NCBI GenBank assembly: GCA_002952755.1
Contig: CP025011.1
Location: forward strand, 690,001-722,000
Reading direction: 5' to 3'
Length of the DNA: 32,000 nucleotides
Source: Candidatus Saccharimonadota bacterium
Lineage (GTDB): Bacteria; Patescibacteriota; Saccharimonadia; Saccharimonadales; UBA4665
Shown here: positions 1 through 32,000 of the stretch, in pieces
How positions within the stretch are numbered: position 1 is the first letter of the stretch
Layout: each line of letters opens with the position of its first letter
Translations under genes and position numbers: made by a program
The notes under the pieces: generated by a model
What the model saw: the letters and a program-made list of their open reading frames with translations, nothing else
What the model was told of the DNA's origin: nothing
The model's database searches: none

Positions 1-1
1 A

Positions 2-262
2 AAAGTGTCTGCCGATAAGACCTACCAGGAAGTGTTCGATTTGGCTTGGGACAGTATTGGTGGGGTATTGCCAGAAACAGCACTCGCCACACTGAGCCCT
101 GTCGACATTTATCAGCGCGATGACGATCCCAGCCATCGGCAGATCACATTGCGCCTGAGCATTGCCAGCTACGAACGCACGCTCACCGACGAAGAAGTGA
201 CCAAAATACTCGACCACGTTGCGCTCACCGCAGCTGAAAAGCTCAACGCCGTACGTATCTAA
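2..262 (+). CDS. pheT: Phenylalanine--tRNA ligase beta subunit, C-terminal fragment (gene begins upstream of the window)
   Basis: The reading frame is open to the window edge. The last ~85 aa (QITLRLSIASYERTLTDEEV...KLNAVRI) look like the ferredoxin-fold anticodon-binding domain that ends PheT. Stop is at 260-262. Confidence 0.7.
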   Translation, partial: KVSADKTYQEVFDLAWDSIGGVLPETALATLSPVDIYQRDDDPSHRQITLRLSIASYERTLTDEEVTKILDHVALTAAEKLNAVRI

Positions 263-429
263 CTTCTGTTCTAGAAGCGACGTCGTCATACCGGACTCGA
301 TCGCTGCCCGAATACAAGGACGGCGAGGGGGCTCCCTATGACGGGATCGGTAAGACGATCAACGATGCCGAGTATTCTATCCGCCTTTTACATAGCTGTT
401 AGCGGTCGGCTAACGGATCAAAGTGCCGC

Positions 430-807
430 CTATGCTGTATGTACGTGCAACCACTGCACAATCGCAGGAATATCTAACTTGTCGGTAGCTATTTTTACCG
501 CAAAGTCTTCAAGTTCACCTAACTTAGCCTTAAAGAGAACGCCATTAATTTCTAAGAGTGTTAGCCCTGCAAGCATAGCCGTACGTTTATTGCCGTCCAC
601 ATAAGGATGATCAGCAATAATGCCGCGAATCATTGCTGCAGCCTTATCAATAAGGCCAGGGTACAGCTCTTCGTCGAAAACATTTTGAGTTTGTGCGGCA
701 ATTGCAGCCTCCAGCCTGCCAAGATCTCGTAAGCCTATGCTACCGCCTGTAGCTTCGACAACGAGGGAGTGTAGTTCAAAGAGTTGCTCGAGGGATAAGA
801 TATTCAT
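430..807 (-). CDS. doc: Type II toxin, death-on-curing (Doc/Fic family)
   Basis: 125 aa with the Doc-type Fic motif HPYVDGNKRTA. Its ATG overlaps the stop of the upstream antitoxin ORF by 4 nt (ATGA). Confidence 0.85.
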   Translation of the reverse strand: MNILSLEQLFELHSLVVEATGGSIGLRDLGRLEAAIAAQTQNVFDEELYPGLIDKAAAMIRGIIADHPYVDGNKRTAMLAGLTLLEINGVLFKAKLGELEDFAVKIATDKLDIPAIVQWLHVHTA

Positions 808-1025
808 CGCTTTGCGAGATTATCAAAATCTTTCTGGTAATCGCTAAGGATTTTTTTAGCCGTGGCTAGGACCTGCTGGTCCTCGCTATTCTTATTATGA
901 AGAGGACGAACGATTACTTCAACTTCATCGCCGAAAGCGATGTTCTGTCTTTTAAGATCTTTAGCAGGGATGGTTACGCCGCCACTCGAACCTATTTTTA
1001 TAACTTTTTGTATACTTTGAATCAT
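804..1025 (-). CDS. AbrB/MazE/SpoVT-fold antitoxin partner of Doc
   Basis: 73 aa. The N-terminal VIKIGSSGGVTIPAKDLKRQNIAFGDEVEV is typical of a swapped-hairpin AbrB/SpoVT DNA-binding domain. It is translationally coupled to doc. Confidence 0.75.
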   Translation of the reverse strand: MIQSIQKVIKIGSSGGVTIPAKDLKRQNIAFGDEVEVIVRPLHNKNSEDQQVLATAKKILSDYQKDFDNLAKR

Positions 1026-1027
1026 AG

Positions 1028-1054
1028 ATATATTATAACAACGTTATAATATAT
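1028..1054. promoter_or_regulatory. Perfect 12-3-12 inverted repeat, a candidate TA operator, overlapping an extended -10 box
   Basis: The repeat reads ATATATTATAAC-aac-GTTATAATATAT. On the minus strand TGTTATAAT (1040->1032) lies exactly 6 nt upstream of the antitoxin ATG at 1025. No SD is present. Confidence 0.6.
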
Positions 1055-1244
1055 CGTCCAGGATAAAATGTGCATGGCTGAAAGCATTATTCGAGGAGAA
1101 AAAGATGTAACCTCCCTATAATGCCTTTAGGGCTCAATCCGCGGCAACTATCGTAATGATTTCTTGTAATACTTCTTCGTAAATAGAATCATTTAAGGAT
1201 TACTGGGCTCCCGTCATTGACTCCCGGACATTCTTGGGGCATCA

Positions 1245-1253
1245 TGTGAGAAT
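1245..1253 (+). promoter_or_regulatory. Possible extended -10 box (TGTGAGAAT) for the GH130-like gene
   Basis: TGnGAGAAT lies 18 nt upstream of the ATG at 1272, with the SD GGGAGGG in between. The hexamer is imperfect. Confidence 0.3.
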
Positions 1254-1271
1254 ATCAAAGCGGGAGGGTAG

Positions 1272-2423
1272 ATGTCAGAGCAACTTCTTACGCCGTACAT
1301 CGGACGAAATAATGGACGAATCCTCGCCCCAGACCCTAATGGTCCTGAATGGCAGCGAGAAGCAGCATGTCAGCCTGCAGTTGTGGAAAACGGGCCTGGT
1401 TATACTATGCTGTTCCGCGGTATCCCGACTCGCGAGTTTGCCGAACCGGGAAAATATAGATCAAGCATCGGGCTAGCAGATAGTAACAACGGCATCGACT
1501 GGGTTATTCGAGACGAGTCCCTTGAGATCCGGCATTTTCCAGAAGCACACGACCTAGGGGAAGAAGATGCAGGGGTAATACAGATAAGCCCTAATAGTAA
1601 TAGATATGCCGTAACATGGAATAATGCCACTTATGGGGAAGATGGCAGAATACGCGTGGGCATCGGGGGTGCTATCGTAAAAGACAACTTCGAGACCGTT
1701 GAAAGTCAGACTCCTGTCATACTAGAATCGCTCCGACCTGGCTGGATGAGAGCCAAGGGTCTTGCTCTCTTTCCCGAAGAACTCGCTAATGGCAACAGGC
1801 CCTTTTTTGTTACGCTAGGCGCAGATGGACCGTATGATCTTATTGCCTATGATGAAGACCACTCTTTAGATGACATATTCCGGCTTGGTGAATCACCAAG
1901 CATCATTACCCCAGAGGATGTAGCAAGGATGTATGTTGAAAATATATATTTGCCTAACCTCGAAGAAGAAGTAGCTAGCGGAGGCCTCTTTAGGCGTTTT
2001 CTTGCCAAGCATGGTTTTGGTACAGAAAAGACCACGCGTGTCGTCGCAAGACGCGGCCCTGAAAGTGGTCCGTCACCTCTTAGAGTTGGAGAGTACTTCT
2101 TGCATTTTCTTTCCGGCGCCGATCTCGAGAAAGAGCCAACATGGGCTGTTGATGCTGCGGTCTTCGATCCCAAGGAACGCCAAATAGTTGGCTACCTTCG
2201 GAACGTTCTTACGCCTGATCAGTACAAACAAAAAGATGCTGTTGTAGGGAATGTATTTTTCCCTAAGTCCAATATCATATGCGACGGAGAGAAAACTGAT
2301 AAAGAAGTATGGCTCTATGGTGGAATTGGCGACGTAGCTTCCGGCGTAGCCAAAGGAGACCCGTGCGCGATTGTCGATCGAGCACTGGACGCAGGTTACC
2401 AGAGATCAAAGTACCCTCATTAG
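1272..2423 (+). CDS. GH130/DUF377-like five-bladed beta-propeller glycosidase/phosphorylase family protein
   Basis: 383 aa. The N-terminal pattern (ACQPAVVENGPGYTMLFRG...SSIGLADSNNGIDWV) resembles the first blades of GH130/DUF377 proteins. A strong SD is present. The family call is from memory only. Confidence 0.5.
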   Translation: MSEQLLTPYIGRNNGRILAPDPNGPEWQREAACQPAVVENGPGYTMLFRGIPTREFAEPGKYRSSIGLADSNNGIDWVIRDESLEIRHFPEAHDLGEEDAGVIQISPNSNRYAVTWNNATYGEDGRIRVGIGGAIVKDNFETVESQTPVILESLRPGWMRAKGLALFPEELANGNRPFFVTLGADGPYDLIAYDEDHSLDDIFRLGESPSIITPEDVARMYVENIYLPNLEEEVASGGLFRRFLAKHGFGTEKTTRVVARRGPESGPSPLRVGEYFLHFLSGADLEKEPTWAVDAAVFDPKERQIVGYLRNVLTPDQYKQKDAVVGNVFFPKSNIICDGEKTDKEVWLYGGIGDVASGVAKGDPCAIVDRALDAGYQRSKYPH

Positions 2424-2616
2424 ATCATATATCTAAAACGATAGCTAGAGTCACCCCAGTCTTCACTAAGATAGTGTGAGCGATTTACCCATATCTGATG
2501 TTCTGAATATAAGGTATTCCATGGCTTATATATGATAGAGGGTACCTTGTAGACCAGATCAGAGGTGGGGTGTGCCACGCATTGCACACTTCGGCAAATG
2601 ACGTTATGATCGTTTT

Positions 2617-3498
2617 ATGAATATACATAGCGGTGAAAGATTGTATGGTGCAGTTGAAGCTGGAGGCACAACCTTTGTGGTGGCTGTCGGCACTAGCGAA
2701 GGTGAGATTCTTGAGCATTCAGAATTTGTCACGGGAAGCCCCGAGGCGACATATGACAAAGTCTGCGATTTCTTCGATGAGAATCCTGTATAAGCTCTCG
2801 GCGTTGCGCATTTTGGGCCCTTCGGTCTTGATCCCTCGTCACCCTTATACGGCCATGCGCTGGCAACCCCTAAACCTGACTGGCAACATGTTAATGTCGG
2901 AGGAATGCTAGAAGCTCGGCTGGGCAGACTACCTATTGCCTATGGCGGTGACGTAGATGCTGCATTATTAGGTGAGGTGGCTTACGGAGAGGCAAAAGAT
3001 CAAGAAGACTATGTGCTCATGAAGATTGGCACCGGCATTGGTGTAGCTGCTATGTCTGGGGGTCGTTTGGTTAGTAGCAGCAACCGGGGTACCCCTGAAA
3101 TGGGGCATTTAATAATCAAACGTGATGCCGACGATGCATTTACCGGCGCATGTCCAGCACATGGCGACTGCCTGGAGGGCCTTGCCAGCGGTGGGGCTCA
3201 TAAAAAGCGACAAGAACAGGGCGAAGATCTGGATTGGGATCGCCAGGCGAGATATATAGGTTTGGGGGTTCATAACGCTGTTTACTCGCACCGTCCCAGT
3301 GTAATGATGCTTGGTGGAGGTGTCATGGCACACGAGGGGCTTTTTGACGCAGTCCGCGACCAGGTTGTAAATTTGAATAAAGGTTACTTAGAATTGCCAG
3401 AGTTTTTCTTATCTAAAGATGGGGAGCGTATGGGGGTAAAAGGTGCGTTCCGTCTTGCGATGTCAGCAGTGGCTTTACGTGGCAATAATGCTCAATAA
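2617..3498 (+). pseudogene. ROK-family fructokinase/glucokinase (GmuE/YdhR/Mak-like) interrupted by one in-frame TAA at 2791-2793
   Basis: The ATG at 2617 opens a 58-codon ORF below the ORF-track size cutoff. It encodes MNIHSGERLYGAVEAGGTTFVVAVG..., carrying the sugar-kinase phosphate-1 motif. After the TAA the same frame continues with ALGVAHFGPFGLD...TPKPDW...DVDAALLGE...KIGTGIGVAA...PEMGHLII...CPAHGDCLEGLASG. That is the full ROK body including the Zn/Cys-His motif. Total length of 292 sense codons is normal for the family. Confidence 0.8.
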
Positions 3499-3787
3499 TA
3501 GCCAGCCTACTTTGCTTTATGATTCCTATTACTTCTAGGATGGTATACCAACGAGCGTATAGAGTTGTGCGCTGTACTGGCACTAGTAAGCGGAACGGTT
3601 TGGAAATTTATAAAAGCCTTCAAGCAAGCCACATTTTTCATAGAGGGCTATCTGCAAAGCGTATTTGCCAAAAATGCTCTCTAGCAGACGTCACCGGAAA
3701 TTTCTCGTTGACTCTTTGGCAGTAAATTTTGTCATCTATTATTGCGTTATGGCGTCGAGGGACGCTGTCGGCTGGAAGGTTTGGCAA

Positions 3788-5548
3788 TTATTCGTCGGTG
3801 TTTTTTAGTTGTCGCTTCCAGAGCCGGGCGTAGATGCCATTTTTAGCAAGCAGCTCTTGGTGAGTTCCATCTTCGGCACACACGCCTTTCTCGATGACGA
3901 TAATACGGTCCATTTCAGACAGCGTACTCAAACGATGTGCGATCACAATAGCCGTCTTGCCTGCAAGGATGTGCGAGAATGAGTTTTTGATGATTTGCTC
4001 GCTCTCACTATCCAAAGCGCTCGTAGCTTCGTCTAAAATCATAATGGGCGTATGACGTAGCAGGGCGCGAGCAATGGCGATGCGTTGCTTCTGGCCGCCG
4101 GACAATTTCACGCCCCGCTCGCCAACGATACTGTCAACGCCATCCGCCAGCTGCTCGACAAAATGCCAGGCGTGAGCAGCGCGCAGGGCTTGGTACACTT
4201 CGGCGACGGATGCGTTTGGTTTGCCGAGGAGTACATTTTCTTTGATGCTGGCATGGAACAGGAGCGGCTCCTGGGGCACATAAGCCATTTGCTCTCGCAG
4301 GTTTGTTTGCTTTACACTGCGGATATCCATGCCGTCGAGCAATATCTCGCCTTGATCTACGTCGTTAAAACGTAGCAGCAGCTTGGTGAGCGTGCTTTTG
4401 CCTGCGCCACTTAGGCCCACGACACCAACTTTTTGGCCAGCGGGGATGTGCAATGAAAAGTTTTGGAATACCGACTGTAAATCGGTTTCGCTACTGTAAG
4501 AAAATGAAACATTGTTGAATTGAATGTCTCCGCGAACCTTTTTGAGCTTTTTAGGACGGGATGGGTCGCGCACTGCATTTTGTCGGTGTAATATTTCGAA
4601 GGCCGGAATGATCTTATCTACCAAATCATCATGTTCGTCGAGATCCTCGGACAATGCATAGATGCCATTTAAAATCGTTGTCGTGTAGGTAATTACTAAA
4701 ACGGCCACGGTGATACGAATGTGACCGGTACTCATTTGCTGGACGGTGAACCACAGGAGGGCGAGAAAGAAGGTGACGGTAATGCACTCGCGAATAGCAA
4801 CCAATTTCGCTTGACGGGCGTACCGCTGACGGAAGACCTCAGCTTCTGCCGTTGCGCCTTCACCGATGCGCTTGATATAGGTGTGCTCTTGTGCGGTAGA
4901 CCGGACGGCTAAAATATTGGCGATAACATCAGCCATTCGCCCGGAGTTCTGTTTATATAATTCCCGCGACTGTGTACGGAGCGGTCCAATAGCATTAGAT
5001 GCCCATAGTAAATAGATCGCCTGAGAAATGCTGAGCCCGAGCGCTACCAGGCCAAGACGCACGTCTACCCACAAAATAACGCCTAAGGGAAAAATAATGC
5101 TCAGCACGGTGGTCGTAAAGCGATCACGGATTGCCCTCACCAGATTGACGCAACTATCGACGTATTGTCTGGTGGCACTGGTGAGATACCCGGCCATATT
5201 AGAATGAAAGAAATCAATATCAGCGCTCACTAGGCGGGAGAAGTAGGTGGCCGTTGAGGCGTGATATATCTTGTTTTCGCCGCGCATGCCAATGTATCTG
5301 GTGAGCGGCACGCAAATAGCAATCAAAGAGGAGTTACTTACAAATAGTATAACGCCCCGATAGGCGCCGCTATAGTCTCTGCTGGAGAGGTGGCCGATGA
5401 TGATGCTTAGGGCTATAGGCAAAACGATGAGCTTGCAGATCCTGCTGACAATCTGCAAGAGAAACGACGTTCGCACATACCACGACGAACCAAAGGTCTG
5501 CCACAGGTGTGTGTACACCAGTCTATATTTTTCCAACCCACGGAGCAT
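3788..5548 (-). CDS. ABC exporter, fused permease/ATPase (type I exporter, MsbA/MdlB-like half transporter)
   Basis: 586 aa with an N-terminal 6-TM domain. Motifs are Walker A GLSGAGKST, signature LSGGQKQR and Walker B ILDEATSALD. Confidence 0.9.
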   Translation of the reverse strand: MLRGLEKYRLVYTHLWQTFGSSWYVRTSFLLQIVSRICKLIVLPIALSIIIGHLSSRDYSGAYRGVILFVSNSSLIAICVPLTRYIGMRGENKIYHASTATYFSRLVSADIDFFHSNMAGYLTSATRQYVDSCVNLVRAIRDRFTTTVLSIIFPLGVILWVDVRLGLVALGLSISQAIYLLWASNAIGPLRTQSRELYKQNSGRMADVIANILAVRSTAQEHTYIKRIGEGATAEAEVFRQRYARQAKLVAIRECITVTFFLALLWFTVQQMSTGHIRITVAVLVITYTTTILNGIYALSEDLDEHDDLVDKIIPAFEILHRQNAVRDPSRPKKLKKVRGDIQFNNVSFSYSSETDLQSVFQNFSLHIPAGQKVGVVGLSGAGKSTLTKLLLRFNDVDQGEILLDGMDIRSVKQTNLREQMAYVPQEPLLFHASIKENVLLGKPNASVAEVYQALRAAHAWHFVEQLADGVDSIVGERGVKLSGGQKQRIAIARALLRHTPIMILDEATSALDSESEQIIKNSFSHILAGKTAIVIAHRLSTLSEMDRIIVIEKGVCAEDGTHQELLAKNGIYARLWKRQLKNTDE

Positions 5549-5554
5549 TGGCTT

Positions 5555-5563
5555 ATTCTATCA
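5555..5563 (-). promoter_or_regulatory. Extended -10 box TGATAGAAT, 6 nt upstream of the ABC exporter ATG
   Basis: The minus strand reads TGATAGAAT-aagcca-ATG, with the ATG at 5548. There is no SD between box and start. Confidence 0.45.
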
Positions 5564-5765
5564 TCCTAAGCGAATATACACATCTTCTCCTCATCGCCCA
5601 TATCACCGTCATATCGAACTTGATTCGGTAACCACGAGCCTTTAGGCTGCTTGGATCCGGGCTCGTAGGTCTGGGCGACAAGAGTAGGTGGATTCTGAAA
5701 TGAAGGGAATGGCATGTCTTTCCGGCACTATCCAAACTCCCGTATGACGTATATAGTTTTGGATA

Positions 5766-7544
5766 ATGAAACGTATACTTCGCACTCTTTGTTTTTGCCT
5801 TACTATAAGTTTTTTGTGGCTGTTTCTAGCCGCACCATTGGCTCATGCCGGCGTTAATAATTTCTCGATTGATAGTTTTTCGGCGGATTATGCACTCACC
5901 AATCAAGATCGCCAAGGTGAGCTGCTAGTAACCGAACGCATTATGGTTATCTTCAATGGCTACAACCATGGCATTTTGCGCGCTCTTCCCAGTAACTATA
6001 AAGGCCACTTGCTGCAACTGCACGTTGCCGATGTCGCTTCCGACACCAGTGCGCCCACGCAGTACAGCACGTATAACGATCACGACAATATGGTTATTAA
6101 GATCGGCGACCCGGATAAAACGGTTACTGGTGTTCAGGAATATATCATCAAATACAGCGTACGAAACGTTATTTCTTTTTATCCAGATCACGATGAGTTA
6201 TATTGGGATATCAATGGCGACCAGTGGGTGCAGACCGCGCAGTCCGTGTCGGTAAACTTGCATCTGCCACAAGGATTGCAGGTAAGCGACCGCCAGCCGA
6301 TTTGTTACGCTGGTGGCGATGGCAGTACTGCGCAGGACTGCTCGATTACGTATAACAGTCGGTCGCGCATCATATCGGCAGGTAGCAATAGTCCTTTGCA
6401 GTCCTATCAAACGTTGAGTATTGTTGCTGGTTTTAATAAAGGTTATTTTCATCCTTCAACATTTGCCGAGACACTTAATGAACATGCCAAGACGATTATC
6501 ATATTTTCGATCGTCTTTTTGGTATTGGTGATCCCAAGCGGTACCTATTGGTGGCGGCGTGGGCGTGACCCTAAGGGCCGCGGGGTGATCGTGCCCGAGT
6601 ACGGTCCGCCGGATAATCTGCCTCCGATATTAGTAGGGACAATTGCCGATTTCCAGACCGATGGCCGGGACATTACGGCCACGGTCATTGACATGGCAAT
6701 TAAGGGTTATATTGTTATTGCCGAAACAACAGAGCATAAGAAGATCTTTAAAGACATCAATACGTTTACGCTTCGGCTGGTGAATGATGATATCTCCGGC
6801 CTCAACGAGTTTGAAAAAATGCTGATTACGGCTCTTTTCCCAACTTTCAAGAAAGGCCAAGAAGTAACACTGGACGAACTGAGGACCAAACTATCCGAAA
6901 CAGCTGACACACTTCGTAAGCGTGTTCGCAAAGTATTACTCGATCAAGGCTACCTGAGGACAAGCCCCTTAGCTATTGTCGGCACCAGTATGGTCGGCTA
7001 TCTGTGGAGTGCGCTGTTTTTTGCAGGATTTGTTATTGCGGCTATACGTATAGCTTCTGTTGGACTAGTGGTTGGCGGACTCAGTGGTGCGATTGTTGCA
7101 GCGGGGTTTGTGTATAAATCATCGAGCCGCACGGCGAAGGGGGTGGAGGCTCGCGAGCACATTTTAGGGCTTAAAATGTACATGGAAGTGGCCGAAGCGC
7201 AGCGGATCAAGATGTTGCAAGGTCCAAACGCACGGTATGCCGATAAGCCGAGTGGCCCAGTTTACACCGTTACTTTATTTGAAAAATTGCTTCCTTACGC
7301 TATGGTGCTGGGCGTTGAAAAACAATGGGCCAAACAGTTCGAGAGTATCTATCTTGCGGCTCCGGATTGGTACCATGGCAATTGGGCAACCTTCAATGTG
7401 CTGTACATGACGAATGCATTAAATAATAGCCTCAATACGCAAATCAGTAGCACATTTAGTGCTCCATCGAACGCTAGTGGCAGCGGCTTTGGGGGCGGCG
7501 GTGCTGGTGGTGGAGGCGGTGGCGGGGGCGGAGGAGGCTGGTAG
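5766..7544 (+). CDS. DUF2207 domain-containing membrane protein with C-terminal poly-glycine tail
   Basis: 592 aa with a signal/anchor at the N-terminus. The DUF2207-type N-domain is FSIDSFSADYAL...LLVTERIMVIFNGYNHGILRALP. Several TM helices follow. The protein ends GSGFGGGGAGGGGGGGGGGGW, as is typical of this family. Confidence 0.8.
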   Translation: MKRILRTLCFCLTISFLWLFLAAPLAHAGVNNFSIDSFSADYALTNQDRQGELLVTERIMVIFNGYNHGILRALPSNYKGHLLQLHVADVASDTSAPTQYSTYNDHDNMVIKIGDPDKTVTGVQEYIIKYSVRNVISFYPDHDELYWDINGDQWVQTAQSVSVNLHLPQGLQVSDRQPICYAGGDGSTAQDCSITYNSRSRIISAGSNSPLQSYQTLSIVAGFNKGYFHPSTFAETLNEHAKTIIIFSIVFLVLVIPSGTYWWRRGRDPKGRGVIVPEYGPPDNLPPILVGTIADFQTDGRDITATVIDMAIKGYIVIAETTEHKKIFKDINTFTLRLVNDDISGLNEFEKMLITALFPTFKKGQEVTLDELRTKLSETADTLRKRVRKVLLDQGYLRTSPLAIVGTSMVGYLWSALFFAGFVIAAIRIASVGLVVGGLSGAIVAAGFVYKSSSRTAKGVEAREHILGLKMYMEVAEAQRIKMLQGPNARYADKPSGPVYTVTLFEKLLPYAMVLGVEKQWAKQFESIYLAAPDWYHGNWATFNVLYMTNALNNSLNTQISSTFSAPSNASGSGFGGGGAGGGGGGGGGGGW

Positions 7545-9325
7545 TGCGTGAACTAGTACGAATTATACGATTCACTAAAGATTTGTGGCGCTATTACGCA
7601 GCGATTTCGATCTTTACGATTTTGCTTGCCGCAATGAGCCAAGTCCAGCCGCTTTTGACGAAGGGCGCTATCGACCAGATCACTAAAATACTGGGTGGTG
7701 GGCACGCCAATGTGAAGCTCGTCGGCGTGTTTGCGGTCCTCATGTTTGTAACCGATTTTGGCCAGACATTGCTCAGCAATATTGGGGGCTACTATGGTGA
7801 CCTGATGAGCGCCAAGCTTCAGAAAGAGTTGAGTCAAAGATACTATCAGCATATCCTAAGTCTGCCGCAGCAGTACTTCGACAGCGAGTTATCGGGCAAA
7901 ATCATCAATCGCATGACCAGAGGGATCGGCCAGATTGGTAACTTTATGCAGGTGCTCAGCAATAACTTCCTGCAGTTTTTGTTTAGCACCCTCTTTTCGC
8001 TAATCGTCGTCTTCCACTATAGCTGGCAAGTGGGGTTGATGCTTTTGCTTTTGTACCCGATTTTTATCTGGCTCACGACACGAACTAGCGGCAAATGGCA
8101 AGCGTACCAGAAAGACATTAACGAGCAGCAGGACATTGCCAGCGGCCGGTTTGCTGAAGCTGTGAGTCAGCTGCGAGTTGTAAAAAGTTTCCTACAAGAG
8201 ACGCGCGAGCTACAATTTTTTGGCAAACGATACCAGAAAGTGCTCCAAACTACCCGGCCGCAGAGCAAACTGTGGCATACCCAAGATGTGTGGCGGCGGC
8301 TGGTACTCAACCTGATCTTCTTTGGTGTGTATGCCTATATATTTATCGAAACGGCGCGAGGGATGTACTCACTTGGCACGATGGTGTTGCTTATCCAGTA
8401 CGCTATGCTTATCCGTTTGCCTATTTTTACCATCAGTTTTCTCGTAGATCAGACACAGCGGGCTGTTTCTAATACGCGGGAATATTTTGACGTATTAGAT
8501 CAAGAGCCAGAGATTGTCGACCGAGGCGATGCACGGCCCTTACGTGTTGACGATGGCGAAATTGTGTTCGACACAGTTCGATTTGGCTATGAGCAAGACA
8601 GGATGGTCCTTAAGAACATTGATTTCACAATCCGTCCTGATACCAAGGTGGCATTAGTGGGTGAAAGCGGTGAGGGTAAAACCACGCTCACCAGTTTGTT
8701 ATTGCGACTGTATGAGGTGAATGATGGTCAGATTCGGATTGACGGGCAGGACATTAATGCGGTGACCCAGCGTTCACTACGCGGTGCGATAGGTATTGTC
8801 TTCCAGGAGCCGGCGTTGTTTAGCGGAACGATTCGCGAAAATATCAGCTACTCGCGTCCCAGGGCGACCGAAAAGGAGGTCCTTGCTGCTGCCAAAGCCG
8901 CCAATGCGCACGAATTTATAAGTAAGTTCGAGAAGGGGTATGACACGGAGATCGGTGAGCGCGGCCTAAAGCTAAGCGGGGGCCAAAAGCAGCGGATTGC
9001 GATTGCACGTGCTCTGCTTAAAGATGCCCCGATTCTTATTCTTGACGAAGCCACCAGCAGCCTGGATAGCCGCAGTGAACATATGGTGCAGGAAGCGCTG
9101 GAACGCCTGATGAAGGGCCGGACAACACTAATCATTGCTCACCGCCTGAGCACTATTCAGCACGTCGATCAGATCATCACGCTCAAAAACGGTCGTGTCG
9201 ATGAAATGGGCACACCAGACGAGCTTGCCCGCAGCGAAGGTATTTACGCTCAACTATTGGCTCTGCAGCGCGGACATACCGAATCCGGCAAAAAGCAGCT
9301 CAAGAAATACGGCATCGCCGGGTAG
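7544..9325 (+). CDS. ABC exporter, fused permease/ATPase (second half transporter)
   Basis: 593 aa. Motifs are Walker A GESGEGKTT, signature LSGGQKQRIAIARA and Walker B ILILDEATSSLD. The GTG start overlaps the DUF2207 stop by 1 nt (TAGTG). Confidence 0.9.
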   Translation: MRELVRIIRFTKDLWRYYAAISIFTILLAAMSQVQPLLTKGAIDQITKILGGGHANVKLVGVFAVLMFVTDFGQTLLSNIGGYYGDLMSAKLQKELSQRYYQHILSLPQQYFDSELSGKIINRMTRGIGQIGNFMQVLSNNFLQFLFSTLFSLIVVFHYSWQVGLMLLLLYPIFIWLTTRTSGKWQAYQKDINEQQDIASGRFAEAVSQLRVVKSFLQETRELQFFGKRYQKVLQTTRPQSKLWHTQDVWRRLVLNLIFFGVYAYIFIETARGMYSLGTMVLLIQYAMLIRLPIFTISFLVDQTQRAVSNTREYFDVLDQEPEIVDRGDARPLRVDDGEIVFDTVRFGYEQDRMVLKNIDFTIRPDTKVALVGESGEGKTTLTSLLLRLYEVNDGQIRIDGQDINAVTQRSLRGAIGIVFQEPALFSGTIRENISYSRPRATEKEVLAAAKAANAHEFISKFEKGYDTEIGERGLKLSGGQKQRIAIARALLKDAPILILDEATSSLDSRSEHMVQEALERLMKGRTTLIIAHRLSTIQHVDQIITLKNGRVDEMGTPDELARSEGIYAQLLALQRGHTESGKKQLKKYGIAG

Positions 9326-9432
9326 CGGTTGGCGGCGGCGGTGCCAGTGCACTGCCTTTCAAGCTGGATGCAGTCGTCTGCTCAGCCTGGTCGTACGATG
9401 TGCCAACGTACCGCGACACTAACGGTCCTCGA

Positions 9433-9450
9433 GCGCGATAACTATCGCGC
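9433..9450. other. 8-2-8 perfect palindrome GCGCGATA-ac-TATCGCGC (weak terminator or binding site)
   Basis: Seen directly in the sequence, 108 nt downstream of the ABC exporter stop. No U-tract follows it. Confidence 0.3.
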
Positions 9451-9497
9451 CTCTAACGCTAGAATGGTGCATATTTCGGCAACGCTCAATGTAATAT

Positions 9498-9514
9498 ATT
9501 CAACGACGTTGAAT
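9498..9514. promoter_or_regulatory. 17-bp perfect palindrome, candidate TetR operator overlapping a -35-like hexamer
   Basis: The palindrome reads ATTCAACG-a-CGTTGAAT. Its right half contains TTGAAT (9509-9514), which is followed 17 nt later by TATGCT (9532-9537), 8 nt before the tetR ATG at 9546. No SD lies upstream of tetR. Confidence 0.5.
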
Positions 9515-9545
9515 TATCGAGTGAACCGTACTATGCTTATGATTA

Positions 9546-10166
9546 ATGGATACAGCTACTAAAAAGGCAGGTAGGCGGCCCGGGCAGAATAAGACAAAAG
9601 CAAAGATTATTGTTGCCGCTGAAGCACTATTCACCAAAGAGGGCTTCGATCACACGACAATCCGGTCTATTGCGAAGCACGCTGAAGTCGACCCCGCCCT
9701 TGTTATGCACTACTTCGGCAGCAAGCAGGAGTTATTTATAGAGGCCATGGCGCCATCGCAGCAGATGCCCCGCAAAATCGCGCAAGAGCTTACGCGGGGC
9801 GATCCAGAAACAATGGGCTTCCGCTTGGCTACGCTTTTCGTGTGTATGCTAGAGGCGAGGTCTACGGGTCATGTGGTGGTGAATGTTCTTAAGGCAGCGG
9901 TGCGTATCCCCGGTGCTGCAGCCCTCCTAAAAACAATATTGGTGCGACCGATATTAAAAGCCTTTAAGGAGTCCACATTCGATCATGCCGAATTGCGAGC
10001 GACGCTTGCACAATCACAGCTTGTTGGCATTGTGTTGACTCGCTATATAATCAAGATCGAACCGCTTGCCTCACTGCCGTCCAACGAGCTTATAGAGTGC
10101 ATCGCGCCTACCTTACAGAGATATTTGACTGGTAATTTGAACGGTAATCGAAAGGAGATTTTATGA
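9546..10166 (+). CDS. TetR/AcrR family transcriptional regulator
   Basis: 206 aa. The N-terminal HTH is FTKEGFDHTTIRSIAKHAEVDPALVMHYFGSKQELF. A 4-nt overlap (ATGA) joins it to the downstream ABC ATPase. Confidence 0.9.
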   Translation: MDTATKKAGRRPGQNKTKAKIIVAAEALFTKEGFDHTTIRSIAKHAEVDPALVMHYFGSKQELFIEAMAPSQQMPRKIAQELTRGDPETMGFRLATLFVCMLEARSTGHVVVNVLKAAVRIPGAAALLKTILVRPILKAFKESTFDHAELRATLAQSQLVGIVLTRYIIKIEPLASLPSNELIECIAPTLQRYLTGNLNGNRKEIL

Positions 10167-10891
10167 GCGGTTCGGCTGTCCAGGTAAAGGATGTATCTGT
10201 CGTACTTGGCGGTTATTATCATGCCCTGAAACATGTAAGTGTCGATATACCGGCAGGCAAAGTGGTCGGCTTCATTGGTCCGTCGGGGGCGGGCAAAACA
10301 ACACTCATCCGGAGCATCGTTGGGAGGCAACGGCTTTCCAGCGGTAGTATAACGATCGATGGCCTGCCGGCTGGCTCGGCAAAACTTCGTTCGCAGATGA
10401 GTTATATGACCCAGGAAGCGTCCGTATATAATGACCTCACCGTTCAGGAAAATCTCCAGTATTTCGCAACCATGTTCGGTATACCTTCGAAAGAGGTGAG
10501 TGAAGCCGTTTCGAGCATTTTGCGTACCGTTGATATGGCAGACCATGCGAGACAACTTGTCGATAAGCTGTCAGGAGGGCAAAAACAGCGTGTCTCGCTT
10601 GCCATTGCGTTAATTGGCTATCCCAAACTAATGGTGCTCGACGAGCCTACTGTTGGGCTTGATCCTGTTCTGCGCGAGCAACTCTGGCGACTATTTCGAG
10701 AGCTGACCGCGAAGGGAACGACGCTTATTATTTCAAGTCATGTTATGGATGAGGCTGAACGATGTGATGACCTTTTGCTGATTCGTAATGGCGAGCTGCT
10801 GGCACATGGATCCCCGAAAGCGCTCTGCGAGCAAACCAGCACATCGTCAGTCGAAGATAGTTTCCTTAAATTAGTAGGAGTGAAGGAATGA
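10163..10891 (+). CDS. ABC transporter ATP-binding protein (ABC-2/DrrA-like)
   Basis: 242 aa. Motifs are Walker A GPSGAGKTT, signature LSGGQKQRVSLA and Walker B MVLDEPTVGLD. Confidence 0.9.
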   Translation: MSGSAVQVKDVSVVLGGYYHALKHVSVDIPAGKVVGFIGPSGAGKTTLIRSIVGRQRLSSGSITIDGLPAGSAKLRSQMSYMTQEASVYNDLTVQENLQYFATMFGIPSKEVSEAVSSILRTVDMADHARQLVDKLSGGQKQRVSLAIALIGYPKLMVLDEPTVGLDPVLREQLWRLFRELTAKGTTLIISSHVMDEAERCDDLLLIRNGELLAHGSPKALCEQTSTSSVEDSFLKLVGVKE

Positions 10892-11625
10892 GTATTCGTA
10901 GGACACTAGCCACTGCAAAACGCGTATTGGGCCAACTCAGGCACGACCCACGGACTATTGGGTTAGTTATCATGGCGCCGATTTTGCTCATCACAATCTT
11001 AAAGTACGTTTTTCAGGACGAACCTCAAGTATTCGATACGGTTGCGCCTATGATGCTCGGTATCTTTCCGCTGCTTATGATGTTTCTTATCACGTCGATT
11101 GCGACGTTGCGGGAGCGAACGACCGGTACGCTAGATAGGCTAATGACTGAACCAATGTCGAAGCTTGACCTGGTGCTTGGTTATGCCCTGGCGTTCTCAT
11201 TATTTGCGCTTGTACAGGGTGCAGCAATTAGTTTCGTGACCCTCGGCCTGTTTGGCGTTACGGTTATGGGGGGCACAATCCCTATCCTTATCGCTGCCAT
11301 TCTTGCGGCCTTGCTGGGTATCGCACTCGGACTTTTCGTAAGCGCGTTTGCCACCAGTGAATTCCAGGCGGTACAGCTAGTTATTCCTACGGTATTTCCC
11401 CAAGTGCTGGTCTGCGGCCTATTCGCCCCGCGGGAACATATGGCTAAACTATTGCAATGGCTGGCCGACATATTCCCTGTGACCTATAGCGTTGACGCTA
11501 TGAAACAAGTGACTATTCATAGCCAGTGGGCTTCAGCGCTAACACGCGATATGATCGTGGTGGTTGGATATGCGGCCGTAGCCCTCATTCTAGGGTCGAT
11601 AACCATCCGACGCCAAGATACGTAG
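10888..11625 (+). CDS. ABC-2 type transporter permease
   Basis: 245 aa with about 6 TM segments. A 4-nt overlap joins it to the ATPase gene. The architecture is typical of ABC-2 (DrrB/YadH-like) permeases. Confidence 0.85.
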   Translation: MSIRRTLATAKRVLGQLRHDPRTIGLVIMAPILLITILKYVFQDEPQVFDTVAPMMLGIFPLLMMFLITSIATLRERTTGTLDRLMTEPMSKLDLVLGYALAFSLFALVQGAAISFVTLGLFGVTVMGGTIPILIAAILAALLGIALGLFVSAFATSEFQAVQLVIPTVFPQVLVCGLFAPREHMAKLLQWLADIFPVTYSVDAMKQVTIHSQWASALTRDMIVVVGYAAVALILGSITIRRQDT

Positions 11626-11761
11626 CACCAGTGAAGGGTAGTATCTCGGCATGTTACTAAGCCTACTTGCAATCGGGGCATGGTAGTGTGTAACAAGCTG
11701 GATGTAGTATCAATCTTCTTAAAGCCGCAATTAGACTCCTGCAATAACATGTCTTTACGGC

Positions 11762-11790
11762 TAGCCACGTGGCCCAGGTGTGCGTATAAT
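11762..11790 (+). promoter_or_regulatory. Candidate sigma70-type promoter (TAGCCA-17-TATAAT) for the FKBP gene
   Basis: Hexamers at 11762-11767 and 11785-11790. A 32-nt leader with SD GGAGGA precedes the ATG at 11823. Confidence 0.35.
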
Positions 11791-11822
11791 AATGCTATCT
11801 AGTAGGGATCGGAGGATAAGAG

Positions 11823-12392
11823 ATGGCGAAGACACGCCCCCGCGAACGCGTGATTGCGCTTATAATTGCAGTATTATTCTTTGTTTTTTCCTTTGGCCTC
11901 AGTTTTGTGGTCATTTGGCAACTGTACAAGAACAATAAGGAGGCAAAAACAGTGAATCAAACATCCACATCGAGCAACGCATCGAATAATTCGACAAGCC
12001 CCAATGGGCAGAGTGGCAAGCTGGAAGGTACGAAACTGGTTGGCTTTACTCCGGTAGCGCAGATTAGCAGTTTGCAAATGGTAGACCAACAAGTTGGCTC
12101 TGGCACTGAAGTGAAAGCCGGTGATACGGTCACGGTGCACTACACAGGCGCGGTAGCCGCTACCGGCATTATCTTTCAAAGCTCTTATGATACTGGTCAG
12201 CCGGTTAGCTTTCCGCTTGGTAATGTCATCCAGGGCTGGCAGAATGGCATTCCCGGTATGAAAGCGGGAGGCAAGCGCCGTTTGCTTATTCCTGCTGCCC
12301 AAGCGTATGGCGCAAATCCGCCCCAGGGTTCTGGCATTCCTGCGAATGCTGATTTGGTGTTCGACGTCACTCTGATCTCGATTGGCAAATAA
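11823..12392 (+). CDS. FKBP-type peptidyl-prolyl cis-trans isomerase, membrane-anchored
   Basis: 189 aa with an N-terminal TM helix and a Ser/Asn-rich linker. The FKBP core is VTVHYTGAVAATGIIFQSSYDTGQPVSFPLGNVIQGWQNGIPGMKAGGKRRLLIP. Confidence 0.9.
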   Translation: MAKTRPRERVIALIIAVLFFVFSFGLSFVVIWQLYKNNKEAKTVNQTSTSSNASNNSTSPNGQSGKLEGTKLVGFTPVAQISSLQMVDQQVGSGTEVKAGDTVTVHYTGAVAATGIIFQSSYDTGQPVSFPLGNVIQGWQNGIPGMKAGGKRRLLIPAAQAYGANPPQGSGIPANADLVFDVTLISIGK

Positions 12393-12417
12393 GAGAGCAA
12401 TTAGCGTAAAAAACACA

Positions 12418-12458
12418 ATATATAGCGCGTTGCGTATAGCATAAGCGCTATATATAAT
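12418..12458. promoter_or_regulatory. 11-bp perfect inverted repeat with TATAGC half-sites, overlapping a TATAAT box upstream of the grx-like/trxB operon
   Basis: The repeat reads ATATATAGCGC-(16 nt)-GCGCTATATAT (12418-12455). TATAGC occurs at 12421 and 12435, and inverted GCTATA at 12447. TATAAT lies at 12453-12458, 41 nt upstream of the ATG at 12500, with SD AAGGGAG in between. Confidence 0.35.
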
Positions 12459-12499
12459 AGACACATACAACAAAAGAAACACTTGTAGAAGGGAGAATC

Positions 12500-12751
12500 A
12501 TGGTCAAGAATATTACTGTTTTTACCACCAATACGTGCGCGTACTGCAGCATGGTTAAGAGGTGGTTGGACGCCAAGGGCTTTGGCTATGACGTAGTAAA
12601 TCTGGATCAAAATCCAGAGCGCCAGGCTGAAGCATTAAAGGCGAGCGGCGCCTTGACCGTCCCCGTCACCATTGTCACCAAGCATGACGACACCCAAGAA
12701 GTTATTGTGGGCTTTAATTTGGCCCGTTTGGCACCGGCAGTTGCTGCCTAA
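12500..12751 (+). CDS. Glutaredoxin-like protein (YruB/NrdH-like small thiol-disulfide oxidoreductase)
   Basis: 83 aa. A CAYC redox motif follows beta-1 (ITVFTTNTCAYCSMVKRWL), and TVPV is the cis-Pro loop region. Confidence 0.8.
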   Translation: MVKNITVFTTNTCAYCSMVKRWLDAKGFGYDVVNLDQNPERQAEALKASGALTVPVTIVTKHDDTQEVIVGFNLARLAPAVAA

Positions 12752-12778
12752 AAGTAAGAGAAAGATATAGATCAAAAT

Positions 12779-13777
12779 ATGGCAGAAGATCCAACACGCA
12801 CCAGCGCTCCCGTACATGATGTAATTATGATTGGCGCGGGTCCAGCGGCACTTACCGCCGCTATCTATACCACGCGCGAGGACATTGACACGGTGCTGTT
12901 CGAGCGCGGTGTGGTAGGCGGCTTGGCGGCCGTTACCGATTGGATCGATAACTATCCAGGCTTTCCAAAAGGTATTGCTGGCTTAGAGTATGCCGATTTG
13001 CTACGCGAACAAGCCGAGCGCTTCGGGGCTAAAATTGAACTTGGTGAAGTAACCGAAATTTCTGGTGAAGTAAAGGGCATTACGGACGAGGGTAAGTACA
13101 GGCGCCTGGAAACTACCGAAGGCGAAATGCTTGCCAAGGCGGTGCTCATTGCCACAGGCAGTGATTATAAAAAGATTGGCGTGCCGGGCGAGCAGGAATA
13201 TTATGCACGCGGCGTCCACTATTGTGCTACTTGCGATGGCGCCTTCTATAGAGACAAGCGTTTGGTGGTCGTTGGCGGTGGAAATTCGGCCGTGCAGGAA
13301 TCGATGTTCTTAACTAAATTTGCCTCGCACATCGACCTGTTAGTACGGAGTGATAGTATGCGCGCTTCCGAAATTTTGCAGCACGAGTTGTTCGAAAAGC
13401 ACAAAGATAAGATTACTGTGCACTTCAATACGACAACTGACGAAATCGTTGGCACTGACGATAAAGTGACCAAGGTAATAGGTACTGATACGACAACAGG
13501 CAAAAAGATGGAGTATGAAACCGACGGTGTTTTCGTGTTCGTTGGTCTCAAGCCAAATACGGAATTTTTAGCAGACACGAACATCGAACTCGACGAACGA
13601 GGTCTCATCAAGAGTGATGAGCACTTGCAAACCTCGATGCCTGGCGTATTTGTGGCTGGCGATGTCCGCTCTGGTGCCACTATGCAGATCGCCAGCGCCA
13701 CTGGCGATGGGGCTACGGCCGCACTGCACATCCGTGAGTATCTCAACGAGCACGCTCGAACACACGGCGACTCCTGA
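12779..13777 (+). CDS. trxB: Thioredoxin-disulfide reductase
   Basis: 332 aa. Motifs are FAD-binding GAGPAALTAAIY, the redox-active CATCDG and NAD(P)H-binding GGGNSAVQE. Confidence 0.9.
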   Translation: MAEDPTRTSAPVHDVIMIGAGPAALTAAIYTTREDIDTVLFERGVVGGLAAVTDWIDNYPGFPKGIAGLEYADLLREQAERFGAKIELGEVTEISGEVKGITDEGKYRRLETTEGEMLAKAVLIATGSDYKKIGVPGEQEYYARGVHYCATCDGAFYRDKRLVVVGGGNSAVQESMFLTKFASHIDLLVRSDSMRASEILQHELFEKHKDKITVHFNTTTDEIVGTDDKVTKVIGTDTTTGKKMEYETDGVFVFVGLKPNTEFLADTNIELDERGLIKSDEHLQTSMPGVFVAGDVRSGATMQIASATGDGATAALHIREYLNEHARTHGDS

Positions 13778-13796
13778 GAATAGCTTCAGGGTGCAG

Positions 13797-13805
13797 TGCT
13801 ATACT
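13797..13805 (+). promoter_or_regulatory. Extended -10 box TGCTATACT upstream of the cupredoxin gene
   Basis: TGCTATACT is followed by a 22-nt leader with SD AAGGAG before the ATG at 13828. Confidence 0.4.
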
Positions 13806-13827
13806 GGGTTGGTAAGGAGCTTTTACT

Positions 13828-14331
13828 ATGAAAAAGGGGATTATTACAACAGCTATAGTAGTTGTTGTGGTTTTGGGCGTGGTCCTTATGGCATCTCAAA
13901 AGAAAGATTCGAACAAGGCTGCGAATGGTGCCGGATCTTCTACGCAGAACGGTTCGGCTACAAGTAATAATGGCTCTGCAGGAAATATGAGCACTATGAA
14001 CGGCGCTGATGGTACCCAGTCCAAACCGAGTTCCGCGCCAAGCCCATCATCTTCTAGCACAGGCGCTTCTCAAGCTACCTCCGAAAAAGTCGCTATCCAG
14101 AATTTCACCTTTTCACCCACCACCCTAACTGTCAAAAAAGGTGCGACGGTTACCTGGACGAATGACGATACTGTCCAACACACGGTGACGATTGACAGTG
14201 GTACTGGCCCTCATAGCCAACCCCTCAATAAAGGCGATACATACACATACACCTTTAGTGCAGTAGGTACCTACAAATATCACTGTTCATTCCACTCCAA
14301 TATGACAGCGTCAGTGACGGTCACGGAGTAG
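13828..14331 (+). CDS. Membrane-anchored cupredoxin (plastocyanin/amicyanin-like type-1 copper protein)
   Basis: 167 aa with an N-terminal TM anchor and a Ser/Asn/Gly-rich linker. The cupredoxin fold carries the ligand pattern VQHTV ... YHCSFHSNM (His, Cys, His, Met). Confidence 0.8.
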   Translation: MKKGIITTAIVVVVVLGVVLMASQKKDSNKAANGAGSSTQNGSATSNNGSAGNMSTMNGADGTQSKPSSAPSPSSSSTGASQATSEKVAIQNFTFSPTTLTVKKGATVTWTNDDTVQHTVTIDSGTGPHSQPLNKGDTYTYTFSAVGTYKYHCSFHSNMTASVTVTE

Positions 14332-14334
14332 GGG

Positions 14335-14886
14335 ATGAATCAGAAACTGAGCAAGGCTGATGAGCTGTTTTTTGTAGTTGATGAGAATGATCACCCTCGG
14401 GCATCTCTGCCTCGCAAGCTTGTACATGGACAAGGTGTTTGGCATAGGGTGTCCCACGTATGGATACAGAACGACAAAGGGCAGTTGCTCTGCCAGCAGC
14501 GTTCGCTAGACAAAGAATTGTTGCCGGGGTTTTGGGAATGTTTTTTCGGCGGACATATCCGGCCGAACGAAAGCTACGAACAGGCTGCTATCAGGGAGGC
14601 ATCCGAAGAGCTCGGTATTAATGTGGCTACCCGGGATTTACGGTTATGGAAAGTCTACAAGTTTTCTGACAACATGGGGTACAACAATGAGTTTATGGGT
14701 ATATTCATTATTGGCTGGAATGGCGCCATCAAAGATTTGACCTTTAATGATGGTGAGGTGGCCCAAGCAGCATGGAAAGACATTGCTGAAATTAAGCAAG
14801 CAATCCGTGAAAAAGGTGGTAGGAGCTGGACGAGCGTGGGCTACGAGTTACAGCTACTGGACGAACTTGAAGGCGAAAGGAACTAG
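14335..14886 (+). CDS. NUDIX hydrolase (Idi-like subfamily architecture)
   Basis: 183 aa with the Nudix box GGHIRPNESYEQAAIREASEELGI. It starts 3 nt after the cupredoxin stop. Confidence 0.8.
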   Translation: MNQKLSKADELFFVVDENDHPRASLPRKLVHGQGVWHRVSHVWIQNDKGQLLCQQRSLDKELLPGFWECFFGGHIRPNESYEQAAIREASEELGINVATRDLRLWKVYKFSDNMGYNNEFMGIFIIGWNGAIKDLTFNDGEVAQAAWKDIAEIKQAIREKGGRSWTSVGYELQLLDELEGERN

Positions 14887-14887
14887 C

Positions 14888-15370
14888 ATGAGCGATTATC
14901 ACGACAGACGAGCCAAAGAAATTCTGGGGAAGATTATTTACGCGACTGTTGCCACTGCCAGTAAAGCTGGCAAGCCGCATAATTCACCGGTTCGGTTTGA
15001 ATACGATGGAAACCTGAATATTTATTGGTTTTCTGATAAAGAGAACATTCATTCGCAAAATGTGCGAGAGAATGAAGATGTCTTTATTGTCATCTACGAC
15101 AGCACAGTACCAGAGGGTGAGGGCGAGGGTGTGTACTTTGAGGCCAAAGCATCCGAGGTGGCCGATCCTGAAGAAATCAACCGTGCGCGGCGCATCAAGA
15201 GAGGCGCTGACTTCCCCGGCGATGCCGACGACTTCTTAGGGAGCGCAATACGTAGGTGCTATAAAGCTGTGCCGCAGCGGGCGTGGATGAATGAGGCTCA
15301 AGTCGAAGACGGGAAGTTTATCCGGGATTTTCGGGTTGAGATTGCGCTAGACGTCTTGAAGTCCAGATAG
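14888..15370 (+). CDS. Pyridoxamine 5'-phosphate oxidase-like FMN-binding split-barrel protein
   Basis: 160 aa counted from the ATG at 14888, 1 nt after the NUDIX stop. The sequence RRAKEILGKIIYATVATASKAGKPHNSPVRFEYDGNLNIYWFS is typical of the PNPOx-like family. The longer ORF-track start at 14747 would overlap the NUDIX gene by 140 nt. Confidence 0.7.
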   Translation: MSDYHDRRAKEILGKIIYATVATASKAGKPHNSPVRFEYDGNLNIYWFSDKENIHSQNVRENEDVFIVIYDSTVPEGEGEGVYFEAKASEVADPEEINRARRIKRGADFPGDADDFLGSAIRRCYKAVPQRAWMNEAQVEDGKFIRDFRVEIALDVLKSR

Positions 15371-15416
15371 ATACGTCAGAGGCGCAAGAGTTGTCGAACT
15401 TGGATAGGCTTACACG

Positions 15417-16070
15417 CTACCCGGCATGAGGTGGCGGCGAGGTGGAAGTTTCGCGCAAGAACCAATGCATATCGTGGTGACTGAATTCGTCGTGCATGTC
15501 CTTATATTTTTCGTCCAGTATTTTGACCATCTTGCGTACTAAGCGATCTGGGTCGGTATCATAGATGACCAAATCGTTTTGCGGAGGGGGGAGTAGTTTC
15601 ATGAGGTCTGGGATGGCATCAGCAGTGCCGCCACTGCCAAGTAAGACGCCGCAGGGTTTATGGGCTTCGAGCGCCGAAGTAAATTCATGCAGTGAGCCAA
15701 ATCTTCCGCCAATAGTGAGGATAGCGTCGCTTGACTGGACCAAATACAGGTCGCGGCCAACATATGTCAGGCCGGTGAAATTAATAAAATCAAAGACATC
15801 GTACGGCAGTCGATATTTATGTACATGTTCCCTGAGTGACCCGGCGGGAGAAAAGCCAATGCTGGTGCCACCCTCTTCTTTTGCGCCGCGCGCGGCAAAG
15901 TAGGGCAAACCCACGGTGGCGCCGGTAGTGAGAATGTGCCCGGAGTGTGCGATAGCCCTGCCAAGTTCTTCTGCCATTTCGTGATCAGCTTTCACCGTTG
16001 GGCCGGCTGCCGCGCCGGAGACGCAGATAGAGTAGCGGAGGTACTTAAGATCGTTGAGGTCTGGTGCCAT
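15417..16070 (-). CDS. TIGR00725 / SLOG (LOG-like, lysine-decarboxylase-like) family protein
   Basis: 217 aa with a Rossmann-like fold. Family-type motifs are TTGATVGLPYFAARGAKEEGGTSIGFSP and IGGRFGSLHEF (a PGGxGTxxE-like motif). Confidence 0.7.
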   Translation of the reverse strand: MAPDLNDLKYLRYSICVSGAAAGPTVKADHEMAEELGRAIAHSGHILTTGATVGLPYFAARGAKEEGGTSIGFSPAGSLREHVHKYRLPYDVFDFINFTGLTYVGRDLYLVQSSDAILTIGGRFGSLHEFTSALEAHKPCGVLLGSGGTADAIPDLMKLLPPPQNDLVIYDTDPDRLVRKMVKILDEKYKDMHDEFSHHDMHWFLRETSTSPPPHAG

Positions 16071-16087
16071 GTATGTTTATCCTTATG

Positions 16088-17338
16088 CTAATTGTACGAT
16101 TCTTGCCCGGCGAACGCCAGGGATTCGGTTAATTCGCCCGCTAATTGTTGGTGTACAGCTGTTTCCAGGTTGGCCTGATTGAGGTAATGCATCATGAGTT
16201 CGTGCCAGACGGTGTCGCGGACAAAGTGAACAATGCGATCAGCAAAGGGGAGATGATTACAATAACCAAGCGCCACGTCGAGCACGTTGCAAGATACGAT
16301 TTCGCCCGCATGCAGGAGGCCTAAGGTCTCACTGCCTTGCCAGAATGCGAGCCTGGGGTCAAGTTTGGTGAGCAACTCCTCGCCGCTCGTCCACTGTAAA
16401 TCTTCCGGCTGCACGTGCGGTTCAAAAACTTCCGGGTGATACGAATCGGTAAAACGTGCGTAATAGCGTTGGATCATCCGCCATGGCACTGGCTGGTCGG
16501 CCAAGCGTGCTGACGTATAGGGCTCACTTATGGATGATTGCTGCAGGCGTTTGCCGAAATCAGGCTTTACCTGTTGCAGCTTAGCATATGAGCTGTGGGC
16601 ACGGATGCCATTCATCTCTTCGGAGAGGAGCAGGAGCGTGGTGATAGCTAAGCCGTCCACATCTTGTTCGATGGGCAGCAGGACGATGGCGCCAAGTTCA
16701 TGAAAGCTGAGGATGTTGTGTTTAGAAGCGCTGACATAATTTTGGGCTAACTTATGCCAGCGTGCGGTTGAAGGGTGGGTAATGGTGATAGGCGCGTCTT
16801 CGAAGTCGCTTGGGGTAAGTTTGCTGTATTGTTCCCTGAAAGCTTTATGCCACGAGCTGGGTTCTGCAATGAGTGCAGCGGCGTAGAGGTTGGCGGGAGT
16901 TTCGTGTTTGAGCATTGAGTCGGCCGACCTGTAGCCGAGTTGCTTCATGGCATTTTTAGGGATTTTCTTTTTGAGGAGTTTTTTGGCGACGCTCGTCTTG
17001 AGTACAAATGAAGTCGCTCTGTTAGCCGGCCTAGCGAAAAACTTTTGGATAGCGACAATAATATCCTCAGGAGAAACTCCTTCCGGGAGTGCAAGCGCTT
17101 GTCGGACGAGTAGCTCGTCGGCCTTGAGCCGTTGCTGGAGAGCTCCGTATAACTCCGGGCCAGTGGTGTCGTTAGGGTCGAGCCCTAGTTCGGCGATCTT
17201 GAGACGGGTACGCTGGATAATATCGGTGGTGACACGAATGTCGGTACTGGGGCCGCCTGCGGCATGCTCAAGCTCACGTATACTCTGGCTAAACGCCGGC
17301 TCAGTCGCCCCCAAGGCCCTCGACAGAAATTGTGTCAT
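16088..17338 (-). CDS. Hypothetical protein (416 aa), co-transcribed with the SLOG-family gene
   Basis: A long ORF whose stop lies 17 nt before the SLOG gene start. I chose the ATG at 17338 (MTQFLSRALG...) because the longest form (start 17542) would overlap the divergent gene at 17465 and its promoter. I recognise no family. Confidence 0.55.
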   Translation of the reverse strand: MTQFLSRALGATEPAFSQSIRELEHAAGGPSTDIRVTTDIIQRTRLKIAELGLDPNDTTGPELYGALQQRLKADELLVRQALALPEGVSPEDIIVAIQKFFARPANRATSFVLKTSVAKKLLKKKIPKNAMKQLGYRSADSMLKHETPANLYAAALIAEPSSWHKAFREQYSKLTPSDFEDAPITITHPSTARWHKLAQNYVSASKHNILSFHELGAIVLLPIEQDVDGLAITTLLLLSEEMNGIRAHSSYAKLQQVKPDFGKRLQQSSISEPYTSARLADQPVPWRMIQRYYARFTDSYHPEVFEPHVQPEDLQWTSGEELLTKLDPRLAFWQGSETLGLLHAGEIVSCNVLDVALGYCNHLPFADRIVHFVRDTVWHELMMHYLNQANLETAVHQQLAGELTESLAFAGQESYN

Positions 17339-17416
17339 ATCTACCCACCAGATTACCATAAGCGTTTGCGCCGGACAATTTATTGGCATGAGCGAATCCG
17401 GCATGCGTAAGCCACA

Positions 17417-17446
17417 TTGACCTACGGCTTGTCCTGCTCGTACAAT
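17417..17446 (+). promoter_or_regulatory. Candidate sigma70-type promoter TTGACC-18-TACAAT
   Basis: Hexamers at 17417-17422 and 17441-17446. An 18-nt leader with SD AAGAGG precedes the ATG at 17465. Confidence 0.45.
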
Positions 17447-17464
17447 AGGTAGTAAGAGGTATCT

Positions 17465-18223
17465 ATGCAACCAACGCAGCCAGAAGAATCGTACAAACTC
17501 TATCAGGGCCGCCTGCAGCCGGTGAGTTTTAAGTGTCCGCAAGACTGGACCCCTAATACCCTAATCGAGACTTTTTCTATCGGTCAATCGGAGTCGGGCT
17601 ATATCGAAATACCTGGCCATAGTCCGAGCATGGTTTATTTTTCTGTCGGTCAGCCAACGTTCGTGAGCGCTTCAGTAGGTCAGGAACACGAACTCACCGT
17701 CGTTACCTCTACACCGGTCTCGCTGAGAAATTGGCCTGAGCCGGTCTGCTATGTCGAGGCTGTTGCTGCAGTCGATGATGGCGCGGGCTACTCGGTTTCA
17801 TTTGGCATAAGCTCACCCAATCAGTTGTGCGATACGCCGAAAACGGTGCGCACTAATAAAGAGGTTTTACCTCTTATTGTTAAAGATGCTTCAACGCCAG
17901 AAGGCCAAGGAGTGTTAGTCTTTTCGGGTTCGGTGTACGGCTTTGCGACGAAAGAGCTAGCCCAGAATTACTTCCAGGATCCTTTGTACCAGCGTGTCAA
18001 GGGGATGATCTTAACGGTCGGTTTCGATGCCCCGCCGCGTGCCCCTAACCCCATACCGCAGGAGTTGCTGGAGCCGACTCAATCTACTGCAACCGTGATA
18101 CCAGCCAATAATGTGGCACCGCCGGACGTGACGCCCATGCCTACGCCCGGCACGGTAACTGCCCCTGATCCCGCGCCGCAAGCTACTCCAGAAGATCCCA
18201 CGACACTTCGTATTCCACGCTAG
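17465..18223 (+). CDS. Hypothetical protein with Pro/Thr/Ala-rich C-terminal third
   Basis: 252 aa with a good SD and an ORF that fills the intergenic space. The C-terminus is [17 protein letters not shown]...[27 protein letters not shown]. No signal peptide or known domain is recognised. Confidence 0.55.
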
Positions 18224-18233
18224 CCTCAGGTCT

Positions 18234-18242
18234 TGCTACAAT
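18234..18242 (+). promoter_or_regulatory. Extended -10 box TGCTACAAT, 6 nt upstream of the uvrB ATG
   Basis: The sequence reads TGCTACAAT-agtggg-ATG, with the ATG at 18249. No correctly spaced SD is present. Confidence 0.45.
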
Positions 18243-18248
18243 AGTGGG

Positions 18249-20213
18249 ATGACAGCCTTTTCCCTAGCAAGTGAGTATCAGCCGCTCGGCGACCAGCCGG
18301 CTGCTATTGCCCAATTGACCAAGGGTTTGCAGGACGGCCTACGCCATCAAACATTGCTAGGCGTTACCGGTTCGGGCAAGACCTTTACTATGGCGAATCT
18401 GATTCAAAATACTGGAAAACCTACTCTGGTGTTATCGCACAACAAGACCCTTGCGGCGCAGCTTTATAGCGAGTTTAAGAATTTTTTCCCGGATAATGCA
18501 GTGCATTATTTTGTCAGCTACTTCGACTATTACCAACCCGAGGCTTATATTCCGCGTTCGGATACCTACATCGAAAAAGACTCGCAGATTAACGAAGAGA
18601 TCGACCGTTTGCGCCATGCCGCTACCGACGCACTCCTCAGTCGCCGCGATGTCATCATTGTTGCCAGTGTAAGTTGCATTTACGGCATTGGTTCGGTGGA
18701 AGATTATGACGGGCTGTCGATTAAACTTGCCGTGGGCGAGCGGCGAGTGCGCGATAAATTTATGCGCCATCTCACCGACATTCAGTATCAGCGTAATGAT
18801 ATGGATTTCCACCGCGGCGTTTTTAGAGTCCGTGGTGACGTTGTAGATGTCTACCCCGCTGGCGAAGAGCTGGCTTACCGCATCGAGTTTTTTGGTGACG
18901 AGATAGAACGCATCTTACAGATCGATCCGCTCACCGGCGAAATTCTGAAAAAGCCAGAGACATTAACCATTTTCCCCAGCTCGCACTACGTTACGCCGCA
19001 CGACAAGCTCAAAGTGGCACTGGGTATGATCGAAAGCGAATTAGAGCAGCGGCTTCGTTTGTTTAAAAAAGATGGGAAGCTACTGGAGGCGCAGCGCCTC
19101 GAGCAGCGCACCCGCTTTGACCTCGAGATGCTCGAAGAAACAGGATTTGTGAAAGGCATCGAAAACTACAGCCGGTATCTGACCAATCGGGAGCCGGGCG
19201 ACCAGCCAGCGACATTGCTCGACTACTATCCCGATGACTTTTTGATGCTTATCGACGAGAGTCATATGACCATGCCGCAAATTCGCGGGATGTACAACGG
19301 CGACCGTGCACGGAAAGAGGTGTTAGTGGAACATGGCTTTCGCTTGCCGAGCGCACTCGATAATCGGCCGCTGACGTTTACTGAATTCGAAAAGCACGTT
19401 AATCAGGTTGTATACGTGAGTGCAACGCCAGCCGACTACGAGTTGACACACTCACCCGAACCGGCCCAACAAGTCATTCGCCCCACAGGCCTCCTCGACC
19501 CGCCAATCGAAGTTCGACCCATAGATGGCCAGATAGATGATCTTATCGCCGAAATCCGCGCCACCATCGACAAACGTCAGCGCGTTTTGGTCACCACGCT
19601 TACCAAGCGAATGAGCGAAGATCTTACTGATTATTTGAAAGAGTTGAACATTAAAGTTGCCTACTTGCATAGTGATGTTGATACACTCGACCGCACCGAT
19701 ATCCTGCGCGATTTACGTCTGGGGGTGTACGACGTGCTCGTAGGTATTAATTTGCTCCGCGAGGGACTCGATTTACCCGAAGTATCATTGGTAGCTATTC
19801 TGGACGCCGATAAAGAAGGTTTTTTGCGCAGTAGCCAGGCGCTCATCCAAACCGTAGGCCGCGCCGCGCGCCACGTCGAAGGCCATGTCATTATGTATGC
19901 CGACCGCATCACTGATAGTATGCGCACGACTATCGATGAAACTGACCGCCGCCGCGCCATCCAGGAGCAGTACAATACCGAGCATGGCATCACACCAACC
20001 GGTATTAGCAAACAGATCGAAAAAGGTATGCGCCCCGACCTTCCGGAAGAAGCCAAGCGCGCCAAGATCGACCTCAAAAAGATCCCCAAAGACGAGTACA
20101 AATCGCTCATTAAAGATTTGACCTCACAAATGGACCTGGCAGCCGCTAACCTCCAGTTCGAAACAGCCGCTGAACTTCGTGATATTATTGCAGACATAAA
20201 AGGGAGGATGTAA
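18249..20213 (+). CDS. uvrB: Excinuclease ABC subunit B
   Basis: 654 aa. The N-terminus is [14 protein letters not shown]. Motifs are Walker [14 protein letters not shown], the DESH box ([11 protein letters not shown]), helicase C motifs and a C-terminal UVR domain ([17 protein letters not shown]). Confidence 0.95.
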
Positions 20214-20215
20214 GG

Positions 20216-20800
20216 ATGGGGACATACAAAAATACTATTGAAGCGTATGGCCAACAAACGCTATCAACGGCGGCCCACCACCTACGAGGCCTTGAATGGG
20301 TGAATCGTCAAGTCGAAAAGTTCACTGGCCTTACCGGGCCCAGTGCCCGCATATGTCGCTATCGTATTGGCGATGCTTTAGGTGATCCAGGCGACTTTGT
20401 GACTATTGCGCCGACAGAGATTTCGCCAGCGTCAGATGAAGAGGATCCAAAGGGGTATCGCCCTAGTACATGGAAGCGTGCTCTAATTGCTGCTAACCGC
20501 AAGCAGTTTGAGAATGTGATGGGGGAATGGCGGTCCAGGCGAATGGCGATAGCCTATTGCTTAGGCGAGCGGACGATGATCGGCGTTAATGAACGCACAT
20601 CTGAACCACTATGTGTGCCGGTGGATAGAAGCGGAGAGTTTGCAGAAAATGGGGAGCTATTAGCTGTCAACGTTGGTATAGGCCCCCAGCCAAATACGAT
20701 TGTACTTGGCGCTGCAGCGGCACACGGTAGGTTAATTCATACAGTAGATACCTTTTTATTACCTGTTCAAGAGATTCCTCGTGAAGTGCACCAAGTGTAG
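20216..20800 (+). CDS. Hypothetical protein (194 aa), tightly coupled to uvrB
   Basis: The ATG at 20216 lies 2 nt after the uvrB stop. The ORF fills the gap to gatC. I recognise no family. Confidence 0.5.
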   Translation: MGTYKNTIEAYGQQTLSTAAHHLRGLEWVNRQVEKFTGLTGPSARICRYRIGDALGDPGDFVTIAPTEISPASDEEDPKGYRPSTWKRALIAANRKQFENVMGEWRSRRMAIAYCLGERTMIGVNERTSEPLCVPVDRSGEFAENGELLAVNVGIGPQPNTIVLGAAAAHGRLIHTVDTFLLPVQEIPREVHQV

Positions 20801-20844
20801 TAAGGGTATGCGTGTTGACATCTCTGGTAGCGGGTGGCAGCGTC

Positions 20845-20853
20845 TGCTATAGT
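20845..20853 (+). promoter_or_regulatory. Extended -10 box TGCTATAGT upstream of gatC
   Basis: TGCTATAGT is followed by aaaaggaatt (10 nt) and then the ATG at 20864. Confidence 0.4.
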
Positions 20854-20863
20854 AAAAGGAATT

Positions 20864-21157
20864 ATGGCAGACTTAACACGCGATGATGTCTTAAAATTGG
20901 CTCAACTCGCCCGGTTGACGCTCTCTGAAGAGGAAATCGAAAAGTACCGTAGTGAGCTCAGCCAGATCCTGGCATACGTTCAGCAGCTAAAAGACGTAGA
21001 CGTTACTGGTCTTGAACCCACCTCCCAGGTAACGGGTCTTATGAACGTTATGCGTGAGGATGAAGTTGTAGATTACGGCGTTAGTCCGGATGATTTGCTG
21101 CGCATTGTACCTAGCAAGCAGGATCGGCAGATCAAAGTAAAAAGGATGATCGCGTGA
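20864..21157 (+). CDS. gatC: Asp/Glu-tRNA(Asn/Gln) amidotransferase subunit C
   Basis: 97 aa from the ATG at 20864. The sequence MADLTRDDVLKLAQLARLTLSEEEIEKYRSELSQILAYVQQL is canonical GatC. Confidence 0.9.
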   Translation: MADLTRDDVLKLAQLARLTLSEEEIEKYRSELSQILAYVQQLKDVDVTGLEPTSQVTGLMNVMREDEVVDYGVSPDDLLRIVPSKQDRQIKVKRMIA

Positions 21158-22590
21158 GCATGCAAGCCAGCCAGTGGCTGCCTATTGCCGAACTCAGCGC
21201 CAAAGTACGAGCTGGCGAGCTACGTGCCGCAGATTTAGTTGAACAAGCCCTGAAGACCATCGAGGCTAAAAAAGAATACAATGCTATTATCGCCACGATC
21301 CCCGAACGGGCTCGCACGCGGGCAGCAAGTATTGACGCTGCCATCAAAAATGGCGAAACGGTGGGGCGCCTTGCGGGCGTCCCTTTTATTGCCAAAGATA
21401 ATTTTTTGGTTTTTGGGGCTGAGACAACTGCTGCAAGCAATATGCTTAAAGGTTTTACAGCACCCTATCAGTCCACTGTTATCGAAAAGCTTGAAGCCGA
21501 GGGGGCGATTTGCGTTGCCAAGGCTAACCTCGATGCCTTTGCGCATGGTGCCAGCACCGAAAATAGCGACTTTTTTACGACCAAAAATCCGGCCGACGTT
21601 GCGCGCGTGCCCGGCGGTTCTTCAGGTGGTTCGGCAGCCGCAGTTGTTTTAGATATGGCGCCATTTGCACTGGGCACCGATACTGGCGGCTCGGTACGGC
21701 AGCCGGCCAGCTTCGTGGGCTGTGTCGGTTATAAGCCTACGTACGGGTTGATGTCTCGCTCCGGTATCGTGGCGATGGCTAGCAGTACGGACGTCGTAGG
21801 GACGCTCACACGCACTGCCGACGATGCCGCCTATGTTATTGATGTCATTGCCGGGCGCGATCCGCTCGATGGCACGACGATTGAGCGTGACCCTGCCGGC
21901 TACACGGATGTGCCTGCTGCTATGAAGGGTAAAAAGATCGGCCTCATCAAAGAATGGATGGGTGAGGGTGTTGCTCCGGGCGTAGCAACTGTTATCCGCA
22001 GCGCCGCAGATGCGTTTCGTGCTGCGGGCGCCGATGTGCGAGAAGTGAGCCTGCCGTCCCTGCCGCTATCGCTTGCCGTTTATTACATTGTCGTACCAGC
22101 AGAAGTCAGCAGCAATTTGAGCCGTCATGACGGCCAGCGTTTTGCGTTTAGCTATGCAGATGCGGCTACACTCGACGAGAGTTATACACAATCACGGGGT
22201 AACGGTTTTGGTGCGGAAGCTAAGCGCCGCATCATGATCGGTACCTATGTGCTCAGCAGCGGTTACTACGACGCTTATTACCGCAAAGCACAGACTGTCC
22301 GCACCAAGCTCATTAATGAGTTTAATGAAGCTTTTAAACAGTTTGACTTCTTGATCGGCCCGGTGGCGCCCACTACAGCTTTCAAAATCGGTGAAAACGC
22401 AAGCGATCCGCTCCAAATGTATCTTGCCGATGTCATGACTGTTGGTCCAAGCTTGGCTGGCCTCCCCGCTATTAGCGTTCCGGCCGGTACGAGCGATAAT
22501 CTTCCAGTAGGCTTGCACATAGTAGCGCCACAGCGATCTGACCGTGCCCTATTAGGTATGGCCAAAGCGGCCGAGGAGTTGCTGGCATGA
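21154..22590 (+). CDS. gatA: Asp/Glu-tRNA(Asn/Gln) amidotransferase subunit A
   Basis: 478 aa with the amidase signature GGSSGGSAAAV and the Ser-cisSer-Lys context. The GTG start overlaps the gatC stop (GTGA). An in-frame ATG at 21160 is an alternative start. Confidence 0.95.
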   Translation: MSMQASQWLPIAELSAKVRAGELRAADLVEQALKTIEAKKEYNAIIATIPERARTRAASIDAAIKNGETVGRLAGVPFIAKDNFLVFGAETTAASNMLKGFTAPYQSTVIEKLEAEGAICVAKANLDAFAHGASTENSDFFTTKNPADVARVPGGSSGGSAAAVVLDMAPFALGTDTGGSVRQPASFVGCVGYKPTYGLMSRSGIVAMASSTDVVGTLTRTADDAAYVIDVIAGRDPLDGTTIERDPAGYTDVPAAMKGKKIGLIKEWMGEGVAPGVATVIRSAADAFRAAGADVREVSLPSLPLSLAVYYIVVPAEVSSNLSRHDGQRFAFSYADAATLDESYTQSRGNGFGAEAKRRIMIGTYVLSSGYYDAYYRKAQTVRTKLINEFNEAFKQFDFLIGPVAPTTAFKIGENASDPLQMYLADVMTVGPSLAGLPAISVPAGTSDNLPVGLHIVAPQRSDRALLGMAKAAEELLA

Positions 22591-23027
22591 CCCACCACCT
22601 GCTCTTACTAAGTTCTGCTGCTGGTGCGGCTGTACTTGTTGCTGCAGTTGTGACTGTAACGGCAGTACGCCGACTCCGGCCACAGCCCCTCAAAACCGAA
22701 TATTTCCAGGGAAAGTGGCAGGAATTGCAGAAGCTGCTACGCGACAAAACCAAGTGGCCTGAAGCTATCTCAGAAGCCGATAAGCTTTTGGATGAGGCGC
22801 TCAAAAAGCGTCGTATCCGCGGCGGTAGCATGGGCGAGCGCCTCGTGAAAGCACAGCGTCTGTTTACCGATAATGATAGCCTATGGTTTGCACACAAGCT
22901 ACGCAACAAATTGGATGCCGAACCAGAGACAAAACTGAAAGAGCGGGAAGTAAAGCAAGCCTTGATTGGTACCCGGCAAGCCCTCAAAGACGTAGGCGCG
23001 CTGCCTAGTGGAAAGGCGACACCATGA
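22587..23027 (+). CDS. Small single-pass membrane protein of unknown function inserted between gatA and gatB
   Basis: 146 aa with an N-terminal hydrophobic helix (LLLLSSAAGAAVLVAAVVTVTAV) followed by a charged helical domain. ATGA overlaps join it to gatA (22587-22590) and gatB (23024-23027). Confidence 0.6.
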   Translation: MTHHLLLLSSAAGAAVLVAAVVTVTAVRRLRPQPLKTEYFQGKWQELQKLLRDKTKWPEAISEADKLLDEALKKRRIRGGSMGERLVKAQRLFTDNDSLWFAHKLRNKLDAEPETKLKEREVKQALIGTRQALKDVGALPSGKATP

Positions 23028-24511
23028 CGCTCAGCACTGCACTACGCCAAAAATACACGCCGACCATTGGCATCGAATGTCATGTACAGCTCAAGACCGC
23101 TACGAAACTGTTCGCCGCCGTCGGCAACGACGCCCGTGAGGCAGAGCCCAATACGCTGGTAAGTCATATCTGTTTTGGTCTGCCTGGTGCGCTACCGGTA
23201 CTCAATAAAGAGGCGGTGCATTTGGGTATGCGTGCCGCATACGCTCTTGGAACCGTGCCTCAGAAGTACAATGCATTCGACCGCAAACATTATTTTTACC
23301 CCGACTTACCGTTTGGTTATCAGATTACACAATATGCACAACCTATTGTGCTGGGTGGCTCGGTTGCCATTGTCGTAGATGGCCAGACTAAGCTTATTCG
23401 TATTACCCGTGCCCACCTTGAGGCCGATGCCGGTAAGAGCACCCACCCGACTACCAGTAAGGACTACAGCCTGGTTGATCTCAACCGCGCTGGCACACCC
23501 CTGCTCGAGATTGTCTCCGAGCCAGATATGCATACCAGTGCCGAGGCAAAAGCTTACGCACAGGAACTATATCTCAGTATGCGTTTTGCCGGAGTGTCGG
23601 ATTGCAACTTATACTACGGCAATATGCGTTTTGACGTGAACGTGTCAGTAAGTACGACCGACCAGCTTGGCACACGAACCGAGACCAAGAATCTCAACAG
23701 CTTCCGTTCAGTAGAAAAAGCCATCGATTACGAAATAGAGCGTCAGATAGAGCTGCTCGAAAAAGGTCAGGAAATCGTACAGGAAACACGTGGCTGGAAC
23801 GATGCCAAGCAGCGCACCTTTAGCCAGCGTACCAAGGAAGATGCACACGATTATCGGTACTTTCCCGATCCGGATATCCCGCCGGTGGTGCTGGACGATG
23901 ACTTTATTGCAGTCGTGCGGGATGAAATGCCAATATTGCCCAACGAATGGCGCCAGAGGCTACAAAGTCTCGGTTTGGACCGCCCTGCAATGGAAGCGTT
24001 GCTTGACGCAGAACTCGATGACCCTGAGGTTAGCTACTTGGGCCTCATCGAAGAAGTCTTAAGCGATAAAGATTTCGCCAAAACGCTTGCTAATTGGTTT
24101 GTGAATCTCGAAGTGCCCTTACGCCGTGACGTGTCAACGCATCTGAATCAGGCGCTCACCAATCAAGGCCGCCTAGCGCTCTACCGTGCAGTAGCGGCGC
24201 TGATTGCGAGCGGCAAGCTTAATTCTACGAATGCCAAAATACTCATCACCAAAGTATTAACTGGCGAAGAGCAGATCGCCGATATCGAAGCCTTCGCACG
24301 CCAGCATAACCTCATTCAGGAATCAGACGAGGGCGCAATTGCTGCAGTGGTAGCCAAGGTGATCGAGGAAAACCCGAAAGCCACCACGGATATCAAAAAC
24401 GGCGAGATGAAGGTTATCGGCTTTTTGGTCGGCCAAATTATGAAAGCCTCTCAGGGCCGCGCTAATCCAGGCCTGGCGCAGGAGCTTATTAAGAAACAGT
24501 TAGGACTATAA
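23024..24511 (+). CDS. gatB: Asp/Glu-tRNA(Asn/Gln) amidotransferase subunit B
   Basis: 495 aa. The N-terminus is YTPTIGIECHVQLKT. Also present are RAHLEADAGKS and a C-terminal YqeY-like tail ending GRANPGLAQELIKKQL. Confidence 0.95.
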   Translation: MTLSTALRQKYTPTIGIECHVQLKTATKLFAAVGNDAREAEPNTLVSHICFGLPGALPVLNKEAVHLGMRAAYALGTVPQKYNAFDRKHYFYPDLPFGYQITQYAQPIVLGGSVAIVVDGQTKLIRITRAHLEADAGKSTHPTTSKDYSLVDLNRAGTPLLEIVSEPDMHTSAEAKAYAQELYLSMRFAGVSDCNLYYGNMRFDVNVSVSTTDQLGTRTETKNLNSFRSVEKAIDYEIERQIELLEKGQEIVQETRGWNDAKQRTFSQRTKEDAHDYRYFPDPDIPPVVLDDDFIAVVRDEMPILPNEWRQRLQSLGLDRPAMEALLDAELDDPEVSYLGLIEEVLSDKDFAKTLANWFVNLEVPLRRDVSTHLNQALTNQGRLALYRAVAALIASGKLNSTNAKILITKVLTGEEQIADIEAFARQHNLIQESDEGAIAAVVAKVIEENPKATTDIKNGEMKVIGFLVGQIMKASQGRANPGLAQELIKKQLGL

Positions 24512-24515
24512 GATA

Positions 24516-25418
24516 ATGGCAACAACAAAGCGTCCCACGAAAGCAGTAATTCCTGCAGCTGGCTTTGGCACCAGATTCTTGCCGCAAACCAAGGCGATGC
24601 CAAAAGAGATGTTGCCGCTAGTCGACAAGCCCATCATTCAATACATTGTCGAACAGTTGGTAGCGGTAGGAGTGAAAGATATTATTTTAGTCACCGGGCA
24701 AAATAAGCGCAGTATCGAAGATCATTTCGATGCGCCAACCCAGGATCTGCTCACTAACCTGAAGATGGGCGGCGAAAAAAAGAAGCCATTAATCGAAGAA
24801 GTTGAAGCCATTGCTAACTTAGCAAATTTTATTTACGTGCGCCAGCGGCCGCAATATGGCAATGGAATTCCACTGCTCGATGTTGAGCACCTCATTGGTG
24901 ACGAGCCGTTTATTTACACCTGGAGCGATGACCTTATCGTTTCAGAGCCTTCTTGTTTTGGACAGATGATTGCCGCGTACCAGGAATTCGAGGCCCCGGT
25001 TATCTGCAGTGTGCGAGCCGGCAGCGAAAGCGACTTTAAGCAATACGGTTTCACTGGCGGCAACGAATTACGTCCTGGCATTATCGACGTAGATGCAATT
25101 ATCGAGAAACCGGGCAGCCGCGATGCCTCTCCTTCTGACCTCGTCAGCTGCAACGGCTTTGTCATGACACCGGATATCTTCCCGTACTTGCACCAGGCTC
25201 TGGAAGAAATACAACCTGGTGATGAGCTGTACTGTAATGACGGCCTCAAGCGGATGCTCGCAGACGGCCAGCGTCTGATCGCCATGGAAGCACAAGGCGG
25301 CACCTGGTACGATGCAGGTGACAAGCTGGCATATCTTAAGACGGTTGTTGACTTCGCCCTCAAGCGCGACGACATTGGACCCGCTTTGCGCGACTACCTA
25401 AAAACCCTGGAGTTGTAA
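24516..25418 (+). CDS. galU: UTP--glucose-1-phosphate uridylyltransferase
   Basis: 300 aa. The N-terminal KAVIPAAGFGTRFLPQTKAMPKEMLPLVDKPIIQYIVEQ is the GalU signature. Confidence 0.9.
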   Translation: MATTKRPTKAVIPAAGFGTRFLPQTKAMPKEMLPLVDKPIIQYIVEQLVAVGVKDIILVTGQNKRSIEDHFDAPTQDLLTNLKMGGEKKKPLIEEVEAIANLANFIYVRQRPQYGNGIPLLDVEHLIGDEPFIYTWSDDLIVSEPSCFGQMIAAYQEFEAPVICSVRAGSESDFKQYGFTGGNELRPGIIDVDAIIEKPGSRDASPSDLVSCNGFVMTPDIFPYLHQALEEIQPGDELYCNDGLKRMLADGQRLIAMEAQGGTWYDAGDKLAYLKTVVDFALKRDDIGPALRDYLKTLEL

Positions 25419-25456
25419 AGCTTGCCATTAGTTGTATACTAAAAGAGTAAAAGCTT

Positions 25457-25711
25457 ATGACTACTGCCGAACAAATCCTTGTCGCAACGCTTGCCACAGT
25501 ACTGGCAATGTTACTTATATTAGCTATTGTTGCTGTCGTTCAGGTAATTAAACTGATCAAAGTGTTACGGGTTATCGCCGAAAAGGCCGAAGAGCTTGTC
25601 GACTCGGCCGAATCTGCTGCCGACATGGTGAAGAACGCAGCCGGGCGTTTGAGTGTGCTCCGTTTCGCACAAAGTGTGCTAGATATGGCAACCAAGCATA
25701 AAAGTAAATAA
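25457..25711 (+). CDS. Small membrane protein, DUF948-like (N-terminal TM plus helical tail)
   Basis: 84 aa. A TM helix (LVATLATVLAMLLILAIVAVV) is followed by an amphipathic helix. The gene sits next to a YtxH gene, a pairing I recall from Gram-positive genomes. The family call is tentative. Confidence 0.5.
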   Translation: MTTAEQILVATLATVLAMLLILAIVAVVQVIKLIKVLRVIAEKAEELVDSAESAADMVKNAAGRLSVLRFAQSVLDMATKHKSK

Positions 25712-25735
25712 TTGGCGAGTAACCAAGGGAGTGTT

Positions 25736-26140
25736 ATGAGTAAGGGGACAAAGAAATTTGCAGTCGGCACGGTTGTTGCTGCGGCAGCAGGCTATGTTGC
25801 CGGTATGTTGACAGCTCCAAAGAGTGGTAAGGAAACGCGCGATGATATTAAGCGTGCGGCTGAGCGCACGTATGGGGCTGCCGAGAAAGAACTCAAGGCC
25901 CTCCATACTGAACTCAACAAATTGATGGAGCAAGGCCGCAGTAAGGCCAGCGAACTGAAGGGCACGGCCAAAGACAATCTCGATAAGGCCATAGAGTCCG
26001 CCAAGACGGCGAAAGAGAAAACACGCGATTTATTGAGTGCAGTGCACGAAGGCGACGCCGACGACAAAGACTTGAAGAAAGCTGTCGAAGAAGCGAATAA
26101 GGCAGTTGAACATCTGCGCAGTTTTCTAACTAAAACATAG
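25736..26140 (+). CDS. YtxH domain-containing protein
   Basis: 134 aa from the ATG at 25736, with SD AAGGGA upstream. The N-terminus FAVGTVVAAAAGYVAGMLTAPKSGKETRDDIK is the YtxH signature, followed by a long charged coiled region. Confidence 0.75.
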   Translation: MSKGTKKFAVGTVVAAAAGYVAGMLTAPKSGKETRDDIKRAAERTYGAAEKELKALHTELNKLMEQGRSKASELKGTAKDNLDKAIESAKTAKEKTRDLLSAVHEGDADDKDLKKAVEEANKAVEHLRSFLTKT

Positions 26141-26158
26141 TCTGCCTGTCAATATTGG

Positions 26159-26269
26159 TGTTAGATAATCACCCCCTCAGAAAAACAGAGTCAGGCGTAG
26201 TGCAGCCAGACCGACGTAAGTCGGCCTGCGCGTAACGCTCTGTTTTTCTGAGGGGGTGATTATCTAACA
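26159..26269. repeat. Giant hairpin element, copy 1: 32-bp perfect stem plus 47-nt conserved apical core
   Basis: Bases 26159-26190 are exactly complementary to 26238-26269. The core (26191-26237) contains CCGAC-GTAA-GTCGG. The core is 40/47 identical to that of the element at 30165-30269. Confidence 0.95.
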
Positions 26270-26375
26270 GGCGCCATTCCTCGGCAATGTTATAGAACTC
26301 AAGCTGTTTTCGCCCACTTGCCAATGCTATTATAAGAGTATTGAGACTTCGGGGTATGATCTGGCGATCAGTGGA

Positions 26376-26384
26376 TGCTACACA
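26376..26384 (+). promoter_or_regulatory. Variant extended -10-like box TGCTACACA upstream of dnaE
   Basis: It shares TGCTACA with the other boxes but ends in A rather than T. It lies 30 nt upstream of the ATG at 26415, with AAAGGG as a possible SD. Confidence 0.25.
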
Positions 26385-26414
26385 CGAGGCTAGATATCTA
26401 AAAGGGTAGTTGGT

Positions 26415-29400
26415 ATGGAAAGAATAAAAGAGAAGAAAACACACCCACAGACGCTCTCACCCAGCGATTATGTGCATTTGCACAACCATACTCAGTACAG
26501 TCTTTTGGATGGGCTGACAAAGGTAGGCGGCCTGGTACAATATGTAAAAGAGTCCGGTATGGTAGCCGTAGCCCAGACCGACCACGGCACACTTTCCGGC
26601 AACATCGAATTTTATAAAGAGGCCGTTGCTAATGGCGTAAAACCGCTGCTAGGGATGGAGGCGTATGTCGCTGCGCGGACCATTGCCGACAAAGAGCCTG
26701 GTAAAGACAAAGTATATTATCACCTGATTTTGATCGCCATGAATAACACTGGCTACCAAAATCTGATGCGCCTGAGCACCATTGCCAATCTAGAGGGTGT
26801 GTACTATAAACCCCGCATCGACCACATCTTGCTGGAGAAGTATAGCGAGGGCCTGATCGTCGTTAGTGGTTGTATCGGTGGCGAAATTGGCGATGCTGTT
26901 CGCCAGGGTCAGTATGATAAAGCAATCGAGACAGCCAAATGGTATAAAAAGGTATTTGGCGATCGCTACTATGTAGAGGTGCAAGATCACGGTCATCCCG
27001 ATCACCCCAGTAAGTGGGACGAGCAGGTCCAGGTGAATGAGCAATTGCTCAAACTGGCGAAAGAGCTGGATATCCCGCCAGTAGTTACTTGCGACGCGCA
27101 CTACCTCAGCCACGACGACCAAACTGCACATGAAATTCTGCTATGTGTGCAGACCGGCTCTTTCCTAAGCGACGAAAAGCGTATGTCGCTCGCTAATTTC
27201 GAATTACACGTCACCGACCCCAACGATATTATCAAAAGATGGAGCGACTACTGCCCTGAGGCGATTACGAATACTCGCGCGATCGCCGACCGCTGCAATG
27301 TGGAAATTGAACTGGGAAAGATCTTGATTCCTAAATTTCCGGTGCCTGCGGGCGAAGACGAAAAATCATATTTGGATAAGTTAGTTTTTGCGGGGCTCGC
27401 CGAACGCTACAATGGCATCGAGCGCGAAAAGGCCGAAGCAATGAGTATTCCGGAAGTAAAGGCCACGCTTAAGACCGAAGTGCTGGAGCGCGCTGAGTAC
27501 GAACTGAGCGTGATTGATGGCATGGGTTTTAACGGTTACATGCTGATTGTTCAGGACTTTATTAACTGGGGTAAAGACCAGGGAATTATCTTTGGCCCGG
27601 GGCGCGGTTCAGCCGCCGGCTCAATTATTGCCTTCGCGTTGCACATTACCGATCTTGATCCGCTGGCATACGGCCTGCTCTTTGAGCGCTTCCTAAACCC
27701 CGACCGTATCAGCATGCCCGATATTGACGTCGATATTCAGGACACCCGCCGCGATGAGGTAATTCAGTATTGTTCCGAGAAGTATGGCGCCGACCGCGTA
27801 TCAAACATCGTAACCTTTGGTAAGATGGCTGCCCGCGCGGCAGTGCGCGATGTTGCCCGTGTGCTGCAAGTGCCATACGCCGAAGCGGACCATCTGGCCA
27901 AGCTTATTCCCCAGCCAGTACAGGGCAGACACATTCCGCTCAAGGTGAGCATCGAAAAAGATCCGGACTTACGCCGGGAGTATGAGAACGACGAAACTGC
28001 CAAGCGGGTAATTGACTTAGCGATTGCGTTGGAAGGTACCATTCGTAGCCACGGTGTGCACGCTTGTGGTGTGGTGATTGCTCCGGCGGAGCTGGTGCAG
28101 TACGTGCCACTGGAAATGGCCCAAAAAGGAGTGGTTGCAACCCAGTTTTCTATGGGGCAGATCGAAGAACTTGGGCTACTTAAGATGGACTTCCTTGGCC
28201 TTTCAAACTTGACGATCATCAAAAACGCTATGCGCATCATCAAGAGAGTCCACGACATCGACATTGATTTAAATGCCATACCTCTTGACGATCCAGAAAC
28301 TTTTGCCCTGTTAGGCCGCGGCGATACAACCGGTGTATTCCAGTTTGAATCTTCCGGTATGAAGCGCTATTTGCGCGAACTGAAACCCACGGTATTTGAT
28401 GACGTGATCGCTATGGGTGCGCTCTATCGTCCGGGTCCGCTTTCAGCTGGCCTGACAGAGAGTTTTATTAAGCGCAAGAATAATCTGGAAGCCGTGGAGT
28501 ACGCACATCCGCTTATGGAGCCTGCCCTCGGGAGTACCTTTGGCGTGTTGGTATATCAGGAGCAGGTAATGCAGATCTCGCGCGATGTATGCGGTTTTAC
28601 CGGTGGTGAGGCCGACACGCTGCGTAAGGCTATCGGCAAGAAAAAGCTCGATGTTATGGAGAAAATGCAGGTTAAGTTCATCGACGGTGCAGTGGCGAAC
28701 GGCGTGCCAAAGCGAGTGATTGAGAAGTTCTGGAAGGATTTACTGGGGTTCGCCGACTACTGTTTCAACAAGTCACACTCAGCCTGCTATGGTATGACCT
28801 CGTACTGGACGGCATATCTGAAGGCGCACTATCCGTCAGCCTTTATGGCCGCGCTGATGACCAGCGATTTCGACGACACCGACCGCTTAAGTATCGAAAT
28901 ATCGGAATGTCAAAAGATGGGTATCAATGTGCTGCCACCCGACATCAATGAGTCGTTCCATGAGTTTGCTGTGGTGCCAGATAAAAATAATCCGGATAAC
29001 CGTAAGGCTGATATTCGATTTGGTATGGATGCCATCAAAAATGTCGGTACCGGGGCAGCAGATGAGATTATCCGGGCGCGTGATATCGACGGCGGCTTTA
29101 CGAGCCTGGAAGATTTCTTAGGCAAAGCCAATGTCCGCATTGCCAACCGCAAGGCGCTGGAAAGCCTGATTAAGGCCGGAGCATTCGACCGCTACGGCGA
29201 GCGCTCACAACTCTTGCATAACCTGGACGTTATTATCGCCTACGGAAATCGCTTGCAAAAAGAAGCGAGTAGTGGGCAGGTTGATCTGTTTGGTAGCGCC
29301 GACGAGTCGCTACAAATTGCCAAGCCGCAGCTACTGCTTGAGAAAGCTGCCACAGTATTTAACTCGCGCGAGCAGCTACTGTGGGAGCGGGAATTGCTTG

Positions 29401-30107
29401 GACTGTACCTAAGCCAGCATCCGCTGAGTATGTATGCCACTTATTTGGCTGAGCAAACACTGCCCTTAAACGAACTAAAACCCACACATGACGGTAAGGC
29501 GGTTACCATTGGTGGCGGCATCACTGATATGCGCGAGATCACCACTAAAAATGGTGCCAAGATGGCTTTCGTGAAGCTCGAAGATCAGTTTGGGGAGATC
29601 GAGCTCATCCTGTTCCCGAATGCGTACCAACAAACGGCCGGATTATGGGAGCGCGACCGAGTCATTTTATGTCGCGGTAAGGTTTCGGCCAAAGATCGCG
29701 AAGGTAATACTAGCGAAGAATTGAAGATCATGGTAGACGACGCTCGCGAGATCACAGCAGAGCAGGCGCAAGGCTACCAGGAAACGGGGAGGCGCATAAA
29801 AGTCCCGGGTGCTAAACGTTCCGTCGCCGCAGTAACAGCTACACGTAGCAGCGCAGTAAGTGCAAAGCCGATGCCAGTAACACCGCCCCGAGTATATATT
29901 CGCCTCCCCGATGGGAGTGACCAACAAACGCTTTTACATATTAAGCAGGCCCTAGACGATAATAAAGGTGACACTGAGGTCGTGCTGGTGCTCGGTGTTT
30001 CAGAGAGTAAACAAATTATTAAATTGCCCTCCAAAATCAATGCAGGGGAGCCAGTACTTGCCCGGCTGCGCGAAGTCGCTGGCGATACGAACATAAAGAT
30101 CCAATAA
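26415..30107 (+). CDS. dnaE: DNA polymerase III subunit alpha
   Basis: 1230 aa. The PHP domain carries VHLHNHTQYSLLDG. Core motifs are FGPGRGSAAGS and MPDIDVDI, with HhH and OB-fold regions. The C-terminal ~150 aa comprise a low-complexity linker and a small terminal domain. Confidence 0.95.
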   Translation: MERIKEKKTHPQTLSPSDYVHLHNHTQYSLLDGLTKVGGLVQYVKESGMVAVAQTDHGTLSGNIEFYKEAVANGVKPLLGMEAYVAARTIADKEPGKDKVYYHLILIAMNNTGYQNLMRLSTIANLEGVYYKPRIDHILLEKYSEGLIVVSGCIGGEIGDAVRQGQYDKAIETAKWYKKVFGDRYYVEVQDHGHPDHPSKWDEQVQVNEQLLKLAKELDIPPVVTCDAHYLSHDDQTAHEILLCVQTGSFLSDEKRMSLANFELHVTDPNDIIKRWSDYCPEAITNTRAIADRCNVEIELGKILIPKFPVPAGEDEKSYLDKLVFAGLAERYNGIEREKAEAMSIPEVKATLKTEVLERAEYELSVIDGMGFNGYMLIVQDFINWGKDQGIIFGPGRGSAAGSIIAFALHITDLDPLAYGLLFERFLNPDRISMPDIDVDIQDTRRDEVIQYCSEKYGADRVSNIVTFGKMAARAAVRDVARVLQVPYAEADHLAKLIPQPVQGRHIPLKVSIEKDPDLRREYENDETAKRVIDLAIALEGTIRSHGVHACGVVIAPAELVQYVPLEMAQKGVVATQFSMGQIEELGLLKMDFLGLSNLTIIKNAMRIIKRVHDIDIDLNAIPLDDPETFALLGRGDTTGVFQFESSGMKRYLRELKPTVFDDVIAMGALYRPGPLSAGLTESFIKRKNNLEAVEYAHPLMEPALGSTFGVLVYQEQVMQISRDVCGFTGGEADTLRKAIGKKKLDVMEKMQVKFIDGAVANGVPKRVIEKFWKDLLGFADYCFNKSHSACYGMTSYWTAYLKAHYPSAFMAALMTSDFDDTDRLSIEISECQKMGINVLPPDINESFHEFAVVPDKNNPDNRKADIRFGMDAIKNVGTGAADEIIRARDIDGGFTSLEDFLGKANVRIANRKALESLIKAGAFDRYGERSQLLHNLDVIIAYGNRLQKEASSGQVDLFGSADESLQIAKPQLLLEKAATVFNSREQLLWERELLGLYLSQHPLSMYATYLAEQTLPLNELKPTHDGKAVTIGGGITDMREITTKNGAKMAFVKLEDQFGEIELILFPNAYQQTAGLWERDRVILCRGKVSAKDREGNTSEELKIMVDDAREITAEQAQGYQETGRRIKVPGAKRSVAAVTATRSSAVSAKPMPVTPPRVYIRLPDGSDQQTLLHIKQALDDNKGDTEVVLVLGVSESKQIIKLPSKINAGEPVLARLREVAGDTNIKIQ

Positions 30108-30164
30108 TAGGGCGTGCCTGGATAAGAGCCTGTCTACCCGCTAGTTGCTTTTGTGATTAGTTCC

Positions 30165-30269
30165 GATCACCCTGCCTGCTGCCCCAAGGGGAGTCGCGCG
30201 TAGCGCAACCAGACCGACGTAAGTCGGCCTGTGTGAAACGCTCCCCTTGGGGCAGCAGGCAGGGTGATC
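30165..30269. repeat. Giant hairpin element, copy 2: 29-bp perfect stem plus 47-nt conserved apical core
   Basis: Bases 30165-30193 are exactly complementary to 30241-30269. The core (30194-30240) carries the same invariant 23-mer CCAGACCGACGTAAGTCGGCCTG as copy 1. The element lies between the convergent dnaE and NUDIX stops. Confidence 0.95.
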
Positions 30270-30274
30270 ATCTA

Positions 30275-30814
30275 TTAGTTGAGCAATCCGAGATGGTCGA
30301 GTGCCAGAAACGCACCGGCGGTATCAGTCAGCTGACCAGCACGTACTTGGGTGATGAAATCGGCGAGATCGACCAGCTCTACTTCACCAAATTCTGCATC
30401 ATCTAGCTGCGGTTCAGTAACTTTCTTGCAATTTTTTATGATGATGACACTACGATCCATTTGGGTATAGGCGTCACTCTCCCACGTGCCAATCCAATCT
30501 TCGACATCGCCGGCGTAGCCCGTTTCTTCGAGTAATTCGCGGATCGCAGCGTCGCGTGGCGGTTCATTGGCGTTTACCTTGCCGCCGGGTAATTCACGAA
30601 GAATAGTGTTTGGGCCGGGCCGGTACTGCGGGATAGTGATAACTTTGCTGTCGGTAGTAAGCGCGAACACGCAAGCGCCGGCGTCTTCAATGCGCAAGTA
30701 GTAGTCGGCGATCGTACCATTCGGCAAGCGGTAGTCGCGACGCTCAATGGTTTGAGAATATTTGTGGTAAGCGATTTCGCGTTTTAGCTCTTGCCATGTC
30801 TGCGTTTTGGCCAT
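30275..30814 (-). CDS. NUDIX hydrolase (ADP-ribose pyrophosphatase-like)
   Basis: 179 aa with the Nudix box GGKVNANEPPRDAAIRELLEETGY. A strong SD AAGGAGGG lies upstream. Confidence 0.85.
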   Translation of the reverse strand: MAKTQTWQELKREIAYHKYSQTIERRDYRLPNGTIADYYLRIEDAGACVFALTTDSKVITIPQYRPGPNTILRELPGGKVNANEPPRDAAIRELLEETGYAGDVEDWIGTWESDAYTQMDRSVIIIKNCKKVTEPQLDDAEFGEVELVDLADFITQVRAGQLTDTAGAFLALDHLGLLN

Positions 30815-30840
30815 GAACGTACCCTCCTTGTTGAGACCTC

Positions 30841-30849
30841 ATTGTAGCA
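30841..30849 (-). promoter_or_regulatory. Extended -10 box TGCTACAAT for the NUDIX gene
   Basis: The minus strand reads TGCTACAAT, then a 26-nt leader containing AAGGAGGG before the ATG at 30814. Confidence 0.45.
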
Positions 30850-30863
30850 TCATGTTTGGACGG

Positions 30864-31928
30864 CTAGTAGATGAGTCCGGCAGAGCGGGATAAAACGGCG
30901 CCGAGTAGGCCAATTGCCACGAGCACTATGTCGAGCAACTTATGCTTCATGATGAAGGCTTCGCCGCGAACCAGGGTTTTGTGCCAGAGTAATCCATGCC
31001 GCAAGAAGAAGATGGCGAGGCTGACGGTAGCAATTGTGCTGACAGCAAACATACTCCAAGGGGCATTGGCGCCCGAGAGTAGCTGGACGCGGGAAACATC
31101 CTTGCTGGCGACAGTTTTTGGCATACTATTAGCTGCCCCAGGCGTAGTCGTTGTGGTGTTGGTTTCGGGAGCTTTTTTAGCAGGGTTGTCGCTGCTAGCT
31201 GGCGGCGCGGCAGGGTTTGCGGCCGCACTGGGTGCGCTCTGAGCGGGAGCTGGTTGCGTGGCAGGCGTTACTGTTGGTTGATGCGCGGGTGGTGGGGCGT
31301 TAGAAGTCGCAGCTGCAACGCTGGGTTGCGGGCTGCCATATTCAGCAACGACAATTGTCTCCGGCCCGGTACCTTGGTAGTCAGGAGAATTAGCTACGCC
31401 AAAGCCGACATCTGTATACGTTGTATTGAGAATGTTGGCACGGTGCTCGGCGCTATTCATCCAAGCGGTAACCGTGGCATCGCTACTATCGAATCCGTAA
31501 GCTAGGTTTTCGCCTGCAGTCTGATAACTATAGCCAGCGGCGGTAAAGAAAGTCCAGGGCGTGGCGCCGTCGGGCGTGTTGTGCGCCCAGTAATCTCTTG
31601 CGACCATATCATTCGCTTTCGCCTGGGCTGCGCTGGCGAGCTGGTTATTCAGCGCGAGGCTGCCAAGACCATTGCTAGACCGCTGCGCGTTGGTAGTAGT
31701 AGCCAATTCAGCAATGCTCATATCAGTGGCGTAGCCGAGAACGCTTTTATGTATATTGCCCAAAAAGCTATTACAAAAAAGTCCGACGGCCACGATGGCA
31801 ATAATTGGAATATAGGGCCAATAGGTCTTCATATAGTGGTCGTTGCGCTGATGATGCTGACCGCTGCGCCGCTTGTTGTGCGGCGACTTGGTAGAGACTC
31901 GTTTTTTTGATTTTGCTGCAAGAGCCAT
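30864..31928 (-). CDS. CAP/SCP (PR-1-like, YkwD-like) domain membrane protein
   Basis: 354 aa. A basic N-tail and a TM helix precede the CAP domain (AQAKANDMVARDYWAHNTPDG...GENLAYGF...WMNSAEHRANIL...VGFGV). A Pro/Ala/Thr-rich linker and two C-terminal TM helices follow. An alternative start at M33 (31832) is possible. Confidence 0.8.
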   Translation of the reverse strand: MALAAKSKKRVSTKSPHNKRRSGQHHQRNDHYMKTYWPYIPIIAIVAVGLFCNSFLGNIHKSVLGYATDMSIAELATTTNAQRSSNGLGSLALNNQLASAAQAKANDMVARDYWAHNTPDGATPWTFFTAAGYSYQTAGENLAYGFDSSDATVTAWMNSAEHRANILNTTYTDVGFGVANSPDYQGTGPETIVVAEYGSPQPSVAAATSNAPPPAHQPTVTPATQPAPAQSAPSAAANPAAPPASSDNPAKKAPETNTTTTTPGAANSMPKTVASKDVSRVQLLSGANAPWSMFAVSTIATVSLAIFFLRHGLLWHKTLVRGEAFIMKHKLLDIVLVAIGLLGAVLSRSAGLIY

Positions 31929-31937
31929 CTTAATAAA

Positions 31938-31946
31938 AGTGTAGCA
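31938..31946 (-). promoter_or_regulatory. Extended -10 box TGCTACACT, 9 nt upstream of the CAP-protein ATG
   Basis: The minus strand reads TGCTACACT-tttattaag-ATG, with the ATG at 31928. No SD is present. Confidence 0.35.
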
Positions 31947-32000
31947 TACGCCTATGCAAAGCGGCAGTGATACAGCGCCATGGCGGCTGCTTGCACAACG

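What the first reader, a model, noticed from the sequence alone, without database searches (positions are those of the whole stretch)
26159..26269. Giant perfect hairpin (111 nt) with a conserved GNRA-capped apical core, copy 1
Seen directly in the sequence:
- A 32-bp stem with zero mismatches (26159-26190 pairs with 26238-26269) encloses a 47-nt core.
- The centre of the core is CAG-a-CCGAC-GTAA-GTCGG-c-CTG, a short helix capped by a GNRA-type tetraloop.
- The core recurs 4 kb away (30194-30240) at 40/47 identity, including an invariant 23-mer CCAGACCGACGTAAGTCGGCCTG (26206-26228).
- The long stems of the two copies share only GAT..CACCC at the base and GAG at the top.

Two stems of unrelated sequence that are both perfectly paired are what a selected RNA or ssDNA structure would show. 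A mechanism that copies one arm from the other would give the same result. Neutral decay of a repeat would not.

The element starts 19 nt after the ytxH stop and is not followed by a U-tract, so it is not a canonical intrinsic terminator. A 30-bp duplex would be an RNase III substrate if transcribed. A weak extended -10-like TGTCAATAT (26147-26155) would place a transcription start at the hairpin base. That last point is speculative. I cannot match the element to any Rfam, REP, MITE or attC family from memory.
Basis: seen in the sequence. Interest (0 to 1): 0.72.

Follow-up and report, generated by a model that had tools for sequence, protein, structure and literature searches.

The report
Dispersed hairpin repeat family in Saccharimonadales
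The 111-nt perfect hairpin is real and is one copy of a widespread, apparently undescribed family of intergenic hairpin elements in Saccharimonadales (TM7) bacteria, in which a conserved, structured ~65-nt top sits on a long stem whose sequence differs in every copy but always stays paired; what it does is still unknown.

Summary
Arms 26159-26190 and 26238-26269 form 32 perfect base pairs around a 47-nt core. A second copy (30165-30269) has 29 perfect pairs, and the two copies flank dnaE. A third copy lies about 2 kb beyond the window end, on a Logan contig of the same organism.

The organism is a Saccharimonadales (Patescibacteria/CPR) bacterium. Rfam 15, phage and plasmid collections and viral contigs gave nothing.

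Each element is one irregular hairpin:
- The arms are copy-specific, median 27 bp and 95.6% Watson-Crick.
- The internal loops are invariant (GGGUCnR/AC and AGUGCA/GWA).
- The apical helix covaries freely between genomes but is nearly identical within a genome.

The elements are always intergenic and abut gene ends. They occur in either orientation, without target-site duplications, an upstream promoter signal or an adjacent transposase.

My best reading, at moderate confidence, is a REP/REPIN-like interspersed palindromic element that folds as a single strand and is recognised through its apex. It probably doubles as a 3'-end hairpin for neighbouring genes; copy 1 has an inner stem followed by U5. 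Membership of REP/RAYT, MITE, attC and TIGR families was tested and is not supported. The GNRA cap and the proposed promoter are not family features.

The parts
26159..26190 (+). Copy 1, 5' arm (32 nt, copy-specific). It contains the A-tract 26181-26185 and the family-conserved inner stem.
   Evidence: 100% complementary to 26238-26269; sequence.
26182..26246 (+). Copy 1, family-conserved segment of 65 nt: inner stem plus structured apex.
   Evidence: Covariance model R1 hit, 79.1 bits, E = 1.4e-22.
26195..26198 (+). Copy 1, helix 2, 5' strand GCGU. It pairs with ACGC at 26235-26238 and is invariant across the family.
   Evidence: RNAalifold consensus and pair counts. These bases were fixed by the search pattern, so the invariance is partly by construction.
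26199..26204 (+). Copy 1, conserved internal-loop nucleotides AGUGCA, opposite GUA at 26232-26234.
   Evidence: Column counts. Partly fixed by the search pattern.
26205..26231 (+). Copy 1, helix 3 plus apical hairpin. The pairs are G26205-C26231, C26206-G26230 (C26229 bulged) and CAG 26207-26209 with CUG 26226-26228. A26210 lies opposite C26225. CCGAC 26211-26215 pairs with GUCGG 26220-26224, and the loop is GUAA 26216-26219.
   Evidence: The R-Y pair is AU 40, GC 17, GU 9, AC 1. The apical pairs covary fully. A is conserved in 65/68 members, opposite a variable base.
26238..26269 (+). Copy 1, 3' arm (32 nt). U/T-tract at 26243-26247, immediately after the inner stem CUCUG.
30165..30193 (+). 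Copy 2, 5' arm (29 nt).
30185..30249 (+). Copy 2, family-conserved segment.
   Evidence: R1 hit, 69.7 bits, E = 1.6e-19.
30241..30269 (+). Copy 2, 3' arm (29 nt). It ends 5 nt before the stop codon of the convergent NUDIX gene (30275-30814, minus strand).
25712..26140 (+). YtxH-like gene, whose 3' end abuts copy 1.
   Evidence: Orthologues in L004, L007, L008 and L011 carry PF12732.
26415..30107 (+). dnaE (DNA polymerase III alpha), flanked by copies 1 and 2.

Best explanation
Copy 1 (26159-26269) and copy 2 (30165-30269) belong to a lineage-wide family of interspersed intergenic palindromic elements of about 95-115 nt in Saccharimonadales.

Shown:
- Each element folds, as a single strand, into one long irregular hairpin.
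- The stem is copy-specific, 20-32 bp and almost perfectly Watson-Crick.
- It carries a conserved ~65-nt apex with two invariant asymmetric internal loops, a conserved unpaired A, a bulged C and a freely covarying apical helix.
- The elements fill short spacers next to gene ends, in either orientation.
- They have no target-site duplication, no promoter signal of their own and no linked transposase.
- Within a genome the apex is nearly identical between copies, while the arms are close to unrelated.
- One orthologous pair swapped its whole apical helix while its arms stayed about 80% alike.

Inferred:
- The element behaves like a REP/REPIN-type non-autonomous repeat. The conserved apex would be the recognition module for a trans-acting factor that reads a folded single strand, most simply ssDNA, since orientation relative to transcription does not matter.
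- Short-patch gene conversion between copies, anchored in the conserved loop segments, homogenises the apex within a genome.
- The arms drift freely. They stay paired through selection for hairpin formation, probably helped by hairpin-templated (intrastrand template-switch) correction.
- When transcribed from either side, the long stem gives the neighbouring mRNAs a 3'-end hairpin. In copy 1 and about a third of members, the apex plus inner stem is followed by a U-run and looks like a bidirectional intrinsic terminator.

The factor, the strand that acts and the mode of spread are not known.
For: Family and structure:
- The core pattern hit 80 metagenome loci, which is the cap.
- Model R1 gives 75 hits of 53 bits or more in those loci. 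It finds exactly 2 in the window, 1 more on L002 and 1 in relative L005.
- The consensus fold has 14 of 20 covarying pairs in the core alignment.
- Over full-length elements, 32 of 39 pairs covary, 97.4% of cells are paired, and the covariation score is 0.90 against 0.18.

Stems:
- Median length is 27 bp, and 1203 of 1258 pairs are Watson-Crick. G.T accounts for 28, A.C for 14 and other mismatches for 13.

Orientation and context:
- Relative to the abutting gene's 3' end, about 14 elements are sense and 16 antisense. Spacers are convergent in 12 cases, tandem in 15 and divergent in 8.
- Core-to-gene distances are mostly 25-60 nt, so the arms start at or within the stop-codon region.
- There is no promoter enrichment and no target-site duplication of 3 nt or more in 43 elements.
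- Neighbouring genes are housekeeping genes, not transposases.

Concerted apex, drifting arms:
- Within a sample, arm identity is 0.37-0.46 and apex identity 0.83-0.89.
- For window copies 1 and 2, arm identity is 0.21 and apex identity 1.00.
- In the orthologous pair L075/L077 the flanks are 81-85% identical. The arms show compensated double changes (ATTGC/GCAAT versus ATTAG/CTAAT), and the apical helix is completely replaced.

Turnover and persistence:
- R1 finds no element in relatives L003, L004, L007, L008 and L011, including around dnaE. L004 has a canonical terminator in the ytxH-dnaE spacer instead.
- The spacer downstream of dnaE is occupied in the distant genome L027.

Terminator-like subset:
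- Copy 1 has an inner stem followed by U5.
- 23 of 65 members have a run of four or more T within 14 nt after the core.
Against: - No trans-acting enzyme was identified.
- RAYT genes are common in Saccharimonadales. The three RAYT loci examined carry unrelated short palindromes and no R1 hit.
- The architecture is the reverse of a REPIN or MITE: the apex is conserved and the ends are variable.
- Copy number looks modest.
- Within-genome arm divergence is near saturation. The copies are therefore old, which fits a host-maintained functional element as well as a selfish repeat.
- Weak strand asymmetry would also fit an RNA. G.U outnumbers A.C 9 to 1 at one core pair and 28 to 14 in the arms, and the 5' arm is 58% A+C.
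- No transcript data exist, so the terminator or stabiliser role is inferred from position and sequence only.
Confidence: 0.4

Rival explanations
1. It is a multi-copy structured non-coding RNA. The conserved ~55-65-nt apex would be a functional small RNA or a protein-binding RNA module. The long copy-specific stem would serve only as a processing handle, for example for RNase III cleavage of the 25-32-bp duplex. This would resemble the flanking stems of rRNA precursors or the stem-loop units of TIGR arrays.
For: - Internal-loop nucleotides are conserved and the helices covary.
- G.U is tolerated at the R-Y pair, 9 G.U against 1 A.C.
- In the arms G.T outnumbers A.C 28 to 14.
- There is a precedent in CPR bacteria for variable but consistently palindromic stems around conserved motifs, processed into single stem-loop RNAs (PMC12045711).
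- A 29-32-bp perfect duplex is a textbook RNase III substrate (established knowledge).
Against: - Orientation relative to neighbouring genes is random. No sigma-70-like promoter precedes the element in either orientation. Half the copies would therefore be transcribed as the wrong strand.
- The arm helices contain far less G.U (2.2%) than is usual for RNA-selected helices, and as many non-wobble mismatches.
- The apical helix is genome-specific, so it cannot be a conserved guide.
- No Rfam family matches.
Confidence: 0.25
2. It is only an unusual transcription terminator or mRNA 3'-end stabiliser. The hairpin exists because each gene end needs one. The shared core would reflect common descent of terminators, not a separate function.
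For: - The elements abut stop codons and often fill the whole spacer between convergent genes, 12 of 35 classified spacers.
- Relative L004 has a canonical terminator at the position of copy 1.
- Copy 1 has a GC-rich apex, then CUCUG, then U5, with a matching A5 upstream.
- 23 of 65 members have a run of four or more T just after the core.
Against: - About two thirds of members, including copy 2, lack a U-run.
- Eight elements were called in divergent, promoter-side spacers, although the ORF calls are crude.
- A terminator needs no invariant asymmetric internal loops conserved across genera, and no 25-32 bp of extra perfect stem beyond the U-tract.
- Canonical short terminators exist in the same lineage, so there is no lineage-wide need for this structure.
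Confidence: 0.12
3. It is a folded single-strand recombination site, attC-like or IS200/IS605-end-like. A tyrosine recombinase or HUH enzyme would use it to move flanked genes such as dnaE as cassettes.
For: - Two copies in the same orientation bracket dnaE.
- The structure is conserved while the stem sequence varies, with extrahelical or mismatched bases (conserved A, bulged C), as in attC sites.
Against: - There is no integrase, recombinase or HUH gene in the window or next to 73 elements.
- The elements are solitary and in both orientations, not in arrays.
- The conserved part is the apex, not the base, and no R'/R'' (GTTRRRY) boxes are present.
- dnaE synteny is ordinary in relatives without the element.
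Confidence: 0.05
4. The arms are made at insertion. A mobile core of about 65 nt integrates, and its base-paired 3' end primes snap-back copying of adjacent sequence. This would create a perfect inverted duplication of local DNA.
For: - The arms are near-random between copies even within one genome, while the apex is identical.
- The arms of copies 1 and 2 are perfect (61 of 61 pairs).
- The inner arm of copy 1, CAGAAAAACAG, resembles the A-tract CAGAAAACAG of the terminator at the same site in L004.
Against: - The arms carry family-wide features that local DNA would not have. These are a 58% A+C bias in the 5' arm, a G[C/G] start, a narrow length range and slightly raised within-sample identity of 0.42 against 0.29.
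- The orthologous arms of L075 and L077 are inherited, not re-made.
- No empty-site comparison is available.
Confidence: 0.08

Closest known systems
REP / REPIN elements mobilised by RAYT (Y1/HUH) transposases
   Same: - Both are short, interspersed, extragenic palindromic repeats lying mostly downstream of genes and between convergent or tandem ORFs, in either orientation.
- Both fold into hairpins of about 100 nt in ssDNA or RNA.
- Sequence types are genome-specific, and the associated enzyme is usually single-copy and unlinked (PMC3116915, PMC3733652).
- The core contains GTAG a few nucleotides 5' of an imperfect palindrome.
- RAYT genes are common in Saccharimonadales.
   Different: - A REPIN is two inverted, conserved REPs with a variable middle. 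Here the middle is conserved and asymmetric, and the arms are variable.
- GTAG is half inside a helix, not an unpaired end tag.
- The RAYT loci examined are flanked by unrelated 20-nt palindromes and have no R1 hits.
- Copy number appears much lower than for classical REPs.
Correia/NEMIS, ERIC, RPE (Rickettsia palindromic elements) and other bacterial MITE-like palindromic repeats
   Same: - All are intergenic hairpin-forming repeats of 100-150 nt in small or host-associated genomes.
- They are co-transcribed with neighbouring genes, and their stems are RNase III/E substrates or terminators (established knowledge).
- They persist at orthologous sites.
   Different: - MITEs have conserved terminal inverted repeats and target-site duplications. 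Here the termini are the least conserved part, and no duplication of 3 nt or more was found in 43 elements.
- No sequence similarity was found in the phage or plasmid collections or in Rfam.
Integron attC sites
   Same: Both are single-strand-folded hairpins in which structure is conserved while most of the stem sequence is free. Both have extrahelical or mismatched bases as likely recognition marks.
   Different: - attC sites conserve the base (R/L boxes) and vary at the apex. They occur in same-orientation arrays next to intI.
- These elements are solitary, occur in both orientations, conserve the apex, lack a GTTRRRY box and have no integrase nearby.
TIGR-Tas stem-loop arrays (PMC12045711)
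   Same: Both are found in CPR/Patescibacteria. In both, each unit has a variable but consistently palindromic stem enclosing conserved motifs. TIGR units are processed into single stem-loop RNAs.
   Different: - TIGR units are tandem arrays next to a tas gene. Their loops carry box C/D motifs and two unpaired spacers.
- Here the copies are dispersed singletons with no box C (RUGAUGA) or box D (CUGA). The variable central part is a base-paired helix, and no Nop-domain gene is nearby.
Bidirectional intrinsic terminators (A-tract, hairpin, U-tract)
   Same: Copy 1 and about 35% of members have an A-run, a GC-rich structured hairpin and a U-run, and they sit at gene ends.
   Different: - The hairpin is 50-65 nt with invariant internal loops, far larger than the usual 5-15 bp.
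- A further 15-25 bp of perfect stem lies outside the A/U runs.
- Most members have no U-run.

Membership tests
Any Rfam 15 RNA family | A covariance-model hit at or near the family's gathering score | tested here: not met
   - The whole window at gathering thresholds gave 0 hits.
- The region 25900-30600 at E up to 10 gave only three miRNA-precursor models at 18-28 bits, against gathering scores of 58-90.
- Twenty further family members at E up to 1 gave nothing on the element.
REP / REPIN (RAYT-associated) | An unpaired GTAG (or CGTC) tag at one end of a 20-40-nt imperfect palindrome | tested here: inconclusive
   GCGUAGUGCA lies 5' of the core hairpin. In the consensus fold, GU is paired and AG is in the internal loop, 5 nt from the next helix. 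The resemblance may be fortuitous.
REP / REPIN (RAYT-associated) | A REPIN consists of two inverted copies of the conserved REP separated by a less conserved spacer | tested here: not met
   The conserved part is a single asymmetric apex. The two arms are the least conserved part, with identity 0.21-0.46 even within a genome.
REP / REPIN (RAYT-associated) | A cognate RAYT gene flanked by the same repeats | tested here: not met
   - There is no Y1_Tnp homologue within any of the 80 element loci or the window (tblastn; Pfam).
- RAYT loci L007, L093 and L094 have no R1 hit and carry other palindromes.
- Whole genomes could not be scanned.
MITE (DDE-transposase-derived) | Conserved terminal inverted repeats shared by copies | tested here: not met
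   The outer arms are at near-random identity between copies. Only a weak G[C/G] preference is seen at the base.
MITE (DDE-transposase-derived) | A target-site duplication flanking the element | tested here: not met
   Direct repeats at the hairpin borders: 3 of 43 for k = 2 (expected 2.7) and 0 of 43 for k = 3-5. The borders were defined by ungapped pairing, so small errors are possible.
Integron attC | Conserved R''/L'' and L'/R' boxes (RYYYAAC / GTTRRRY) at the base, same-orientation arrays and an adjacent intI | tested here: not met
   There is no such motif at the stem bases. Copies are solitary and occur in both orientations. No integrase is present in the window.
TIGR-Tas stem-loop array | Tandem units with box C/D motifs, dual unpaired spacers and an adjacent Tas (Nop-domain) gene | tested here: not met
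   Loci carry one copy each. The core has no RUGAUGA or CUGA, and its variable part is a helix. No such neighbouring gene was found. The definition is taken from PMC12045711.
Canonical intrinsic terminator | A short GC-rich hairpin followed immediately by a U-run, downstream of a gene in the sense direction | tested here: inconclusive
   The consensus scan finds none at the elements, because the stem and loop exceed its limits. By eye, copy 1 has apex, then CUCUG, then U5. Of 65 members, 23 have a run of four or more T within 14 nt, and copy 2 has none. Termination itself cannot be tested here.
Self-contained sRNA gene | Its own promoter at a fixed distance, and one transcribed strand | tested here: not met
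   Sigma-70-like matches upstream are 2/42 (plus orientation) and 0/42 (minus orientation), against a 2% background. The promoter consensus of this phylum is assumed to be sigma-70-like.

The most novel reading that the evidence does not exclude
The element could be a new class of structured nucleic-acid module specific to CPR/Saccharimonadia. The invariant asymmetric loops of the apex would bind a still unidentified protein. One possibility is a dispersed, RNase III-released small RNA family. Another is a new kind of mobile or convertible 'apex cassette' that moves between pre-existing hairpins, with the arms regenerated or corrected by hairpin-templated synthesis. Either would be a mechanism with no described counterpart among REP, MITE, attC or guide-RNA systems.
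Probability: 0.22. Interest if true: 0.85.

Novelty: new variant of a known kind. Interest (0 to 1): 0.62.

Why it matters
Saccharimonadia and other CPR bacteria have tiny genomes with very little non-coding DNA. A ~110-nt element kept in many intergenic spacers is therefore unlikely to be neutral filler, particularly one with invariant loop nucleotides across genera and a stem that stays perfectly paired while its sequence turns over completely.

If it is a REP-like repeat, it would extend that biology to the candidate phyla radiation with an inverted architecture: conserved apex and free arms. It would also give a clean natural system for studying how long palindromes are kept perfect. If it is an RNA or a protein-binding module, it is a new conserved motif with more than 70 examples and strong covariation, ready for Rfam and for pull-down experiments.

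On the practical side, the elements break short-read assemblies. The Logan contig L002 starts inside the 3' arm of copy 1 and ends inside the third copy. The elements could also serve as lineage markers.

Tried and rejected
- **Exact 20-mer of the apical hairpin in GTDB genome representatives.** There was one hit, inside a coding region with no hairpin, so it is chance. This used the only genome-contig scan, so the taxonomic range could not be read from named genomes.
- **The same 20-mer in metagenomes.** No hits, because the apical helix is genome-specific.
- **Exact-protein look-up of the YtxH ORF from its TTG start.** Not on record.
- **Rfam.** Only sub-threshold miRNA-precursor models, which reflect a generic long hairpin.
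- **Seven of the 80 pattern hits** (L014, L021, L035, L051, L053, L079, L092) lack stems. They share GTCCTGCGTAGCGCAGCCGCTG-type sequence and are unrelated.
- **L050** carries two inverted copies only because the whole contig is a fold-back chimera.
- **Arms as phage-derived spacers.** 19-mers from the arms of copies 1 and 2 are absent from viral contigs.
- **The element in phages or plasmids.** None.
- **Resemblance of CGTAGTAGCA at the L007 RAYT start to the core motif.** Not seen at other RAYT loci, so treated as coincidence.
- **Short matches recalled from memory.** I noted resemblances to 5S rRNA (GUAGCGC, GUGAAACGC), SRP RNA (GGUCAGG), group II intron domain V, the K-turn and the loop E/sarcin-ricin motif. 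None fits in register and Rfam gives no support.
- **Wobble counts split by orientation**. Sense elements gave G.T 4, A.C 0 and antisense elements gave 7 and 7. The numbers are too small to decide which strand folds.
- **Choice of folding strand.** The plus strand is favoured at the R-Y pair (66 against 58 canonical). The conserved A opposite C would be a U.G pair on the minus strand (7 against 53). This is unresolved.
Full report
**1. The observation**

The sequence is as described. The repeat finder reports arms 26159-26190 and 26238-26269 (32 nt, 100% complementary, 47 nt apart). It reports a second pair at 30165-30193 and 30241-30269 (29 nt, 100%, 47 nt apart). No other inverted repeat in the 32-kb window has arms above 16 nt.

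- The 23-mer CCAGACCGACGTAAGTCGGCCTG occurs only at 26206 and 30209, and never in 100 shuffles even with 3 mismatches.
- The cores differ at 7 of 47 positions.
- Both regions fold far better than shuffles, with z = -12.3 and -13.7.
- Copy 2 is identical in an independent Logan assembly, L002. That contig starts inside the 3' arm of copy 1. The hairpins are therefore real, and they break de Bruijn assemblies.

**2. Where it sits**

The window is ordinary housekeeping DNA. It encodes ABC transporters, TetR, thioredoxin reductase, UvrB, GatCAB, a sugar-nucleotidyl transferase, YtxH, DnaE, NUDIX and a CAP-domain protein, with no transposase or recombinase.

- Copy 1 lies between the ytxH-like gene (stop at 26140) and dnaE (start at 26415).
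- Copy 2 lies between the convergent dnaE (stop at 30107) and NUDIX (stop codon at 30275-30277) genes.
- DnaE homologues identify the organism as a Saccharimonadales bacterium (Patescibacteria/CPR). The exact protein is on record with a 1.45-Mb contig.
- A third copy, in reverse orientation and cut off by the contig end, lies after the T2SSE gene on L002. That is about 2.2 kb beyond the window end.

**3. It is a family**

Relative L005 (DnaE 82% identical) has a homologous element at a different site. It is in reverse orientation, with a different but still paired apical helix.

From four copies I derived the pattern GCGTTWC-N15-30-GGYTGCRCTACGCNNGAC. It matched 80 JGI metagenome loci, which is the cap. 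Seven of these are unrelated stemless hits, and about 73 are elements.

A covariance model (R1, built from 68 unique cores) scores all of them at 53-88 bits. It finds only the known copies in the window and L002. It finds none in about 24 kb around dnaE in relatives L003, L004, L007, L008 and L011.

Rfam 15 has nothing, either for the window or for 20 other members. Viral contigs, phage records and plasmid records have nothing either. Literature searches found no description.

**4. Anatomy**

RNAalifold and explicit pair counts give one irregular hairpin. From the base to the tip it consists of:

- An outer stem, copy-specific, median 27 bp and range 14-37 bp.
- About 7 conserved inner-stem pairs, AAGNAGG / (A)CUNCUU, with A on the 5' side in about 50 of 68 members.
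- A conserved G.A mismatch. The window copies have A-U here instead.
- An asymmetric internal loop, GGGUCnR opposite AC.
- Helix GCGU:ACGC.
- An asymmetric internal loop, AGUGCA opposite GWA.
- A helix that starts with an R-Y pair (AU 40, GC 17, GU 9, AC 1) and contains a bulged C.
- A conserved A (65 of 68) opposite a variable base.
- A 5-8-bp apical helix showing every pair type.
- A loop of 3-10 nt. Only 11 of 68 loops are strict GNRA.

Over 34 full-length members, 32 of 39 pairs show changes on both sides. The covariation score is 0.90, against 0.18 for shuffles and 0.10-0.15 for slid partners.

Two caveats apply. The bases fixed by my search pattern are invariant by construction. The 34 sequences were also chosen for long stems, so only the covariation is unbiased, not the percentage paired.

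**5. The arms**

In 54 unique elements, 1203 of 1258 arm pairs are Watson-Crick (95.6%). G.T accounts for 28, A.C for 14 and other mismatches for 13. This is cleaner than RNA-selected helices usually are. The 2:1 excess of G.T over A.C is only weak evidence for folding of the strand I call plus.

- The 5' arm is 58% A+C and the 3' arm is 59% G+T.
- The stem base tends to start G[C/G], and there are no target-site duplications.
- Outer-arm identity between copies is 0.37-0.46 within one metagenome sample and 0.29 between samples. It is 0.21 between window copies 1 and 2.
- The apex is 0.83-0.89 identical within a sample and 100% identical between copies 1 and 2.

**6. Evolutionary behaviour**

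Orthologous pairs were found by comparing flanks.

- **L075/L077.** The flanks are 81-85% identical and the arms about 80% alike. Their differences are mirrored on both arms (ATTGC/GCAAT versus ATTAG/CTAAT). The conserved loops are identical, but the whole apical helix differs (AUCCGCC-UUU-GGCGGAC versus AGCAACC-GACC-GGAUUGC). Each version resembles subtypes seen in other genomes. That points to replacement by conversion rather than point mutation.
- **L027.** This locus has an element in the spacer directly downstream of dnaE. Its DnaE C-terminus is 61% identical to the window's, and its arms are unrelated to those of copy 2. The site is either anciently occupied or repeatedly used.
- **L004.** This relative has a canonical intrinsic terminator where copy 1 sits.
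- **L005.** This relative has a canonical terminator downstream of dnaE, plus a degenerate hairpin with a different core.

**7. Context statistics**

I used crude but uniform ORF calls.

- Spacers are convergent in 12 cases, tandem in 15 (4 sense, 11 antisense) and divergent in 8.
- Counting every element with one identifiable abutting gene end gives about 14 sense and 16 antisense. At least one 'divergent' call, L005, is wrong by the supplied annotation.
- The core usually lies 25-60 nt from a gene end, so the arms begin at or in the stop-codon region.
- The neighbours are housekeeping genes, with some recurrence (T2SSE x4, NUDIX x4, RimK x3, NusA x2). This suggests positional conservation.
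- No Y1 transposase homologue lies in any element locus.
- No sigma-70-like promoter is enriched upstream in either orientation.

**8. What it most likely is**

Four points argue against a sense-strand RNA gene or a simple cis-acting mRNA element. Orientation is irrelevant, there is no promoter, the stems are unusually clean, and the apex is homogenised within a genome. The covariation and conserved unpaired bases, on the other hand, require folding of a single strand.

The simplest reconciliation is a REP/REPIN-like interspersed element that is read as a folded single strand, probably DNA, through its apex. Homology-limited gene conversion would homogenise the apex. The arms would be held complementary by selection for hairpin formation, and plausibly by intrastrand template-switch correction, which is a known mutational mechanism at quasi-palindromes (established knowledge; inferred here).

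Because the element is often the only sequence between genes, it must also be the 3'-end structure of those transcripts. Copy 1 and about 35% of members have an apex, a short stem and a U-run, mirrored by an A-run. That is the form of a bidirectional intrinsic terminator.

I put this composite explanation at 0.4. The processed-RNA rival stands at 0.25, helped by the CPR precedent of TIGR stem-loop units. 'Only a terminator' is at 0.12, snap-back arm synthesis at 0.08 and a recombination site at 0.05.

**9. Membership tests**

| Family | Result |
|---|---|
| REP/REPIN | GTAG is present but half-paired. The doublet architecture is not met. Cognate RAYT adjacency is not met in the loci available, although RAYTs abound in the order. 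|
| MITE | No conserved termini and no target-site duplication. |
| attC | The wrong part is conserved, and there are no arrays and no integrase. |
| TIGR | Not tandem, no box C/D motifs, no Tas gene. |
| Rfam | No family matches. |

The element works like a REP-type repeat, but it is not a demonstrated member of any named family.

**10. Verdict**

This is a real, conserved and apparently undescribed element family with more than 70 examples and strong structural covariation. Its function is unknown.

I rate its novelty as a new variant of a known kind, namely interspersed palindromic repeats. There is a 0.22 chance that it represents something mechanistically new. Interest is 0.62.

Noticed in passing
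L002:7971-8030 (same organism; about window coordinate 34.2 kb, beyond the window end): A third copy of the element, in reverse orientation, lies after the T2SSE gene. Its apical helix is degenerate (CCGACCUUUGGCCGACC). The Logan contig ends inside it, and the same contig starts inside the 3' arm of copy 1. The hairpins therefore break short-read assemblies.
   Followed up: partly
L007:9107-9900 (relative, DnaE 82% identical); also L094:9966-10653: A RAYT-type Y1 transposase gene (PF01797) sits between ytxH and dnaE, exactly where copy 1 lies in the window. It is flanked by unrelated short palindromes (TTTCCAAGGGCACTCCTTGGAAA; in L094, AATTCCAGGTACAGTACCTGGA). A search with this protein returned 3388 homologues at E up to 1e-5; among the 120 best, the few that carry an organism name are Saccharimonadales or Saccharimonadaceae.
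   Followed up: partly
L008:15088-15203 and L005:13790-13882: These are other giant intergenic hairpins with different cores. L008 has 24 perfect pairs around a 68-nt core with a nested hairpin, and its 5' arm is again C-rich. L005 has a degenerate hairpin just after the dnaE terminator, and its stem base GCGGCCAC matches that of the L005 family member. These genomes may hold several hairpin-repeat families built on the same plan.
   Followed up: no
L020:605-670 (+) and 976-1042 (-): Two family members in opposite orientation bracket a 65-codon ORF (L020:762-959, MAYKHTNSKGVTYYLNSK...). The first has a variant core, GCGCAAGUGCA instead of GCGUAGUGCA.
   Followed up: no
window 2633-2911 and 2905-3498: A ROK-family gene appears split. 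The 197-aa ORF matches only positions 94-292 of the 294-position Pfam ROK profile, and a 92-aa ORF ends just upstream and overlaps it. This may be a frameshift, a pseudogene or a sequencing error.
   Followed up: no
window 14335-14886 and 14747-15370: The NUDIX and PNPOx-like ORFs overlap by 140 nt as listed. The start of the second ORF is probably further downstream.
   Followed up: no
L050 (whole 4243-nt contig): The metagenome contig is a near-perfect fold-back: its left half is the reverse complement of its right half. It is an assembly or amplification chimera, which falsely suggested a gene flanked by two inverted elements.
   Followed up: yes
L014, L051, L053, L092 (pattern matches): A recurring stemless sequence, GTCCTGCGTAGCGCAGCCGCTGACC...GAAACGC, matched the search pattern. 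Its flanks are conserved (…ATCCTGCAGCGGTTCGCC…). It looks like a conserved coding segment of an unrelated organism, not the element.
   Followed up: no
L004:9835-9866 versus window 26178-26250: The canonical ytxH terminator of L004 (AGAAAACAG-CGCC-CACCA-GGCG-CTGTTTTTAT) shares its A-tract and T-tract (CAGAAAACAG / CTGTTTTT) with the inner arms of copy 1 (CAGAAAAACAG / CTGTTTTTCTG). This could be a remnant of an ancestral terminator into which the apex was placed, or it could be coincidence.
   Followed up: partly

What the first reader, a model, noticed from the sequence alone, without database searches (positions are those of the whole stretch)
30165..30269. Giant perfect hairpin, copy 2: same core, different stem, at a convergent gene junction
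A 29-bp stem with zero mismatches (30165-30193 pairs with 30241-30269) surrounds a core that differs from copy 1 at only 7 of 47 positions.

Several of those differences preserve pairing in plausible folds:
- Core positions 15 and 41 change G...C to A...T. This is compensatory if the apical helix continues across a 1-nt bulge.
- Positions 39 and 41 change C to T opposite G7 and G5. That keeps G-U pairs in an alternative fold.

With two copies I cannot choose between these folds.

The element begins 57 nt after the dnaE stop and ends 5 nt before the stop of the convergent NUDIX gene. It could therefore act on both transcripts as a bidirectional terminator, a 3' stabiliser or a processing site. 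Both copies sit immediately 3' of a gene, which supports an RNA-level role.
Basis: seen in the sequence. Interest (0 to 1): 0.68.

Follow-up and report, generated by a model that had tools for sequence, protein, structure and literature searches.

The report
Giant hairpin repeat with conserved core
The 105-base perfect hairpin after dnaE is real and belongs to a small, undescribed family of hairpin repeats in Saccharibacteria (TM7) that keep a conserved 47-base centre on long stems that differ completely between copies; whether it acts as a transcript-end structure or as REP-like mobile DNA is unproven.

Summary
Positions 30165-30193 pair with 30241-30269 as 29 Watson-Crick pairs, enclosing a 47-nt core that differs from copy 1 (26159-26269) at 7 positions.

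The host is a Saccharimonadales (TM7, Patescibacteria) chromosome. I found two more copies:
- one about 2.2 kb beyond the window's right end, in inverted orientation;
- one in a relative whose DnaE is 82% identical, at a different gene junction.

All four copies share G|TCAAGCGTAGTGCAAC-[hairpin]-YRYGTAACG|C. The apical hairpin changes sequence completely but still pairs. Its non-Watson-Crick positions are G·U on one strand only, the window's minus strand for copies 1 and 2. The long arms contain no G·U and share only their outer ~13 nt.

Five relatives lack the element at the dnaE flanks. It matches nothing in Rfam, phage, plasmid or viral collections, and no paper on Saccharibacteria describes it.

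Best reading (confidence 0.4): a REP-like extragenic palindrome that works as a transcript 3'-end hairpin readable on both strands, with the conserved internal loop as a protein-recognition module.

Main rival (0.3): an ssDNA hairpin substrate of an HUH/Y1 enzyme.

No canonical U-tract, target-site duplication or partner gene was found. Only four copies are known, so function remains inferred.

The parts
30165..30193 (.). Copy 2, left arm of the long stem (GATCACCCTGCCTGCTGCCCCAAGGGGAG). The outer GATCACCC is shared with copy 1. The inner 21 nt are specific to this copy.
   Evidence: 29 nt, 100% complementary; outer motif shared with copy 1
30194..30209 (.). Copy 2 core, conserved 16-nt 5' strand of the internal loop (TCGCGCGTAGCGCAAC; family consensus TCAAGCGTAGTGCAAC, GTAG invariant)
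30210..30231 (-). Copy 2 apical hairpin P2 (CAGACCGAC GTAA GTCGGCCTG). It has 9 pairs, one of which is A·C on the + strand and G·U on the - strand.
   Evidence: covariation with copy 4
30232..30240 (.). Copy 2 core, conserved 9-nt 3' strand of the internal loop (TGTGAAACG; family YRYGTAACG)
30241..30269 (.). Copy 2, right arm of the long stem
30270..30274 (.). Unpaired extension ATCTA. Together with 30262-30269 it forms GGGTGATCATCTA, the homologue of copy 1's outer arm (12 of 13 identical). It abuts the NUDIX stop codon at 30275-30277.
26159..26190 (.). Copy 1, left arm (32 nt)
26191..26237 (.). Copy 1 core (47 nt): TCAGGCGTAGTGCAGC + P2 + CGCGTAACG
26238..26269 (.). Copy 1, right arm (32 nt). 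It begins 18 nt after the ytxH-like stop and ends 145 nt before the dnaE start.

Best explanation
The element is one copy of a low-copy family of repeated extragenic palindromes in Saccharimonadales.

**Anatomy**
- Each copy is one long hairpin with a 29-32-bp stem (P1).
- Only the outer ~13 nt and the closing G-C of P1 are conserved.
- P1 carries a 47-nt module: a 16-nt strand (TCAAGCGTAGTGCAAC), a sequence-free 8-10-bp apical hairpin (P2) and a 9-nt strand (YRYGTAACG).

**Proposed mechanism**
- The element is transcribed as the last ~110 nt of the flanking gene or genes. For copy 2 these are NUDIX on the minus strand and dnaE on the plus strand.
- It folds into a very stable hairpin that marks or protects the transcript's 3' end, as a barrier to 3' exonucleases and perhaps a pause or termination site.
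- The conserved asymmetric internal loop with P2 is a recognition module for a protein.
- At convergent junctions the same DNA must fold on both strands, so only Watson-Crick pairs are tolerated in P1.
- P1 therefore evolves in concert, through compensatory change or hairpin-templated correction, while its sequence drifts.

**Shown here:** the anatomy; the family of four copies; covariation of P2; conservation of the loop strands between genera; placement 2-38 nt after stop codons; absence from relatives at the same junctions.

**Inferred:** transcription through the element; folding in vivo; the 3'-end function; protein binding; how perfect pairing is maintained; how copies spread.
For: - **Perfect arms and extreme fold scores:**
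- **Four homologous copies:** c1 and c2 in the window; c3 at L010:1-~90; c4 at L018/L019 22688-22796. The covariance model scores them at 60-93 bits.
- **Conserved loop strands:** they are 17 of 17 identical between c3 and c4, although the genomes share only 82% DnaE identity.
- **Covarying helices:** P2 is entirely different in c4 but still pairs. P1 covaries at 7 of 12 modelled pairs. 0 of 500 shuffles reach the observed covariation.
- **Strand asymmetry in P2:** every non-Watson-Crick position is G·U on one strand and a mismatch on the other, 4 cells at 3 sites. RNAalifold gives -23.6 versus -19.1 kcal/mol. That strand is the mRNA strand of the nearest upstream gene for c2 (NUDIX, 5 nt), c3 (T2SSE, 38 nt) and c4 (UPF0102, 2 nt).
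- **Terminator-like copy:** on that strand c4 is followed by UAUUUUUAUCUAUUU.
- **No other terminators:** the window shows no excess of canonical terminators, 17 found against 21 expected. Long perfect hairpins also sit at gene ends in relatives: L014 17056-17099, L023 15088-15203 and L048 11864-11897.
- **Copies are old:** cores differ at 15% while the arms remain perfect, so pairing is maintained and is not merely recent.
Against: - Copies 1 and 2 have no U-tract after the stem on either strand.
- Copy 1 lies between two + strand genes, so the strand with the better P2 is not an obvious mRNA there. Only a weak promoter-like match (9 of 12) points that way.
- There are no G·U pairs in the 61 arm pairs of c1 and c2. 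An RNA-only stem would be expected to carry some (0.9^61 = 0.0016).
- Three copies cluster within about 8 kb. None occurs in the other 26 kb of the window or in 21 kb elsewhere in the same genome.
- Five relatives lack the element at the dnaE flanks. The family therefore needs a copying mechanism that a cis-acting RNA role does not provide.
- No transcript data were available.
- The strand asymmetry rests on three sites (p about 0.1-0.25).
Confidence: 0.4

Rival explanations
1. The element is REP/REPIN-like mobile DNA. It acts as single-stranded DNA, either in the lagging-strand template or as an extruded cruciform. The long, perfectly Watson-Crick stem presents the 47-nt loop, with its invariant GTAG and imperfect hairpin P2, to an HUH/Y1 enzyme (RAYT-like transposase, Rep or relaxase). 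That enzyme nicks or copies it. Any RNA effect is secondary.
For: - GTAG is invariant in all four cores and lies 5' of an imperfect palindrome, as in REPs (REP definition in PMC2817692).
- The arms are purely Watson-Crick, as expected if both DNA strands or a cruciform matter.
- Presence or absence is patchy among relatives, and the copies cluster locally.
- The outer arm motif is genome-specific: TAGATRATCACCC in the window genome and GCGGCCRCCTGG in L018, where it is shared with a second hairpin.
- A RAYT-like Y1 gene flanked by a REP doublet sits in the same ytxH-dnaE gap in relative L020.
Against: - No Y1, HUH or any transposase gene occurs in the 32-kb window or in about 30 kb more of the same genome.
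- The L020 REPs are unrelated in sequence, and the L020 protein scores below the NCBIfam cutoff (34 versus 80 bits).
- GTAG lies 6 nt from P2 rather than abutting it.
- Copy number looks low.
- The copies are not near-identical: cores differ at 15% and the inner arms cannot be aligned.
- There is no consistent target-site duplication.
- Orientation is mixed within about 8 kb.
Confidence: 0.3
2. The arms are pre-existing long terminator hairpins of the host. The ~47-nt core is a tiny insertion element that targets their apical loops.
For: - Perfect hairpins of 12-24 bp without a core sit at gene ends in this clade: L014 17056-17099, L048 11864-11897 and the L023 outer stem.
- The arms are copy-specific.
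- Every copy lies just after a stop codon.
Against: - The outer 13 nt of the arms are homologous between c1 and c2 (12 of 13 identical), so they are not independent host sequences.
- Removing the core would leave loop-less perfect palindromes of 58-64 bp centred on GAG|CTC.
- No empty site was found.
- The cores differ at 15%, so the insertions would be old and yet the arms are still perfect.
Confidence: 0.1
3. The element is the precursor of a small RNA. The conserved ~47-nt core is the mature product, released by RNase III cleavage of the long double-stranded stem, as rRNAs are released from their processing stems.
For: - Stems of 29-32 bp are good RNase III substrates.
- A conserved centre with free stem sequence is the pattern seen in processing stems.
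- P2 pairs better on one strand.
Against: - No promoter is conserved among the copies.
- Nothing in Rfam matches.
- No target complementarity was identified.
- RNase III tolerates G·U and mismatches, so this does not explain purely Watson-Crick arms.
Confidence: 0.08
4. The element is a site-specific recombination or inversion site: inverted repeats flanking an invertible 47-bp segment, or an attC-like folded site.
For: - Perfect inverted repeats flank an asymmetric segment.
- Copy 3 has the opposite orientation on the chromosome.
Against: - The core has the same orientation in the window and in all four independent Logan contigs.
- A 47-bp segment is very short for recombinase-mediated inversion.
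- The stems lack the extrahelical bases and R/L boxes of attC sites.
- No recombinase or integrase gene is nearby.
Confidence: 0.02

Closest known systems
REP / REPIN elements with RAYT (Y1) transposases (Nunvar et al. 2010, PMC2817692; Bertels & Rainey, PMC3337134)
   Same: - Extragenic palindromic repeat at gene 3' ends and convergent junctions.
- Invariant GTAG 5' of an imperfect hairpin.
- Pairing is preserved by complementary changes.
- Forms a hairpin of about 100 nt.
- A RAYT-like gene exists in a related genome (L020).
   Different: - In REPINs the arms are the conserved REPs. Here the arms are copy-specific and a single conserved module sits in the loop.
- GTAG is 6 nt from the hairpin.
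- Few, diverged copies rather than tens to hundreds of near-identical ones.
- No cognate RAYT was found.
Bidirectional intrinsic terminators and 3'-UTR stabiliser hairpins
   Same: - A stable hairpin placed 2-57 nt after stop codons, often between convergent genes.
- Watson-Crick pairing usable on both strands.
- Copy 4 has a U-rich tail.
   Different: - The stem is far longer than usual.
- It carries a 47-nt conserved asymmetric centre.
- Copies 1 and 2 have no U-tract.
MITEs (for example Correia/NEMIS, RUP, BOX)
   Same: - Short, non-coding and repeated.
- Terminal inverted repeats are conserved between copies 1 and 2.
- Intergenic location.
- Presence or absence differs between relatives.
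   Different: - The inner 16-21 nt of each arm cannot be aligned between copies, yet each pair of arms is perfectly complementary.
- No consistent target-site duplication.
- No parent IS is known.
Hairpin-presented HUH nick sites (rolling-circle plasmid dso, oriT, CRESS-virus stem-loop origins) and integron attC sites
   Same: - A structure-defined site in which folding matters more than stem sequence.
- A conserved motif is exposed as single strand.
   Different: - No Rep, relaxase or integrase gene is nearby.
- The resemblance of the motif (TAGTGCAAC, CTACG) to known nick sites is recalled from memory and was not tested.
- attC stems are imperfect, with extrahelical bases, and occur in cassette arrays.

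Membership tests
REP / REPIN (RAYT-associated) | A GT(A/G)G head directly 5' of an imperfect palindrome | tested here: inconclusive
   GTAG is invariant in all 4 cores but lies 6 nt from P2. The definition is taken from PMC2817692.
REP / REPIN (RAYT-associated) | Tens to hundreds of near-identical copies per genome | tested here: not met
   There are 3 copies in about 75 kb of accessible sequence from this genome, all within about 8 kb, with cores differing at about 15%. The whole genome could not be read.
REP / REPIN (RAYT-associated) | A cognate RAYT gene flanked by two inverted copies of the repeat | not testable with these tools
   No Y1 gene occurs in the window or the extra loci. Relative L020 has a RAYT-like gene, but with unrelated REPs.
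REP / REPIN (RAYT-associated) | The hairpin arms are two inverted REP units | tested here: not met
   The arms are copy-specific, and the conserved module is single and lies in the loop.
Intrinsic (Rho-independent) terminator | A G+C-rich hairpin immediately followed by a U-tract | tested here: not met
   Copies 1 and 2 have no T-run after the stem on either strand, and the scan did not call them. Copy 4 does have a U-rich tail on one strand.
Intrinsic (Rho-independent) terminator | Located within tens of nt downstream of a stop codon | tested here: met
   The distances are 5 nt (NUDIX), 57 nt (dnaE), 18 nt (ytxH-like), 38 nt (T2SSE), and 2 and 9 nt for copy 4.
MITE | Terminal inverted repeats conserved among copies, plus a target-site duplication | tested here: inconclusive
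   The outer 13 nt are 12 of 13 identical between c1 and c2. Direct repeats flank only c2 (ATTAGTT, 7 nt). None flank c1 or c4.
MITE | Internal sequence conserved along the whole element | tested here: not met
   The inner 16-21 nt of the arms cannot be aligned between copies.
Integron attC | R''/L''-L'/R' boxes, an imperfect stem with extrahelical bases, and a cassette array next to intI | tested here: not met
   The stems are perfect. The neighbours are housekeeping genes with no integrase.
Any Rfam 15 family | A covariance-model score at or above the gathering threshold | tested here: not met
   There were 0 hits at gathering thresholds across the window. The permissive scan gave only generic long-hairpin (miRNA-precursor) matches, at most 33 bits against thresholds of 58-96 bits.
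HUH origin-type hairpin (dso, oriT, CRESS) | A nick motif in the loop of an inverted repeat, next to the cognate rep or relaxase gene | tested here: not met
   No such gene lies within 32 kb. The core found no similar sequence in plasmids or phages.

The most novel reading that the evidence does not exclude
This is a new class of structure-defined element in Patescibacteria. A conserved ~47-nt recognition module (a GTAG-containing loop plus a hairpin with a G·U signature) is displayed on a long stem. That stem is kept perfectly Watson-Crick by an active in-situ process, either hairpin-templated correction or regeneration by a dedicated ssDNA or RNA enzyme. The stem sequence is therefore free to change, and possibly programmable. 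The result would be either a previously unknown kind of mobile hairpin DNA or a new protein-RNA system at transcript ends.
Probability: 0.15. Interest if true: 0.8.

Novelty: new variant of a known kind. Interest (0 to 1): 0.58.

Why it matters
Patescibacteria have tiny genomes with almost no characterised non-coding elements, and how they end or stabilise transcripts is unknown.

This family combines a centre conserved between genera with stems that change completely yet stay perfectly Watson-Crick. It is therefore a natural test case for how long palindromes are maintained, by selection on both strands or by template-switch correction.

It also gives a concrete handle, as a protein-binding motif or an HUH substrate, for finding a partner protein in an uncultured lineage.

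On the practical side, these hairpins break short-read assemblies: Logan contigs end at copy 1 and at copy 3.

Tried and rejected
- **Exact scans with the apical-hairpin 18-20-mer** in GTDB genomes, JGI metagenomes and IMG/VR returned only chance hits in coding sequence.
- **Two-motif degenerate pattern in IMG/VR:** 20 hits, none with a hairpin or arms.
- **Variable arms as guides or spacers:** no match in viral contigs, the window or any fetched locus.
- **Rfam:** nothing at gathering or permissive thresholds except generic hairpin models.
- **BLAST against phages and plasmids:** nothing relevant.
- **Covariance model R2 over 323 kb of Saccharimonadales loci:** no copies beyond the four. Model R1 was built with a mis-typed structure and was not used.
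- **Target-site duplications and arm origin from flanking genes:** the repeats found are no better than chance, apart from a 7-mer flanking copy 2.
- **Remnant of a lost minus-strand gene next to copy 1:** none found.
- **Far arm of copy 3:** both contigs stop at the same base. The YtxH look-up found no record.
- **Invertible switch:** the core has the same orientation in all assemblies.
- **Sequencing-adapter or assembly artefact:** rejected, because independent assemblies and a second species carry the element.
- **tRNA or tmRNA:** none in the window.
- **Literature:** no paper links Saccharibacteria or Patescibacteria with REP, MITE or terminator hairpins.

Full report
**1. Observation**

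The window contains exactly two long inverted repeats.
- Copy 1 (c1) has arms 26159-26190 and 26238-26269: 32 bp, 100% complementary.
- Copy 2 (c2), the finding, has arms 30165-30193 and 30241-30269: 29 bp, 100% complementary.
- In both, the arms are separated by 47 nt.

Folding c2 as RNA gives -86.6 kcal/mol on the + strand and -89.7 on the - strand. Shuffled sequences give about -39, so z is about -13.5 to -13.9. DNA parameters give z of about -12.5.

They share an identical 23-mer.

Gene calls confirm the context.
- A YtxH-like gene ends at 26140.
- dnaE runs from 26415 to 30107 on the + strand.
- A NUDIX gene runs from 30275 to 30814 on the - strand, followed by a CAP-domain gene.
- c2 therefore starts 57 nt after the dnaE stop and ends 5 nt before the NUDIX stop codon.
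- c1 starts 18 nt after the ytxH-like stop.

The same sequence is present in four independent Logan assemblies.

**2. Host**

The DnaE homologues are all Candidatus Saccharimonadales / Patescibacteria, with a best non-self identity of 85%. The rest of the window is ordinary chromosome: uvrB, gatCAB, ABC transporters, TetR, FKBP, thioredoxin-reductase-like and others. It contains no transposase, recombinase, reverse transcriptase or CRISPR gene and no tRNA.

**3. More copies**

- **Copy 3 (c3).** Logan contig L010 extends 2.27 kb beyond the window's right end. It begins with GAG|TCAAGCGTAGTGCAACCAGACCGACCTTTGGCCGACCTGCATGTAACG|CTCCATATGGAGTGTGCGGTAGATGTCTTGG. This is a third copy in inverted chromosomal orientation, 38 nt after the stop of a PilB/T2SSE gene. 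Its far arm could not be recovered, because two contigs from different runs stop at the same base.
- **Copy 4 (c4).** A relative whose DnaE is 82% identical (L018 and L019, two MAGs) carries a fourth copy between UPF0102 and an M1 peptidase. Its arms are 30 nt with two mismatches, one of them C·A on the L018 + strand, which is T·G on the other strand.
- **No further copies.** A covariance model built from the four copies (R2) scores them at 60-93 bits. It finds nothing else in 323 kb of Saccharimonadales loci. That set includes 21 kb from another region of the same genome.
- **Clustering.** The three copies in this genome lie within about 8 kb. Their centres are 4003 nt and about 4025 nt apart.

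**4. Anatomy from four copies**

- **Conserved module.** All four copies share a closing G-C pair, then TCAAGCGTAGTGCAAC (GTAG invariant), an apical hairpin P2, then YRYGTAACG. The 5' strand is 17 of 17 identical between c3 and c4, although the genomes are roughly genus-level apart.
- **P2 is free in sequence but always pairs.**
  - c1 and c2: CAGACCGAC-GTAA-GTCGGCCTG.
  - c3: CAGACCGACC-TTT-GGCCGACCTG.
  - c4: CCAAGGAC-ATAT-GTCCTTGG.
- **Covariation.** On the alignment, 90% of cells pair, 9 of 21 pairs change on both sides, and 0 of 500 shuffles reach these values. Sliding the 3' partners by one or more columns drops pairing to 25-46%.
- **Strand asymmetry.** Every non-Watson-Crick P2 position is A·C or C·A on the strand that reads TCAAG and G·U on the complementary strand. 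This amounts to 4 cells at 3 sites. RNAalifold accordingly prefers the complementary strand, -23.6 against -19.1 kcal/mol. For c1 and c2 that strand is the window's minus strand.
- **Position 15/41.** This is consistent but is only a single covariation event.
- **The long arms behave differently from P2.**
  - c1 and c2 have 61 of 61 Watson-Crick pairs and no G·U.
  - Between c1 and c2 the arms share only the outer TAGATRATCACCC (12 of 13 identical) and the inner GAG. The 16-21 nt in between cannot be aligned.
  - In L018 the outer arm motif is different (GCGGCCRCCTGG). It recurs at a second, decayed long hairpin with an unrelated centre directly after dnaE.
- **Age of the copies.** The constrained cores already differ by about 15%, so the copies are not recent. 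The perfect pairing must therefore be maintained in place.

**5. Context in relatives**

- **dnaE flanks.** Five related loci (L014, L017, L020, L021, L023) lack the element there. In L017 and L020, dnaE and CAP converge with only 8-11 nt between them. Occupancy is therefore variable.
- **Other long hairpins at gene ends.** These are common in the clade.

  | Locus | Stem | Loop or centre |
  |---|---|---|
  | L014 17056-17099 | 20 bp, perfect | 4-nt loop |
  | L023 15088-15203 | 24-bp perfect outer stem | different centre |
  | L048 11864-11897 | ATCTACCACCCG-N10-CGGGTGGTAGAT | core-less; base resembles the c1-c3 arms |

- **Canonical terminators.** They are not enriched in the window: 17 found against 21 expected.
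- **RAYT-like gene.** L020 carries a 205-aa gene in the ytxH-dnaE gap. It scores E = 2e-8 against NCBIfam REP_Tyr_transpos, below the curated cutoff. It is flanked by a REP doublet of unrelated sequence.

**6. What it is not**

- It matches no Rfam family.
- It is not found in phages, plasmids or IMG/VR.
- The arms match nothing else, so they are not spacer-like.
- There is no consistent target-site duplication.
- The core does not invert between assemblies.
- It is not a canonical terminator, because c1 and c2 have no U-tract. c4 does have a U-rich tail on the strand with the better P2.
- No paper connects Saccharibacteria with such elements.

**7. Interpretation**

The data establish a structure-constrained family: two helices that covary and a strongly conserved asymmetric internal loop. 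This is the signature of a nucleic acid that is recognised in folded, single-stranded form.

- **RNA reading (favoured, 0.4).** The element is a transcript 3'-end hairpin that can be read on both strands, with a protein-recognition module.
  - For: placement immediately after stop codons.
  - For: the one-strand G·U pattern, which matches the mRNA strand of the nearest gene in three of four copies.
  - For: the lack of other terminators, and the U-tail of c4.
- **DNA reading (0.3).** The element is REP-like and serves as the ssDNA or cruciform substrate of an HUH/Y1 enzyme.
  - For: the G·U-free arms, the patchy and clustered distribution, and the genome-specific outer arm motifs.
  - For: the invariant GTAG next to an imperfect hairpin, and a RAYT-like gene in a relative.

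The two readings are not exclusive, because classical REPs do both. I rank the RNA reading slightly higher, because no partner enzyme was found and the copies are old and few.

Lesser rivals:
- a core that inserted into pre-existing terminator loops (0.1);
- a small-RNA precursor processed by RNase III (0.08);
- a recombination or inversion site (0.02).

**8. Novelty and score**

The closest known kind is the REP/REPIN class of extragenic palindromes. The design here is not that of any described family: a single conserved module in the loop, copy-specific perfect arms, low copy number, and conservation between genera. I therefore rate it a new variant of a known kind.

Interest is 0.58. The element is real, unusual and undescribed, in a poorly understood phylum. 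However, only four copies are known and there is no functional evidence.

Noticed in passing
L010:1-~90 (same as L051:2143-2224), about 2.2 kb beyond the window's right end: This is a third copy of the element, inverted relative to copies 1 and 2 and 38 nt after the PilB/T2SSE stop. Contigs from two different runs both end at the same base, 3 nt into the far arm. A k=31 repeat break does not predict that.
   Followed up: partly
L018 and L019 22688-22796: This is a fourth copy, in a relative whose DnaE is 82% identical, between convergent UPF0102 and M1-peptidase genes. Its arms are 30 nt with 2 mismatches. A U-rich tract follows it on the UPF0102 strand.
   Followed up: yes
L018 13724-13930: A complex, decayed long hairpin (56-nt arms, 77% complementary) lies directly after dnaE. 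Its centre is unrelated to the family core, but it shares the outer 12-nt motif GCGGCCRCCTGG with copy 4.
   Followed up: partly
L023, L024 and L025 15088-15203 (same as L026 7514-7629): Another giant hairpin sits 13 nt after the SpoU stop. It has a 24-bp perfect outer stem around an imperfect 26-nt inner stem, and its sequence is unrelated to the family core.
   Followed up: partly
L020 9107-9940: A RAYT-like Y1 transposase gene (205 aa, weak match) lies in the ytxH-dnaE gap. It is flanked by REP units TTTCCAAGGGCACTCCTTGGAAA, and a 32-nt-arm REPIN-like doublet lies upstream.
   Followed up: partly
L048 and L047 11864-11897 (same genome as the window): A core-less 12-bp perfect hairpin, ATCTACCACCCG-N10-CGGGTGGTAGAT, sits at a convergent junction. 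Its base resembles the outer arms of copies 1-3, and its loop GCAAAGCGTT resembles the start of the core (AAGCGT).
   Followed up: partly
window 26214, window 30217, and about 34242 (extrapolated): The centres of the three copies are spaced 4003 nt and about 4025 nt apart. No copy occurs in the other 26 kb of the window. This may be coincidence.
   Followed up: no
window 12001-32000: Canonical hairpin-plus-T-tract terminators are not enriched: 17 found against 21 expected from shuffles. How this organism ends its transcripts is unclear.
   Followed up: no
window 30275-30814: This NUDIX gene between dnaE and the CAP gene is absent from most relatives, where dnaE and CAP are adjacent. In L023 a NUDIX gene is present there in the other orientation. 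This is a variable spot next to copy 2.
   Followed up: no
window 1027-1055: A 13-bp perfect AT-rich hairpin or palindrome, GATATATTATAAC-GTT-GTTATAATATATC, lies in an intergenic region upstream of the gene at 1272. It may be an operator or promoter element.
   Followed up: no
window 30156-30162 and 30274-30280: The 7-nt direct repeat ATTAGTT flanks copy 2, ending 2 nt before the left arm and starting 4 nt after the right arm. No equivalent repeat flanks copies 1 or 4.
   Followed up: partly
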